Positions 1 to 64,000 of a stretch of DNA of 64,000 nt are shown piece by piece; position 1 is the stretch's first letter, and the number at the start of each line of letters is the position of its first letter. The DNA comes from an uncultured Candidatus Saccharibacteria bacterium. GTDB taxonomy: Bacteria > Patescibacteriota > Minisyncoccia > Minisyncoccales > JANBVM01. Below the pieces are notes generated by a model, which was given only the letters and a program-made list of their open reading frames with translations, was not told the DNA's origin and did not search any database. The DNA is taken from assembly GCA_964493485.1 (NCBI GenBank), contig CAZBMQ010000003.1, positions 8,468 to 72,467 on the forward strand. The letters run 5' to 3'. Position numbers and translations under genes: made by a program.

Positions 1-1354
1 CTTTTAGTTTTGTCAATAAATCTTTAAAGAACAACTCTGACTGCACAATAGACATCTCAACTATTTTATCAATAGATTTCCCAGCTACTTTTACTGCCAA
101 CACTTCGGGTTTAAGTCTTTTCCCATTACAAACATTGCATCTTTTTTCAACCATATATTTCTTATATTCCTCTCTGGCATGATCTGAGTCAGTCTCATGA
201 AATTTTCTTTCCAGCCACGGAATTACTCCCTCAAAATCAATATCCCCATATAATATAGAATTAACATCTTCTTTAGATAATTCTTTAACAGGGTCGTACA
301 AAGAAAAATTATGGCGTTGTGCTAAATCTTCCAGTTTAGGCCAGAAATATCCCAACGGACCACCTCTTCCAGAAGCATAAGCCCAGGGAGCAATTGCTCC
401 TTCTGCAATCGACAGATTTGGATTAGGAATTACTCTTTCAGGATCTGCTTTTAATTTTTCACCTAACCCCTGACATGCAGGACATGCGCCATAAGGAGCA
501 TTAAATGAAAAAAGTCTTGGTTCTAATTCAGGCAAGGAAATACCGCATTCTTCACAGGCAAAATGCTCACTAAATATTAGATCCTGATATCCTCGAGGCT
601 TAAGGTTTGATGACAACTTCTGACTTACAATAACAATCCCTTTGCCCAACTTCAGTGCGGTCTCCAAAGAATCAACCAGCCGGGTTCTGTCTAGATTTTC
701 ATCCAAAACCAATCTATCCACCACTACCTCTATATTGTGTTTTTTATATCTTGCAAGTTTTAATTCCAAAGCTTCCTCTATACGATAGATTATTCCATCA
801 ATCCTCACTCTCACGAATCCGCTTCTCTGAATCTCTTCTAAAACCCCATGATACTCTCCTTTTTTTCCTCTTATCACAGGTCCTAAAATTATAATTTCAC
901 CAGGCTTTTTCTTTTCAGTTTTCAACTCTAAAACCTGTTCTGTAATTTGGTCAATTGTCTGCCTTTGAATCTTTCTCCCGCATTTAGGACAATGAGGAAT
1001 GCCTATTCTTGCAAAAAGCAGTCTTAAATAGTCATAGATCTCTGTGATTGTACCCACAGTAGATCTTGGGTTATGGGAAACAGTCCTTTGGTCAATTGAA
1101 ATAGCAGGAGAAATGCCTTCAATTTTATCCACATCGGGTTTTCTCATTATACCTAAAAACTGCCTGGCATAGGCAGAAAGAGATTCTACATATCTTCTCT
1201 GTCCTTCGGCATACAAAGTATCAAAAGCCAAAGAGGTCTTACCAGAGCCTGACACTCCAGTTATTGCAATGAGTTTATTTTTTGGAATATCTAAATTAAT
1301 ATTCTTTAGATTATGAACCCTGGCCCCTCTGATTTTAATAAAATTTCCAGACAT
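1..1354 (-). CDS. uvrA: Excinuclease ABC subunit A (UvrA), N-terminal ~451 aa; continues beyond window start
   Basis: Manual minus-strand translation from the ATG at 1354: MSGNFIKIRGARVHNLKNINLDIPKNKLIAITGVSGSGKTSLAFDTLYAEGQRRYVESLSAYARQFLG. Contains a Walker A motif, the UvrA signature and a CxxC zinc finger (HCPKCGRKI). Open to position 1, so absent from the complete-ORF track. Confidence 0.9.
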   Translation of the reverse strand, partial: MSGNFIKIRGARVHNLKNINLDIPKNKLIAITGVSGSGKTSLAFDTLYAEGQRRYVESLSAYARQFLGIMRKPDVDKIEGISPAISIDQRTVSHNPRSTVGTITEIYDYLRLLFARIGIPHCPKCGRKIQRQTIDQITEQVLELKTEKKKPGEIIILGPVIRGKKGEYHGVLEEIQRSGFVRVRIDGIIYRIEEALELKLARYKKHNIEVVVDRLVLDENLDRTRLVDSLETALKLGKGIVIVSQKLSSNLKPRGYQDLIFSEHFACEECGISLPELEPRLFSFNAPYGACPACQGLGEKLKADPERVIPNPNLSIAEGAIAPWAYASGRGGPLGYFWPKLEDLAQRHNFSLYDPVKELSKEDVNSILYGDIDFEGVIPWLERKFHETDSDHAREEYKKYMVEKRCNVCNGKRLKPEVLAVKVAGKSIDKIVEMSIVQSELFFKDLLTKLK

Positions 1355-1444
1355 AATCGTTATTATATCCTAAATTAAAAAACTTTTCAATAATAAAGTC
1401 TTATTAAAAAATAAGTCAGTGAAACCACTGACTTTATAAATGTG

Positions 1445-1762
1445 CTAAGAATATTCATATACATCAGAAAAAATCACCCGGATATTCCATGGCAATTTGT
1501 TTATTTCTGAACTCAAAAGACTCATTTCTCCTTCTGTGAAAGAAAATCCATGCTTTCCTTCTACTTTTCCTTTTACTTTTCGAATAAAATCTAATTCTAT
1601 CTCTAAGTGAGGTTTTTCTTCCATCAATTTCTGCATAGTGATCCTTGCCTCATTTGAAATCTTTTTCAAAACTTCAATATCTTGATATCTCTCCGGTATC
1701 ACATATCTGACAACTATACTCTTTTCTGAAAACACGATCTCTGGCTCTTCCACTCTTTCCAC
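1445..1762 (-). CDS. Hypothetical small protein (105 aa) with no recognisable motif, sitting divergent between uvrA and uvrC
   Basis: ORF track only; position between uvrA and uvrC on the minus strand; no motif recognised. Confidence 0.3.
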   Translation of the reverse strand: MERVEEPEIVFSEKSIVVRYVIPERYQDIEVLKKISNEARITMQKLMEEKPHLEIELDFIRKVKGKVEGKHGFSFTEGEMSLLSSEINKLPWNIRVIFSDVYEYS

Positions 1763-1854
1763 CTTTTTTTGTTAATATTATATTTCTTGCCTATTTTGAA
1801 AATTTGTCAAGCTCTTAATTGAAAACAGCAATATTTTTAAGTAGAATTTACAGT

Positions 1855-3123
1855 ATGGAAAGGTTTAAATTTCTTAAAAAAGAAGAGGTTTCAAATCTGC
1901 CAAAAACTTCTGGAGTGTATGCCTTTAAAAGCAAAAGGGAAATTTTATATATTGGAAAAGCAATTAACATTAAAGAAAGAGTGAAAAATCATTTTCAAAA
2001 GTCAAGCTTTAGAGACAATCTATTCATAGATAAAGTAGAGAATGTGGGATTTATTAAAACAAATTCTGAAATCGCAGCTTTAATCTTAGAGGCAAATTTA
2101 ATCAAAAAGTATCAACCAAAATATAACATTATGTGGAGAGATGATAAGAATTTTTTTTATGTTGGCATCACAAAGCAGAATCTACCCAGGATATTTATCA
2201 CACATCAGATCAAAAAAGAAAAAATAAAAAATGGAAAGCAAACTGTGTTTATAGGACCATTTGTCGACGGCACCAGCCTAAAAAAAACATTAAAAATACT
2301 CAGAAAAATATTTCCCTACTATACAGTAAAAAAACATTCAAGGCTTCCTTGCACCTGGTGTCATTTAGGGCTTTGTCCCGGACCTAATCCAGATGAAAAA
2401 AAATACAAAAAAAACATCAAAAATCTAATTTCTATCTTAAAAGGAAAAAGCGCCCCTGTTTTAAAAAGTTTAAAAAAAGAAATGAAAAAAGCAGCTAAGC
2501 TGCAGGAATACGAAAAGGCTGCAGGATTAAGAGATAAAATCCAAGCCCTACAAAGGACCATCTCGCATGCTAAGATTTTTGAAGAAATAAAAGCAAAAAA
2601 AGATAAATGGGAAAAAATAGAAAAAGAGCTTAAAAAAATCTTAAAAACAAAAAAGAAAATCTTAAGAATTGAAGCCTACGATGTCTCAAATATCCAAGGG
2701 CAAAAAGCTACTGGTTCCATGGTAACATTCATTCAGGGAAATCCAGAGAAAGATTTCTACCGAAGATTTAAAATAAAGTCTATAGATAAACCAAATGACA
2801 TAGCTATGATAGAAGAAGTGTTAGAAAGAAGATTTAAGCATTTGGAATGGAAAATGCCAGATGTGATTTTAATTGATGGAGGCAAAGCCCAATTAAACAT
2901 TGCAATAAAAACAAAAAACAGAAATAGGAAAACAAAGAATATAAGTGTGATAAGTCTGGCAAAAAAACAAAATAAGTTGTATATTGAAAATCGAAAAGAT
3001 CCGATATTATTAAAAAAACTATCAAAAGAGGTTGCTGATTTAATTCTACAAATAAGAGACGAAGCTCATAGGTTTGCAATCACTTATCACAGAAAATTGC
3101 GAAAAAAGGAGTTATTTGGGTAA
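1855..3123 (+). CDS. uvrC: Excinuclease ABC subunit C (UvrC), short form lacking the C-terminal HhH2 domain
   Basis: GIY-YIG motif (SGVYAF...ILYIGKA...NHF). UvrB-interaction motif (LQEYEKAAGLRDKIQALQ). Endonuclease-V/RNaseH-like block (RIEAYDVSNIQG...ILIDGGKAQL...DEAHRFAITYHRKLR). The ATG at 1855 (MERFKF) is preferred over the TTG at 1819 in the ORF track. The protein ends directly after the RNaseH-like block. Confidence 0.8.
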   Translation: MERFKFLKKEEVSNLPKTSGVYAFKSKREILYIGKAINIKERVKNHFQKSSFRDNLFIDKVENVGFIKTNSEIAALILEANLIKKYQPKYNIMWRDDKNFFYVGITKQNLPRIFITHQIKKEKIKNGKQTVFIGPFVDGTSLKKTLKILRKIFPYYTVKKHSRLPCTWCHLGLCPGPNPDEKKYKKNIKNLISILKGKSAPVLKSLKKEMKKAAKLQEYEKAAGLRDKIQALQRTISHAKIFEEIKAKKDKWEKIEKELKKILKTKKKILRIEAYDVSNIQGQKATGSMVTFIQGNPEKDFYRRFKIKSIDKPNDIAMIEEVLERRFKHLEWKMPDVILIDGGKAQLNIAIKTKNRNRKTKNISVISLAKKQNKLYIENRKDPILLKKLSKEVADLILQIRDEAHRFAITYHRKLRKKELFG

Positions 3124-3208
3124 TCCTCGCCTACTATACTTGTTAAATTAATTATTTCTTGCTATTATCTTAAAAGATACCCAAAATATCTTTTTTTGAA
3201 TAAAAATT

Positions 3209-3592
3209 ATGTTAGAACGATTATTTTGGTATATCATAGCTGGAATCCTGTCAATCTTTCTTGCAACAAAGTTCGTACCCGGGGTAAGTTTAGAGATAAT
3301 CCCCGGGCAAAGTGTTTATTTTGGAATAGAACTAACAGAACAATGGCATATTCTTTTTTTGGTTGGAGGAATCTTGGGTTTTATTAATTGTTTTATCAAA
3401 CCGATCTTAGACAAAATTACTATACCACTGAAGATCTTGACTTTGGGTTTATTTTCTTTAATCCTTAATATGATGCTTATTTGGTTTCTGGATATATTGT
3501 TTCCAGAACTCCAGATCTTGGGCATTGCCGCTTTATTCTTTACTACAATCATAGTATGGATAATTAATTTTCTTTTAGGGGTGAGGAAATAA
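3209..3592 (+). CDS. Small 4-TM membrane protein, DUF360/PF04020-like ('phage holin 4-2' family)
   Basis: 127 aa, four hydrophobic segments, family-like core PLKILTLGLFSLILNMML. Confidence 0.5.
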   Translation: MLERLFWYIIAGILSIFLATKFVPGVSLEIIPGQSVYFGIELTEQWHILFLVGGILGFINCFIKPILDKITIPLKILTLGLFSLILNMMLIWFLDILFPELQILGIAALFFTTIIVWIINFLLGVRK

Positions 3593-3621
3593 TCTCTCTT
3601 TTACCATACTCATATTGATTT

Positions 3622-3837
3622 ATGAAAGAAATCTTGCTAATCTCTCAAATCATAGTCTCTATATTCTTAACCATTTTAATTCTTTTACAGCAAAGAGGCG
3701 GGGCTTTGGGTTCTGCATTTGGAGGAAGCGGAGAGTTCTATGCCTCAAGAAGGGGAATAGAAAAGAAAATATTTATTGCCACAATAGTATTGGGGATTGT
3801 CTTTGTGGCTTTGGCTTTGTTGAATCTTATTATATAA
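3622..3837 (+). CDS. secG: Preprotein translocase subunit SecG
   Basis: 71 aa, two TM segments, signature LLQQRGGALGSAFGGSG between them. Confidence 0.8.
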   Translation: MKEILLISQIIVSIFLTILILLQQRGGALGSAFGGSGEFYASRRGIEKKIFIATIVLGIVFVALALLNLII

Positions 3838-3847
3838 TCAATTTACT

Positions 3848-5860
3848 ATGTCTAAACGCTGGCCTTCGAAAAAACAATGGAGGCAATTTTTTAAAGTTTT
3901 GAAAAAAGAAGAAAAAATTATTTTCTCTATTTTGCTTGCCTTGTTCTCAGGCTCTCTTTTATATCTTTTGGTTAATTTTTATTTTGAACAAACAAAAATA
4001 GCGCCAGCACCTGGAGGAATATATGTAGAAGGTGTGGTTGGTTTCCCAAGATTTATAAATCCTGTATATGCCACAATTTCAGATGTAGATAGAGACCTGA
4101 CAGAACTTATCTTTTCTGGATTAATGAAATATGATTTACAAAATAAACTCCAATTAGATCTGGCAAAAGAATATAAAATACTGGAAGACGGAAAGGTGTA
4201 TGAATTCACCTTAAAAGAAAATCTAGTATGGCAGGACTCACAACCCCTTACTGCAGACGATGTGATATTCACAATAGAAACAATACAGAACGCAGAGATT
4301 AAAAGTCCTTTGAGAACAACTTGGCTGGGAGTGGAAATAGAAAAAATTTCTGACCTTACTTTGCGCTTTAGACTTAAAAATGAATCTTCAATTTTCTTGG
4401 AAAACTGTACTTTAAAGATAATACCAAAACACATCTGGGAAAATGTTTCAGCTTCAAACTTCTCCTTGAGTCCGTTGAACTTAAATCCAGTGGGCTCAGG
4501 ACCCTATAAATTGGAAAATCTGTTCCAAGACGATGACGGAAAGATAATCTCTTTAGATTTAGTAAGAAATCCTTTATACTTTGATAATCCTCCATATCTT
4601 TCCAAAATCTCTTTCAGATTCTTTAGTTCAGAAAAAGAATTAATTTCAGCCTATGGAAAAGGAGAAATAAAAGGGTTTGCATTAAATTCTATTGATACCA
4701 TTCCTGGATGCAATCTTGATCCAAATTCAAGCAATATCTGTGAAAGCGGAAAGATTTATTCGTTTACCCTTCCTAGATATTTTTCGGTGTTTTTCAATCC
4801 TAAAAACTCAAAAGCGCTTTCAGAAAAAAATGTAAGAATCGCACTAAACTATGCCACAAACAAAGAAGAAATCTTAAGCAATCTCTTTGCAAACCAAGGA
4901 AAAATTGTTCATTCCCCTATCTTGCCTGAAATCTATGGATTCAAAAACCCTACAGAAATTTATGAATACGATGCAGAAAAAGCCAATGAGATTTTAGAAA
5001 AAGCTGGATTCTTAACAAATGAAGACGGTTTTAGAGAAAAAACAATAAAGAAAACTCCTGCCTTTACTTTTAAAAGTACTCTTTCTGTAGGATCGAGAGG
5101 AGAAGAGGTCACAGAACTTCAGAAGTGTTTGGCTAATCCTCCAGCAGGAGGACCTGATATATATCCTGAAGGAAAAATCACTGGATATTTTGGCTCCCAA
5201 ACAAAAGCTGCTGTGATAAGATTTCAAGAAAAATATGCTAAAGATATCTTAGAACCATTTGGCCTAAAAAGCGGAACAGGACAAGTAAAAGCAAAGACTA
5301 GAGAAAAACTAAATGAGGTGTGCTTTGAAAAACCAGAAGAAAAGATTCCTTTAAAATTTTCTCTTATTACTGTGGACCAGCCAACTCTTAAAAAAGTGGC
5401 TGAAAATTTAAAAGAACAATGGGAAAAAGTAGGTGCTCAGATAACAATTAAAACATTTGATATTAATACACTAGAAAGGGAGGTTCTTAGAAAAAGAGAT
5501 TTTGAAGCCCTGTTGTTTGGAGAAGTATTAGGGGCTATACCAGATCCATTTCCCTTTTGGCATTCCTCTCAAAAAGGAGAATTAGGGCTGAATCTGGCTA
5601 ATTATGAAAATAAGGAATCTGACAAACTTTTAGAAGACAACAGGAAGTCATTAGATCCCGAAGAAAGAAGAGAAGATCTTGAAGAATTTCAAGAAATTTT
5701 AATAAAAGATTGTCCTGTTGTGTTTTTATATAATCCAGATTATCGCTATTTTGTGTCTAAAGAAATTAAAGGAATAAAGGAAGGGACAATTGTTGACCCG
5801 TCAAAAAGATTTATTGATATAGAAGAATGGTATATCAAAACAAAAAGAGTGTGGGACTAA
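3848..5860 (+). CDS. Membrane-anchored solute-binding-protein family 5 (OppA/DppA-like) protein with an inserted peptidoglycan-binding (PG_binding_1) domain
   Basis: N-terminal TM anchor. SBP_bac_5-type blocks on both sides of the insert. The insert LSVGSRGEEVTELQKCLAN...GKITGYFGSQTKAAVIRFQEKY...KSGTGQVKAKTREKL matches the PG_binding_1 pattern. No ABC permease or ATPase genes are adjacent. Confidence 0.7.
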   Translation: MSKRWPSKKQWRQFFKVLKKEEKIIFSILLALFSGSLLYLLVNFYFEQTKIAPAPGGIYVEGVVGFPRFINPVYATISDVDRDLTELIFSGLMKYDLQNKLQLDLAKEYKILEDGKVYEFTLKENLVWQDSQPLTADDVIFTIETIQNAEIKSPLRTTWLGVEIEKISDLTLRFRLKNESSIFLENCTLKIIPKHIWENVSASNFSLSPLNLNPVGSGPYKLENLFQDDDGKIISLDLVRNPLYFDNPPYLSKISFRFFSSEKELISAYGKGEIKGFALNSIDTIPGCNLDPNSSNICESGKIYSFTLPRYFSVFFNPKNSKALSEKNVRIALNYATNKEEILSNLFANQGKIVHSPILPEIYGFKNPTEIYEYDAEKANEILEKAGFLTNEDGFREKTIKKTPAFTFKSTLSVGSRGEEVTELQKCLANPPAGGPDIYPEGKITGYFGSQTKAAVIRFQEKYAKDILEPFGLKSGTGQVKAKTREKLNEVCFEKPEEKIPLKFSLITVDQPTLKKVAENLKEQWEKVGAQITIKTFDINTLEREVLRKRDFEALLFGEVLGAIPDPFPFWHSSQKGELGLNLANYENKESDKLLEDNRKSLDPEERREDLEEFQEILIKDCPVVFLYNPDYRYFVSKEIKGIKEGTIVDPSKRFIDIEEWYIKTKRVWD

Positions 5861-5864
5861 AATA

Positions 5865-6470
5865 ATGAATAAAACAAAGAAAATTGAAAAAATAAAAGGA
5901 ATAAAACCTGACATTAGATATCTGAATGACATGAGAAAAGTTCTTTATGATAAAGAATGGCAAAAGACTGCTCCTAATCTTGAGCTTTACTATATGTACA
6001 GAGGGATAAAAGAAAAAAACGGGCTTAGATACGACATCACAATAATTCCTCCAAAAATGCTTGGGAAAGAGTTTGTAAAAACAAAAGGACATTATCATAA
6101 AGGAAGTTATGGAGAATTATATATCGTTTTAGAAGGAAAAGCCATTTATTTAATGCAGAAAGAAAAAAATGGAAAGATTGAAGATGTCTATTATGTCAAA
6201 GCAAAAAAGGGGGATTTTGTTCCAATCCCGCCCTATTACGGTCATATCACTATAAATCCATCTTATGAAAAATTAAAAATGGCAAATTGGGTATCAAAAG
6301 AATGCAAATCAGATTATACTCCAATAGGAAAGAAAGGAGGGGCATGTTATTTTTATACTAAATCTGGTTGGATAAAGAATAAAAATTACAAAAATGTTCC
6401 TAAGCTCCATTTTAAAAGGCCGAAGAAATCATTTCCTAAAAATTTAACATTTCTTTACGGCGTATCATAA
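5865..6470 (+). CDS. Cupin-type (archaeal-type) glucose-6-phosphate isomerase-like protein
   Basis: Cupin metal-site pattern TKGHYHKGSYGELYIV (HxH...E) plus downstream PPYYGHITINP (His). Size ~200 aa. Lies next to galU, an NTP-transferase and pgm. Confidence 0.55.
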   Translation: MNKTKKIEKIKGIKPDIRYLNDMRKVLYDKEWQKTAPNLELYYMYRGIKEKNGLRYDITIIPPKMLGKEFVKTKGHYHKGSYGELYIVLEGKAIYLMQKEKNGKIEDVYYVKAKKGDFVPIPPYYGHITINPSYEKLKMANWVSKECKSDYTPIGKKGGACYFYTKSGWIKNKNYKNVPKLHFKRPKKSFPKNLTFLYGVS

Positions 6471-6474
6471 AAAT

Positions 6475-7311
6475 ATGACAAATAAAATTAAAAAAGCTGT
6501 TATCCCAATAGCTGGATTGGGAACAAGATTCTTGCCTCTATCAAAAATTATTCCAAAAGAATTCTTTCCTTTAGGGACGAAACCTGTAGTGCAATATGTG
6601 GTCGAAGAAGCTCTAAAGGCAGGAATAGAAGAAATTATATTTGTCGTATCTCCTAAAAAAAAGAATATCTTTAGAAAATATATATTAAAATACTTTCAAG
6701 AGGAAAAAGAACTTTTAAGAATTTTAAAAAGAAGGAAAAAAGAAAAAGCATTAAAAGCTCTTAATGAAATTCCAAAGATAAAATATAGATATACAATCCA
6801 GAAAAAACCTCTTGGAGATGGTGACGCAATACTAAGGGCTGAAAAACTCGTGGGGAAAGAACCTTTCTTGGTTCTCTTTGGCGATGATGTATCATGGGGA
6901 GAAAAAGGAATGCCTACACAACTTGTGGAAGCCTTCAATAAAATAAAAAAGCCTCTCTTGTGTCTCTATAAAATGCCAAAGAATAAACTCTCTGCATATG
7001 GAGTTCCTAAGGTTGAAAAAGTAAAAGATAGAATATATAGAATTAAAGACCTGATAGAGAAGCCTAAAAAGAATCCTCCTTCGGATTTTGCGCTTGTTGG
7101 CAACTATGTGCTAACACCTGATGTCTTTGATTATCTCAAAAAAACCCAACCAAAAAATGAAGAAATAATTTTAGCTAATGCTCTAAGAAAAATGATTGAA
7201 GAAGGGAAAGATATATTTGGCCTCTGGGTTAAAGGAAGATGGTTAGAGTGCGGAGATAAAGAAAAATGGATAAAGAGCTTTATATTTCTAACCAAATCAA
7301 AGAAAAAATGA
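6475..7311 (+). CDS. galU: UTP--glucose-1-phosphate uridylyltransferase
   Basis: N-terminal KAVIPIAGLGTRFLPLSKIIPKEFFPLGTKPVVQYVVEEA, the classic GalU signature. Confidence 0.85.
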   Translation: MTNKIKKAVIPIAGLGTRFLPLSKIIPKEFFPLGTKPVVQYVVEEALKAGIEEIIFVVSPKKKNIFRKYILKYFQEEKELLRILKRRKKEKALKALNEIPKIKYRYTIQKKPLGDGDAILRAEKLVGKEPFLVLFGDDVSWGEKGMPTQLVEAFNKIKKPLLCLYKMPKNKLSAYGVPKVEKVKDRIYRIKDLIEKPKKNPPSDFALVGNYVLTPDVFDYLKKTQPKNEEIILANALRKMIEEGKDIFGLWVKGRWLECGDKEKWIKSFIFLTKSKKK

Positions 7312-8009
7312 AGGGATTCATTTTAGCAGCAGGAGAAGGCACAAGGCTCTATCCTCTCACGCTGGAAATACCAAAACCCTTACTGCCGGTAGGGAAAATT
7401 CCAGTAATCACATATCTGGTAGATTTATATTTAAAATATGGAGTGAATGATATCAAAATAAATATCCAGCAAAAACATCTTGAAGATTTTTATAAATGGA
7501 AGGCTACATATTTCCCAAGAGAAAAAATTGAATTTATTGTAGAACCAAAACCTTCAGGCACATTCACTCCAATCGCTAAAAAATTAGACCCTAAATGGTT
7601 TTCGAGAGCAATAGTAGTATCAAACGGAGATGAATTAAAAGAACTCAATCTTAAAAAAATGATAGACTTTCACAAGAAAAAGAAAGCTTTGGTTACAATC
7701 GGACTAGTAAAAGTAAAAGATCCAGGAGCCTATGGCTCTGTAAAAGTAAAGAATGACAAAATTATAGAGTTTAGTGAAAAAACAGAAAAACCTCTCTCAT
7801 CGTATATCAACTCCGGGCTTTATATAATGAATCCCGGAATTAGAAAATACTTCAAAAAGGGAGCTACTTTTTCAATGCTGGAAACAGATCTGTTTCCAAA
7901 ATTAGCAAAAGAAAGAAAATTGTTTGGATATAAATGGAAAGGAAAATGGCAAGATGTAGGCACCTGGAAACGATGGGAAGAAGCAATAAAGCATTGGAAC
8001 AAAAAATAA
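7308..8009 (+). CDS. Sugar-phosphate nucleotidyltransferase (glucose-1-P thymidylyl/mannose-1-P guanylyl-transferase-like)
   Basis: MKGFILAAGEGTRLYPLTLEIPKPLLPVGKIPVITYLVD is the NTP_transferase G-x-G-T-R motif. The in-frame ATG at 7308 is preferred over 7266, which overlaps galU. Confidence 0.7.
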   Translation: MKGFILAAGEGTRLYPLTLEIPKPLLPVGKIPVITYLVDLYLKYGVNDIKINIQQKHLEDFYKWKATYFPREKIEFIVEPKPSGTFTPIAKKLDPKWFSRAIVVSNGDELKELNLKKMIDFHKKKKALVTIGLVKVKDPGAYGSVKVKNDKIIEFSEKTEKPLSSYINSGLYIMNPGIRKYFKKGATFSMLETDLFPKLAKERKLFGYKWKGKWQDVGTWKRWEEAIKHWNKK

Positions 8010-8017
8010 TACTCCTG

Positions 8018-8101
8018 CCCAGGTGGTGGAACTGGCAGACACGTTAGCTTCAGGAGCTAATGCTCGCAAGAGCTTGGGAGTTCGAATCTCCCCCTGGGCA
8101 C
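8018..8101 (+). tRNA. tRNA-Leu (anticodon CAG), class II with long variable arm
   Basis: Acceptor GCCCAGG/CCTGGGC. Anticodon stem GTTAGC/GCTAAT with loop TTCAGGA. Variable arm GCTCGCAAGAGC. T-loop GGAGTTCGAATCTCC. Discriminator A. No encoded CCA. Confidence 0.85.
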
Positions 8102-8202
8102 AGTTTACATAAACTAAGATCCTAAATCTCTAAATAATAGTATAAAATCCAATCTTCGATGGATTTGGAATACTTTATTTAGAATTTAGATTTAAAACTC
8201 TT

Positions 8203-9891
8203 ATGGCAAAACAATCAAAACACCAAAGCCTCCGCATTATCCCACTGGGAGGACTGGGAGAAGTGGGGCGCAATATGACCCTGTTAGAACACGAAAAAAA
8301 GATTTTAATTATTGATATGGGATTAAGAATGCCAGAAGAAAACATGCCCGGAATTGATTTTATCATCCCAAATATAGAATATCTCAAGAAAAGAAAGAAA
8401 GATATCTTAGGGGTTGTGTTTACCCATGGTCATTATGACCATATCGGAGCCATTCCTTATTTAATTGAAAAGATATACAAAAAGAATCTGAAGTTTTTTG
8501 CCAGCCCTCTTACGAAAGGAATAATTTTGAAAAGACAAGAAGATTTCCCGGGGCAGCCCAGATTAAAGATTAACGAAGTAAAAGAGGGGTCAAAGATACA
8601 ATTGGGGGTATTTAAGATTGAATTCTTTAAACAAAATCACAACATTCCAGATAATTTGGGATTGTTTATCGAAACCCCTGTGGGGAATATCCTGCATACA
8701 TCAGACTTTAAGTTTGACCGAAATCCAGTCAATGATACTCCAACTAATTTTAGAAAGTTAAGAAGTATCGGAAAAAGGAATATCCTTTTAATGATGTCTG
8801 ATTCCACTGACGCAGAAGAAGAAGGCCATTCTTTGTCTGAAAAAGAAATCTCAAAAAATCTAGAAGAAATCTTCAAAAAAGCTCGCGGCAGAGTTATTGC
8901 GGCCACTTTTGCTTCTCTTATAAACAGAATCCAACAGATTATCACTATTTCAGAAAAATATAAAAGAAAGGTATGTATTGAAGGCTATTCAATGAAGACT
9001 AATGTGGAAATATCCAAAGCTTTAGGGTATATCAAGGCAAAAAGAGAAACATTTATAAAGGCAAAAGATATAAAAAATTACCCGGAATCCCAAATAACAA
9101 TTTTGTGTACAGGAGCCCAAGGGGAAGCAGAAGCCGCTCTAATGAGAATTACCAATAAAGAACACAAGTTCATAAGAATAGCAAAAAAAGATACCGTTAT
9201 CTTTTCCTCTTCAGTTATTCCAGGAAACGAAAGAACTGTCCAAATTATGAAAGATGAAATTTTGCGACAAGGGGCTAAGGTATATCACTACAAAATGATG
9301 GATATCCATGCCGGGGGTCATGCGAAACAAGAAGAACTAAAGAAAATGATAGAAATAATGAGACCGAGGTTTTTGTTTCCAAACCACGGGCAACACTCAA
9401 TGCTGTTCGCGCATGCTGAGTTAGCAAAAGAAATGGGCATGCCTGAAAAAAATATCATTATTGCTGAAAACGGAGAGGTTATCACCTTAACGCCAAAGAG
9501 ATTTTTTATTGAAAAAAACAAGGTTCCTTCAAATTATGTTATGGTAGACGGTTTAGGCGTGGGAGATGTGGGCGAAGTAGTCTTAAGAGACAGACAGATG
9601 CTGGCAAAGGACGGAATGTTTGTAATCATTGTCGTGGTTGATAAACAAACAGGCAGGGTTATTGGTTCTCCTGATATTATATCAAGGGGGTTTGTCTATT
9701 TAAGAGAATCAAAGGAATTATTGAAAGATACAAGAAAAAAGACAATTGCTATTGTACATAAAGCCACTGGAAGCGGCGGAGCTGTGAACTGGGTTTATGT
9801 AAAAGACGAGATCAAGAACAAAATAGGTAAATTCCTATTTTCAAAAACCCAGCGCCGACCTATGATTCTTCCTGTGGTAATAGAAGTATAA
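8203..9891 (+). CDS. rnj: Ribonuclease J (metallo-beta-lactamase/beta-CASP RNase)
   Basis: LRIIPLGGLGEVGRNMT; metallo-beta-lactamase motif HGHYDHIGAIPYL; beta-CASP region; 562 aa. Confidence 0.9.
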   Translation: MAKQSKHQSLRIIPLGGLGEVGRNMTLLEHEKKILIIDMGLRMPEENMPGIDFIIPNIEYLKKRKKDILGVVFTHGHYDHIGAIPYLIEKIYKKNLKFFASPLTKGIILKRQEDFPGQPRLKINEVKEGSKIQLGVFKIEFFKQNHNIPDNLGLFIETPVGNILHTSDFKFDRNPVNDTPTNFRKLRSIGKRNILLMMSDSTDAEEEGHSLSEKEISKNLEEIFKKARGRVIAATFASLINRIQQIITISEKYKRKVCIEGYSMKTNVEISKALGYIKAKRETFIKAKDIKNYPESQITILCTGAQGEAEAALMRITNKEHKFIRIAKKDTVIFSSSVIPGNERTVQIMKDEILRQGAKVYHYKMMDIHAGGHAKQEELKKMIEIMRPRFLFPNHGQHSMLFAHAELAKEMGMPEKNIIIAENGEVITLTPKRFFIEKNKVPSNYVMVDGLGVGDVGEVVLRDRQMLAKDGMFVIIVVVDKQTGRVIGSPDIISRGFVYLRESKELLKDTRKKTIAIVHKATGSGGAVNWVYVKDEIKNKIGKFLFSKTQRRPMILPVVIEV

Positions 9892-10109
9892 AGCAAAACC
9901 TTAAGCTTTAAATTTCAAACTCTTTATCTTGACATATATTTTTAACTAATATATTCTTAAAAACGGTATGACAGATATGTATTGTTTGAATAATAAGAAA
10001 AAAACTAAACCAGAAAATCAGAACTGGTGGGTTTTGCATTCTTATTCCTGCAAAGCCCGGTTTTGGGTTGTTTATGAATAAATAAATAAAACTAATAGAT
10101 AAACAAGAA

Positions 10110-10146
10110 ATCCTCTCCTGGCTTTGCAGGAGAGGATTTTTGTTTT
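10110..10146 (+). terminator. Strong rho-independent terminator hairpin (11-bp stem atcctctcctg/caggagaggat, loop gctttg, then TTTTTGTTTT)
   Basis: Read directly from the sequence. Sits ~220 nt after the rnj stop and ~55 nt before the trpB2 ATG. Confidence 0.55.
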
Positions 10147-10198
10147 ATTACAAAGGTCGAAAAAGGTCGAAATAAAATCAGATAAATATTTAACAAAT

Positions 10199-11566
10199 AT
10201 GAAAAACACAAAAATCATTCTTGAAGAAAATAAAATCCCAAAACAGTGGTATAACATCCTGGCTGACCTGCCCTTTAAGATGCCTCCTGTTATCAATCCT
10301 GCTACCAAAAAGCCAGTTAAGCCTGAAGATTTGCTGCCTATTTTCCCAGAAGCCTTAGTGCAACAAGAAATGACAACAGAAAGATATATAGATATCCCAG
10401 AAGAGGTATTAGAGGTATATAAAATATGGAGACCTACCCCATTATATCGGGCTTACCGGTTAGAAAAAGCTCTGAATACGCCAGCTAAAATCTATTATAA
10501 GTGGGAGGGTGTAAGTCCACCGGGCAGTCATAAACCAAATACTGCTGTAGCCCAAGCCTATTACAACAAAAAAGAAGGTATCAAAAGGCTCACTACTGAA
10601 ACAGGGGCAGGGCAATGGGGAAGCGCGCTTGCCTTTGGTTGTCAAACCTTTGGTCTTGAATGCAAGGTTTATATGGTAAAAATCAGTTATGAGCAAAAGC
10701 CGTACCGAAAGATATTAATGAAGACATGGGGGGCTGAGGTTGTTCCAAGTCCCAGCACGGAGACAAAGGCTGGAAGAGAAGTTCTTGCAAAGAATCCTGA
10801 TTCTCCGGGTTCTTTAGGAATAGCAATAAGCGAAGCAATTGAAGATGCAGTCACCCACAAAGATACAAAATACTCCTTAGGAAGCGTATTGAACCATGTG
10901 CTTTTGCATCAAACCATTGTCGGGCAAGAAACCAAAAAACAATTAGAAATCGTTAATGAATACCCAGACATCTTGATAGGGTGCGTTGGAGGAGGAAGCA
11001 ATTTTGCAGGACTCTTCTTGCCTTTTGTAAAAGATAAGCTTCAAGGCAAGAAACCCAATCTAAGAATAGTATGTGCTGAATCTACTGCCTGTCCAAGTCT
11101 CACAAAAGGGCTTTACAGATATGACTTTGGAGATACTGCCTGCACTACTCCCCTATTGAAAATGTACACATTGGGACATGGGTTTATTCCAGCCCCTATA
11201 CACGCTGGAGGACTTCGTTATCACGGAATGGCTCCAATTGTGTGTGCTCTTTATGATAGAAAAATTATTGAAGCTGTAGCATACCACCAAAATGAAGTGT
11301 TTAAAGCGGCTATTCAGTTTGCTAAAGCAGAGGGTTTTATTCCTGCACCAGAATCAGCACATGCAATAAAAGCTGTAATAGATGAAGCAGAAAAGTGTAA
11401 AAAGACAGGGGAACCAAAAGTAATTGTATTCAGCTTTAGCGGACATGGACATTTCGACCTTAAGGCTTATGAGAGTTATCTTGAAGGTCGCCTCAAAGAC
11501 TACGAATATCCAGAAGAAAAAGTAAGAGAAGCTTTAAAATATCTTCCTGTAATAAACAACCAATAG
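10199..11566 (+). CDS. trpB: TrpB2-type tryptophan synthase beta-like PLP enzyme (stand-alone)
   Basis: Long TrpB2-type N-terminus ([14 protein letters not shown]). PLP-lysine region ([21 protein letters not shown]), [23 protein letters not shown]. About 455 aa from the ATG at 10199. The ORF-track TTG start at 10124 lies inside the terminator hairpin. Confidence 0.8.
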
Positions 11567-11584
11567 GCAAATAGGAGAATGGGT

Positions 11585-11614
11585 GGCTAGAGAAAATCTA
11601 GCCATCCTTCTTCT
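11585..11614 (+). terminator. Putative terminator hairpin GGCTAGA-gaaaa-TCTAGCC followed by a T-rich tail
   Basis: Inverted repeat read from the sequence just after the trpB2 stop. Confidence 0.35.
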
Positions 11615-11673
11615 GGATATAGACTTATAAAGGTCTAAATGATATTATTAAAAAATAATTTCTCTAAAAAACT

Positions 11674-12648
11674 ATGAGAATCTTTAGCGGCATAAGACCC
11701 ACAGGAGAACTTCATATTGGAAATTATTTGGGCGCTATTAAACAATGGATTGAACTGCAGGAAAAGAATGAATGTATTTTTTGTATTGTTGACCTACATG
11801 CTATCACTACTCCTTATGAAAAAGAAAATCTACAAAAAAATATTTTAGAGATAGCTGTAGAATATCTATCTGCTGGTTTAAATCCTGAAAAAACCATTAT
11901 CTTTGTCCAATCACAAGTAAAAGAACATGCTGAACTTGCTTGGCTTTTAGGCAGTATCACCCCTCTCGGAGAATTGAAAAGAATGACTCAATTCAAAGAA
12001 AAAGCAAAAAAGCATCCAGAATACATTAATGCCGGGCTATTAAACTATCCTGTATTAATGGCGGCTGACATATTGCTGTATCAAACAGAAGCAGTACCTG
12101 TAGGAAAGGACCAACAACAGCATGTGGAGTTAACCAGAACTATTGCAAAGAGATTTAATCAAAAGTTTGGAAAAACATTTAAGATTCCCAAAACCCTTCT
12201 GCCAAAAACAGGTGCTAAGATTATGTGTCTGCAAAATCCAAAGAAAAAAATGTCAAAAACCGGCAATCCAAAAGGATGTATCAATCTCTCCGATGAACCA
12301 GAGATAATCAGGAAAAAAGTGATGTCTGCTGTTACAGATACTGGAAAAGAAATCCGCTATAATCCTCAAAAGAAACCAGGAATTTCAAACCTCCTAACTA
12401 TTTATTCCTTATTTTCGGGAAAACCAATAAAACTGCTGGAAAAAGAATTCAAAAATAAAGGTTATGCAAACTTCAAAAAATCCTTAGCAGAGTTATTGAT
12501 AGAATCTTTAAAGCCTTTAAGAGAGAAAAGAAAAGAACTTCTCATGAGAGAAGTATATGTTGAAGAAATCTTAAAACAAGGAAAAAGAAAAGCTCAACTT
12601 ATTGCCCAATCCACCATGCAGAAAGTCAAAAAAAGGATGGGGCTTTGA
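11674..12648 (+). CDS. trpS: Tryptophanyl-tRNA synthetase
   Basis: MRIFSGIRPTGELHIGNYLGAI (HIGH motif) and KMSKTGNP (KMSKS motif); 324 aa. Confidence 0.9.
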   Translation: MRIFSGIRPTGELHIGNYLGAIKQWIELQEKNECIFCIVDLHAITTPYEKENLQKNILEIAVEYLSAGLNPEKTIIFVQSQVKEHAELAWLLGSITPLGELKRMTQFKEKAKKHPEYINAGLLNYPVLMAADILLYQTEAVPVGKDQQQHVELTRTIAKRFNQKFGKTFKIPKTLLPKTGAKIMCLQNPKKKMSKTGNPKGCINLSDEPEIIRKKVMSAVTDTGKEIRYNPQKKPGISNLLTIYSLFSGKPIKLLEKEFKNKGYANFKKSLAELLIESLKPLREKRKELLMREVYVEEILKQGKRKAQLIAQSTMQKVKKRMGL

Positions 12649-12656
12649 TTTGATTA

Positions 12657-14024
12657 TTATTTATCACTCTTTTCTATTAAAGAAAGCAGTCTCTTTTTAT
12701 GTTTTTCTAATAGGTTTTTGGTTTTTGCTTCTAGGACCAATCTAACAAGGGGTTCTGTATTCGATGGACGCAGATTAAACCACCAATCTTTAAAACTAAT
12801 CTTTATCCCATCAATCTTAGAAATTTCCCCCTTTCTACCAAACTCTTTCTCTAAAACCGCTAAGACTTTCTTTTTGTCTTTTACTTTAAAGTTTATTTCT
12901 CCTGAATGAAAATATTTTTGGAACGACTTTATTAGTTGAGAAAGAGGTTTATGAGCTTTTGACATCTCTTTAAGAATTAAAAACAAAACATAAAAAGGAC
13001 ACTCACAAAAATAATGTTCTCTTGAATAATAGTGGCCTGAAAACTCTCCGGCAAAGAGAATATTCTCTCTTCTCATTCTTTCTTTTATAAAAGAATGGCC
13101 TATTCTGTTTGCTAAGGGGATACCTCTATTTTTCTCTATGGTCTCTTTTACTATATTGCTTGAACGAACATCGTATATTACCTTCTCTTTAGGTCTTCCT
13201 CTCAAAAGTATATCTGAAACCAATGCTGTTATAATATCTCCTGATACAATCTTTGCTTTTTCAGTAAGAAAAACAATTCTATCTCCATCTCCATCAAAAG
13301 CCACACCTAGGTCTCCTTTTCGTCTTATAAGTTCTTTTTTTAAAAATCTCAGGTTTTCCTTTTTTAAAGGGTCTGGATTATGGTTTGGGAAAGTGCCATC
13401 GAGTTCTTTAAATAGATGAAATATTTTAAATGGGAATTTTTTAAAAATAGATGGGATTATTATCCCAGAAACACTATTTGCTGTATCTATTACTATCCTA
13501 AGCGAAGAAAATGCTCTGGTATCAATTCCCTTTAAATTAAATCTGACATAGTCTTGCAGTACCTTCTTTTTTATTATTCTGCCTTTTTTAGACGCTCTAA
13601 GTTCTTTCTCAAAGACAAATTTTTCTATCTTTTTCAGTCCTGTCTTACCGCTGATTGGAATTGCGTTTTCTCTTACCAATTTAAACCCATTATATTCAGG
13701 AGGATTATGAGAACTAGTAATCATTATTCCTCCGTCAAACCCATAAAAGGCGACTGCAAAATAAAACATTGGTGTGGTTGAGAGCCCAATATTCACTACA
13801 TCAGATCCAGCTTGAGTGATTCCTTTGCTTAGGTGCTTAAAGAGAGCTGGAGAAGAAATACGATTATCCTGCCCTACCACAATCTTGAATTTTGATTTTT
13901 TTTGCTTTTCTTTTAAAAATTTAATGAATCCCTGTCCTACCTTAAAAGCCATTTCTTCATTTACTTCATCTGGATATAAACCTCTAATGTCGTATGCCTT
14001 AAAGATGTTTGATTTCTTTTCCAT
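12657..14024 (-). CDS. Phosphoglucomutase/phosphomannomutase
   Basis: AYDIRGLYPDEVN; active-site loop TSSHNPPEYNGFK; metal-binding FDGDGDR. Confidence 0.85.
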   Translation of the reverse strand: MEKKSNIFKAYDIRGLYPDEVNEEMAFKVGQGFIKFLKEKQKKSKFKIVVGQDNRISSPALFKHLSKGITQAGSDVVNIGLSTTPMFYFAVAFYGFDGGIMITSSHNPPEYNGFKLVRENAIPISGKTGLKKIEKFVFEKELRASKKGRIIKKKVLQDYVRFNLKGIDTRAFSSLRIVIDTANSVSGIIIPSIFKKFPFKIFHLFKELDGTFPNHNPDPLKKENLRFLKKELIRRKGDLGVAFDGDGDRIVFLTEKAKIVSGDIITALVSDILLRGRPKEKVIYDVRSSNIVKETIEKNRGIPLANRIGHSFIKERMRRENILFAGEFSGHYYSREHYFCECPFYVLFLILKEMSKAHKPLSQLIKSFQKYFHSGEINFKVKDKKKVLAVLEKEFGRKGEISKIDGIKISFKDWWFNLRPSNTEPLVRLVLEAKTKNLLEKHKKRLLSLIEKSDK

Positions 14025-14107
14025 ATAGTTTTATTCTACCAAACTATAAAAAACCAGCCAAATTAACAATAATTGACATTAAACCCCTAAAAGGTTATCA
14101 TATCCTT

Positions 14108-15136
14108 ATGAGTTTTTCAGTAGGTATTGTAGGATTGCCGAATGTAGGCAAATCCACTTTATTTAAAGCACTAACAAAAAAAGAGGTTGCTATAGAACCT
14201 CGTCCTTTTACAACCATAAATCCAAACTTTGGAGTGGTTTCTGTTCCAAACGAAAGACTGAATAAGCTGGCTGAAATAATCAAGCCTGAAAAAACAACAC
14301 CTACTATAATAGAATTTATAGATATTGCAGGCCTGGTAAAAGGAGCTCACAAGGGAGAAGGATTAGGAAATCAATTCTTAGCCCAGATAAGAAACTGCGA
14401 TGCAATATTAGAGGTAGTGAGAATCTTTAAAAACCCAGGGGTTGAGAATGTATTGGGAGAGATTAATCCTAAAAAAGAAATTGAGGTGGTAAAAACTGAG
14501 TTGTTAATGAAAGACCTGGAAACCTTAGAAAAAATAATATCAAAATTAGAAAAAAAGAGAGAGAGAAAAGATATAAAAAAAATTGAAATATTAAAAAGAA
14601 TTAAAGAAGAGGTCTCTCAAGGCAAACTCATTTCAGAGATAGATTTAACAGAAGAAGAAAAAACAGAGATTAAAGAATATCAAACATTAACAGAAAAACC
14701 CATTCTTTATGTCTTAAACACTGATAATGATATAAAACCTCTTGATCTTCAAGCAAGGTACCTGGTTATGAATCTAAAAGAAGAAAATGAAATCTTAGAA
14801 CTTTCAGAAGCAGATAGAAAAGAATTGGGTTTAGAATCCCATCTTGGCAAATTAATCTTATCCTGCTATGATATTTTAAATCTTATCACTTTCTTTACAG
14901 TGGCCGGGGGCAAGGAAGTAAGGGCTTGGACAATTGAAAAGGGCTCTAAAGCGCCTGAGGCAGGCGGAGCTGTGCACACGGATTTTAAAGAAAAATTCAT
15001 CAGGGCAGAGGTTATCAATTGGCAAGATCTGGTTTCAGCTGGCTCCTGGTCAAAAGCAAGAGAAAAAGGCTGGGTAAAAGTAGCAGGAAAAGACTATATC
15101 GTGCAAGATGGAGATGTAATTGAATTTAAGATATAG
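14108..15136 (+). CDS. ychF: Obg-family GTPase/ATPase YchF
   Basis: MSFSVGIVGLPNVGKSTLFKALT (G1 motif), DIAGLVKGAHKGEGLGNQFL, C-terminal TGS domain (GDVIEFKI). The ATG at 14108 is preferred over the extended ORF-track start. Confidence 0.9.
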   Translation: MSFSVGIVGLPNVGKSTLFKALTKKEVAIEPRPFTTINPNFGVVSVPNERLNKLAEIIKPEKTTPTIIEFIDIAGLVKGAHKGEGLGNQFLAQIRNCDAILEVVRIFKNPGVENVLGEINPKKEIEVVKTELLMKDLETLEKIISKLEKKRERKDIKKIEILKRIKEEVSQGKLISEIDLTEEEKTEIKEYQTLTEKPILYVLNTDNDIKPLDLQARYLVMNLKEENEILELSEADRKELGLESHLGKLILSCYDILNLITFFTVAGGKEVRAWTIEKGSKAPEAGGAVHTDFKEKFIRAEVINWQDLVSAGSWSKAREKGWVKVAGKDYIVQDGDVIEFKI

Positions 15137-15213
15137 TTAATTATTACGAATTGAAGTGCTAGTTTATGCTATTAGGTTAGCCTAAATCTGCACCAAATTC
15201 GTACTCTATTCCC

Positions 15214-15603
15214 ATGAATTTTTATGAATTTACATATCTAATAGATCCTGAACTCTCAAAAACAGAAATAACTTCTTTGCAAGATAAAATAAAATCTTTG
15301 ATACAAGAAGAAGGAGGAACAGTCAAAAGCACTGGTCATCCTAGTAAAAGAATTTTGGCATATCCAATCAAAAAAAAGAGAGAGGCTTTCTTGGCTGATT
15401 TAAGTTTTGTTCTTGAACCAGAAAAATTGAAAAATATTAAAAAGAAGTTAAAAGCAGAAAAACAAATCCTTAGGTTTTTACTTTTAAAAAAGCAACCTCC
15501 AAAAGAACCAAAGGTTGCGAGAAAACCAAGAATAAAAACAAAAACAAAGGTCGAGCTAAAAGAAATTGAAAAAAAGCTTGAAGAAATCTTGGGAGCTGAT
15601 TAG
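15214..15603 (+). CDS. rpsF: 30S ribosomal protein S6
   Basis: MNFYEFTYLIDPELS N-terminus typical of S6; lies in a conserved rpsF-ssb-rpsR arrangement; basic, lysine-rich C-terminal tail. Confidence 0.75.
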   Translation: MNFYEFTYLIDPELSKTEITSLQDKIKSLIQEEGGTVKSTGHPSKRILAYPIKKKREAFLADLSFVLEPEKLKNIKKKLKAEKQILRFLLLKKQPPKEPKVARKPRIKTKTKVELKEIEKKLEEILGAD

Positions 15604-15610
15604 CTCATTG

Positions 15611-15662
15611 GCTTATTAGGTTTGATATTAAATGATTAATTTTAATTAATAACCTAATAGGC
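15611..15662 (+). promoter_or_regulatory. 12-bp stem (gcttattaggtt / aacctaatag gc) enclosing a 28-nt AT-rich loop between rpsF and ssb; possible processing or regulatory structure
   Basis: Inverted repeat read from the sequence. No U-tract on either strand, so probably not a terminator. A related ctattaggtt motif sits in the rpsF leader (15168-15187). Confidence 0.3.
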
Positions 15663-15669
15663 TAAAAAT

Positions 15670-16131
15670 ATGAACCTAAACAAAGTATTTTTAATCGGAA
15701 GGTTGACTAGGGACCCGGAAATGAGAATGCTTCCTTCTGGACAGGCGGTAGCTAATTTTGGACTAGCTACAAGCAGATATTTTACTGATAAATCAGGACA
15801 GAAACAGCAGGAAACAGAATTTCATAATATTGTGTTGTTTGGAAGACTGGCTGAAATTGCTTCTCAATATCTGAGAAAAGGCTCGTTGGCTTTTGTGGAG
15901 GGGAGAATCAGAACCAGAAATTGGGAAGATTCCTCGGGAACAAAAAAATACAGAACAGAAATTATTGTTGAAAGATTGCAATTAGGTCCTAAATTAGCTG
16001 AAAAAGTTATACCTCCTATTCCAGAAGAAACTACAACCCAACAGCCAGCCGCTGAAAAAACCCAAGTATCTGAAGAAGAAATACCTATAATTGAAGAGGA
16101 AGAAATAAATGTTGAGGATATACCATTTTAA
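15670..16131 (+). CDS. ssb: Single-stranded DNA-binding protein
   Basis: MNLNKVFLIGRLTRDPEMR...EFHNIVLFGRLAE...AFVEGRIRTRNWED OB-fold, acidic tail ending DIPF. Confidence 0.9.
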   Translation: MNLNKVFLIGRLTRDPEMRMLPSGQAVANFGLATSRYFTDKSGQKQQETEFHNIVLFGRLAEIASQYLRKGSLAFVEGRIRTRNWEDSSGTKKYRTEIIVERLQLGPKLAEKVIPPIPEETTTQQPAAEKTQVSEEEIPIIEEEEINVEDIPF

Positions 16132-16263
16132 CCTCTTTAACCTCGCTTCGTGAGGAAACTCTAAATCCGAAATCCTAAACTCTAAACTTTATGGAAACTA
16201 TTTATCTGTGGTTCAGAATTTACAAGTTAGGATTTAAGATTTTCCCTGCGAAGTAGTGACATC

Positions 16264-16461
16264 ATGGCTTGTTATTTTTGTCAAAGAAATATCAAGGAGA
16301 TTGATTTTAAGAATGTAGAACTTCTAAGGAAGTTTATTTCTGGTTTAGCAAAAATCAGACCAAAAAAAAGAACTGGGGTCTGTGCCAGTCATCAAAGAAA
16401 ATTAGCCAAAGCTATTAAGAGAGCTCGATTTTTAGGATTGCTTCCTTTTACTACAAAATAG
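16264..16461 (+). CDS. rpsR: 30S ribosomal protein S18
   Basis: CYFCQ...IDFKNVELLRKFIS...KIRPKKRTGVCASHQRKLAKAIKRARFLGLLPF. Confidence 0.9.
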   Translation: MACYFCQRNIKEIDFKNVELLRKFISGLAKIRPKKRTGVCASHQRKLAKAIKRARFLGLLPFTTK

Positions 16462-16488
16462 GTACAGCAAAAGAATAAAATCAAAAGG

Positions 16489-17499
16489 CTACATCACTTT
16501 ATTTTTGATGGCCTTTTTTATTCTTTCCAATACATCTTTATTTTCCTTTAAAAATTGTCTGCTCGCTTCCATGCCTTGCCCTAACTTTATGTCTTCAAAA
16601 AGATACCAGCTTCCAGAACGTTTTATTATCTCGTTTTTCAAAGCTGTGTTTAGAATGTCGCCGAAATAAGATATTCCTTCGTTGTAATAAATATCAAACT
16701 CGGCTGTCTTAAACGGGGGCGCTACCTTGTTCTTTACTACTTTAGCCATTACCCTATTCCCAATAATTTCATTGCCATGTTTTATTTGCGCTATTCTTTT
16801 CAAATGAATTCTCACAGAAGCATAAAATTTTAATGCTAATCCCCCAGGAGTGGTCTCTGGATTGCCAAAACGCTGGCCAATCTTCATCCGCGTTTGATTA
16901 ATAAAAATAACTATTGTTTTTGTCTTTGCTATAATACCAGAAAGTTTTCTTAAAGCTTGACTCATTAAACGAGCCTGAAGGCCAATTTGAAATTCCCCCA
17001 TTTCTCCTGCAATTTCAGCCTGAGGCACCAAGGCTGCTACAGAATCCACCACAATCACATCAATCTCTCCTGATTTTACTAATGTTTCTACGATTTGAAG
17101 AGCCTGTTCACCAGAATCAGGCTGAGAAATTAATAAATCATCAACATTCACACCGATTCTTTTTGCATAATCCGGATCTAAAGCGTGTTCTGCGTCTACA
17201 AAAGCACCTACTCCTTTCCTTTTTTGAGCTTCTGCTAAAATGTGGAGAGCAAGAGTGGTTTTTCCTGACATCTCCGGTCCATAAATTTCAATCACCCTCC
17301 CTCTTGGAACTCCTCCTACCCCTAAGGCTAAATCTAAAGAAATAGAACCTGTAGGGATAACCTCTACAGTAGAAGATTTGCTTTCTTTCAATCTCATAAT
17401 AGATCCTTCACCAAATCGCTGTTTAATTTCAGCTACTGCCTCTTCTAATTGCTTCTTTTCCTTATCGCTTGAAGCTTTTTTGGTTTTTTGTTTTGCCAT
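16489..17499 (-). CDS. recA: Recombinase RecA
   Basis: [18 protein letters not shown] (Walker A), L1/L2 regions, 336 aa. Confidence 0.95.
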
Positions 17500-17520
17500 A
17501 TATTATATTTTAGACTATTT

Positions 17521-19716
17521 TTATACTGCCTGCCACTCGTCATTTTCATCTTGATATTCTTGAAAATCTCCTGAGGAATTTTCATCAGATTCAGAGATAT
17601 AAATCTCTCTAGGTTTTGCTCCCCTACTAGGGCCTACCACTCCTTTTTCTTCAAGCATATCTATTATCCTAGCAGCTCTAGCATAACCTATTCTCAATTT
17701 TCTCTGTAAGAGAGAGGCTGATGCTCTTCTGTATTGCAAAATAACTCTTTTTGCTTCTTCATATAAAGGATCATCTACAGAACCTGTCTCTTCAAACCCA
17801 TCTTGGTGTGCCTCTAAGTCTCTATCTAAAGCCTCTGCCAGGTCCTGTTTTAAAGATTCATCCTCTGAAGCCTCTTCCCCTAAAGCCTCTTCATAGCTTG
17901 ATTTTATCCATTCTACCACCTTCTTTACCTCTTTTTCTGAAACATAAGCTCCTTGTATCCTTTTTGGTTTTACAATCTCATTTGAGATAAAAAGCATATC
18001 CCCCAACCCCAATAATCTTTCAGCACCTGCCATATCAAGGACTGTCCTGGAATCAACCTGAGAAGCAACCTGAAATGTCACTCTTGAGGTAATGTTTGCT
18101 TTTATAAGGCCTGTAATAACCTCTACTGAAGGTCTCTGTGTAGCCACTACTAAATGGATACCAACTGCACGAGCCATCTGAGCCAATCTTACAATTGCAG
18201 TCTCTACATCCCTGCCCTTAGCCACCATTAAATCAGCTAATTCGTCAACAATCAAGACAATATAAGGAAGATACTCGCTTTTATTGTCTAATGCTTTTCT
18301 GTTATAGCTTAGTATGTTTCTTGATTTTTTTTCAGCTAACAACTTAAATCTTCTTTCCATCTCTCCGATCAACCATTTTAAAGCATTTACTGCTCTAGAT
18401 GATTCCACAATTGGGGGACATAAAAGATGAGGAAGTTCATGATAAACTGTAAATTCGACTCTTTTCGGGTCAATTAAAAGAAATTTTAAGGAATCTGGAG
18501 AGTTTCTATAGATTAAAGATAGAATCAGACTGTTTAAAAAAATTGTTTTTCCTGTACCAGTAGAACCTGCAACCAATAAATGGGGCATTCTTTCTAAATT
18601 AGTATAAACAGGGGTCCCTGCAACATCCTTGCCTAAACAGAAAGTTAAATTATATGGAGAATTCTGAAACTGAGGATTTTCTATCAATTCTCTTAAACGA
18701 ACAAAGGATCTTACTTTGTTTGGAACCTCTACACCTACCAAACTCTTTCCTGGTATTGGAGCTTCAATTCTTATAGGATGGGTAGCTAGAGCCAAAGCTA
18801 AATCATTGGCAAGAGAAGTAATTCTTGAAAGTTTTATTCCTTCAGCCGGCTTTAAGGAATATTGAGTGACTGTAGGACCCACACGATAATCTGCCATTTC
18901 TACGGGGATATCAAAACTCTCAAGGGTCTTTTTAATAATTGCCATATTCGTCTCAACATCACCTCCAGAAGGCTTTTCTTTTGTCAGACCCAATAAATCA
19001 AAAGGAGGAGTCTTATAATATTTTTCAAAAACTGAAACTCTTCGCTTTAAAGGTTTTGCTTTAAACTCTAAAGGAGGCTCTTTTATAATTTTTTTCTCTT
19101 TTTTTACAGGCTTAGGTTCAATTGTTTGGGTCTGAAAAGATGGAGCAGAAGAGAATATTTTTTTCATCCAAGAAGACTTCTTTTTTTCTGGTTCAAGAGA
19201 GGGCTTTTCTTTAGAACCAGGTTCTATTAAAAGATGTCGGAAAATTAAACCCCCGCTCAGTAATATAAAGCTAAACACGACCCTTGTTACCCATACATCA
19301 AAAAATTTCAAAAAGGGCCAAGTAAAAATATATCCAATCCATCCACCCTTCATTTCTCCTTGTTTCCAGCTCTCTAAAACTCCTGAAATACCAACGATAC
19401 ATATCAAAATCGCTAATATTAAAGCTTTCAAGACTTCTTTGTATCTTGATTTTAAAAATGCCAAACCTGAAAGCACAAAGATAAAAGGCAGCATAAAAAC
19501 TGCCTTGCCTGTAAGAAGAGAAGAAAAATTAAAAAGAAATTTTCCAGCTATTCCTGCTTTTTCAAAAAAACTCAAAGAAAATATGGCTGCAATGGCAAAG
19601 AATACTACTCCAAAAATATATCTTTTTGTTTCGTCAGATAGAGAAAAGCTGGCAAATTCTCTTTTTTTAGATACTTGCCTTTTATTTTTTTTTCGCTTAT
19701 TCTTTTTCCGGGCCAT
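17521..19716 (-). CDS. ftsK: DNA translocase FtsK/SpoIIIE
   Basis: N-terminal TM segments. Motor domain LLVAGSTGTGKTIFLNS (Walker A) and LIVDELADLM (Walker B). C-terminal winged-helix gamma domain (RRASASLLQRKLRIGYARAARIIDMLEEKGVVGP). Confidence 0.9.
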   Translation of the reverse strand: MARKKNKRKKNKRQVSKKREFASFSLSDETKRYIFGVVFFAIAAIFSLSFFEKAGIAGKFLFNFSSLLTGKAVFMLPFIFVLSGLAFLKSRYKEVLKALILAILICIVGISGVLESWKQGEMKGGWIGYIFTWPFLKFFDVWVTRVVFSFILLSGGLIFRHLLIEPGSKEKPSLEPEKKKSSWMKKIFSSAPSFQTQTIEPKPVKKEKKIIKEPPLEFKAKPLKRRVSVFEKYYKTPPFDLLGLTKEKPSGGDVETNMAIIKKTLESFDIPVEMADYRVGPTVTQYSLKPAEGIKLSRITSLANDLALALATHPIRIEAPIPGKSLVGVEVPNKVRSFVRLRELIENPQFQNSPYNLTFCLGKDVAGTPVYTNLERMPHLLVAGSTGTGKTIFLNSLILSLIYRNSPDSLKFLLIDPKRVEFTVYHELPHLLCPPIVESSRAVNALKWLIGEMERRFKLLAEKKSRNILSYNRKALDNKSEYLPYIVLIVDELADLMVAKGRDVETAIVRLAQMARAVGIHLVVATQRPSVEVITGLIKANITSRVTFQVASQVDSRTVLDMAGAERLLGLGDMLFISNEIVKPKRIQGAYVSEKEVKKVVEWIKSSYEEALGEEASEDESLKQDLAEALDRDLEAHQDGFEETGSVDDPLYEEAKRVILQYRRASASLLQRKLRIGYARAARIIDMLEEKGVVGPSRGAKPREIYISESDENSSGDFQEYQDENDEWQAV

Positions 19717-19751
19717 ACTCCAAAGCCACTATCTTATTATACATTTTTCCC

Positions 19752-22700
19752 TCAATTCTTGACAAAACCTGTACCTGCAGGAATAAGTTTTCCTATAATC
19801 ACATTTTCCTTCAATCCTCTCAACTTGTCTTCTTTCCCTTCTACTGCAGCTTTAATCAAAACCCTTGAAGTCTCTTGGAAAGAAGCAGCTGACAAGAAAG
19901 AATCTGTAGTCAATGCCACCTTAGAAATACCTAATAACAGTGAAGTGCCTGTGGCAAATTTTGCATCTTTGCCTTTTTCCCGTTTCAATTTTAGATTTTC
20001 TTCTATAAACCTTGCTCTTTCAACAATCTCGCCTGGAGTAAATGGAGTTTCACCAGGATCCTTTATCTTTACCCTAGAGAACATCTGTCTTACAATAATC
20101 TCTAAATGTTTATCGTGAATCTGAACTCCTTGAGAAACATATATCTTTTGAATTTCTTTTATTATATATCTCCAGGTCTCTTCCTTATTTGTCAACTTAA
20201 ACAGCCTTCTTACATCTAAACTTCCCTCACAAAGCTGCTGCCCTTTTCTTACTGTTTGGCCCGGTTTTACCCAAATTGCTAAGTCTGGAGGAATTTGATA
20301 TTCCAAAATTTCATCTTTTTTCTTTCGTTTTGCACCTTCAACCTTTATCTTTATCACTTTGTCTGGAGTAATCTCTACCACCTTTCCATCAGTTAAAGAC
20401 ATAACAGCCTTTCCTTTAGGAACCCTTACTTCAAATAACTCTTGTACCCTTGGTAAACCAAAGGTAATATCTCCTCCTCCAGCTACTCCTCCAGTATGAA
20501 ATGTTCTCATTGTCAACTGTGTTCCAGGCTCCCCAATAGCTTGAGCCGCTACAATACCTACTGCTTCCCCTAATTTTATCAATTGATTATTCCCGAGATC
20601 CCAACCATAACATTTTTGACATACGCCTCTAACATTCTTGCATCTCAGAGGAGAACGAACCCTTACCTTCTCCACACCACTATCAATTATCTCTTTTCCT
20701 TTCTGCCAGTCTATTATCTCATCTTTTTTACAGATTACTTTTGAACCTGTACCTCTGGGAGTTTTTATGTCTTCTAAACATACCCTTCCAACAATCTTTA
20801 AAAGAAAATCCTGTCCAATATCATCTGCATCTTCTCTGAATATCTCAATACCAGTTTTATCTTTGCAGTCTTCTTCTGAAATTATCACATCATGAGAAAC
20901 ATCAATCAATCTTCTTGTTAAATATCCTGCACTAGAGGTTCTTAAAGCTTTATCTGCTGTACCTTTTCTTGCACCGTGCGTAGAAATGAAATATTCAAGA
21001 GGGGTAAATCCTTCTTTATATGAACTCTTAACTGGAAGCTCTATAATATCACCTATCGGATTAATAACCAAGCCCTTCATTCCACACATCTGTACAGACT
21101 GAGTCCAAGATCCTTTTGCACCAGCATTAATCATTTGAAATACAGATCCTCTTTTCGGAAGAGCCTCTGGCACCTCTTTTTCTATTTCCGACTTAGCTCT
21201 ACTCCATATACTAATTATTTTCACTATTCTTTCTTCATTAGTGAGAAGACCTTTTTCAAAATAACTTTCAACCTTTTCTTCTTCCTTTTCAGCTTGCTCT
21301 AAAATTTTCTTTTTTGCCTCAGGTATCACCAAATCATCTATACCCCAGGTGATTCCAGCTAATGTTGAATACTCAAATCCTAAATCTTTTATTTTATCCA
21401 AAGTATCCTCTACTACTTCTATTGGATATTTTTCAATAATATCTGCAACAATCTTTTTTAAATCTTTTAGTTTAATCAACTTATTCTGAAAAGGAAAATC
21501 TTCAGGAAGAGCTTCATTGAAAAGAATTCTTCCTACAGAAGTCTCCACAAAATCAGTATTTTTAGCTTTTAAATTAGATTTTAAAGTGTTTGCTCTTACT
21601 TTAATCTTTGCCTTTATGTTTATTTCACCAAACTCATGCGCTAAAATTGCTTCATTCGGGTTCCCAAAAATCTTCCCCTCTCCTTTCAAACCTTCCCAAA
21701 TATCAGTAAGCCAATAGCATCCTAAAATAATGTCCTGATAGAGGGTAACAATAGGCATTCCTGTAGCTGGTTTCAGAATATTTAAGCCAGCCAGCATTCT
21801 TTCTTTTGCTTCTTTTTGCGCCATATTTGAGAGAGGTACATGCACAGCCATTTGGTCGCCATCAAAATCAGCATTGAATGCCTTACAAATCATTGGATGA
21901 ATTCTTATTGCTTCACCCTCGATTAATTTAGGATAAAAAGCTTGAATGCCTAATCTGTGCAAAGTAGGAGCCCTATTTAATAGAATTAACTTCTTCTTTA
22001 CTACTTCTTCCAAACATTCCCAAACCTCATCTGTTTCTTCGTCAATCAACCTTGATGCGCCTCTCACATTATATGCAAGCTCTCTTTCTAAAAGCTTTTT
22101 AATTACAAATGGCTTAAAGAGTTCCAAAGCCATTTTCTTTGGCAAACCTACTTCATTGAATTTTAACTCAGGACCAACACATATCACTGACCTACCAGAA
22201 TAATCAACTCTTTTACCTAACAGATTCTGCCTGAATCTACCTTGTTTTCCTTTAAGCATATCTGCTAAAGATTTCAGCAATCTTCTTCCTCCTGTGGTAG
22301 CCCTGGTTGTAGTTCCTCTTCTCATTCCATTATCAATTAAAGAATCAACAGCTTCTTGTAGCATTCTTTTTTCATTTCTCACAATTACCTCTGGTGCTCC
22401 TATCTCTAGAAGATATTTTAATCTATTATTTCGATTAATCACTCTTCTATATAAATCGTTTAAATCAGAAGAAGCATATCTGCCTCCATCTAGCTGAACC
22501 ATTGGTCTTAAAGCAGGGGGTAAAACAGGCAGGACTGTCAAAAACATCCATTCAGGACGAATATTGGCTCTTTTCATTGCCTGAAAGAGTTTTAACCTTC
22601 TTAATGTCTTTTTTCTCTTCTGCACAGAGATTTCTTTTAGTTCTTTTTTTAATTCCTTAATTTTTTGGTCTAAATTTATTTTCTTGAAAATAGATCTTAA

Positions 22701-23384
22701 TGTCTCTGCTCCAGTCCCAGCTTCAAATACCTCTCCATATTTCAAAGAAAATTCTCGGTATTCAACTTCGTTCAATATCTTCAAGGGCTTAATCGACATT
22801 AACTCTTCTTTTGCTTTGGTTTTCGCCAATTTTAAATCTCTAAGCTGGTTGTTTAGAGCTCTTTGTGCAGTTTTTGTCTTTTCTTTTGCAAGTTCAGATT
22901 TTATCTTTTTAACTTTTCTTTTGTACTCTTTCTCAATTCTTTCTAAAATATTCTTTTTTGCTTCCTCATTCACCTCAGTAATAATATAAGAAGAGAAATA
23001 AATCACTTTCTCCAATTTCTGCATTGGAATATCAAGAACCATTCCTATCCTTGAAGGAATTCCTTTCAAAAACCAAATATGAGACACAGGAGCTGCTAAT
23101 TTAATATGCCCCATTCTTTGTCTTCTTACAGAAGACTTTGTCACCTCTACACCGCATCTATCGCAAACTATACCTTTATATCTGATTCTTTTATATTTCC
23201 CGCAATAGCATTGATAATCCTTCTCAGGACCGAATATCTTCTGACAGAATAATCCATCCTTTTCTGCTCTCTGTGTCCTATAATTGATGGTTTCAGGTTT
23301 TGTGACCTCACCATGACTCCACGAAAGAATCTCTTCGGGTGAGGCAATTTTTATTCTAATTGCTTCTAAATTTTCAACTTTCAT
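19752..23384 (-). CDS. rpoC: DNA-directed RNA polymerase subunit beta'
   Basis: Zn-finger CxxC...CxxC near the N-terminus, catalytic NADFDGDQM, 1210 aa. Confidence 0.95.
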
Positions 23385-23415
23385 AGTTGATATAAATCAA
23401 TTTTATATTAAATTT

Positions 23416-26400
23416 TTAAGATTTTTCTTCTTCTCTTTTTTCTTTTTCTTTAACTTCAACGCTTAAACCTAATGCTTTTAATTCATTGACCAAAAGATTA
23501 AATGAAGCCGGAATATTGGGTTCTTTGATGTCTTCTCCTTTTAATATAGCTTCATAAGCAGCTGCTCTTCCTGGTACATCATCAGATTTTATAGTCAACA
23601 TCTCTTGAAGACTATGAGCTGCCCCATAACCCTCCAAAGCCCAAACCTCCATCTCTCCAAACCTCTGTCCCCCAAATTGCGCTTTTCCTCCTAACGGCTG
23701 CTGGGTAATTAAAGAATAAGGACCAATAGAACGCATGTGGATTTTATCTTCTACCATATGTATTAATTTCATCATATAGATATAACCTACTGTAATCTTT
23801 TCTGGGAATGGAAGTCCTGTTCTTCCATCGAAAAGCTGCATCTTTCCGTCTTCAGAAAATCCTGCTCTTTTCAACTCTGCTTTTACGTCTTCTTCTGTGG
23901 CACCGGAAAGAGCAGGGGTTATAGCATGATACCCCAAAGTTTTTGCCGCTAAACCAAGATGTGTTTCTAAAACCTGGCCCAGGTTCATTCTTGAAACCAC
24001 ACTCAAAGGATTAATAATAATATCTACTGGCGTACCATCTTCTAAAAACGGCATTTCTTCTATTGGCAGGACTTTAGATATAACTCCTTTGTTTCCGTGT
24101 CTACCTGCCAGCTTATCACCAGCCTGTATCTTTCTTATATGAGCTATCTCTACTTCAATTCTTTTTATAACGCCTGGCTCAAGCTTGTGTCCTAATTCTC
24201 TTGAAAATATTTTAACATCTATCACTCTCCCTCTTTTACCGTGCTCCATCCTTAAAGAAGTATCTTTTACCTCTTTTGCTTTCTCACCAAAGATTGCTCT
24301 CAGCAATCTCTCTTCCGGAGTTAATTCTGCCTTTCCTTTTGGAGATATTTTTCCAACCAAAATATCATTTGGACCTACCTCAGCTCCTATCCTGATAATT
24401 CCCTCTTCGTCTAAATCTTTTAATTTTTCTTCTGAAACATTAGGAATATCACTGGTTGTTATCTCTGGTCCTAGTTTGGTTTCTCTAACATCACAACTAA
24501 AATTCTCTATATGAATAGATGTGTATACATCATCCCGTACTAATCTTTCAGAGATTAAAACAGCATCTTCAAAACTCCCTCCTCGCCAGGGAATAAAAGC
24601 AACCAAAATATTTCTACCAAGAGCTAAATGGCCCTTTGCTATTGCTCCTCCATCAGTCAATACATCTCCTTTCTTTACAATTTGACCCTTCTTTACTATT
24701 GGCTTCTGATGAAAACAAGTGTATTGATTTGTTCTTATAAAACTCCTTAGCTTATATTCTATTATCTTATTAGAATTTTTTGTCTTGATTTTAATATGAG
24801 TAGCGTCTACTTCAACAACTTTTCCGTCTTCTTCGCAAATAATCGCTCTCCCAGAATCCTCAGCTACTCTTTTTTCTAATCCTGTCATTACCAATGGTGG
24901 GTCACCATTAATCAGCGGCACTGCCTGTCTCTGCATATTCGAACCCATCAATGCTCTTGTTGCATCGTCATTCTGTAAAAATGGAATCAATCCTGTGGCA
25001 ATAGAAATAGCCTGCTCTGGAGAAATATCAATAAAATCAAGATCTTTTTTATCTACTATGTCTGGTTTTCCTTTTACTCTTGCCTCTACCCTCTTTGGAA
25101 TAATATTATTGTTTTTGTCTATAGGAATAATACCTGAACCTATAATATGTTTCTCTTCCTCATAAGCATTAAGGTATTGAATCTTGGAAGTAATCTTTCC
25201 ATTTTCCACTTTAAGATAAGGTGTTTCCAAAAAACCATATGGATTTATTCTAGCAAAACTTGCCAAATGTCCGACCAGTCCAATGTTTGGACCTTCTGGA
25301 GTCTGAATTGGACAAATCCTACCGTAATGGGAAGGCTGTACATCTCTCACTTCAAAACCAGCTCTTTCTCTTGTTAATCCTCCGGGACCTGTAGCAGAAA
25401 CCCTTCTCTTATGTTCAAGTTCAGCCAAAGGATTTTGATTATCCATAAACTGGGACATCTGACTTGAGATGAAGAATTGCTTCACCACCACCATCACAGG
25501 CTTTGGATTTATCAGCTGGGTAGGAGTCAATGTATGAATATCCAAGGTAGACATCCTGTCTCTGGCAATTCTTTCCAATCTCATAAATCCTACTCTTAAT
25601 CTGTTAATCAATAATTCTGTAAATGGCCTTACTCTTCTATTTCCTAAGTGGTCAATCTGGTCAGGTTTTGCTTCGGGATCGTTATTTAACCTTATTATCT
25701 CTCTTATAACCGCTACAACATCTTCTAGCTTTAAAACTCTATCTTGAATTGTAATTTCTTTGTCTAAGTTATAAGAATCTTTATTTTTTGGATCTCTTGG
25801 TCTTAATTCAGGGAGTCGAGACCACATTCTCCATCTTCCTACTTTTGACAAGTCATATCTTTCGAAATTAAAGAACATGTTTTCTATTAACTCTCTTGCT
25901 GTATCAGGTGTAGCCATATCTCCAGGTCTCAATCTTTGATAAATCTCAACCAAAGCTTCTGCTTGATTGTGTGTTAAGTCTTTCTTTAGGGTCTCTTTGA
26001 TATAATCTATTTCTCCCTTATTTACATCTTGAAATTTCTCTTTAATATCTTGGTCATTATCAATCCCGAATGCCCTCAATAAAGTAGTAGCTGCCACCTT
26101 TCTTTTTCTATCTATCTTTACCCCTATTGCTCCTGATAAATCTGTTTGAAATTCCAGCCAGGAACCCCTATTAGGAATAATCTTTGCCCCAAAGCAATTT
26201 CTCCCGGCAATTCTCTTCAGAGTAAAGAATGCGCCGGGAGAACGAATTAATTGAGAGATTGCAACCCTTTCTACTCCATTTACAACAAAAGTTCCCCTTT
26301 CTGTTTGTAAGGGGAAATCGCATAAAAAAACCTCCTGCTCTTTTACCTCCTTAGTTTTCAGGTTGACCAATCTTGTCTTTACAATAAGAGGAGCTTCATA

Positions 26401-26643
26401 AGAATCATTGTTCTTCTTTGCCTCTAGGTCTGTCTTATATTTCGGCTCTCCCAACTTATAATCTAAAAACCATAACTCAAACTCTTTTTTTGTATAGTCC
26501 CGAATAGGAGAAATTTCTTTAAATAATTCCTTTAAATCTCTCTCCCAAAACTTTTTCCAACTTTCTTTTTGGAGTCCTAATAAATATGGTAACTCTAAGA
26601 AAATTTTTGCTTTTCTAAAATCTTTGGTTTTTATTTTTTCCAT
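23416..26643 (-). CDS. rpoB: DNA-directed RNA polymerase subunit beta
   Basis: Conserved blocks incl. GEMEVWALEGYGAAHSLQE, 1075 aa, immediately upstream of rpoC. Confidence 0.95.
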   Translation of the reverse strand: MEKIKTKDFRKAKIFLELPYLLGLQKESWKKFWERDLKELFKEISPIRDYTKKEFELWFLDYKLGEPKYKTDLEAKKNNDSYEAPLIVKTRLVNLKTKEVKEQEVFLCDFPLQTERGTFVVNGVERVAISQLIRSPGAFFTLKRIAGRNCFGAKIIPNRGSWLEFQTDLSGAIGVKIDRKRKVAATTLLRAFGIDNDQDIKEKFQDVNKGEIDYIKETLKKDLTHNQAEALVEIYQRLRPGDMATPDTARELIENMFFNFERYDLSKVGRWRMWSRLPELRPRDPKNKDSYNLDKEITIQDRVLKLEDVVAVIREIIRLNNDPEAKPDQIDHLGNRRVRPFTELLINRLRVGFMRLERIARDRMSTLDIHTLTPTQLINPKPVMVVVKQFFISSQMSQFMDNQNPLAELEHKRRVSATGPGGLTRERAGFEVRDVQPSHYGRICPIQTPEGPNIGLVGHLASFARINPYGFLETPYLKVENGKITSKIQYLNAYEEEKHIIGSGIIPIDKNNNIIPKRVEARVKGKPDIVDKKDLDFIDISPEQAISIATGLIPFLQNDDATRALMGSNMQRQAVPLINGDPPLVMTGLEKRVAEDSGRAIICEEDGKVVEVDATHIKIKTKNSNKIIEYKLRSFIRTNQYTCFHQKPIVKKGQIVKKGDVLTDGGAIAKGHLALGRNILVAFIPWRGGSFEDAVLISERLVRDDVYTSIHIENFSCDVRETKLGPEITTSDIPNVSEEKLKDLDEEGIIRIGAEVGPNDILVGKISPKGKAELTPEERLLRAIFGEKAKEVKDTSLRMEHGKRGRVIDVKIFSRELGHKLEPGVIKRIEVEIAHIRKIQAGDKLAGRHGNKGVISKVLPIEEMPFLEDGTPVDIIINPLSVVSRMNLGQVLETHLGLAAKTLGYHAITPALSGATEEDVKAELKRAGFSEDGKMQLFDGRTGLPFPEKITVGYIYMMKLIHMVEDKIHMRSIGPYSLITQQPLGGKAQFGGQRFGEMEVWALEGYGAAHSLQEMLTIKSDDVPGRAAAYEAILKGEDIKEPNIPASFNLLVNELKALGLSVEVKEKEKREEEKS

Positions 26644-26898
26644 AATATTTATTATCGGCAGATACCGATTTCAAAATAAAAATAGCTTCTTTTTGTCTTT
26701 AATATATTTTGGAATAGACAAAAAGACCCCCTAAGAATATTAGGGCAACCTTAAAACAAATTATTTCTAGTAGAGGATAGAATTAATCAAATATTTGCTA
26801 ATCAAATAATATTAATAAAGGTTATATGTATAACTTTACTCTTTTTAAAAATTTTGTCAACCCCTCTATAGAATTTTTTGATTTTTGCAATCAAAAAA

Positions 26899-27996
26899 CT
26901 ATTCACTTCTTTTTATGCTTTGCAGGATACCCAATCCTATAAACATAGTCAAAAGACCTGACCCCCCATAACTGATGAAAGGAAGAGAAATACCAATGAT
27001 AGGGAGAATTCCTAAATTCATGCCAATATGTATAAATACTTGGGAAAGCAATAAAATAGCAAATCCTAAAGCAAAAAGACGGGAGAAATTCGACCTGCTT
27101 TCACCTGCAATTTTTAAAATCCTCCAAATCAATATCAAAAACAAAGAAAGCAGAATGCCAACTCCAATTAAACCGGTAGATTCTGCAATAACAGAAAAAC
27201 TAAAGTCTGTAACGGGTTCTGGCAGAAATCCATATTTTGTTTGAGAACCTCCCTTTATCCCCTGGCCAAATATCCTGCCTGAGCCAATAGCAATCTTTGC
27301 CTGTCTCTGACTCCACCCAACGCTTAAAGGATCGGACAGTTGAGGTCTTATAAAACTTAAAATCCTTTGTTTTTGATAATCTTTTAAAATGCTTGACCAA
27401 CCGAAAATAAAAACTAAAATTCCGCAAAGAATTAATATTAAAAAATGACGCAACTTAATTCCCGAAACAAGCAACATGCCTATCCATAAACTCACCAAGA
27501 TTAAAACAGAACCTAAGTCTGGCTGAAAGAAAACCAAAATAGAAGGAATGAACACATACAAACCAGAAATTAAAATATGAATGACACGATACATTTCAAT
27601 GTGTCTGTTTGAGAAATACTTTGCCAGTAATATAATCATAACAATTTTTGTCAGTTCAATTGGATCAAAAGACATAAATCCTATCTTATACCAGGACTTT
27701 ACTCCCCTTATCTCCGGGGCAAAAAAGAACAATCCTGCCAGCAAAATTATACAAAAGAAATAAAAAAATAAAATAATATGAGTTTCTTGTTTTAAAAATC
27801 TCCAATCAAAAAAACTAATTAAAAACATTAAAAAAAACCCTATAAATAAAAAAATTATCTGTTTTTTAAAAACCACTAGTTCTTCGTCTAACCTAGAAGA
27901 ATTATAAATAGAAAGAAGTCCGAAACTCACAAGAAATAATACAACAAAAATTAAAATCCAGTCTAATTTTTTAAGATGAAATAAAATTTCTTTCAT
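26899..27996 (-). CDS. SEDS-family peptidoglycan polymerase (FtsW/RodA)
   Basis: About 10 TM segments. Conserved loop GSGRIFGQGIKGGSQTKYGFLPEPVTDFSFSVIAESTGLIG. Confidence 0.8.
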   Translation of the reverse strand: MKEILFHLKKLDWILIFVVLFLVSFGLLSIYNSSRLDEELVVFKKQIIFLFIGFFLMFLISFFDWRFLKQETHIILFFYFFCIILLAGLFFFAPEIRGVKSWYKIGFMSFDPIELTKIVMIILLAKYFSNRHIEMYRVIHILISGLYVFIPSILVFFQPDLGSVLILVSLWIGMLLVSGIKLRHFLILILCGILVFIFGWSSILKDYQKQRILSFIRPQLSDPLSVGWSQRQAKIAIGSGRIFGQGIKGGSQTKYGFLPEPVTDFSFSVIAESTGLIGVGILLSLFLILIWRILKIAGESRSNFSRLFALGFAILLLSQVFIHIGMNLGILPIIGISLPFISYGGSGLLTMFIGLGILQSIKRSE

Positions 27997-28006
27997 TATT
28001 TTAGAA

Positions 28007-30076
<2,070 letters not shown>

Positions 30077-30152
30077 TCAAAATCTAAACACCCAAAAACT
30101 TGTTTGAAAATTTTGGTTATAATACTTTATTTAGAATTTAGAGTTTAAAACA

Positions 30153-30554
30153 TCAATATACCACTTCAATAGCACGGCTTGTGTTTTTATAAGCTCCGAT
30201 AGATTTTATGGTGGTAGTACCAGTAGTGCTGGTAGAAAAAGTTACATCATAGCTTGCCTCATTACTTAGAATAGTAGAGGTAGTATATGGGGCAATCAAA
30301 CCCCTGCAGACAGAAGTACAATATACTGGAGGACTACTTGTTGAACAAGCAGGAGGGTAGCAGCTTTTGTCTTTATACAAAACAGCCTCCACCCCGCTGT
30401 CAGCTGCATAAAAAGCAACTACAGAATAACCAAGTTCTCTTAATGTCTTACTTTGTCTAATAAAAATAATGCTTGTTCCCAAGGCAATGCCCAATACAAA
30501 ACTTAGAATTAAGACAGCAAGCATTATTGATAATCCTTTTTGGTTAATATCCAT
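30153..30554 (-). CDS. PilX-like minor pilin / pilus tip-associated protein (non-canonical N-terminus)
   Basis: N-terminal NQKGLSIMLAVLILSFVLGIALG resembles the PilX_N pattern (QRG..L...AL..L..LG) rather than the G|FTLIE prepilin motif. Last gene of the minor-pilin operon. Ser/Thr-rich C-terminal half. Confidence 0.4.
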   Translation of the reverse strand: MDINQKGLSIMLAVLILSFVLGIALGTSIIFIRQSKTLRELGYSVVAFYAADSGVEAVLYKDKSCYPPACSTSSPPVYCTSVCRGLIAPYTTSTILSNEASYDVTFSTSTTGTTTIKSIGAYKNTSRAIEVVY

Positions 30555-30567
30555 AATTTTTCAAGTT

Positions 30568-31158
30568 TTAATACAAAACATCAAGGTTTCTTTGAGACAC
30601 GGTGGTCTGAAGTTTCACAGCCGGAGAATTGGAAACCCCTCTTTTTTCAATCTCAAAAGAAAGTGTGACTCTTGGCTGATTATCATCATCTTGGTTCTCT
30701 CCATAAATCCTAAATTCAAGCTGCTTTACCTCCAAGTCGTCTGAAGTCAAAAACAAAATTTCTGAACCCCTTTCTTCTTTTATCCTTCCATTCTCTAAAT
30801 AAAAAGAATGACACTGTTCGTTATGGTCTTTAAAGTTTATTCTATGATTAGAATCTTCTAATTCATAATTCACATTGTCTCCAGAAAGACAACTTACTCC
30901 ATCTAAATCATCTTTCAACGCCATTCTTAAAGACCGACTCATATATTCTGCAACATAGGAAGCATTATCAGTAATTTCTCTAAGAATGAGGGCTCTGTTT
31001 TGTCCTTTTAAAGAAGAGACAAAAATGCCGGTTGGAGCAGCAACCAAAATCGCAAATATGGTGACAGCTACTATAAGCTCCACTAAGGTGTATCCTTTTG
31101 TTTTATTTAAACCTTCTGTTAACTCTTTGTTATGTTTATTTTTTGTATTATCTCTCAT
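30568..31158 (-). CDS. Prepilin-type (type IV pilin-like) minor pilin
   Basis: KGYTLVELIVAVTIFAIL, a class III signal with G|Y cleavage site and Glu+5. Confidence 0.7.
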   Translation of the reverse strand: MRDNTKNKHNKELTEGLNKTKGYTLVELIVAVTIFAILVAAPTGIFVSSLKGQNRALILREITDNASYVAEYMSRSLRMALKDDLDGVSCLSGDNVNYELEDSNHRINFKDHNEQCHSFYLENGRIKEERGSEILFLTSDDLEVKQLEFRIYGENQDDDNQPRVTLSFEIEKRGVSNSPAVKLQTTVSQRNLDVLY

Positions 31159-31687
31159 ACCAATTTGATAAATCTTCTACTACTTCTATGCTATGACTCC
31201 TTTCTCTCTCCTGCCATTCTACTATTACTTTCACTTCCATTTTATCAGACCCTTTTGGGGTAATAATTATTTTTCTTTTGAACTTTGTAGGTGTACCAGA
31301 GTCATAGCTGTAGAATCCATTTGTGTCAATATTAAGATATCTAAGATTGGAAGAATTACAATTTGAAACATTTGTCAAAGAAGTATAGATCTTATAGTCT
31401 CCCTCACAACAATTTGGAGATTGACAATTAGTAAGACCATCGTCCCAAGATACAGAGCTGGATCTTGACTCAAGCCAGTTGCTATCTCTGATATTTCTTA
31501 CTATTTCTATTCCTTCTTGAGCTAAATAAGCAGCAGTCACTTTAAGTTCAACCATTGAGGCGCCGGAAAGACTCTGACGGAGCAAAGCAAAAGCGCCTCC
31601 TATTCCTACAGTAAGAATAAAAATAGCAGTAATTACTTCCAAAAGAGTAAATCCTAACTTTTCTTTTTTGGGTAAGTATTCATTCAT
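31148..31687 (-). CDS. Prepilin-type minor pilin
   Basis: MNEYLPKKEKLGFTLLEVITAIFILTVG. The ATG at 31687 is preferred over the overlapping ORF-track start at 31738. Confidence 0.7.
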   Translation of the reverse strand: MNEYLPKKEKLGFTLLEVITAIFILTVGIGGAFALLRQSLSGASMVELKVTAAYLAQEGIEIVRNIRDSNWLESRSSSVSWDDGLTNCQSPNCCEGDYKIYTSLTNVSNCNSSNLRYLNIDTNGFYSYDSGTPTKFKRKIIITPKGSDKMEVKVIVEWQERERSHSIEVVEDLSNWYER

Positions 31688-31724
31688 TTTTTGCTCTTTG
31701 ATTATTATATAAAAAATACAACTT

Positions 31725-32300
31725 TTAATCGATATCAATTAAGCCTGCTTTATTTATAGTAATAGTTCTGGTCTTTGAGTAATCTGTTTCTAAAGCAAAT
31801 GTAATCTTTGTCTCTGTACCATTGTCTGACTGAATCCTTTTTATTTTTATCACGGGGTCTGGAGGCCTGAAATTGATAGAAATCTGATTAGAATCTATAG
31901 AATCCATCTTTATATCTATAATCACCACCCCCTTTTCTAATTCTATTGTTTCTATCTCCTCTCCTGCGGTATAAATCTCATCTCCGTTCTCATCTGCATA
32001 CAAAATATAAGATGTATTATTGGGAGATGTATCTCTGAAATAAATCCCATAGCCCGGGGGAACTCCCCCTCCACATTCTTGGCATTCCATACCTGACATA
32101 GTTTTCTCTTGAGCAACCCTTATATCTTGAGAAACCTGGTGAACTGCTCTGTTTAATGAAAATTCTCTTTCTCCCATTCTATAGCTTGCCAGTACAAAAG
32201 TAGTCAAAATAATAATCATTCCTGAGACAACCAAAAGCTCTACCAAAGTGAATCCTTTATATCTTCTTTTTAAATCATATTTTTTTATTAATTCAAACAT
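31725..32300 (-). CDS. Prepilin-type minor pilin (GspH/FimT-like)
   Basis: KGFTLVELLVVSGMIIILTTFVL. Confidence 0.7.
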   Translation of the reverse strand: MFELIKKYDLKRRYKGFTLVELLVVSGMIIILTTFVLASYRMGEREFSLNRAVHQVSQDIRVAQEKTMSGMECQECGGGVPPGYGIYFRDTSPNNTSYILYADENGDEIYTAGEEIETIELEKGVVIIDIKMDSIDSNQISINFRPPDPVIKIKRIQSDNGTETKITFALETDYSKTRTITINKAGLIDID

Positions 32301-32316
32301 TTACTTTTAAAATATA

Positions 32317-34845
32317 TTACGGAGAAATCTCACGCCATTGAGGAAGAGGAACTGTAACATACAACTTGTATGAAACCTGGTCTGATCTTCCATTTTGGTC
32401 AACAACTGAGAGGGTAACAAGACCTGAATTAGAGCTTAAAGCTTCAAATGTAGCTGAAGGATTTTGGGCGTTGCTTGTAGATGGAGTACCGTCTGTAAAT
32501 GTCCAGCTCCAAGAAGTAATAGGCCAGTAGCCGCCTGATGTGTTTTCAGAACCTGTGGAGGTGTCTTTGAAATACACCCTTGCTCCTTCTGATACCTTGA
32601 AACCATCACAGCTCTGCCAACCTGAGTCAGGTTTCAAGGAACATTCAAAGTCTGCGATGATGTCTTGGCTAACATAAAAATCATGAGTTGTGGCATCTGT
32701 CGAACCTGCTGTATCTTCAACCTCCAGTTCAGCATAATACCACTGACTGGCAGGCATATTGGCAGGTAAGGTTATATCACAAATTGCTTCATTTTGTCCT
32801 GAGGTCAACATATTATCTGTGCATACTGTATAATCCTCTTGATATGGGGTCCCTCCCTGATAAAAGATAGACCATGTAGAAGTGACAATATCGTTGTTAT
32901 CGTCTGGATCAAGATAGGATCTTTCATAACTATATGCTACTCCGCAGTTTGGACATTCAATATCAGAATTATAACTACCAGCTACAACATCAGGATAGCA
33001 TTCATTTTCATCTTGATATCTCACACATCCTACTGATACATTGCGGAATCCAAACAAAGCACTGCTGTCGCTGCCGGGATACTCAATATATATATCATAG
33101 TCCTTATCCATTGAAGAAGAACCAAAATATATATACACTGCTCCACAATCTGAACATTTTGCGTCAGAATAAGGAGCGCCTACCACCACATCATCATAGT
33201 TGTCTTTATTAATATCTTCTGCAAAAACTGCACTTCCAAAATCAATAAGATTTAAAAGAGAACCAGGTTCATTTCTTGGATATTCAAGATATACATCATA
33301 ATCGCTGTCCATTGAACTTCCTCCATAATATACATACACAGCTCCACAATAAGTGCATTTGACATCAGACCAATTGGCGCCAGAAATCACATCATCATAG
33401 CCATCATTATTTACATCTCCTGCAGCAACTGAAAAACCCAAATGAGCAATATCACTTCCTGGATATCTTAAATAAACATCATAATTGCCATCCATCGAAG
33501 AAGAACCATAATAAACAAATACAGCTCCACCGTCACTACACTCATAATCAGAAAGAGAAGCTCCCACTATTGCATCATCATAACCATCATTATTTACATC
33601 TCCTGCAGCAGCAGCTTCTCCCAATCTCGCAGTTGAATCATTCCAAGGATATTGAAGATATACATCAGAGGTAGCTGTGGCTGAAAGAAAAGCAGAGCCG
33701 AAATAAATATAAGCTGCACCACAGTCAGTGCACTTTGTATCATCAGTAAACGCTGTAACTATCACATCGTCAAAATTGTCATTATTAAAATCGCCAAAAT
33801 ACACTGATTTACCAAAATTTCCTATTAAAGAATCACTGTCTGTTCTTGAATACTCAAGATACACATCATAATCGCCATCCATTGGATTGCCTCCATAAAA
33901 AATATAAGCTGCCCCGCAATCAGTGCATTTTGCGTCAGATTTAGGAGCCCCAACAACTACATCATCATAGCCATCATTATTAATATCTCCACCTGAAAAC
34001 ACTATATAACCAAATTCTGAACCAGCATCATTTTTAGGATATTTAAGATATAGGTCTGGACTAGAAGTAGAGGGCATTGAATTAGAGCCATAAAAAACAT
34101 ATACAGCTCCGCTATCTGTGTAATCTGCATCAGCATAAGGAGCACCTACAATAATATCTTTGTAACCATCATTATTCAGATCTCCCGTAGCAGATACAGC
34201 AAGTCCATACTGAGAATTATCTGTCAAGGGATATTTAAGGTAGATATTGTGGACAGAATAAAAATCAGTAGATTGGTTTATTAAATTAAAAATACAGTCT
34301 TTATTGTATGTTCCCCATACACCGTTGCAAGCAGCGCCTTGACATAAAGAACCATCACAGGAAAAAGCAGCTGTGGGAGGAGTATTTTCTGGAGCTCCTC
34401 CTCCTTCACTTACATCAACTTCTTTAGCACAATTAGCCGGGCAGTTTCCCGGATCACCTGACCAATTTCCATCATTATCCTGTACCCTTAATTTGGCACA
34501 AAAAGTCCCTGTAGTAGTATAAGTATGTTTTACAGTATCGCTAGTGGTTGTTATTTTTGGAGAACCATCTCCAAAATCAAATTCATACTGAGTTATTGTG
34601 CCATCAGTATCATGACCTGACCCTGTAAATGTAACCTGTAATGGAGGCAAACCGTTAGCAGGAGTTCTTGATAAAGAATCGCAAACAGGAGGAATAGTAT
34701 ATCCTACTGTTACCTTTACATAATCTGTCGCTAAATCATAATCTATTGATATTACGGCTTTGACAGCAAAGCTCTTTAATAGAAAACTACCTATTATTAA
34801 CAAGAAGATGCTCCATATTAAATTCTTTGATTTCTTAAAAAACAT
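32317..34845 (-). CDS. Giant secreted surface protein: N-terminal PKD domain, ~7 FG-GAP/integrin-alpha-like repeats, C-terminal PKD module
   Basis: Signal/TM N-terminus. PKD motif (VTFTGSGHDTDGTITQYEFDFGDGS). Repeated units (DLNNDGYKDIIVGAP, DINNDGYDDVVVGAP, DVNNDGYDDAIVGAS, ...). Its C-terminal 103 aa are identical to those of the protein at 40717..42531. Confidence 0.7.
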   Translation of the reverse strand: MFFKKSKNLIWSIFLLIIGSFLLKSFAVKAVISIDYDLATDYVKVTVGYTIPPVCDSLSRTPANGLPPLQVTFTGSGHDTDGTITQYEFDFGDGSPKITTTSDTVKHTYTTTGTFCAKLRVQDNDGNWSGDPGNCPANCAKEVDVSEGGGAPENTPPTAAFSCDGSLCQGAACNGVWGTYNKDCIFNLINQSTDFYSVHNIYLKYPLTDNSQYGLAVSATGDLNNDGYKDIIVGAPYADADYTDSGAVYVFYGSNSMPSTSSPDLYLKYPKNDAGSEFGYIVFSGGDINNDGYDDVVVGAPKSDAKCTDCGAAYIFYGGNPMDGDYDVYLEYSRTDSDSLIGNFGKSVYFGDFNNDNFDDVIVTAFTDDTKCTDCGAAYIYFGSAFLSATATSDVYLQYPWNDSTARLGEAAAAGDVNNDGYDDAIVGASLSDYECSDGGAVFVYYGSSSMDGNYDVYLRYPGSDIAHLGFSVAAGDVNNDGYDDVISGANWSDVKCTYCGAVYVYYGGSSMDSDYDVYLEYPRNEPGSLLNLIDFGSAVFAEDINKDNYDDVVVGAPYSDAKCSDCGAVYIYFGSSSMDKDYDIYIEYPGSDSSALFGFRNVSVGCVRYQDENECYPDVVAGSYNSDIECPNCGVAYSYERSYLDPDDNNDIVTSTWSIFYQGGTPYQEDYTVCTDNMLTSGQNEAICDITLPANMPASQWYYAELEVEDTAGSTDATTHDFYVSQDIIADFECSLKPDSGWQSCDGFKVSEGARVYFKDTSTGSENTSGGYWPITSWSWTFTDGTPSTSNAQNPSATFEALSSNSGLVTLSVVDQNGRSDQVSYKLYVTVPLPQWREISP
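32359..32667. repeat. 309-bp perfect direct repeat, copy A (encodes the shared C-terminal PKD module)
   Basis: Checked line by line against 40762..41070 at a constant offset of 8403 nt. No mismatches or indels were seen. Confidence 0.85.
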
Positions 34846-34852
34846 AAAATCT

Positions 34853-35641
34853 CTATTTACATGTATTGGTATATTGAATAATAGCTCCTAATGCCAGCAC
34901 AGTGGTATGAGGACTATCAGCCCAACTTCCATTTTCTTTTTGACATTTTAAAATATTTTCAATCCATTCTTGCTTCACAGGAAACCCCGCATATCCAAGA
35001 AATAAAGCTCTTTCACAATATACATCTAAAAAAGCTATATTATTGCAAAAAATAGAAAAATCTTCTTGTTTCGTATCTTTATCCTCAGCTGCTATCAATT
35101 CTTTGGCTAATTCTTTCATTAATGGATCTAAAGTATTTCCATAGCATCCTTTTTCTTTCATTAAAGACAATGCGTGTAAAAGATGAATTGAATTATATCT
35201 TACATCCCTTTCTACTTCATTTATATCCTTTAACACTTCATTATAATCAATATTTTTGCAACACATAGCTTTTATTGTAATTCGTTCAAGTAAAGAAAAG
35301 AAGGATATTTCTTTTAGTAGCTCAGAGATATTCTGATTTCTACAAGAAGAATTGTAAAGCTCAAAAAAAAGCTTTTTGTTGCTATTTTCCTCTGCACTCT
35401 TTATCTTCCAAAGCTCCTCTAGTCTCTCATCATGGCATATTTTATTAAGTTTTTGAATTAAAAGAATTATTCCTACATCAAACTTTTTTTCTGTAGTTAA
35501 AAGAAAAACTATTCCTTTCTCAATTGCGCTGCTGCTTTGTCTCTTAAAGGGTTCCGAATAATTAATTACCAACCAAAACAATATTCCTAATATTAATAAT
35601 GGGCCTAAAAGTAAAAGTATGTGTTTTATTGTAAACTTCAT
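34853..35641 (-). CDS. Hypothetical membrane-anchored protein (262 aa) with a weak prenyltransferase/squalene-cyclase-like repeat at the C-terminus
   Basis: N-terminal TM. The C-terminal segment QKENGSWADSPHTTVLALGAI resembles a Q..dGgW...T..AL repeat. The match is weak. Confidence 0.3.
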   Translation of the reverse strand: MKFTIKHILLLLGPLLILGILFWLVINYSEPFKRQSSSAIEKGIVFLLTTEKKFDVGIILLIQKLNKICHDERLEELWKIKSAEENSNKKLFFELYNSSCRNQNISELLKEISFFSLLERITIKAMCCKNIDYNEVLKDINEVERDVRYNSIHLLHALSLMKEKGCYGNTLDPLMKELAKELIAAEDKDTKQEDFSIFCNNIAFLDVYCERALFLGYAGFPVKQEWIENILKCQKENGSWADSPHTTVLALGAIIQYTNTCK

Positions 35642-35655
35642 TTTAATTTATTCTA

Positions 35656-37986
35656 CTAATACTGACATACACAATATCTCCAATAACCTGAGACAGATGC
35701 GTTACAACTTTGAGAGTATGAGCTATCTCTAGCCCAACATTCTTTGTTTCCCCATGCATCAGCTTTTACCATAGGCTGAGCTGCATTAACACCATTAGAA
35801 TGACAAAGAGAACATCCTCCTAGATTACAACAAACTGTACAATTATTATCGTCATTCCAATTAGCTTGTACACATCCACCGTAATTAGAACAAAGTCCTT
35901 CACATGTTCCTCCTTGAGCTGACATTCGCCAACAAGCCTTTCCTCCCTGCCCTGCACAGCCGTTACATCCATCATCATAGAAATACACATTCCCTTCACA
36001 TACCCTACAAACTCCCTGATAACATCTTGCATTACTTCCTGTGCACATATAATAATTACTTCCCCAATTTGAAGTAACATCAACATCGCATCTCCCAGAA
36101 CCACCACATGTTTTACATACTGCACATCCTATCTCAATGGTAGTTATACAACCATCTCCCACCTTATATGCTGTCTCTGCAATTGCAGTACCAGGAAATG
36201 CATACCAATCGCTATAACGAACTCTTCCTGCATCAGTACACTTACTGCTACCCGCCAAACAACCTCTATAATATCTTTGAGCTGAACAAGCATAGGTAAC
36301 ACAATCTATTGTTCTATCACAATAAATGCTTGATGAAGGATTTATTTCGCTCCCAGCACTACACACTTTTCCGGATGTCGAAAGATAGGCAATACTATCT
36401 CCTACATCAGGTCCTGCTGCACCTCCTGAACCGTCGCAAGCAAGTTTATCTCTTTTCTTTTGGCAAGCGCCAACACAACCATTGAATGAAGATAAACTAG
36501 AATAATAAGTATCTGAACCTGTAGCTTCCTGTCCCGCTCCTATACAAACATATCCTGCGGCAATATTTACAACATCATCCTCTCCTGTATCATATGCACA
36601 GTTATGAGAAGCATCACACCTTAATTTGTCTCTTTGCTTCTGACAGGTATAAGGAGAACCCTCACCTGTGCACGCGTTGAAATCAGAATATCCGCATACT
36701 GCAATGCCTGTTGTACCACAAGTATCAGTAAGTGTATATCCTTCTTGAGCATAAACTGCACGTGAATAAGCATCAGTATGGTCTGTGGGCGCTCTACAGC
36801 TTCCAGAACCGTTACAAGAGATAAACCACTCAGTAGCTGAACAATCCCCATCATCACAATCTTCATCATAATTACAATAAGCAGAAGGAGAAACTGGTGT
36901 CTCCTGTCCTGCCCCTGTACATACATAGCCTGACCTCACATAGGTTGTGGCACCTGAGGATTCGCAAGAACCAGCTCCATCACAATTACCAGTAGTCTGT
37001 CCAATTGTACATTCATTAATACAACTCATAGTAATGTCGCATTGGTTTCCGGGATCAGTACCGGCTGTCGCATATCCACAAGAACCATTTTGACAAGCGC
37101 GACAGATACCTGTACATCCTTCATGCTGTTCATTATTAGGCCAATTTTCACAACTCCCACTTACGCAATGAGTACAATCCCCTGTACAATTGACTCCTTC
37201 GTCCCCTGTATAAGGCACTGAGCTAGTGCTCACTCCATCACAATAATAACAAACACTACTCACCTCTATGTTTTGGTTCACTGGCCGCACGGTACAATAT
37301 CCATCTGAACCAATACCACTACAGGCTTCACAGTCTCCTGTACAAGGACCATCACAACACACCCCATCTACACAATATCCGGAAATACATTCACCCGAAG
37401 AACCGCAAGACTCTCCCAATGAAAGACCCGGCCTAGGACTAGAAACCATAATAGTTAAATGTTTGGTAGTAGGATCAATATAATCTGCAATATTGGTTGT
37501 AATATTGCCTAATAAAGTATCATCTATCTGCTGAGTAAAATCTTTACTATCCAATTCTTCCCAATTGTTTGTATTCCTGTTCCAAATATAAAAATAAGTA
37601 ACTGCATTCTGATCAATCCCTCCATATCCCTCCCATTCAAAATCTAACGAAGTAATATTATTTATGTTCTCGTTTATGGTAAATGTAAAGATATGAGTAT
37701 TCCATTGATTTGGTGGAGGAAGCAAAAGCTCCCATCTTGAATCATCGCTTGAAGAGATAGCATTATACTCTCCAGAGAGAGCTTCTGTATCATAGTCACT
37801 TGGATCTGATGGCTGACTTCCTTGTTTTCTATAAGCCCATTTGTCTACTCCAGCATTTGAAGAAAAATCATACATGCTTGTGGCTGCAAAAACCCTAAAA
37901 GAAAATCCAAATATGCCTAGAACAAATAAGACAAGAATTAGATAAATAATAACAATGTCAGTTTTGAATCTCAGAAATTTAAACAT
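35656..37986 (-). CDS. Large secreted cysteine-rich protein (776 aa) with internally duplicated Cys-rich modules
   Basis: Signal peptide (FGFSFRVFA). A Cys-free domain of ~150 aa. The remainder is packed with CxxC/CxxxC spacings (e.g. CTGDCEACSG, CTGDCTHCVSGSC, CTGICRACQNGSC). Internal duplication: CQKQRDKLRCD... vs CQKKRDKLACD.... Confidence 0.6.
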   Translation of the reverse strand: MFKFLRFKTDIVIIYLILVLFVLGIFGFSFRVFAATSMYDFSSNAGVDKWAYRKQGSQPSDPSDYDTEALSGEYNAISSSDDSRWELLLPPPNQWNTHIFTFTINENINNITSLDFEWEGYGGIDQNAVTYFYIWNRNTNNWEELDSKDFTQQIDDTLLGNITTNIADYIDPTTKHLTIMVSSPRPGLSLGESCGSSGECISGYCVDGVCCDGPCTGDCEACSGIGSDGYCTVRPVNQNIEVSSVCYYCDGVSTSSVPYTGDEGVNCTGDCTHCVSGSCENWPNNEQHEGCTGICRACQNGSCGYATAGTDPGNQCDITMSCINECTIGQTTGNCDGAGSCESSGATTYVRSGYVCTGAGQETPVSPSAYCNYDEDCDDGDCSATEWFISCNGSGSCRAPTDHTDAYSRAVYAQEGYTLTDTCGTTGIAVCGYSDFNACTGEGSPYTCQKQRDKLRCDASHNCAYDTGEDDVVNIAAGYVCIGAGQEATGSDTYYSSLSSFNGCVGACQKKRDKLACDGSGGAAGPDVGDSIAYLSTSGKVCSAGSEINPSSSIYCDRTIDCVTYACSAQRYYRGCLAGSSKCTDAGRVRYSDWYAFPGTAIAETAYKVGDGCITTIEIGCAVCKTCGGSGRCDVDVTSNWGSNYYMCTGSNARCYQGVCRVCEGNVYFYDDGCNGCAGQGGKACWRMSAQGGTCEGLCSNYGGCVQANWNDDNNCTVCCNLGGCSLCHSNGVNAAQPMVKADAWGNKECWARDSSYSQSCNASVSGYWRYCVCQY

Positions 37987-38087
37987 TCTATTTTTGCTAA
38001 CAATAAGTTATAATAACTCTAATAATTTAATTATCATTTCTTTTTCGTAATTATATCACAATAACAAAAATCAAAAAACTTAATAAA

Positions 38088-39614
38088 ATGTTTTTGAAAA
38101 AGATTGAAAAACTAATATTCAGAATTGAAAATTCAAAAGTTCCTTTTGCTTATTTTTTATCTACATTCTTCTTTTTAATTATTTTTAGATATTTTTTAGA
38201 AATGTTCTCTACTGACTTTTTATTCTCTCCATCTGATTTTTATCATATTTTTCTTTTTTTTCTCTCATGTCTCTTAACATTTGTTTTATTGTTCCATTTC
38301 AGTACGAAAGAAAATATAGAAAAGATAGTACGGTTTCTTTTCCTCTCTTTTGGTGTTATACTTCTTACTCCATTATTAGATATAATTCTCACTAAAGGAA
38401 AAGGTTATAAAATGACATATATTCTTCCAGGAGTCCACAAAAATCTACTCTTAAGATTTCTCACTTTTGGGGGATCTTTTCACAAAGACGGTTTATCTCC
38501 TGGTATAAAAATAGAAGTAGGATTAATTCTGTTGGGATGCTTTGTTTATTTTTTAATAAAGAACAAAAATATCTTCAAAAGCTTATTTTTTACATTTTTT
38601 GCATATCTTATTATATTTTTATTTGGAATTGCCCCATTTTTAGCAAAAGCATTTCTGCAGTTATTTAATTTACAATACAGGTTTTCAGCTTCCTTGATGA
38701 TAAATTTTTATCTCTTACTGCTCTTTATTTTAAGTATATGGATATTCTATCTTTACAATAAAAAATTCTGTATAGAAATATTTAAAGACATAAGACCATT
38801 TAGATTATTACACTATGAACTGATGTTTATGTTGGGATTTGTAATAAGAGAGGTTTCTTTTATGGGAGATAAGGCTCAATTTTCACAAGAGCTTTTGTTT
38901 TCATGGATATTTATAATAATTGCAATAATGTATGCAGGTTTATTCTCTGGTATTACGAACAACTTAGCAGATTATGAAATAGATAAAATAAGCAACCCAA
39001 ACAGGCCTACAGTTGCTAATACCATTCCGATAAAGGAATATAAAATGCTTTCTGGTGTCTTCCTGATGCTCGCAATAATCTATTCTCTTGCAGCAAGTTA
39101 TATGAGTTTGTTTTTAATCTTATTATTAATAGGGAGCTACTTTTTATATTCAGTTCCACCCTTAAGATTAAAAAGAATCACATTTTTTTCAAAAATTCTT
39201 ATTTCTCTCAATGCAATCACAGTAATGATGCTTGGTTATAGTCTCAATAGCATTAATTACAGCATATTTCTTCCTTCTAAAATCATTTTCTTTTCTTTAA
39301 TATTTTTAACAGCCAGTATTAATTTCATTGATATTAAAGATTACAAGGGAGACAAAAAAGCAGGGATTAAAACCCTGCCGGTTATTCTTGGGTTAGAAAA
39401 AAGTAAAAAAGTCATTGGGCTGTTTTTTCTTATTTCTTATCTTGCTTTTTATTTTCTTTTAAAGGATAATTTCTTGCTGCCTTTTTTGATTTTATTTGGT
39501 ATTATTGAGTTTCTTCTTATCAATCGAAAAAAATATAACGAAAAACCAGTATTTTTGGTTTATTTATTAAGTGTAATCTCATTAATTATCTATCTCCTTT
39601 TTTTTAACTTTTAA
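38088..39614 (+). CDS. Polytopic membrane protein: unknown N-terminal ~250-aa multi-TM domain fused to a UbiA-family prenyltransferase domain
   Basis: First UbiA Asp-rich motif NNLADYEIDKISNPNRP (NDxxDxxxD-like). Second motif DIKDYKGDKKAGIKTLPVILG (DxxDxxxD...GxxT). 508 aa with about 14 hydrophobic segments. Confidence 0.65.
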   Translation: MFLKKIEKLIFRIENSKVPFAYFLSTFFFLIIFRYFLEMFSTDFLFSPSDFYHIFLFFLSCLLTFVLLFHFSTKENIEKIVRFLFLSFGVILLTPLLDIILTKGKGYKMTYILPGVHKNLLLRFLTFGGSFHKDGLSPGIKIEVGLILLGCFVYFLIKNKNIFKSLFFTFFAYLIIFLFGIAPFLAKAFLQLFNLQYRFSASLMINFYLLLLFILSIWIFYLYNKKFCIEIFKDIRPFRLLHYELMFMLGFVIREVSFMGDKAQFSQELLFSWIFIIIAIMYAGLFSGITNNLADYEIDKISNPNRPTVANTIPIKEYKMLSGVFLMLAIIYSLAASYMSLFLILLLIGSYFLYSVPPLRLKRITFFSKILISLNAITVMMLGYSLNSINYSIFLPSKIIFFSLIFLTASINFIDIKDYKGDKKAGIKTLPVILGLEKSKKVIGLFFLISYLAFYFLLKDNFLLPFLILFGIIEFLLINRKKYNEKPVFLVYLLSVISLIIYLLFFNF

Positions 39615-39621
39615 ACTCTTA

Positions 39622-40641
39622 TTAGGGTTTACAGCAATATACTTGAAAAAAATGATCAGCAGAACCTGAGGGAGTAATATATACTCCTTTCACATAATAT
39701 CCATCATTACATAGATGGGTGCCAGTAGAAGGATTAGAGGGTTCCCAATAACAATCGCTTGTTCCTAAATTTCCATGGATCACACCGGGACCCGTCACAC
39801 TTAAATCTCCTTCGTCAGACATCAAAATATGTGTTGTTTGAGGACACTGAACATTTTGTACCTCAAACTCACTAGAACCATATAGTCCACCGCCGAAATT
39901 GAATCGATCCCAGCATTTTGTTCCAATAGGTTCTGTGGCCAAATCACACTGAGAACATTCAAATCCAGAACCTGTATCGCAGGCGCATTGAGGACTCTCT
40001 AAACCCATAGATGAATTGCCCGTGGAAACATAACCTTTTTGGGTAGCATCTTTTGTTCCCTTTAAATCAAATTTAGCAGTAGGATTGGTTGTCCCAATAC
40101 CTAAACGTTTATTTGTATTATCCCAATATAAATTAGAATCTGAAGTAATGCTGTTCCCGCTATTAAAAAATGCAATTCTGTTGGCACTTCCGCTTCCCTC
40201 AATAGTACCCTTATCATCTGCGCAAATCCAGTTGTTGTTTGCGCTATCATATTTTAATATCTGATTGTTGCTACAATAAGCACCCGACGGTTGAATACCT
40301 CTTAGTCTGCCTTCTATAAAAACATCGCCTGAAGTCTTGATGCCCATTGGATTGCTTGCAGTGCCCACTGTTAAACCATAGGAGGAATCATAAGTCTCTC
40401 CTTCTGGAATTGAAATACCAAGCCATCCTTTATTGCTGTCATTAACATATCTCTTAACCTGACCAGTTCCTGTGGCATTTAGAGGAGGTGCCACATTACC
40501 TCCAGGCGGGTTTTGAGAAGGACCTGTCCAAGCAAAAATATATAAAACAGAAAGCAAAGAAAATATCAATACACCAATGCTAATAGGTATTAATTGGTTT
40601 TTGGTTTTCATATTCATATATTTTTCAATCAGCTTCCCCAA
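39622..40641 (-). CDS. Secreted tail-fibre-like protein (GIGTTNP motif) with a Cys-rich C-terminus
   Basis: N-terminal TM/signal. Motif NLYWDNTNKRLGIGTTNPTAKFDL, typical of phage tail-fibre-like proteins. C-terminal cluster CACDTGSGFECSQCD...VYCCKP. Confidence 0.5.
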   Translation of the reverse strand: MGKLIEKYMNMKTKNQLIPISIGVLIFSLLSVLYIFAWTGPSQNPPGGNVAPPLNATGTGQVKRYVNDSNKGWLGISIPEGETYDSSYGLTVGTASNPMGIKTSGDVFIEGRLRGIQPSGAYCSNNQILKYDSANNNWICADDKGTIEGSGSANRIAFFNSGNSITSDSNLYWDNTNKRLGIGTTNPTAKFDLKGTKDATQKGYVSTGNSSMGLESPQCACDTGSGFECSQCDLATEPIGTKCWDRFNFGGGLYGSSEFEVQNVQCPQTTHILMSDEGDLSVTGPGVIHGNLGTSDCYWEPSNPSTGTHLCNDGYYVKGVYITPSGSADHFFQVYCCKP

Positions 40642-40716
40642 ATAAGATAAGGCTCTTATTAGGGTTTGCTATTGTTAATTATTTTTTATTAAATTAATTT
40701 TTACCTTTGAAAGAAA

Positions 40717-42531
40717 TTAATACGGAGAAGCTTCCTGCCATTGAGGAAAAGATTTAGTAATATACAACTTGTATGAAACCTGGTCTGATCTTCCATTTTG
40801 GTCAACAACTGAGAGGGTAACAAGACCTGAATTAGAGCTTAAAGCTTCAAATGTAGCTGAAGGATTTTGGGCGTTGCTTGTAGATGGAGTACCGTCTGTA
40901 AATGTCCAGCTCCAAGAAGTAATAGGCCAGTAGCCGCCTGATGTGTTTTCAGAACCTGTGGAGGTGTCTTTGAAATACACCCTTGCTCCTTCTGATACCT
41001 TGAAACCATCACAGCTCTGCCAACCTGAGTCAGGTTTCAAGGAACATTCAAAGTCTGCGATGATGTCTTGTAAAATCTTAAAAGATTGATTGACAATATC
41101 TACTTCTCCAGCATAATCTTCTACATGCAATTCTGCATTATAGTCTCCTGAAGGAAAGTATGAAGGCATTGTCCAATTGCAAAGAGGATCAACAGTACAA
41201 TGTAGGGTGTCATTTGTCTCTCCTGTAATAATCCAGGTAGAGCTTGCAATATCTCCCTGACCATCAGGATCAGTAGAATCGTTTTTTAAACAAAAGAGAG
41301 AACGGGTATATCCAGTACAAGAACCCGGAGACTGACTGCAGCCTTCTGGATAACAAGTTATATCAGCTGTTGGGGGATTATTACCTCCTTCACCCTCAGT
41401 AACAATAATCTGTTGGGTACAGGTATCAGGACAATCTCCTGGAGTTTCAGACCAATCACCATAATCGTCTTGAACCCTTAATTTCGCGCAATAAGTCCCA
41501 GTGGCATTGTATGTATATTGAGCAGTATTTTCAGATGTAGTGATTTTATTAAAATTCCAACTACAGAGACCACAGGGACTGCAACTCTCCTCTGAATCGA
41601 GAGAAGAACAGTCTCTTGATGGACCCGTGCAAAATCCTGACACCTTGTCCCAAGAACATCCACAAGCCTCACATGCTGCTTGAGTTAAAGCTAAACCGCA
41701 AACAATACTTCCCTCACATGCTCCCTCGCCAGTATTAAACTCATATTGAACAATTGTTCCTGTTTCATCTTGATCATGGCCTGAACCAGTAAAATTAACC
41801 GTTAAAGGAGCGTCACCTGAAGAAGGATTGGCTATTAAAGAATCACACACCGGAGTAAGGTTAGTTGAGGGAAGATTCCATTCGGCAATTTTATAATTAG
41901 AAGTAGTACATTCCTCTTCATTTAAACAATTGAAGGAAATCCACCCAAAATCATCTGACCATGCCCAACCTTCGAATTCACCTGTATCTCTATTAATCAC
42001 AAGATTAGGATCTGCATTTAAGCTTATCCATCCATCCCATTCTCCCGCATCGGGATTTAAAGGACCACTGCACCCTGATTGAAAAACATAGCAAGCTCTT
42101 GCCCAACCACCAACAGGTTCTTCCGGGTCTGTCTTCATGGAGCTGGTATAAGCCTGACAGGGCGAAGAAGGACATCCTGCCAACTCAGACTCATTAAATG
42201 TTATCCATCCAATATTATCTGACCAGGCATAACCCTGTAAAAGACCAGGACAATATGGAGGAATCCCACCTAATGCTTCGTAGTCAATTTTTACTCCATA
42301 CTCAACAGAAGAACCATCTGTTTCACTGCTAAAGCTTATCCATCCAATATTGTCTGACCAAGCCCATCCATGAACCTCAACCAAACCTACACATTCTTCG
42401 CTTGGAGGAGGACCGGGAGGACCCAAGTCTCCTTTTGTTCTTGTTGCCGTTAAAATTAGTGCTCCGCAGACAACTAACAGAAATATTTTAATAAGTTGTC
42501 TTTTCTTAATAAAAGAAGAATTTTTAAACAT
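40717..42531 (-). CDS. Giant secreted surface protein: WSDxxGWISF repeat region, split PKD domain with a Cys-rich insertion, C-terminal PKD module
   Basis: Signal peptide. Three repeats (GWAWSDNIGWISF, YAWSDNIGWITF, GWAWSDDFGWISFNC). PKD blocks paralogous to 32317..34845 (GTYCAKLRVQDDYGDWSETPGDCP vs GTFCAKLRVQDNDGNWSGDPGNCP). Identical C-terminal 103 aa. Confidence 0.65.
   Translation of the reverse strand: MFKNSSFIKKRQLIKIFLLVVCGALILTATRTKGDLGPPGPPPSEECVGLVEVHGWAWSDNIGWISFSSETDGSSVEYGVKIDYEALGGIPPYCPGLLQGYAWSDNIGWITFNESELAGCPSSPCQAYTSSMKTDPEEPVGGWARACYVFQSGCSGPLNPDAGEWDGWISLNADPNLVINRDTGEFEGWAWSDDFGWISFNCLNEEECTTSNYKIAEWNLPSTNLTPVCDSLIANPSSGDAPLTVNFTGSGHDQDETGTIVQYEFNTGEGACEGSIVCGLALTQAACEACGCSWDKVSGFCTGPSRDCSSLDSEESCSPCGLCSWNFNKITTSENTAQYTYNATGTYCAKLRVQDDYGDWSETPGDCPDTCTQQIIVTEGEGGNNPPTADITCYPEGCSQSPGSCTGYTRSLFCLKNDSTDPDGQGDIASSTWIITGETNDTLHCTVDPLCNWTMPSYFPSGDYNAELHVEDYAGEVDIVNQSFKILQDIIADFECSLKPDSGWQSCDGFKVSEGARVYFKDTSTGSENTSGGYWPITSWSWTFTDGTPSTSNAQNPSATFEALSSNSGLVTLSVVDQNGRSDQVSYKLYITKSFPQWQEASPY
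40762..41070. repeat. 309-bp perfect direct repeat, copy B
   Basis: Identical to 32359..32667. Confidence 0.85.
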
Positions 42532-42541
42532 CTTAAATTAA

Positions 42542-43351
42542 TTATAACAAAAGATTAAAGTAAAGATTAATTAATTTATCTCCATAGAAAAAAGCCAAAA
42601 AAGTTCCTGTGATTAAAAATGGAGCAAACGGAATTTCTGATTTTAATTTCTTTTTACCAAGAAAAATTAATATTATACCTATTATAGCCCCTATAAAAAA
42701 ACTTAAAAAAATAGCCACCGCAATCCTTGGAAACCCCAGAAAAATACCCATAAAAAAGGCTAATTTCACATCACCCATACCCATTCCTTTTCCTCGAGAA
42801 ATAAAAACTATTGCCAAAAAAAATAGACTTGCTCCAATACCTGAGAAAAGAATATTAAATATATTGTATTTAAAAAAAGGAGAAAAGAAAATCCTTGAAA
42901 TTAAATACCACACAGCAGTCGTCAAAACAGCGGGATAGATTACTCTATCTGGAATAATATAATACTTTACATCATAAACAAAAATGACAATCAGAAAACA
43001 ACAAATAATAAATAAAAAAAAGAGGTCTAAAACCCAAAAAAGAACAGGGATAGAAAATAATGATTCTATGTTTTTTAAAAAAATAAAAGAAAATAAAAGC
43101 CCTGTTGATAACTCCACTAAGGGATATTGAATAGAGATAGGCTTTTGGCAATACCTACATCTTCCTTTTAAGATAATAAAACTTAAAATAGGAATCAAAT
43201 CAATGGCATGTAAGGTATGACCGCAATAAGGGCAGTAAGATCTTTTGGATAGAAAGCTTTGTTTTTTAGAAAGTCTATATATAACGCAGTTCAAAAAAGA
43301 ACCAATTATCAATCCAAATATAAAAATGAAAAATGAAAAGAAAATATTCAT
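42542..43351 (-). CDS. pilD: Prepilin peptidase (A24 family, PilD)
   Basis: N-terminal Zn-finger CPYCGHTL...CRYCQKPI. Catalytic-Asp region [16 protein letters not shown]. Polytopic, 269 aa. Confidence 0.85.
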
Positions 43352-43390
43352 TTTAAAATATCTACTATCTCAATTTCTTTTTATAAAAAA

Positions 43391-43924
43391 CTAAAAACAG
43401 GTACAGCTACCCATTACACTGGGTTCTTCTTCTAACTCACACTTTTTTGTTCCTTTATGGGAAGCACAAAAATATACCTTATTACCAGGAGTTGCAGGTT
43501 CTTCTTCTAATATAGCGTAAGCGCAAAACCAATCTCCAGCAGAAAGACTGCCAAGATCCGGATCACTGCATAATATGTTGAAGCGGTTATCTACCCATAC
43601 ATAATCAGTACATGCCTCTCCCGGACATTGCGGATCATGCAAGGGGCTCAGATAACGATAAATCGCAGGAACTCCTCCCTCTTCTGGGGGAGCGGCAGTA
43701 AAATATCTATCGTTAAAGCCAAAGTATATTCCTTGAGCTGAAACCAATTGTCTCATATCTGACTGTCTCATCGCATCTCTTGCGCTGCTTCTTGCTCCTT
43801 TTAAATATGTAAAAACCACAGTAGAAAGTGTTCCAATAATAGCAATAACAACCAATAGCTCGATCAAAGTAAAACCTTTAAGTTTTTTAATCCTAAAGTG
43901 TTTGCTTCTTAATACTTGCATCAT
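43391..43924 (-). CDS. Type IV pilin (major pilin paralog 3)
   Basis: [22 protein letters not shown] class III signal. C-terminal Cys pairs consistent with a D-region disulfide. Confidence 0.8.
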   Translation of the reverse strand: MMQVLRSKHFRIKKLKGFTLIELLVVIAIIGTLSTVVFTYLKGARSSARDAMRQSDMRQLVSAQGIYFGFNDRYFTAAPPEEGGVPAIYRYLSPLHDPQCPGEACTDYVWVDNRFNILCSDPDLGSLSAGDWFCAYAILEEEPATPGNKVYFCASHKGTKKCELEEEPSVMGSCTCF

Positions 43925-44029
43925 ATAATTTAAAAAATTAATAAGTTTTAAAAATAGGCCTTTATTGTGTTTATTATATTATAATTTAAAAAAACAAGCG
44001 AGAAAAAAACTGAAAAACTATATCTTAAC

Positions 44030-44557
44030 TTACATTGCAAATTTAATACAACTACTTAATGTTGGAAGATGGCCTGCTGTATATGTCTCATCAGAACATA
44101 CTTCCTTAACCCCTCTATTTGAACTTACAAAATACCGGTGGGAAGTAGGACATCCCTCAAGATTTTCTAATTCTGCAAAAACACAAAACACATCACTTGT
44201 TGTAGCAGTTTCTGTATTGTCTAACCATATATAATCTATATGATTGGAACAGACTCCATCAGGACATAGTGGATCATGTAAGCCTATCAGATAGTTTCCA
44301 ATAGGAGGAGTTCCATCTGTTTTCTCAGTATTCTCAAAATATGTCTCATTGTCTATATAATACATTTCCTGCGCTGTAGCCAATTGTCTCATATCTGTCA
44401 TTCTATTTGTATCTCTTGCTCTCCTTCTTGCCCCTCCCAAAGACACCAAAACAATTCCAGATAAGGTTCCAATAATAGCAATAACAACCAATAGCTCAAT
44501 CAAAGTAAAACCTTTTTCTTTTTTAAGCCTTAAAAATCTCCATTTCAAGGTCTCCAT
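44030..44557 (-). CDS. Type IV pilin (major pilin paralog 2)
   Basis: [30 protein letters not shown]. The N-terminal coding DNA is identical to paralog 1 over 102 bp. Confidence 0.8.
   Translation of the reverse strand: METLKWRFLRLKKEKGFTLIELLVVIAIIGTLSGIVLVSLGGARRRARDTNRMTDMRQLATAQEMYYIDNETYFENTEKTDGTPPIGNYLIGLHDPLCPDGVCSNHIDYIWLDNTETATTSDVFCVFAELENLEGCPTSHRYFVSSNRGVKEVCSDETYTAGHLPTLSSCIKFAM
44427..44528. repeat. 102-bp perfect repeat (pilin 5' coding segment), copy 1
   Basis: Identical to 45103..45204 by direct reading. A near-identical shorter segment lies in the third pilin at ~43836-43885. Confidence 0.8.
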
Positions 44558-44625
44558 AAATAAAAATACATATAAAACTTATTTTATTAATTATACTAAA
44601 AAGTACGGAGAAAAATAAAGTTAAA

Positions 44626-44656
44626 TTGGCGGGTTTTTGCCCGCCAATTTTTCTCT
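44626..44656 (-). terminator. Putative terminator hairpin (ttggcggg-tttttg-cccgccaa) between pilin genes
   Basis: 8-bp GC-rich stem with A/T-rich flanks on both strands. Downstream of the pilin at 44700..45206. Confidence 0.35.
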
Positions 44657-44699
44657 CCATGATAACTGATTTTCAAAACTATCTACCTCCTAATCTAAA

Positions 44700-45206
44700 C
44701 TACAGATTAAAGTCACGACAATTTGCTAATGTGGGGCAATTTGCAGTATCATCCCGTGCAGTATCACTACAAACTTCTTGGACTCCTTTATCAGAAGCAA
44801 CATAGTATCGGTAGTTTGTAGTACAGCTTCCAAGGTTTTCTAATCTAGCAAAGGCGCAAAAACTAGTTGTAGCGGTAGTACCGTTGTTAACCCACACATA
44901 ATCTACATGAGTAGTACAAGTACCACCAGGACATTGTGGATCATGTAAAGCAACTAAATAATTTCCAATTGCAGGAATACCTGCTGTACAACTGCCTGGA
45001 GTTCCATTAGCATAATATCCTTCATGATCTCCATAATACATCTCTTGAGCAGTAGTTACTTGTCTCATATCAGACTGTCTGTTTGCATCCCTTGCCTTAC
45101 TCCTTGCCCCTCCCAAAGACACCAAAACAATTCCAGATAAGGTTCCAATAATAGCAATAACAACCAATAGCTCAATCAAAGTAAAACCTTTTTCTTTTTT
45201 AAGCAT
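44700..45206 (-). CDS. Type IV pilin (major pilin paralog 1)
   Basis: [50 protein letters not shown]-terminal Cys residues. Confidence 0.8.
45103..45204. repeat. 102-bp perfect repeat (pilin 5' coding segment), copy 2
   Basis: Identical to 44427..44528. Confidence 0.8.
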
Positions 45207-45305
45207 GATAAATTATTAGTATAATAATTTCATAATTAATGTTTTACATTTTCGACCTTTTATCTTTTTTATCTATTTTTTATTTTAGCATAATTTTTAA
45301 AAAAC

Positions 45306-46508
45306 CTAAATAGACATCATCTGATACATAGGCATTAGTATTGAAAACATTAATCCTCCTACTATCAAACCTAAAGAAACAATCAATAAAGGCTCCAATA
45401 TTCCCAACATAGCAACCACACCTTCCTCCACCTCTCTCCTGTAAAAAAGAGCTATCTTCATTAAGCTGGTGTCTAATGTTCCTGTCTTTTCACCTACCAA
45501 TGCCATCTGAACAAACACAGGAGGAAAAATTTCTGGATAAAGAGCCAAAATAGAAGAAATAGGCACACCCCTTCTTACTTCATCTTTGGTCTTTAGAATA
45601 GCTTTTTTGTACATAGAATTTCCAACCACATCAGCTGATAACTCTAAGGCCTGGGCTATCATTATTCCTCCTGAAATCAAAGTGGAAAGATTCTCAGCTA
45701 ATCGGGCTAAATACATTGTTTTCATCACTGTACCTATAACTGGAATTTTAAGAAGAATCCTGTCTATAACATCTTTTCCCTGCTCTGTTTTATAAATTCT
45801 ATAAAGAACAAACAAAAAGACAAAAACTCCCAATATAAAAAAGAAGCCGTAGTCTTTTAAAAAACCTGCAGCTTTCAATATCTTCATTGTAAATTCCGGC
45901 ACCTCTGCTCCGCTTTCTTCAAGCACTGTCTGAAATTGGGGGATTACAGTATAAATCATCAAAATTATAACAAAGCTCACCAGCATAAGAATAAAAATTG
46001 GATATACCATAGCTCCCTTTATCTTTGAAGCCAACTGATATTGTCTTTCTAAATAGTCTGCCAAGTAATTTAATGACTCTGCCAATTTTCCTGAAGCTTC
46101 ACCTGATTTTATCATAGAGATATATAGGTCAGAAAAAATCTCAGGATAGCGGGAAAGAGCCTTAGACAAAGCTGTTCCTCCTTCAACATCTTCTGAAATA
46201 TTTAGAATCTTCTCTCTAAAATCTGCATTTTTTGTCTGACTTGATAAAACCCTCAAACTTTCCACTAAAGGAACCTTTGCATTAAACATCATTGCCAATT
46301 GTCGTGAAAAGATAACAATATCTTTTTGAGATATTCTACTGAAAAACTCTAACTTCTTTGCATAAAATGGAAGTTTTTCTTCCTCTAAGTATGTAACATA
46401 AAATCCATGCTTCTGTAAAAGTGAAAGAGCTGCATCTTTTGAAGAAGCTTCTACAATTCCAGCCCGAACATCTCCTTCTTTAGTTCTGGCTTGATAATTA
46501 AATTTCAT
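45306..46508 (-). CDS. pilC: Type IV pilus inner-membrane platform protein PilC (GspF family)
   Basis: Two GspF repeats, 3 TM segments, 400 aa, adjacent to pilT/pilB. Confidence 0.9.
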   Translation of the reverse strand: MKFNYQARTKEGDVRAGIVEASSKDAALSLLQKHGFYVTYLEEEKLPFYAKKLEFFSRISQKDIVIFSRQLAMMFNAKVPLVESLRVLSSQTKNADFREKILNISEDVEGGTALSKALSRYPEIFSDLYISMIKSGEASGKLAESLNYLADYLERQYQLASKIKGAMVYPIFILMLVSFVIILMIYTVIPQFQTVLEESGAEVPEFTMKILKAAGFLKDYGFFFILGVFVFLFVLYRIYKTEQGKDVIDRILLKIPVIGTVMKTMYLARLAENLSTLISGGIMIAQALELSADVVGNSMYKKAILKTKDEVRRGVPISSILALYPEIFPPVFVQMALVGEKTGTLDTSLMKIALFYRREVEEGVVAMLGILEPLLIVSLGLIVGGLMFSILMPMYQMMSI

Positions 46509-46522
46509 TTATAAACAAAAGT

Positions 46523-47593
46523 TTAATGCCGAATGAGTATTCTTAATTCATTAGGAGACAGAGAATAAGAAAGAGCTGTTTCTAAAGAAACCTCTTTTCT
46601 TTTAACTAAATCTGCTAAAGACCGATTAAGAGAAATCATACCTAACTCAAGATTGGTTTCAATTACCATTGGAATCTCATGGATTTTATTTTCCCTGATT
46701 AAGTTTGCTACAGCTGGAGTAGCAATCATTACCTCACATGCAGGAATCAATCCGCCTTTGATTCTGGGTACTAGTCTTTGAGACACAACCCCTAAAAGAG
46801 AACCTGAAAGCTGGGCCCTTATTTGGTCCTGCTGTTGAGAAGGAAAAGAGTCTACAATTCTGTGAATCGTTTGAGCTGCGGAGTTAGTGTGTAATGTGGC
46901 AAACACCAAATGACCTGTCTCTGCAGCAGTAATAGCTGTAGCCATTGTTTCTGGATCTCTCATCTCTCCTACCATAATCACATCTGGATCCTGCCTAAAG
47001 GTTGAACGGAGTGCAGTAGAAAAGCTCATTGTATCCTGACCCACCTCTCTCTGGTCTATAATTGCTTTGTCTGGAGTAAACACATATTCAATAGGATCCT
47101 CAATCGTCACAATATGGTCAGTCCTTGTATGATTAATTTCATCAATCAATGCCGCCAAAGTAGTAGATTTTCCTTGAGATGAAGGTCCGCATATTAATAC
47201 AAAACCTTGGGTAGGTTTGGTAAATTCATACAACACAGGGGGGAGATTAAGTTCTGTAATAGTGCGAATTTTAGCAGGAATTAATCTCAAAGCGCAAGAA
47301 ATGTATCCTTTTTGAAAAAATATATTTACCCTAAACCGCGCTTCTTCTCCGAATTTATAAGAAAAATCTATCTCCTTCTCCTTCAAAAATCTCTCTTTTT
47401 GCGCTACATTCATTAATGTAAAAGCTAAATTCTCTGTATCTTCTGGAGAAAACTTCTCTTCTTTTACCAATGGAACAAGCTCTCCTGCAATCCTCAATAC
47501 TGGAGGATGTCCTACTGAAATATGCAAATCAGAAGCCTGTTCTTTTATGGTTAAGGCAAGCAATTTTCTAAGCTGACTCAAATAGTTTGGCAT
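46523..47593 (-). CDS. pilT: Type IV pilus retraction ATPase PilT
   Basis: LICGPSSQGKSTTLAALID (Walker A), DHIVTIEDPIEYVF, Asp and His boxes. 356 aa and no N-terminal GSPII_E_N domain, as expected for PilT rather than PilB. Confidence 0.85.
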   Translation of the reverse strand: MPNYLSQLRKLLALTIKEQASDLHISVGHPPVLRIAGELVPLVKEEKFSPEDTENLAFTLMNVAQKERFLKEKEIDFSYKFGEEARFRVNIFFQKGYISCALRLIPAKIRTITELNLPPVLYEFTKPTQGFVLICGPSSQGKSTTLAALIDEINHTRTDHIVTIEDPIEYVFTPDKAIIDQREVGQDTMSFSTALRSTFRQDPDVIMVGEMRDPETMATAITAAETGHLVFATLHTNSAAQTIHRIVDSFPSQQQDQIRAQLSGSLLGVVSQRLVPRIKGGLIPACEVMIATPAVANLIRENKIHEIPMVIETNLELGMISLNRSLADLVKRKEVSLETALSYSLSPNELRILIRH

Positions 47594-47620
47594 AAATTTA
47601 TCAAATTATTATTTTATAAT

Positions 47621-47989
47621 CTAATCTTTTAATACCTTTTTAATTTCATCTACCACCTCTGCTGGAGTATAATGGGCTTTGATAAAATATTTTACTACTC
47701 CCATTTCCAAGCCTTTCTCAACTTCCTCTTTCTGACCAAGATTAGAAAGAATAAAAACCTTTAAATCTTTTAACTTCTTGTCTTTTTCAATTTCTTTTAA
47801 AATCTGCCAACCATCAATATGAGGAAGAACAATATCCAATACCAATAAATCAAAATGTTTTTCCTTTAATTTTTTCAAACCTTCCAATCCATCAGTAGCA
47901 ACATCTACATCAAAACCCATTTCTTTCAATTTTGTGTGATAAATATCTACTAAAAATGGGTCGTCTTCAATTACTAAAATATGCTTCAT
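47621..47989 (-). CDS. Stand-alone CheY-like response-regulator receiver (PilH/PilG-like)
   Basis: MKHILVIEDDPFLVDIY...DLLVLDIVLPHIDGWQIL...KVFILSN; 122 aa, receiver domain only. Confidence 0.8.
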   Translation of the reverse strand: MKHILVIEDDPFLVDIYHTKLKEMGFDVDVATDGLEGLKKLKEKHFDLLVLDIVLPHIDGWQILKEIEKDKKLKDLKVFILSNLGQKEEVEKGLEMGVVKYFIKAHYTPAEVVDEIKKVLKD

Positions 47990-48028
47990 ATTAATAGAAA
48001 GAAGTTAATTATTAATTATATTTAATTA

Positions 48029-49750
48029 TTATTTCTCTTGAGTTACCCTTAATACCTCAGTTAGAGTAGTAACCCCTTCTAATATTTTTAATATCCCATC
48101 CTGCCTCATAGTCACCATTCCTTGCCTTTCAGCTTCTTCTTTTAACTTCTTTTCTGAAAGGTCTCCTAATACAATTTCAGAAAGCCTGTCTGTCATCTCT
48201 AAAATCTCAAAAACTCCAATTCTTCCAGAAAAACCTTGGTTGTTGCAATCTCTGCAGCCTACAGCTTCCCATAAATAAAGCGTCTTGGGAACTTTTACTT
48301 CTTTTCTTAATTCTTCAGGAAAACCTTCTATCTCTCTCAAAATCATATCTCTGACCTCTTTTGAGGCTTTCACTTTCTTCTTGCATTTATCGCACAGTCT
48401 TCTTACCAATCTTTGACCTATGACTAAACTAAGTGTCGGAGGTATTAAATAAGGTTGAACTTTTAAATCAACTAATCTTGGAATAACCCCCAATGAATCA
48501 TTAGTATGCAGTGTTGAAAAAACCATATGCCCTGTCAAAGCAGCATGCGTCACTAAAGAAGCTGTCTCTTCGTCTCTTATCTCTCCCACCATAATAATAT
48601 CAGGATCCTGTCTTAATATAGATCTCAATCCATTTGCAAAACTATATCCAATCTCAGGTCTCACCTGGGACTGATTGATTCCTTTTAAAAAATACTCTGC
48701 CGGATCTTCAAGGGTCACAATATTTACTTCTTCTTTGTTTAAAATCTGTAAGATTGCATACAAGGTAGTAGTTTTTCCTGAACCAGTAGGTCCTGTGCTT
48801 AGAACCAGTCCATAAGGTTTTTTAATAGCTTTCATTATAGCCTCGCTATGCCTTTTTGACAATCCCAAATCCTCAAATTTTTTCAATCCTACTGTAGGAT
48901 CCAAAACCCTCAATACTACTTTCTCTCCAAGAGTGGTAGGGAAGGTAGACACCCTGAAATCAATATCTTTATTTTCAATCCTAGCAGAAAATCTGCCGTC
49001 TTGGGGAACTCTTGTCTCATCTAGTTTTAAATTAGACAATACCTTTATTCTAGAAACTATTGCTTTATGAAGTCTTATCGGCAAAAAAATAGAAGAATGC
49101 AATGCTCCCAAAAATCTAAAACGAGCCCTTAATTTATCTCTTCCAGGCTCGATATGAATATCTGAGGCCTTACCTTCAACCGCATATCTTAAAAGCACAG
49201 CTACCACTTTGGAGATAGGGGCTTCTTCTACCAACCTTTCTATCTCTGCTTCTGTGGCTCTAGATACTCCTTCTATTTTTAATTCTTCTTCCAGCTCTTC
49301 CAATGCTTTTCCCACTTCTCTCTTTAATGTTCTGTGTTGTTTTAATATTTTATTAAATGTGTTTGGAGTTATCAAAAAAATCTTATAGTCAAACTTTCCT
49401 CTTCTTGCTAAAAATTTTAAAGCTTCCTGGGCATCTAAATCCTCAGGATATACCATTCCTACTTCTAAAATATTGTCTTTCTTAGACAAGGCTACCATCT
49501 CATAATGCTTGGCGGTCTCTTCAGGAATAAGCTCTAGCACCTCTAACTCTACTTGTTTGGGGTCTACTTCTTTTAGAGGAATATTTAAATATTCTGATTT
49601 TAGATTAAACAAAACCTCTTCTGTTACAATTCCTTTTTCTAAAATAAACTCCTCTTCTTTCTTATCTGATGATTCCAATTCCTGTTTAAAAACATCAAAT
49701 TGTTCTTTTTTTAAAAATCCTTTCTTTAATAATTCTTCTAATAAAGGCAT
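48029..49750 (-). CDS. pilB: Type IV pilus assembly ATPase PilB (GspE family)
   Basis: N-terminal GSPII_E_N-like domain. LSTGPTGSGKTTTLYAIL (Walker A). Tetra-Cys motif (CDKC...CRDC). 573 aa. Confidence 0.9.
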   Translation of the reverse strand: MPLLEELLKKGFLKKEQFDVFKQELESSDKKEEEFILEKGIVTEEVLFNLKSEYLNIPLKEVDPKQVELEVLELIPEETAKHYEMVALSKKDNILEVGMVYPEDLDAQEALKFLARRGKFDYKIFLITPNTFNKILKQHRTLKREVGKALEELEEELKIEGVSRATEAEIERLVEEAPISKVVAVLLRYAVEGKASDIHIEPGRDKLRARFRFLGALHSSIFLPIRLHKAIVSRIKVLSNLKLDETRVPQDGRFSARIENKDIDFRVSTFPTTLGEKVVLRVLDPTVGLKKFEDLGLSKRHSEAIMKAIKKPYGLVLSTGPTGSGKTTTLYAILQILNKEEVNIVTLEDPAEYFLKGINQSQVRPEIGYSFANGLRSILRQDPDIIMVGEIRDEETASLVTHAALTGHMVFSTLHTNDSLGVIPRLVDLKVQPYLIPPTLSLVIGQRLVRRLCDKCKKKVKASKEVRDMILREIEGFPEELRKEVKVPKTLYLWEAVGCRDCNNQGFSGRIGVFEILEMTDRLSEIVLGDLSEKKLKEEAERQGMVTMRQDGILKILEGVTTLTEVLRVTQEK

Positions 49751-49765
49751 AATTTTATTTTTTAA

Positions 49766-50062
49766 TTAAGGCTGCTGGGTTGGTAGATAAGGAACAAAAG
49801 GGTTTTCTCTTCCTAATTCACCTTCAAAATCAGGTATCTTTTCAATTGGCTGAAGTTCTTTTAATAATGGATTGTCCAATACCTCAAAATCTATTTTAAT
49901 TTTTTTAAAATGTTGCTGAATAAACACTTCTTCTGTGGAAGTCTCCTGCTGCATATAAAAATACCACACTCCTATAAATATACCAGCCGCAACGAGAACT
50001 CCTAAAAATATAAAAATCAATCTCTTCTGTCTCTTTATTTGCTCTTGAAATGTAATTGCCAT
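49766..50062 (-). CDS. Small single-TM protein in the pilMNO-pilB operon (possible PilP-like component)
   Basis: 98 aa, one TM (LIFIFLGVLVAAGIFIGVWYF). The call rests on operon position only. Confidence 0.3.
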   Translation of the reverse strand: MAITFQEQIKRQKRLIFIFLGVLVAAGIFIGVWYFYMQQETSTEEVFIQQHFKKIKIDFEVLDNPLLKELQPIEKIPDFEGELGRENPFVPYLPTQQP

Positions 50063-50079
50063 AGTTATAAAAATTGAGC

Positions 50080-50619
50080 TTAGTAGATTGGGTTTTCATT
50101 TATAAAATAAACCTTTATTATAAGATCAAATCCAAAAATTTTTTCCTTTTCTGAAAAAGTAAGATCAATATTTGTAATCTCAATTAATCTGTCTGACTTT
50201 TCCACTAGGGAAACAAATTGTTTAAAACCCTGATAATCTCCTTTTAGAGCAACTCCTATTTGGGCGACCCCAATATTTTTCCCCATTTCAGAAGAGGGAA
50301 AAACCTCTGTTCTTATCTGGTCTAATACAAGCCCGGATTGCGAAGCTGCTTTTTGTAAAAAATTTAAAAGCTCTGATAAACGAGGACTTTTAGGCAAAGC
50401 GGCCTCTATCTTTTCTAAAGAATCTTTTCTCTTTTTCAATTCTTCTGATATTCGCTGAACCTCCTTTAAATAATTCTCTTGTGATAATAATTCTCCTTCC
50501 TTTACTAATATCTTCTGTCTAATATCATTAAGTTCTCTGTATTTTGGAAGTACTGCCACAAATACAAGCAACAGAATAAAGGAAAAAACTATAAAACTAT
50601 AGAATGAATAATTTTTCAT
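50080..50619 (-). CDS. PilO-like type IV pilus alignment protein
   Basis: Short N-terminus, single TM, coiled-coil, periplasmic-type domain. Called by position after pilM/pilN. Confidence 0.5.
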   Translation of the reverse strand: MKNYSFYSFIVFSFILLLVFVAVLPKYRELNDIRQKILVKEGELLSQENYLKEVQRISEELKKRKDSLEKIEAALPKSPRLSELLNFLQKAASQSGLVLDQIRTEVFPSSEMGKNIGVAQIGVALKGDYQGFKQFVSLVEKSDRLIEITNIDLTFSEKEKIFGFDLIIKVYFINENPIY

Positions 50620-50620
50620 A

Positions 50621-51148
50621 TTAATATTTAAAAAGCTCTTTATTTAGCAAAAGAGTCAAGTCGAACTCAATCCCTCCTTTTTTTCCAAAACCAACATTAC
50701 CTATTTTTAATCTCTCCACTAAAGGAGATTGTTTAAAAATAGAAATCTGTTGACCCAAAGAAATAAAGTTATCTGTTCCTCCTTTAAAATCAACCTCTCT
50801 AAGAACGGACTTTATTTTTGTATCAGAAAAGAAAACCTTTGGATGGGTATTTTTCTCTAAAAAATCAAAAAGTTTTGAGTTAATAATATGGGCTTCAAGA
50901 AAAGGAGCAAAATCCTTTATTTTCTTTTTGTAATAAAGTACTTCTTTTTCCAAAGAGAGCATTTCCTCACCTTTCTTGCTTTCTATCTTATTTTCTAACT
51001 CCTGAAGATAGACAGTTGTCTTTGAAATAAGATGAAGAAAGATAAAATATCCTATTACTGTGGCTATCAGCAAAAACACCAAGAAATAAAACATAAATAC
51101 CTGCCATTTTGGTGCTTCTTCAACTGGTTTTGGTATTATCTCTACCAT
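50621..51148 (-). CDS. PilN-like type IV pilus alignment protein
   Basis: Single TM after a short cytoplasmic N-terminus; coiled-coil; immediately downstream of pilM. Confidence 0.5.
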   Translation of the reverse strand: MVEIIPKPVEEAPKWQVFMFYFLVFLLIATVIGYFIFLHLISKTTVYLQELENKIESKKGEEMLSLEKEVLYYKKKIKDFAPFLEAHIINSKLFDFLEKNTHPKVFFSDTKIKSVLREVDFKGGTDNFISLGQQISIFKQSPLVERLKIGNVGFGKKGGIEFDLTLLLNKELFKY

Positions 51149-51171
51149 AATATTATTATGTGGTTATATAA

Positions 51172-52251
51172 TTATTCCAATTCTCTAAGAGCCAATCCTA
51201 CTGCTATTGCATAAGAAGGGCCCATTTTTCTTAATGTTTCATCAAGAATTGGAGGATAAAAAATATTTGAAAAAGGATTTACTATCTCTACCTGTTTATT
51301 GTTAAAGTGATCCTGAAAGTGCTCCAATAGACCAGGAAGAAAAGCTGTTCCTCCTGCTATAATAATCTTTTTTACTTCTTTTTTCTCTTTTAAATAAAAA
51401 CTTCTAAAAATCCTCTCTACTTCTCTAATTATTAAATCAACCAATGGAATCAAAATTTCTTTGATATTGCTTGCTTTTGGGTCTTGGTCTGAAGCTGATA
51501 TCCCGTATTTCTTTTTAAGTTTTTCTGCTGTATGATAATCAATTGACAAACCTCTGCTTATTCTTTCTGTCAAGCTATTTCCTGAAATATCAAAGCTGTG
51601 GGAAGTTTTAAGAATTCTTTTTTCAATTATACTACATGTAGTGCTCCTTGCGCCAATATCCAATAGACCAATCACTTCTTTGTCCTCTTTTTCTATAGAA
51701 GCTCGGATTAAACCAAATACTTCAGCCTCTAAAGCCAAAAGTTCGAATTCTAGTTTTGCGGCGATTCTCTGATATTGATTAATTACTTCGTTTGGAACTG
51801 CCACCAAAAGAACCTTAATCTTTTTACTCTCTTTTCCAGGAAAACCTTCTATCACCTGCCAATCTAATGTGACTTCTCCAAGAGGGAGGGGTACATGCCG
51901 TCTGGCTTCAGCTTTCACTGCTTGTGGAACCTCCTCTTGACTCATCTGAGGCAATTCAAATGTAGTAAAAAAACTTGAAAAATCAGGTATTGAGAAAATA
52001 ACCTTACGAGACTTGATATTAGCTTCTTCAACTATAGCCTTAATCGCTTTGGAGATATCATCAGTGGAAAGCAAAAGTGTACTTTTTTCAAATGTTCTAA
52101 AAGGTTTTTTATATAACACTGAAGCTGAAATCTCACCGTAATTTTCTAGTTTCTTTCTACCAGCCCAACTAGATAATTCTACCATTTTTATAGCTGAAGT
52201 ACCAATATCTATTCCTAAAAATTTTTGTGGAAGCAATTTAAAAAACCGCAT
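51172..52251 (-). CDS. pilM: Type IV pilus assembly ATPase-like protein PilM (actin fold)
   Basis: FLGIDIGTSAIKMVELS N-terminus. Actin-like ASKHA motifs (IIAGGTAFLPGL). 359 aa. Confidence 0.8.
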   Translation of the reverse strand: MRFFKLLPQKFLGIDIGTSAIKMVELSSWAGRKKLENYGEISASVLYKKPFRTFEKSTLLLSTDDISKAIKAIVEEANIKSRKVIFSIPDFSSFFTTFELPQMSQEEVPQAVKAEARRHVPLPLGEVTLDWQVIEGFPGKESKKIKVLLVAVPNEVINQYQRIAAKLEFELLALEAEVFGLIRASIEKEDKEVIGLLDIGARSTTCSIIEKRILKTSHSFDISGNSLTERISRGLSIDYHTAEKLKKKYGISASDQDPKASNIKEILIPLVDLIIREVERIFRSFYLKEKKEVKKIIIAGGTAFLPGLLEHFQDHFNNKQVEIVNPFSNIFYPPILDETLRKMGPSYAIAVGLALRELE

Positions 52252-52302
52252 TGTTTTATTTCCCTATAACTATATAATTAATTATATCATAAATTATATC
52301 AC

Positions 52303-52992
52303 ATGAAAGGATTTAATTTTAAAGAGTTTCTTTTAGATTTATTTTTTCCAAAATTCTGCTTTGGATGTAAAACAGAAGGAACATATCTGTGTGAAGATTG
52401 TAAAGCTATCCTTGATATTAATAATTTTCACAAGATATGTAAGAAAAAATGGCTCGATGATTTGTATTTTGCTCTTGATTACAAGAGTTTTTTGATAAAA
52501 AACCTAATCTATAATTTCAAATATAATTCCTTTGCTAGAGATTTATCTTTTCCAATTTCTTCTTTAATAATAGATCATTTTAAACTCTTAGATAAAAAAC
52601 CAAATTTTTCAGATTTTATATTAATCCCAATGCCTCTTGAAAAAACAAGATTAAAGTGGAGAGGATTTAATCAGGCGCAAAAAATCGCAGAACAGATTTC
52701 TTTATTTTTAAAAGTCCCTCTAGTTAATAATGTATTATTTAAAAAGCGAAAAACTCCTCCCCAGATTAATCTTTCTGAAATTCAAAGGAAAAAAAATATC
52801 AAAGATGCATTTTATTGTTATAATTCAGAAAAACTCCTTAAAAGAAAAGGGGTATTATTGGTAGATGATGTATATACTACAGGTGCTACAATGGAAGAAG
52901 CAGCTAAAACTCTTAAAAAAGCTGGAGCTAAAAAAGTCATAGGAATAGTTATTGCAAGATCTACGCTCTTTCAGGATAAATTAAAAAGGTAA
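52303..52992 (+). CDS. comFC: Competence protein ComFC (phosphoribosyltransferase-domain protein)
   Basis: N-terminal Zn-ribbon CFGCKTEGTYLCEDCK. C-terminal PRTase motif VLLVDDVYTTGATMEEA. Divergent from pilM. Confidence 0.8.
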   Translation: MKGFNFKEFLLDLFFPKFCFGCKTEGTYLCEDCKAILDINNFHKICKKKWLDDLYFALDYKSFLIKNLIYNFKYNSFARDLSFPISSLIIDHFKLLDKKPNFSDFILIPMPLEKTRLKWRGFNQAQKIAEQISLFLKVPLVNNVLFKKRKTPPQINLSEIQRKKNIKDAFYCYNSEKLLKRKGVLLVDDVYTTGATMEEAAKTLKKAGAKKVIGIVIARSTLFQDKLKR

Positions 52993-53080
52993 AAAGATAG
53001 GACAAAAAATAAAAGCTAGGACAAAAAAGAATAAAAACCGGATAAACACCGGTCTTTAATATTTGAAATGATAACATTTT

Positions 53081-53566
53081 CTATTGTCTAATGTCTAAAA
53101 GCTCTACTTCAAATATTAAAGTAGCATTAGGAGGAATTGGACCTCCAGGTGTGCCTTTTTCACCATATCCTAATTCAGGGGAAATAATCAGTTTTCGTTT
53201 TTCTCCTATTTTCATTCCTAATACACCAATGTCCCAACCTTTAATTACTTGTCCTATACCCAATTTAAAAGTAAAAGGGCTATTTCTATCTAAACTGGAA
53301 TCAAACTTTGTCCCATCTTCTAACCAACCTGTGTAATGAACAACAACTGTATCTCCATCTTTAGCCTCTTGTCCCTCCCCTTGTTTTAATATCTCTATTT
53401 CTAAACCTTCTACACCTTTCTTGCTTTCAGTTGGAACTGACTTTTCTGTTGTATTTTTGCGAAAAGTCTGAAAGAAAAAATAAGACACAGAAAGAATTGC
53501 TATTAAAATAGTAATTGAAAGAATAATTTTTCTCATAATCCAAAAGGTAACTTCATATTTTATCAA
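53081..53566 (-). CDS. FKBP-type peptidyl-prolyl cis-trans isomerase (secreted or membrane-anchored)
   Basis: [21 protein letters not shown]...[36 protein letters not shown]...[12 protein letters not shown]. Confidence 0.85.
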
Positions 53567-54024
53567 ATATCTCTAAAAAGAAAATCGAGCTTATCTCCTT
53601 TTTTTAATCCTATTTTTCTCGAAATACCTCCATTAATTTCTAAAACATATTTTGCCTTGAATCCCGGACTAATAAACGGACACTCTGTTTCTTTGCAGGG
53701 TTGAGCGTTTTCTTTTATAAATACTACCTTCCCTTCACTATTAATCCAGATAATATCTAAAGGAATTAAGGTATTCTTCATCCAAAAGGAATATTCTCCT
53801 TCTTCATTAAAAATAAAAAGCATACCTTTATCTGGATCCAAATGCTTTCTGAACATTAGCCCCCTACTGCGTTCCTCCGGTGTTACAGCTAATTCAAGAT
53901 TGAAACAGAAATTTTTAAAACAAACCTTGCCTTCCTTTTTTGTTTTTTGATTTAAATAGGTGTTATAAGCAACTCCTGAAGCTATTAAAAAAAGAGTGGC
54001 TATTAAAAAAACTTTCTTTCTCAT
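53563..54024 (-). CDS. DUF192-family secreted protein
   Basis: Signal peptide. DUF192-like blocks [21 protein letters not shown]...[16 protein letters not shown]. Confidence 0.55.
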
Positions 54025-54082
54025 TTGCTTATTTCTTTCCTGTATTTATCTTCTCAGGTCAAAAAATTATTTCCCTTTTAAT

Positions 54083-54649
54083 TTAGAGAACGCATCTTGG
54101 AAGAAAATAGAGATACAAAGCGCTTCCAAAACAAAGAAATGACATTATAACAAATACTGCATCAAAGCCAAATCTTGTCACTATTATCCCGCCTAGTATA
54201 GCACCTGTTGCTGTAGTAAAATAACTCATTGCTTCCCAGCTTCCCCACTGAAAACCGGATTTCTTTCTCTCTAAATGTTTGGAATAAACCGCATCAAATG
54301 CTGGACCATAAATTGCTTCTCCAAATCCAATTACAATTTGAATAAGAAATAAAGCCTCAATCGATCTCACTATCAAATATAAAGCAAAACCAATTCCCAT
54401 TATTATATATCCTAATACTATAATGAGTTCGTTTTCTTTTATCTTATCGCTATATCTTCCAGAGATAAGAGTAGTAATTCCAGCAGCAAGTGCAAAGATT
54501 CCTCCTGCAAAACTGGCATCAAGAAGACCACCACCTATTTCTTCAACAAAAATAGCATAAATGGGCCCCAGCATTGCTCCTGCCAACATCACTATACCAT
54601 CTGTTAAAAGTAAAATGTGGATTGCTTTATTAAAAAACAATTGTCTCAT
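54083..54649 (-). CDS. MFS-transporter C-terminal half (6 TM); probable 5'-truncated gene remnant
   Basis: Opens with a typical MFS TM7 pattern (LFFNKAIHILLLTDGIVMLAGAMLGPIYAIFVEE). Motif-A-like GRYSDK sits between the 2nd and 3rd TM. The N-terminal six-TM half is absent. The region upstream is a tRNA cluster. Confidence 0.4.
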   Translation of the reverse strand: MRQLFFNKAIHILLLTDGIVMLAGAMLGPIYAIFVEEIGGGLLDASFAGGIFALAAGITTLISGRYSDKIKENELIIVLGYIIMGIGFALYLIVRSIEALFLIQIVIGFGEAIYGPAFDAVYSKHLERKKSGFQWGSWEAMSYFTTATGAILGGIIVTRFGFDAVFVIMSFLCFGSALYLYFLPRCVL

Positions 54650-54784
54650 AAAATACCAGGAGAGAGCAAGTGAATCTAATTTTAAAATTTTCTAAATTCC
54701 TGCTCTTGAATTTACTTCCCTATTATCAATATTATTTTTACCACATCATCACTACTAAGATTATCTATATTCAACAAACAAAGG

Positions 54785-54869
54785 CGGAGGGGGTGGGATT
54801 CGAACCCACACGTCCCGTTAGGGACTCCAGTTTTCAAGACTGGTGGAATAGCCGTTATCCGACCCCTCC
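54785..54869 (-). tRNA. tRNA-Ser (anticodon TGA), class II
   Basis: Reverse complement gives acceptor GGAGGGG/CCCCTCC. Anticodon stem CCAGT/ACTGG with loop CTTGAAA. Long variable arm. T-loop GTGGGTTCGAATCCCAC. Confidence 0.85.
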
Positions 54870-54939
54870 TTTTTAAAATAATATTCAAATATAAAAATTT
54901 TTAATAAAAAATATGTTTACTAAAGTGACAAAGCGAGTG

Positions 54940-55027
54940 CGGAGGAGGTGGGACTCGAACCCACAAGCCGCTTTTTACACGGCTACAGTTTAGCAAACTG
55001 CTGGCTTGCCATTCGCCGCACTCCTCC
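54940..55027 (-). tRNA. tRNA-Ser (anticodon GCT), class II
   Basis: Reverse complement gives acceptor GGAGGAG/CTCCTCC. Anticodon stem CAGTT/AACTG with loop TGCTAAA. Long variable arm. T-loop GTGGGTTCGAGTCCCAC. Confidence 0.85.
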
Positions 55028-55125
55028 TGACAACTAGCTATATTGTATCTTCAAAATCTTCTAAAGTCAATTGATTCTAATCAGTTTTTGTGATAAATTT
55101 AAATAGTTTTTATCATATAAATCAC

Positions 55126-55197
55126 TGTCCCCATAGCTTAACGGATAGAGCAGTAGCTTGCGGAGCTACTGGTGAAGGTTCGATTCCTTCTGGGGAC
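55126..55197 (+). tRNA. tRNA-Arg with apparent anticodon GCG
   Basis: Acceptor GTCCCCA/TGGGGAC. D-stem GCTT/GAGC. Anticodon stem GTAGC/GCTAC with loop TTGCGGA (U33, G37). T-arm GAAGG-TTCGATT-CCTTC. Discriminator A. Confidence 0.8.
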
Positions 55198-55238
55198 ACA
55201 ATATATCAGATAAATTTAGATTCTTAGGTTTATATTTT

Positions 55239-57347
55239 ATGAGTCTCACCCTCTCTACTTCAGTCGAGAAAATTCCGCGAATCGGTCCTCAATATCAAAA
55301 AAAACTAATGAGATTGGGGATTAAAACCGTTCGCGATCTTTTATTTCATTTTCCTCATCGATATGAAGACTTCTCAACCTTAACGCCAATTTCAGAAGTA
55401 AAAATCAATGACACTGTCTGTATTCAAGGAAAGATTCTGGAAATAAAAAACACCATAACGTGGAAAAAAAGAATGGCAATTACTGAAGCTATAGTAGAAG
55501 ACGAATCTGGAGCAATTAAAGTAATATGGTTTAATCAGCCCTATCTGATAGATACATTAAAAGCTGGCGACCTGGTATGTCTTGCAGGAAAGGTAGCACT
55601 TGGTAAAAAAAGCTATCCCGGCGTCTATCTCTCTAGCCCTGCTTATGAAAAAATATCAGATGTAGAAAAAAAGACTCTCATTCATACAGGAGGACTTATT
55701 CCAGTTTATCCCGAAACAGAAGGGCTTTCTTCAAGATGGCTGAGATATATATTAAGACCGCTCTTGGCAGAATTTAAAAATAAAATAAAAGATCCTCTCC
55801 CAGAAGAAATTAAAAGAGAAGAGGGCTTGTTGCCCTTAAATAAGGCTTTGTGGCAAATCCATTTTCCAGATTCAAAAGAATTAGCTCAGAAAGCCAGAAA
55901 AAGATTTGCCTTTCAAGAACTCTTTTTTATTCAGTTAAATGTGTTAAGAGAAAAAATGAGATTAAAAATGGAAAAAGCAATCCCTGTTCCTATTAATATT
56001 AATCTCATAAAAAGTTTTGTTGATTCCTTGCCTTTTCAATTAACGAATGCTCAAAGAAAATCCGCTTGGCAGATTCTTAAAAACATGGAAAAGCCAAGAC
56101 CTATGAATAGGTTATTAGAAGGAGATGTTGGCTCTGGAAAAACAATTGTGGCAGTAATTGCTGCCCTGAATGTAGCAAAAGCTGGATATCAGGTAGCCTT
56201 TATGGCTCCAACAGAAATCTTAGCAAAACAGCATTTCAAAAATCTAAAAAATCTCTTAAAAGATTTTGAAATAAAAATAAGCCTTTTAACCAGAGGGGAT
56301 TACAAGCTTTTAGAAGAAAAATTAACTAAAAAGAAGTTCTTGGAAAAAGTAAGAAATGGAGAGATTGATATTGTAATAGGAACACATGCTTTAATCCAAG
56401 AAGAGGTAAAATTTAAAAAGTTGGCTTTTGTTATTTTAGATGAACAACATAGGTTTGGAGTAGAACAAAGGGCTCGTCTTTGTAAAGCATCGAATGAAGA
56501 AAGAAGGCTCATTCCTCATTTGCTTTCAATGACTGCCACTCCAATCCCAAGAACCCTAGCTTTAACAATATATGGAGATTTAGATCTTTCACTTCTCGAT
56601 GAAATGCCAAGAGGAAGAAAAAAAATCATCACTAAGGTTGTTCCACCAAAAAAAAGAAAGGAGGTGTATGAGTTTATTAAGGCTGAAGTTAAAAAAGGAA
56701 AACAGGTGTTTGTTATTTGTCCTAGAATAGAAGATACCCAAACAAATCAAAAATGGACAGAAACCAAAGCAGTGAAAAAAGAATATGAAAGATTACAAAA
56801 GGAGGTATTTCCTGATCTAAGAATAGCCATGCTGCATGGAAGAATGAAAACAAAAGAAAAAGAAGAAATAATGAAAAAAATGAAGAATAAAGAAATAGAT
56901 ATTTTGGTCTCAACCTCAGTAGTAGAGGTGGGGATTGATATTCCTAATGCTACCTTAATGATTATTGAAGGAGCTGAAAAGTTCGGGTTATCCCAACTCC
57001 ATCAGTTTAGAGGAAGAGTAGGAAGAGGAACAGATCAATCCTTCTGTTTTTTATTTACAGATTCTGGTGCCAAAAATACAAGAATGCGTTTAAAAGCATT
57101 GCTGGATTCAAAAACAGGCTTTGAGCTTGCAGAAAAGGACTTAGAAATCAGAGGACCAGGAGAAATCTTTGGTTCAAGACAATGGGGAATACCTGATTTG
57201 GCAATGTCTTCTTTGTCAGATGTTTTTTTAGTTGAAAAAACAAGAAGCTGGGCACAAAAAATCCTACAACAAGATCCTCAATTAAAAAAATATCCGCTTT
57301 TAGCAGAAAAAATAAAAGAATTTGGAAAAATAATCCATTTAGAATAA
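55239..57347 (+). CDS. recG: ATP-dependent DNA helicase RecG
   Basis: Wedge/OB N-terminal region. Helicase motifs LLEGDVGSGKTIVA (I) and ILDEQHRFG (II). QFRGRVGRG (VI). 702 aa. Confidence 0.9.
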   Translation: MSLTLSTSVEKIPRIGPQYQKKLMRLGIKTVRDLLFHFPHRYEDFSTLTPISEVKINDTVCIQGKILEIKNTITWKKRMAITEAIVEDESGAIKVIWFNQPYLIDTLKAGDLVCLAGKVALGKKSYPGVYLSSPAYEKISDVEKKTLIHTGGLIPVYPETEGLSSRWLRYILRPLLAEFKNKIKDPLPEEIKREEGLLPLNKALWQIHFPDSKELAQKARKRFAFQELFFIQLNVLREKMRLKMEKAIPVPININLIKSFVDSLPFQLTNAQRKSAWQILKNMEKPRPMNRLLEGDVGSGKTIVAVIAALNVAKAGYQVAFMAPTEILAKQHFKNLKNLLKDFEIKISLLTRGDYKLLEEKLTKKKFLEKVRNGEIDIVIGTHALIQEEVKFKKLAFVILDEQHRFGVEQRARLCKASNEERRLIPHLLSMTATPIPRTLALTIYGDLDLSLLDEMPRGRKKIITKVVPPKKRKEVYEFIKAEVKKGKQVFVICPRIEDTQTNQKWTETKAVKKEYERLQKEVFPDLRIAMLHGRMKTKEKEEIMKKMKNKEIDILVSTSVVEVGIDIPNATLMIIEGAEKFGLSQLHQFRGRVGRGTDQSFCFLFTDSGAKNTRMRLKALLDSKTGFELAEKDLEIRGPGEIFGSRQWGIPDLAMSSLSDVFLVEKTRSWAQKILQQDPQLKKYPLLAEKIKEFGKIIHLE

Positions 57348-57397
57348 ATCTCCTTTTAGTTTTCTTTTTATTTTTAAATTTTCCTCAAGAAAGTTTT

Positions 57398-58083
57398 CTA
57401 TTTTAGAGAAGAAGGATAGCTAATCGAAGCCATTAAAGCAGCCATCATCATTATTATCCGCGAAAAAACCAAGAACCAACCTGTCTTTATTGCTAATTCG
57501 TCAATAGCGGCTAAACTTAAAAAAATAAAAAGTGAAAGGGTAGCAATAAAGTCTTCTCTCTCAAGAATTTTTCCAATTAACAATTCTCTTTACAAAATCG
57601 AATATCACAAAAAGAAAAGTTGTCACATATGGAAATATAAAAATAAGCGAAGCTATTTTCGCCGGCTTATATTCAGAACCAACCTCAGAAATTTCGGGTC
57701 CTTCTATTCCGTCTTTCAACAAGAAAAATAAAAACAAAAGAGAACAGATACCTGCAAAATACTGAATATCTTTGTCAACTCCTTCTTTTTTGTCAACTTC
57801 CAGGCTGTGTGATACATCATAGGAACAAATACAAAAGAAACAAAAATCTGGTCAAAATAAAAGAAAAATCTATCCATATCAGTTTTTCCCAGAGCAAATG
57901 CAAAAATTCTTACAGCCATAAAAAGGAAAGTAAGGCCTAAAACATCCAAGATAAAGCAAAAGTAAATATCTTTTTATCTTTTTGTTTACGAGAGAAGATG
58001 GTAATCGATGTATAAAGAGCAGAGATACTAATAACAAAAAGGGGGGGAATATTATTTAAAACACCAATTGAAACTATCATTTT
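57398..58083 (-). pseudogene. Fragmented membrane-protein gene (pseudogene candidate, or frameshift/sequencing errors at homopolymer tracts)
   Basis: At least four consecutive hydrophobic ORF pieces on the minus strand in three different frames. Manual translation confirms two pieces (MIVSIGVLNNIPPLFV..., ...FLLKDGIEGPEISEV...). The track-listed ORFs at 57716-57949 and 57398-57583 are the other two. Junctions fall at an A-run and a G7/C7 tract (~58041-58047). Confidence 0.3.
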
Positions 58084-58141
58084 ATTGTTAATTTCTTATC
58101 TATAAAACGACCTTTGTTTGTTTCAAAATAACCCTTTGTCA

Positions 58142-60280
58142 CTATAACTTAGGCCAAGATTCTATCATTAAACATATTTTTTTATTCTTCAAAGGAAGTT
58201 TTTGATAGATTTCTTCTGTTACAAAAGGAATAAAAGGATGCAAAAGTTTCAAAGAAGACAACAACACATATAATAAAACTTTTTGGGTATTTTTCTTTTC
58301 TGATTCTAACTTTGAATTTCTTATTTGTTTTTTGGATTTTTCAATATATATATCGCAAAAATCATGCCAAAAAAACTCATAAATCGTTCTTGCAGCTCTC
58401 CCGAATCTAAAATTCTCCAAATGACTGTCTACAGATTTTATTGTCTTTTCCAATGCTTTTAAAATTCTTTTATCATTTCTGGTAAATTTCAAGTCATCTT
58501 TTAATTTATTTGGAATTTGAAATTTAATACCTGAACATTGAAACATCACATATCTTGCTGCATTCCAAATCTTATTACAAAATTTCTTTCCCATCACAAT
58601 AGTATCCTCTCCAAATTTTATATCCTGTCCACCAGTTGTCTGCCAAGCAAGTCCAAATCTAGTAGCATCGGCACCATATTTTTCAATTAAATCCATGGGA
58701 TCTATTCCTGTCCCAAGAGACTTTGACATTCTCTTTCCTTCCTTTGTCAAAACTGTGGGATGAATATATACATCTTTAAACGGTCTTTTCTTCATAAATT
58801 CCAATCCAGAAAATATCATCCTCAAAACCCATAGATTAATAATATCTCTTGCAGTAGACAAAACATCTGTAGGATAAAATTTCTTCAAATCTCTTGTTTT
58901 TTTAGGCCATCCCAAAGTGGCGAAGGGCCAAAGAGCTGAAGAAAACCAAGTGTCTAAAACATCTTTGGTGCCTTTCACAGGAATCTTATGTCCCCACCAA
59001 ATTTGTCTTGAAATGCACCAGTCTTTTATATTCTTGGTCCAATCAAAAAGAGTTTTCTCAAATCTTTTTGGATGAAATTTTATTCTTCCACTTTTCACTT
59101 CTTTCTCTGCCCTCTTTGCAAGTTTTTTCATCTTCACAAACCACTGCTCAGATGGTAGAATCTCAATTATAGTTTTGCAACGATAACACTGAGGAACCTG
59201 ATGAAAAATTTTCTCTATTTTTTGTATCAAACCCAGCTTATTTAAATCTTCTACGATTTTCTCTCGAGCCTCAAATACATTAAGTTTTTGATAATCTCTT
59301 GGGGCTTTTTCTGTAATTTTTCCTTGCTCATCAATCACTTTTACAACCTCTAGATTATGAGAAAGACCTATCTCATAATCCTTCATATCGTGAGCCGGAG
59401 TCACCTTCACAGCCCCTGTTCCAAACTTAGGATCTACTAATCTATCAGCAATAATTGGGATAACTCTATCTACTAAGGGCAGTATTGCGTATTTCCCTAT
59501 TAAACTGCTATATCTTTTGTCGGCAGGGTTCACGGCTACAGCTGTATCACCAAGCATTGTTTCGGGTCTTGTCGTAGCTACAACAATAAATTCTGATTTT
59601 TTTGATTTATATTTTCGAACTTGCTTTGAGTTTCGGGTTTTGGATTTTGGATTTTCCACAATTGGGTATTTTATATACCAAAACCTGCCCATTTCCTCTT
59701 TATATTCAAGTTCCAGGTCAGAAAGACTGGTTTGGCATTTTGAGCACCAATTAACAGGTCTTTCTTTTTTATAAATCAATCCTTTTTGATAATAATTCAA
59801 AAAAGCTTTTTTCACAGCATCAGAATATTGTCTATCCATCGTAAATCTTGTCCTGGACCAATCTAAAGAAGCACCGATCTTTTTAAACTGGTCAAGAATA
59901 ATATTCCCATATTCTTTCTTCCATTGCCAAACCCTTTTAATAAACAATTTTCTTCCCAATTCAAACCTGGTTTTTCCTTCTTTTTTCAATTCTTTTTCTA
60001 CGCGCACCTGAGTAGCTATTCCAGCATGATCTGTACCCGGCAACCATAGCGCTTTATAACCCTGCAGTCTTTTCCAGCGGATTAAAATATCGTTCACTGT
60101 AGCATTAAGCGCATGGCCCATATGAAGTCTCCCTGTTACATTGGGAGGAGGCAACATTATCACAAAGGGTTTTTTTCTCTTACCAGGTAGTTTATCTGGA
60201 TTAAAAAAACCAGACCTCTGCCAAAGACGATAAATCTTTGCTTCTACCTTTTCTGGATTGTAAGCTTTAGACAATTTCAT
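58142..60280 (-). CDS. valS: Valyl-tRNA synthetase (compact form without the long C-terminal coiled-coil)
   Basis: PPPNVTGRLHMGHAL (HIGH motif), WLPGTDHAGIATQ, KRMSKSLGTGIDP (KMSKS motif). The ATG at 60280 (MKLSKAYNPEKVE) is preferred over the TTG at 60307. Only ~185 aa follow the KMSKS motif. Confidence 0.85.
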   Translation of the reverse strand: MKLSKAYNPEKVEAKIYRLWQRSGFFNPDKLPGKRKKPFVIMLPPPNVTGRLHMGHALNATVNDILIRWKRLQGYKALWLPGTDHAGIATQVRVEKELKKEGKTRFELGRKLFIKRVWQWKKEYGNIILDQFKKIGASLDWSRTRFTMDRQYSDAVKKAFLNYYQKGLIYKKERPVNWCSKCQTSLSDLELEYKEEMGRFWYIKYPIVENPKSKTRNSKQVRKYKSKKSEFIVVATTRPETMLGDTAVAVNPADKRYSSLIGKYAILPLVDRVIPIIADRLVDPKFGTGAVKVTPAHDMKDYEIGLSHNLEVVKVIDEQGKITEKAPRDYQKLNVFEAREKIVEDLNKLGLIQKIEKIFHQVPQCYRCKTIIEILPSEQWFVKMKKLAKRAEKEVKSGRIKFHPKRFEKTLFDWTKNIKDWCISRQIWWGHKIPVKGTKDVLDTWFSSALWPFATLGWPKKTRDLKKFYPTDVLSTARDIINLWVLRMIFSGLEFMKKRPFKDVYIHPTVLTKEGKRMSKSLGTGIDPMDLIEKYGADATRFGLAWQTTGGQDIKFGEDTIVMGKKFCNKIWNAARYVMFQCSGIKFQIPNKLKDDLKFTRNDKRILKALEKTIKSVDSHLENFRFGRAARTIYEFFWHDFCDIYIEKSKKQIRNSKLESEKKNTQKVLLYVLLSSLKLLHPFIPFVTEEIYQKLPLKNKKICLMIESWPKL

Positions 60281-60307
60281 TTTGAAAATGAAATAAAAAT
60301 ATAACAA

Positions 60308-61396
60308 TTATATTTTAAGATTAGCATTTACTTTTATTTTTTTCCAGCCTCTCTTCCCTCGCTCTATCCACTTAAGATAACCTGTGACAGCTACCATTAA
60401 TGCATTATCAGTGCAATATTTTTTCTGCGGAATTAAATATTTTACATTCAGTAATTCTTTTTTTATCTTTTTTCTGAATTGTGTTCTCAGTTCTTTATTT
60501 GCAACAACCCCGCCTCCTAACATTATTGTCTTTGCCTTGAATTCTTTAGCCGCCTTTATAGTTTTTGAAATCAAAACATCAATGACTGCTTGCTGCACTT
60601 CAGCAGCCATTGCTTTTATATATTCTTTTGATGCTTTTATTCTAGATTTTTCCTTCTTGTAAGTATATAAAGCTGCTGTCTTTAAGCCAGAAAAACTGAA
60701 GTCGTAATTCTTTTGATTCATCATAGGTCTTGGCAGAGAAATTTTAAATCTTGAACTCTCAGGTTTGAATTTTAAAGCTTCTTTCTCTATAGCGGGACCA
60801 CCGGGATATCCTAATCCCAACATCCTGCCTATTTTATCAAAACACTCACCAGCTGCATCGTCTCTGGTCTCTCCTAAAATCTTGTATTTGCCAATTTTTT
60901 TCACTAAAATCAATTGAGTATGCCCTCCGCTTACCACTAAACAAACAGCTGGGAAGATATCATGTCCAGAATTTAGAATTGAAAATTTAGAATTGTTTCT
61001 GATTCGCTTCAGCAAACCAGAAACAATATGGGCTTCGATATGATTTACCGGTACCAATGAAGTGTGTAATTCTTTTGCCAGTTTTTTTGCAAAGTTTACC
61101 CCAACCCAAAGACAAGGATCTAAACCGGGACCTATTGTAACGGCAATCAAATCAACCTTTTTTGGTTTATCTAAAAACTTAAACCTTTTTGCAATCTTTT
61201 CAAATAATACAGGTAGATTTTTCTGGTGCTCTCTCTTTGCCAAAAAAGGATACACGCCTCCATATTTTTGATGAATCTTTATCTGGGAAGAAAGAAGATT
61301 GGACAGTATTTCAATTTTTGGATTTTTCTTTCCTTGAGCTCTAATCACAGCAATTCCTGTATCATCACAGGATGTTTCAATTCCTAAAATAATCAT
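60308..61396 (-). CDS. tsaD: tRNA N6-adenosine threonylcarbamoyltransferase TsaD (Kae1/YgjD family)
   Basis: MIILGIETSCDDTGIAVI N-terminus. HIEAH metal-binding motif. ASKHA fold signatures (GVVANKELR). 362 aa. Confidence 0.9.
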   Translation of the reverse strand: MIILGIETSCDDTGIAVIRAQGKKNPKIEILSNLLSSQIKIHQKYGGVYPFLAKREHQKNLPVLFEKIAKRFKFLDKPKKVDLIAVTIGPGLDPCLWVGVNFAKKLAKELHTSLVPVNHIEAHIVSGLLKRIRNNSKFSILNSGHDIFPAVCLVVSGGHTQLILVKKIGKYKILGETRDDAAGECFDKIGRMLGLGYPGGPAIEKEALKFKPESSRFKISLPRPMMNQKNYDFSFSGLKTAALYTYKKEKSRIKASKEYIKAMAAEVQQAVIDVLISKTIKAAKEFKAKTIMLGGGVVANKELRTQFRKKIKKELLNVKYLIPQKKYCTDNALMVAVTGYLKWIERGKRGWKKIKVNANLKI

Positions 61397-61499
61397 AATT
61401 AAAAATAAAATTTATCTAAATGACTCTATTGTCTTAATTAGTATATGCTATCTTTTTCCTTGTTTTTTTTCAATTCTTGAGTTAGAATAGGTTTAATTC

Positions 61500-61571
61500 G
61501 CCGCCATCGTCTAACGGTTAGGACGTCGGGCTTTCAATCCGGCAATCGGAGTTCGACTCTCCGTGGCGGCA
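61500..61571 (+). tRNA. tRNA-Glu (anticodon TTC)
   Basis: Acceptor GCCGCCA/TGGCGGC. D-arm GTCT-AACGGTTA-GGAC. Anticodon stem TCGGG/TCCGG (with G-U pairs) and loop CTTTCAA. T-arm CGGAG-TTCGACT-CTCCG. Discriminator A. Confidence 0.85.
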
Positions 61572-61616
61572 CAAATATGTGAAAATTATATCAAAGGAGT
61601 GTTTTCAGAAGAAGGA

Positions 61617-63158
61617 ATGTATATGAATAAAGATTATTTAGAGATTTCAAAAACTGCAGATTTAAAAAATCCAAAAGAAAAAATTGTATACCGTGTGCTT
61701 GAAATTCTTCCTGGATTTTTATCTTGGACAACCTTAATTTTGGCCTTTATATTGTCTTGGCTGGCGCCGGCAGTAATTGCCGTTTTTATTATTCTTTTTG
61801 ACTTTTATTGGCTTTTAAGAATTTTTTATTTATCAGTACATCAAATATCAAGTTACAAAAGAATGAAGGAACATTTAAAAACTAATTGGATAGAAAAACT
61901 TAATCAACTCGGAAAAAATTGGAAAGAAATATATCATTTAATAATCCTCCCTACCTATAAAGAAGGGGAGGAAATAATTGCAGGCTCCTGCCAAGCCTTG
62001 GTAGATTGCGATTATCCAAAAGAAAAAATGATAGTGGTATTAGCTATAGAAGAAAGAGCAGGGGAGACAGCAAAACAAATAGCAAGAAATATCGAAAAGA
62101 GATTTGCACACTATTTTTTTAAGTTCCTTATAACAGTACATCCAAAAAATTTACCTGGAGAAGTAAAAGGGAAAGGGTCTAATACATATTGGGCATTAAA
62201 AGAAGTAGAAAGAAAAATAATTAAACCTTTAAATCTGAAGGAAGAGAATATTATAGTATCGAGCTTTGATATTGACACAAAGCCCTATTCACAATATTTT
62301 GCATGTCTAACTTTTTATTTTCTAACAGTAAAGAAACCTGAAAGATGTGCTTTCCAACCAATCCCTGTCTATAACAATAATATATGGTCTGCTCCAAATT
62401 TCTCCAGGGTAGTTGCCACCTCAAATACATTCTGGCAAATGATGCAACAAGAAAGACCAGAAGTGCTTGTCACTTATTCTTCCCATTCAATGCCGTTTAA
62501 GGTTTTAAAAGAAGTAGGATATCCAAAAAATGTAGTACCAGATGATTCAAGAATATTCTGGAAGGCTTTTCTTTATTATAATGGAGATTATCAGGTAATA
62601 CCTCTTTATTATCCTGTATCAATGGATGCTGTTTTAGCAAAAAATCTACCCAGAACAATAATAAATCAATATAAACAACAAAGGCGCTGGGCTTGGGGAT
62701 GTGTAGATATTCCATTTCTGTTGTTCGGTTTTTTAAAAAACAAAAAAATCCCTCTTTCTAAAAAACTGTATCTATCATGGAACATCTTGGATGGTTTCTG
62801 GGCTTGGGCTACAGTCTCTCTGCTAGTATTCTTTCTAGGATGGCTACCTTTAATCTTGGGGGGAGAAAAATTCAATATCACCCTTCTTTCATATAATCTG
62901 CCGCGTGTAACAAGAAATTTAATGACGGTCTCAATGACAGGAATGCTAATCTCCTGTATTATTAGTTTTTTAATTCTGCCTCCTAAGCCTAAAAATTTTA
63001 GCAGACTTAAGAATCTCTCATTATTTTTGCAGTGGTTATTATTGCCAATAACTTTAATAGTATTCGGAAGTATCCCCTGTTTAGATGCTCAAACAAGACT
63101 TATCTTGGGAAAATACTTAGAGTTTTGGGTTACTGAAAAAACAAGAGTAAAAGTATGA
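61617..63158 (+). CDS. Membrane-integrated family-2 glycosyltransferase (processive beta-glycan synthase-like, QxxRW motif)
   Basis: Multiple TM segments flank a GT-A domain (ILPTYKEGEEI, SFDIDTKP (DxD), QQRRWAWG). The ATG at 61617/61623 with an upstream AAGGAG is preferred over the ORF-track GTG start at 61563, which overlaps tRNA-Glu. Confidence 0.6.
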   Translation: MYMNKDYLEISKTADLKNPKEKIVYRVLEILPGFLSWTTLILAFILSWLAPAVIAVFIILFDFYWLLRIFYLSVHQISSYKRMKEHLKTNWIEKLNQLGKNWKEIYHLIILPTYKEGEEIIAGSCQALVDCDYPKEKMIVVLAIEERAGETAKQIARNIEKRFAHYFFKFLITVHPKNLPGEVKGKGSNTYWALKEVERKIIKPLNLKEENIIVSSFDIDTKPYSQYFACLTFYFLTVKKPERCAFQPIPVYNNNIWSAPNFSRVVATSNTFWQMMQQERPEVLVTYSSHSMPFKVLKEVGYPKNVVPDDSRIFWKAFLYYNGDYQVIPLYYPVSMDAVLAKNLPRTIINQYKQQRRWAWGCVDIPFLLFGFLKNKKIPLSKKLYLSWNILDGFWAWATVSLLVFFLGWLPLILGGEKFNITLLSYNLPRVTRNLMTVSMTGMLISCIISFLILPPKPKNFSRLKNLSLFLQWLLLPITLIVFGSIPCLDAQTRLILGKYLEFWVTEKTRVKV

Positions 63159-63871
63159 GTTATTCTATCTTAAACTATTCAATCTATATCTTCTTTGGGG
63201 CTCTGCCAAGTATTTTGTGGCTTCAATTTTATCTGAGGAAAGATGTAAAACCTGAACCGAAACTAATGATTTTAAAAGTGTTTTTCTTGGGTATATTAGC
63301 TACAGTACCTGCAATTTTTTTAGAAACGGCTTTTTTTGAAAAAATCAACACATTAAATCTCTCAGAACCTTTTATTTTATTTTTAAACATGTTCCTGGGA
63401 GTAGCTTTGGTAGAAGAATTCTTAAAGTTTTTTGTAATAAAAGAAATGGTTTTAGACAATCCTGAATTCGATGAACCGGTAGACGCTATGATTTATATGA
63501 TTGTTGCAGCTTTGGGCTTTGCAGCAGGAGAAAATCTTTTAATTTTATTCCCTCTTGTAAACTCTGGTATATGGGAAGAATTGTTTGAAATTTCACTTTT
63601 AAGATTTCTAGGGGCAACCTTTTTACACGCCCTTTCTTCTGGAATAATTGGATTCTTTATAGGTATTTCTTTTTTTGAAAAAGAAAAAAGAGAAAAATTA
63701 ATTTTTCAAGGACTCTGTTTTGCCACCATCTTGCATGGTTTTTATAATTTCTCTATAATTAAAATGGAAAAAGGTCTAAAAATGATAAGTGCTTTCTTTC
63801 TTTTAATGACAGCTGCTGTATTTATTTCTTTTGGATTTAAAAAACTTAAAAGAATGGCAGGGGTTGAATAA
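63155..63871 (+). CDS. PrsW-family intramembrane metalloprotease-like protein
   Basis: Polytopic, 238 aa. PrsW-like motifs VEEFLKFF (EExxK) and FAAGENLL. Also HALSSG and HGFYN. Confidence 0.5.
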   Translation: MSYSILNYSIYIFFGALPSILWLQFYLRKDVKPEPKLMILKVFFLGILATVPAIFLETAFFEKINTLNLSEPFILFLNMFLGVALVEEFLKFFVIKEMVLDNPEFDEPVDAMIYMIVAALGFAAGENLLILFPLVNSGIWEELFEISLLRFLGATFLHALSSGIIGFFIGISFFEKEKREKLIFQGLCFATILHGFYNFSIIKMEKGLKMISAFFLLMTAAVFISFGFKKLKRMAGVE

Positions 63872-63882
63872 CAAAATCTTTT

Positions 63883-64000
63883 ATGAAAAATTCCTTTTTT
63901 CAAAAACTCAAAAAAGGAATGAAGCTAAATGAAACACCAAAGGAAGAAAAAGGGGAAATTAAAAATTCTGAAATAGAAGAAATCTCTATTGATCTAGAAG
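63883..64000 (+). CDS. Partial CDS (5' end only); N-terminus resembles signal-recognition-particle receptor FtsY
   Basis: MKNSFFQKLKKGMKLNETPKEEKGE resembles the common FtsY N-terminus (FFxKLKxGLxKT). Runs off the window end. Confidence 0.25.
   Translation, partial: MKNSFFQKLKKGMKLNETPKEEKGEIKNSEIEEISIDLE

What the first reader, a model, noticed from the sequence alone, without database searches (positions are those of the whole stretch)
40717..42531. Paralogous giant surface protein with novel WSDxxGWISF repeats and a PKD domain split by a Cys-rich insertion
The N-terminal region has three copies of a ~13-aa Trp-rich motif (GWAWSDNIGWISF / YAWSDNIGWITF / GWAWSDDFGWISFNC). Each is followed by Cys- and Pro-rich linkers; I do not recognise this repeat as a named family. 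The central PKD-like block is homologous to that of the FG-GAP protein (…GTYCAKLRVQDDYGDWSETPGDCP…) but is interrupted by a Cys-rich insert (ACEGSIVCGLALTQAACEACGCSWDKVSGFCTGPSRDCSSLDSEESCSPCGLCSW). It lies directly downstream of pilD and the pilins on the same strand.
Basis: seen in the sequence. Interest (0 to 1): 0.6.

Follow-up and report, generated by a model that had tools for sequence, protein, structure and literature searches.

The report
Tryptophan-hairpin domain on pilus-linked adhesin
This gene, in the type IV pilus locus of an ultrasmall (CPR/Patescibacteria) bacterium, encodes a secreted 604-residue protein whose tryptophan-rich "repeats" are really one compact domain from a very large family with no Pfam or NCBIfam model, and whose conserved tail suggests it docks on the pilus tip as a swappable adhesin.

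Summary
ORF 40717-42531(-) has three GWAWSDxxGWISF motifs, a PKD domain split by a 57-residue Cys-rich insert, and starts 10 nt after pilD. It is 604 aa, so it is not giant.

- **One domain, not loose repeats.** The motifs, plus a fourth degenerate copy, are the hairpins of a single ~160-aa all-beta domain (AF2 pLDDT 85, pTM 0.82).
- **No match to anything named.** Foldseek found nothing in PDB or BFVD (best TM 0.33). No Pfam or NCBIfam model hits it. Only a side branch of the family touches ChW, weakly and over half the profile.
- **Large family.** About 9,800 clusters at 50% identity, nearly all Patescibacteria. Members are fused to Ig/PKD domains and never to enzymes.
- **Conserved tail.** Half of complete members, the target, and its FG-GAP paralog end in PxWxE[IV]xP. 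This tail is almost absent from other proteins.
- **Pilus link.** Proteins with this tail, with or without the Trp domain, sit immediately upstream of a conserved four-gene minor-pilin operon. That is the position the PilY1 tip adhesin holds relative to its minor pilins.

Best reading, from synteny and analogy only: a PilY1-like exchangeable pilus-tip adhesin. The tail would dock by beta-strand addition, and the Trp domain would be the binding head.

The parts
40717..42531 (-). Whole gene: 604-aa secreted modular protein. Layout: signal peptide, Trp-hairpin domain, three PKD/Ig-like domains, C-terminal peptide.
   Evidence: ORF list. Pfam finds only PKD. The exact protein is in public collections but unnamed. 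A second assembly gives 602/604 identical residues.
42442..42531 (-). N-terminal signal peptide or membrane anchor (aa 1-30: basic n-region, hydrophobic IKIFLLVVCGALILTA, possible cleavage after LTA). A Pro-rich linker GPPGPPP follows.
   Evidence: Read from the sequence. AF2 predicts a helix at aa 10-27. Homologs have hydrophobic N-termini with AxA-type sites 5-8 residues before the first motif. There is no G-F-T-L-x-E prepilin motif.
41881..42390 (-). Trp-hairpin domain (aa ~48-217), a single all-beta domain built from four hairpin units.
   Evidence: AF2 with a 146-sequence alignment: pLDDT 84.8, pTM 0.82. Profile searches give 673 and 9,798 relatives. No Foldseek hit at E<=1e-3 in PDB or BFVD.
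42331..42369 (-). Hairpin 1: GWAWSDNIGWISF (aa 55-67).
   Evidence: DNA repeat family D4.
42196..42234 (-). Hairpin 2: GYAWSDNIGWITF (aa 100-112).
42019..42111 (-). Hairpin 3, degenerate and expanded: GGWARACYVF...GEWDGWISL (aa 141-171).
   Evidence: Aligns with the conserved GWARAL...GWDGWIxL unit of homologs.
41932..41970 (-). Hairpin 4: GWAWSDDFGWISF (aa 188-200).
41719..41859 (-). PKD domain 1, N-terminal half (aa 225-271).
   Evidence: 60% identical to paralog aa 51-95. PKD_4/PKD hits. ColG/ColH PKD chains match this stretch in the PDB.
41548..41718 (-). Cys-rich insertion in PKD1 (aa 272-328, 10 Cys). It contains two half-repeats of the form C-x8-C-x2-C-G-(x)-C-S-W.
   Evidence: Absent from the paralog at exactly this point. 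No Pfam family. No homologs found. Low AF2 confidence. Present in the second assembly.
41401..41547 (-). PKD domain 1, C-terminal half (aa 329-377).
   Evidence: 46% identical to paralog aa 97 onward. PKD_4 best stretch is aa 324-361.
41071..41379 (-). Second Ig/PKD-like domain (aa ~385-487).
   Evidence: Aligns to paralog aa 157-194 and 646-726. Only a weak Big_13 hit. AF2 confidence is low.
40750..41070 (-). Third PKD domain (aa 488-594). 310 nt of it (40753-41068, within this PKD3 part) are 100% identical to 32350-32665 in the FG-GAP paralog.
   Evidence: K319L-like_PKD 24.4 bits. AF2 pLDDT about 90.
40720..40749 (-). C-terminal peptide KSFPQWQEASPY, an instance of the family motif (L)P(L)Px[WFY]xE[IV]xP.
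   Evidence: The Glu is at least 90% conserved in alignment A6. The motif is in 40/77 complete family ORFs against 6/637 other ORFs, 3 of which are really family members. Statistics.
39622..40641 (-). Downstream partner gene: 339-aa protein with a signal/anchor, then AWTGPSQNPPGGNVAPPLN, then a weakly tail-fibre-like body.
   Evidence: The same type of protein lies within 300 bp of the family gene in 18 of 80 loci and within the flank in 30 of 80. Weak tail-fibre PHROG hit.
42542..43351 (-). pilD (prepilin peptidase), ending 10 nt upstream of the target.
   Evidence: A24_N_bact 1e-33 and Peptidase_A24 1e-15.
43391..45206 (-). Three pilin genes (177, 175 and 168 aa).
   Evidence: N_methyl motif hits. 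Terminator-like hairpin after the first pilin gene.
32317..34845 (-). Paralog: 842-aa PKD + FG-GAP propeller + PKD protein ending PLPQWREISP. It lies immediately upstream of the minor-pilin operon.
30153..32300 (-). Minor-pilin operon: three prepilin-like genes (191, 196 and 196 aa) plus a 133-aa pilin-like gene that has no Glu5.
   Evidence: N_methyl hits. Sequences. The same four-gene operon appears in other CPR contigs.

Best explanation
The gene encodes a Sec-secreted, disulfide-rich modular surface protein from a CPR/Patescibacteria type IV pilus (T4P) locus.

Its four Trp-rich hairpins (three canonical, one degenerate) fold together into one ~160-residue all-beta domain at the mature N-terminus. 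This domain belongs to a very large family that has no Pfam or NCBIfam model. A stalk of three PKD/Ig-like domains follows; the first carries a lineage-specific Cys-knot insertion in a loop. The protein ends in a conserved ~10-residue peptide (PxWxE[IV]xP).

Proposed mechanism, by analogy with PilC/PilY1/MshQ: the extreme C-terminal peptide docks the protein onto the minor-pilin tip complex by beta-strand addition. The PKD stalk projects the Trp-hairpin domain outward as the ligand-binding head. The FG-GAP paralog shares the last PKD domain (310 nt identical) and the tail but has a different head. The two would therefore be alternative heads on the same docking module.

**Shown:** gene structure, domain boundaries, family size, absence of any family or fold match, motif enrichment, and operon synteny.
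**Inferred:** secretion and signal cleavage, docking by strand addition, and the head or binding role of the Trp domain.
For: **Locus**
- The window carries a complete T4P set: pilM, pilO, pilB, pilT, pilC, three pilins and pilD. The target follows pilD directly.

**Trp-hairpin domain**
- It is modelled confidently as one domain: pLDDT 84.8, pTM 0.82.
- It is usually N-terminal, directly after a signal peptide.
- Fusion partners are Ig_Rha78A_N (30/81), PKD (28/81), fn3 and LamG. No member carries an enzyme domain.

**C-terminal motif**
- Found in 40/77 complete family ORFs against 6/637 other ORFs. Three of those six are family members the regex missed; two others are PKD-type neighbours such as the FG-GAP paralog.
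- The Glu is at least 90% conserved.

**Synteny**
- In family-centred loci L006, L053 and L063, the Trp-domain protein with this tail lies immediately upstream of the same four minor-pilin genes that follow the FG-GAP paralog in the window.
- In an independently ascertained set of loci centred on minor pilin 3, 9 of 42 loci of at least 5 kb carry a large protein ending ...PLPEWxE[VI]xP. In every case it is on the same strand and directly upstream of minor pilin 1. At least 3 of these carry the Trp domain.

**Shared docking end**
- 310 nt are identical between the target and the paralog across the last PKD.

**Precedent**
[quoted passage not shown] For PilC/PilY1, and for MshQ by AlphaFold modelling only, they are modelled to add a beta-strand to PilK-family minor pilins (PMC13533445).
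- In Saccharibacteria, T4P components with large accessory domains and non-canonical signals mediate glycan-dependent host binding (PMC11623550).
Against: - No structural or experimental test of docking was possible. There was no multimer modelling.
- The motif is proline-rich, and only about 5 residues (xWxE[IV]) could form a strand.
- Most family-centred loci show no pilin genes in the 6-kb flanks: 12 of 80 have them, and only 4 are adjacent. The commoner neighbour is the 'PPGGN' fibre-like protein.
- The target itself is 8.4 kb from the minor-pilin operon; the position right next to it is held by the paralog.
- The target has no PilY1/PilC domain or beta-propeller.
- Its tail (FPQWQEASPY) departs from the consensus: Ala replaces Ile/Val after the Glu.
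- Nothing shows that the Trp domain binds a ligand. Its tryptophans may simply form the core.
Confidence: 0.5

Rival explanations
1. The Trp-hairpin domain is a cell-wall anchor, a distant relative of ChW, GW or choline-binding aromatic hairpin repeats. It would hold the protein on the bacterium's own peptidoglycan, with the PKD stalk and C-terminus pointing outward.
For: - GW-dipeptide hairpin repeats are typical of wall-binding modules.
- 10 of 146 relatives hit Pfam ChW near its cut-off (best 24.4 bits against 22).
- ChW is considered a wall-interaction module of unknown ligand (PMC5817068).
- The domain sits right after the signal peptide, so it would be membrane-proximal if the signal is not cleaved.
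Against: - The target and most relatives give no ChW hit, even at E<=10.
- The hits that exist cover only positions 3-23 of the 35-position profile.
- The units form one closed domain of four hairpins, not an open array.
- ChW proteins are mostly endolysins, whereas this family has no enzyme fusions.
- Members also occur in Planctomycetota/Pirellulales- and Elusimicrobiota-labelled MAGs. Those phyla have a different envelope type (my own knowledge).
- This reading does not explain the conserved C-terminal peptide or the minor-pilin synteny.
Confidence: 0.15
2. The protein is a pilus-independent surface protein that works with the adjacent 'PPGGN' fibre-like protein. The C-terminal PxWxE[IV]xP peptide would be a sorting or attachment signal for an unknown CPR envelope system. 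Alternatively, the Trp domain binds the Pro-rich N-terminal peptide of the fibre protein. Proximity to pilus genes would be incidental clustering of surface genes.
For: - A PPGGN-type gene lies within 300 bp of the family gene in 18 of 80 loci and in the flank in 30 of 80. Pilin genes are in the flank in only 12 of 80.
- In the window, the PPGGN gene follows the target after 75 nt.
- The neighbour has weak tail-fibre similarity.
Against: - In loci chosen through a minor pilin, not through this family, tail-bearing proteins always occupy the slot directly upstream of minor pilin 1, on the same strand.
- The tail is followed by no transmembrane segment or charged cluster, unlike known sorting signals.
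- Several tail-bearing proteins beside pilins lack the Trp domain (L101, L137 and the window paralog). This ties the tail, rather than the PPGGN partner, to pili.
Confidence: 0.25
3. The architecture is an assembly artefact or a decaying gene: a chimera created by the 310-nt exact repeat shared with the FG-GAP gene, with the Cys-rich insert as junk.
For: An exact 310-nt repeat 8.4 kb apart is the kind of sequence that can misjoin metagenome contigs. No homolog of the insert was found.
Against: - The reading frame is intact for 604 codons.
- An independent assembly on a 108-kb contig encodes a 602/604-identical protein, including the insert. Its only two differences lie inside the repeated segment.
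- The insert has an ordered Cys pattern and falls exactly in a PKD loop.
Confidence: 0.03

Closest known systems
PilC/PilY1 type IV pilus tip adhesins (and MshQ of the MSHA pilus)
   Same: - Large Sec-type non-pilin proteins encoded next to a syntenic minor-pilin operon.
- Variable N-terminal adhesive part.
- Paralogs with different heads in one genome.
- A short conserved peptide at the extreme C-terminus; in PilC/PilY1 this peptide docks by beta-strand addition to a PilK-type minor pilin (PMC13533445).
   Different: - No PilY1/Neisseria_PilC domain is detected. The target has PKD domains where PilY1 has its C-terminal beta-propeller; the paralog does have an FG-GAP propeller.
- In these CPR operons the gene lies upstream of the minor pilins.
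- The target itself sits after pilD, not beside the minor pilins.
- The tail sequence (PxWxE[IV]xP) is a motif defined here.
- Docking is untested.
ChW (Clostridial hydrophobic W) repeat, Pfam PF07538
   Same: A Trp-rich beta-hairpin unit with a conserved GW dipeptide, found in extracellular proteins. A side branch of this family scores at the ChW threshold.
   Different: - The target does not match ChW.
- The matches that exist cover only the first half of the ChW unit.
- ChW units are about 50 aa, occur in open arrays of 1 to 12, and are mostly found on endolysins of Firmicutes and Actinobacteria.
- Here, four ~35-45-aa units close into one domain on non-enzymatic CPR proteins.
PKD domains of clostridial collagenases ColG/ColH
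   Same: Both halves of PKD1 and the last PKD align to these solved domains (E = 5e-6 for ColH). Both are beta-sandwich spacers in secreted proteins.
   Different: PKD1 here carries a 57-residue, 10-Cys insertion in the loop after the WDFGDG-type motif. There is no catalytic domain.
Saccharibacteria TM7x PilX1/PilX2 (large T4P components with accessory lectin-like domains)
   Same: CPR T4P-locus proteins with large accessory domains and non-canonical signal peptides. They are proposed as host-binding tip adhesins (PMC11623550).
   Different: PilX1 and PilX2 are described as pilin-like 'lollipop' proteins with C-terminal jelly-roll or propeller domains. The target has no pilin-like N-terminal helix or globular head.

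Membership tests
Trp-hairpin domain family (unnamed; defined here by alignments A2/A3) | Significant profile match across all four hairpin units | tested here: met
   The target N-terminus retrieves 31 relatives (best E = 6e-30). Profile searches retrieve 673 and 9,798 relatives. Invariant G/W columns are shared.
Trp-hairpin domain family (unnamed) | Signal peptide, then the domain at the mature N-terminus, Ig/PKD stalk, and a C-terminal PxWxE[IV]xP tail | tested here: met
   The target ends FPQWQEASPY, with Ala in place of the usual Ile/Val.
PKD domain (Pfam PF18911/PF00801) | HMM score above the curated cut-off | tested here: met
   PKD_4 50.2 bits against 27; PKD 37.9 bits against 23.5.
PKD domain (Pfam PF18911/PF00801) | Contiguous ~85-residue beta-sandwich | tested here: not met
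   PKD1 is interrupted by aa 272-328 relative to the paralog. The HMM matches it in two stretches.
ChW repeat (Pfam PF07538) | HMM score above the cut-off (22 bits) on the protein | tested here: not met
   No hit on the target at E<=10. 0 of 81 and 10 of 146 relatives hit.
ChW repeat (Pfam PF07538) | Match over the full-length ChW unit, including its second half | tested here: not met
   Matches in relatives cover only profile positions 3-23 of 35.
PilC/PilY1 tip adhesin | Encoded with the core minor-pilin operon | tested here: inconclusive
   The target lies in the T4P locus directly after pilD, but 8.4 kb from the minor pilins. The paralog and family members L006, L053, L063, L100, L105 and L143 lie directly upstream of the operon.
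PilC/PilY1 tip adhesin | PilY1/PilC C-terminal beta-propeller domain | tested here: not met
   Pfam and NCBIfam give no such hit on the target. The paralog has an FG-GAP propeller.
PilC/PilY1 tip adhesin | [quoted passage not shown] | not testable with these tools
   A conserved terminal peptide exists. Multimer modelling was not available.
Type IV pilin / minor pilin | Class III signal (G|F-T-L-x-E) followed by a hydrophobic N-terminal helix | tested here: not met
   No N_methyl hit. The N-terminus is MFKNSSFIKKRQLIKIFLLVVCGALILTATRTKG, with no G-F-T-L-x-E.
Choline-binding / other named wall-binding repeats (CW_binding_1, SLH, LysM, SH3b, GW) | Any Pfam hit | tested here: not met
   None at E<=0.1 on the protein, and none at E<=10 on the domain.

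The most novel reading that the evidence does not exclude
The Trp-hairpin domain is a previously unseen fold that serves as the receptor-recognition head of CPR type IV pili. It would be one of several interchangeable heads (Trp domain, FG-GAP propeller, others) plugged onto a common PKD + PxWxE[IV]xP docking cassette that inserts into the minor-pilin tip complex. Under this reading the domain would be a major determinant of which host cells these episymbionts attach to. The adjacent PPGGN fibre proteins could be a second ligand or partner, bound through their Pro-rich N-terminal peptide.
Probability: 0.2. Interest if true: 0.8.

Novelty: new variant of a known kind. Interest (0 to 1): 0.62.

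Why it matters
CPR/Patescibacteria make up a large share of bacterial diversity and live attached to other microbes. How they recognise hosts is largely unknown, and T4P are the best-supported attachment organelle.

- **A candidate docking tag.** A ~10-residue C-terminal tag that marks proteins loaded on the pilus tip would let candidate adhesins be listed directly from any CPR genome.
- **A target for structure and binding work.** A ~9,800-cluster domain family with no Pfam/NCBIfam model and no solved structural relative is an obvious target for structure determination and ligand screening.
- **Annotation.** The family deserves its own model, since these proteins are unnamed or called 'hypothetical' wherever a source name was seen here's searches.

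Tried and rejected
**Searches that found nothing useful**
- Literature search for the motif strings (GWISF and similar, PPGGN) found nothing relevant.
- Sequence searches of the PDB with the protein and with the domain profile: only PKD hits and one chance hit.
- PHROGs: nothing meaningful for the domain.
- IMG/VR viral contigs: no relatives, so the domain is not a phage receptor-binding module in that collection.
- The Cys-rich insert has no Pfam family and retrieved no homologs. It looks PSI-like by eye, but that was not supported by any test.

- The full-length AF2 model was poor outside the Trp domain and the last PKD (pLDDT 63.7), so it was not used for a fold search.

**Ideas considered and rejected**
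- ChW membership: rejected (see the membership test).
- That the protein is itself a pilin: rejected, because there is no class III signal.
- An assembly chimera at the 310-nt repeat: rejected, because a second assembly gives the same gene.

**A method that had to be replaced**
- My first automatic walk upstream of the minor pilins mislabelled pilins as 'upstream ORF'. I replaced it with a motif scan and manual inspection.
Full report
**1. What is in the sequence**

The ORF at 40717-42531 on the minus strand is real. It starts with ATG and encodes 604 residues, so it is mid-sized and not giant.

A loose regular expression for the motif matches nowhere else in the six-frame translation of the 64-kb window. 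Only 24 of 20,000 shuffles of the protein contained even one match. The DNA repeat finder also recovers the three copies (family D4).

Alignment with homologs shows a fourth, degenerate unit between the second and third motifs: GGWARACYVF...GEWDGWISL, aa 141-171. It corresponds to a conserved GWARAL...GWDGWIxL unit in relatives.

The stretches between the units carry Cys pairs (C120/C125, C147/C154, C202/C208) and prolines. This fits an extracellular, disulfide-bonded protein.

**2. The rest of the protein**

Pfam finds only PKD domains, and NCBIfam finds nothing.

BLASTP against the FG-GAP/PKD protein at 32317-34845 gives two adjoining alignments:
- target aa 225-271 aligns with paralog aa 51-95 at 60% identity;
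- target aa 329-421 aligns with paralog aa 97-194 at 46% identity.

So aa 272-328 are an insertion directly after the WDFGDG-type loop of PKD1.

The insert holds 10 cysteines in two half-repeats of the form C-x8-C-x2-C-G-(x)-C-S-W. It matches no Pfam family and retrieved no homologs.

The last ~115 residues are almost identical to the paralog's C-terminus. At the DNA level, 40753-41068 is 100% identical to 32350-32665, with divergent flanks. That pattern indicates recent gene conversion.

A second public assembly encodes a 602/604-identical protein. It includes the insert, and both differences fall inside the converted segment. The architecture is therefore not an assembly artefact.

**3. The Trp motifs form one domain of a very large family that has no Pfam or NCBIfam model**

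| Search | Result |
|---|---|
| N-terminal region against 5.8 billion proteins | 31 relatives |
| Profile of the domain, same database | 673 relatives |
| Exhaustive HMMER scan of 1.84 billion cluster representatives | 9,798 at E<=1e-3; 3,597 at E<=1e-30 |
| GTDB species genomes | 557 confirmed loci |

The best 80 GTDB loci are almost all Patescibacteria. Record labels include Nealsonbacteria, Paceibacterota, Yonathbacteria and Kaiserbacteria, plus many MAGs labelled Saccharibacteria. A few are labelled Pirellulales, Elusimicrobiota or something else.

AlphaFold2 with a 146-sequence alignment models aa 34-225 as a single all-beta domain, with mean pLDDT 84.8 and pTM 0.82. Each motif forms a hairpin.

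**4. Relation to named families**

The target gives no Pfam hit on this region, even at E<=10.

A side branch of the family has very regular repeats (GYAWSENIGWISFSCENTSSCGTVNYGV). Two of its members carry Planctomycetota labels in NCBI. This branch touches Pfam ChW at its threshold: best 24.4 bits against a cut-off of 22, in 10 of 146 members. The match covers only positions 3-23 of the 35-position profile.

ChW is a GW-containing unit of about 50 aa. It is found mostly on endolysins of Firmicutes and Actinobacteria, and its wall ligand is unknown (PMC5817068).

I read this as a shared hairpin theme, possibly a very distant relationship, but not membership.

**5. Architecture of the family**

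In most members the domain follows a signal peptide within 5-10 residues, often after an AxA-type site.

Among 81 representatives, the fused Pfam domains were Ig_Rha78A_N (30), PKD (28), fn3, LamG and other Ig-like modules. None had an enzyme domain. No relatives were found in IMG/VR viral contigs.

**6. A conserved C-terminal peptide**

Many members end in (L)P(L)Px[WFY]xE[IV]xP, followed by 0-2 more residues. Examples are PLPEWREVPPL, LPLPKWQEITPQ and PTWKEI.
- The Glu is at least 90% conserved in alignment A6.
- Among complete ORFs in the fetched loci, 40 of 77 family members carry the strict motif, against 6 of 637 other ORFs of at least 150 aa.
- Three of those six are family members that my regular expression missed. 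Two others are PKD-type proteins, including the window's FG-GAP paralog.

The target ends FPQWQEASPY and the paralog ends PLPQWREISP. No transmembrane segment follows the motif, so it does not resemble the LPXTG or PEP-CTERM classes of sorting signal.

**7. Genomic context**

The window holds a full type IV pilus set:

| Gene or feature | Coordinates |
|---|---|
| pilM | 51172-52251 |
| pilO | 50080-50619 |
| pilB | 48029-49750 |
| receiver-domain gene | 47621-47989 |
| pilT | 46523-47593 |
| pilC | 45306-46508 |
| three pilins | 43391-45206 |
| pilD | 42542-43351 |
| **target** | 40717-42531 |
| 339-aa 'PPGGN' protein | 39622-40641 |
| UbiA-family gene (opposite strand) | 38088-39614 |
| 776-aa Cys-rich ORF | 35656-37986 |
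| 262-aa ORF | 34853-35641 |
| FG-GAP paralog | 32317-34845 |
| three prepilin-like minor pilins | 30568-32300 |
| 133-aa pilin-like gene without Glu5 | 30153-30554 |

No terminator-like site separates pilD, the target and the 339-aa gene on their strand.

Around family genes in 80 loci:
- a 'PPGGN'-type gene lies within 300 bp in 18 loci and within the flank in 30; these encode a signal/anchor, then W-x-x-P-T-x-x-PPGGN-x-x-x-PLN, then a fibre-like body;
- pilin genes lie within the flank in 12 loci and are adjacent in 4.

In L006, L053 and L063, the Trp-domain protein with the tail sits immediately upstream of four genes whose products are clearly orthologous to the window's minor-pilin set. 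Their C-termini are conserved...GLIEID...NWYE...TTISQRNLD.. and ...RAIExKY.

**8. An independent test of the tail-to-pilus link**

I used minor pilin 3 as the probe instead of the Trp family, and fetched 80 metagenome loci.
- Of 42 non-redundant loci of at least 5 kb, nine carry a large protein ending ...PLPEW[RKQY]E[VI]xP.
- In all nine it is on the same strand and ends just before minor pilin 1.
- At least three of the nine carry the Trp domain: L100 and L143 at the N-terminus, and L105 internally.
- Others, such as L101 and L137, carry different N-terminal parts.

In many of the remaining loci, pilD is the gene directly upstream of the minor pilins. In that arrangement the family gene can lie a few kb away, as in L062. 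This is close to the situation of the target, which directly follows pilD.

The tail therefore tracks the minor-pilin operon. The Trp domain is one of several interchangeable N-terminal heads.

**9. Mechanism**

[quoted passage not shown] These residues are modelled to complete the beta-sheet of the PilK-type minor pilin inside the tip complex. The same is predicted for the unrelated large protein MshQ, which is encoded next to the minor pilins mshDOP (PMC13533445).

By analogy, I propose that the PxWxE[IV]xP tail is the strand-addition peptide of CPR pilus-tip proteins.

The 310-nt identity between the target and the FG-GAP paralog across the last PKD domain fits two proteins that must fit the same docking site while displaying different heads. 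Neisseria (pilC1/pilC2; PMC13533445) and Myxococcus (my recollection, not checked here) likewise keep several PilC/PilY1 paralogs.

The Trp domain would then be the distal, ligand-binding end. In Saccharibacteria, pilus-mediated host binding depends on cell-wall glycans and on components with large accessory domains (PMC11623550).

All of this is inference from synteny, motif conservation and precedent. I could not model complexes or inspect the model's surface.

**10. Rivals**

- **Wall anchor of the ChW/GW type.** This fits the hairpin theme and the position next to the signal peptide. It fails the ChW tests and ignores the tail and the synteny.
- **Pilus-independent role with the PPGGN fibre proteins.** This is the commonest gene neighbourhood, so I keep it at about one chance in four. 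The two readings are not exclusive, because the window has pilus genes on one side of the target and a PPGGN gene on the other.
- **Artefact.** Excluded by the second assembly.

**11. Verdict**

What is there is larger than a curiosity of one gene:
- a ~160-residue Trp-hairpin domain that defines a family of roughly 10,000 clusters, mostly in CPR bacteria;
- a C-terminal tag that links these proteins to the minor-pilin operon.

I class it as a new variant of a known kind: a PilY1-like pilus-tip adhesin with a new head domain and a new docking motif. I have moderate confidence in the mechanism.

Noticed in passing
window 40753-41068 and 32350-32665: 310 nt are 100% identical between the target and the FG-GAP paralog, covering the last PKD domain, with divergent sequence on both sides. 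This looks like recent gene conversion. In a second assembly, the only two amino-acid differences from the target fall in this segment.
   Followed up: partly
window 39622-40641 (-); also L001:7293-7982, L003:7393-7977, L004:5157-5981: A family of proteins with a signal/anchor, then a conserved W-T-x-P-[ST]-Q-x-PPGGN-V-x-x-P-L-N peptide, then a fibre-like body (weak tail-fibre, collar and Gp10_C similarities). It is the most frequent neighbour of Trp-domain genes: adjacent in 18 of 80 loci. No literature was found on it.
   Followed up: partly
window 30153-32300 (-); same operon in L006, L053, L063, L100, L101, L105, L137, L143: A conserved four-gene CPR minor-pilin operon with characteristic C-termini (...GLIEID, ...NWYE, ...TTISQRNLD.., ...RAIExKY). 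The fourth gene is small, pilin-like, lacks Glu5, and matches no Pfam family.
   Followed up: partly
L100:6724-7077, L101:4729-5088, L105:8472-8846, L137:5382-5741, L062:3664-4041: Small ORFs of ~117-125 aa are inserted between genes of the adhesin and minor-pilin operon in several CPR contigs. They carry a conserved ...SDQLLR(A/S)ATSIGAN..EA... motif. By eye they resemble 'four-helix-bundle / 23S rRNA intervening sequence' proteins; I did not test this.
   Followed up: no
window 35656-37986 (-): A 776-aa ORF with an N-terminal hydrophobic segment and a very Cys-rich body. It has no Pfam, NCBIfam or PHROG hit and lies between the target and the FG-GAP paralog in the pilus locus.
   Followed up: no
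window 38088-39614 (+): A 508-aa polytopic membrane protein with a UbiA prenyltransferase domain in its C-terminal half. It is the only opposite-strand gene inside the run of pilus and surface-protein genes from about 30 to 52 kb.
   Followed up: no
window 44623-44650 (-), after the pilin gene 44700-45206: A strong terminator-like hairpin (11 pairs, 6 of them G-C) follows the first of the three pilin genes. This suggests that this gene is the highly expressed major pilin.
   Followed up: no
window 47621-47989 (-): A stand-alone receiver-domain-like gene (122 aa) lies between pilB and pilT. I recognised it by eye from the sequence and did not scan it.
   Followed up: no
proteins P0039, P0069, P0075, P0134, P0140; locus L005: A branch of the family outside CPR, some members labelled Planctomycetota, has four very regular GYAWSENIGWISFSCENTSSCGTVNYGV units after an ENIDPxxDGSQYAYGENIGW lead-in, and short C-terminal regions unlike those of the CPR members. 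This is the only branch that touches Pfam ChW. The L005 flank shows no pilus genes.
   Followed up: partly
L117, L119, L121, L122, L138, L159: In one group of minor-pilin loci, the gene upstream of the pilins is a 717-aa protein ending ...KYASPEPTWGTWGSEE. Its tail differs from the PxWxE[IV]xP motif. It may be another class of pilus-associated protein.
   Followed up: no
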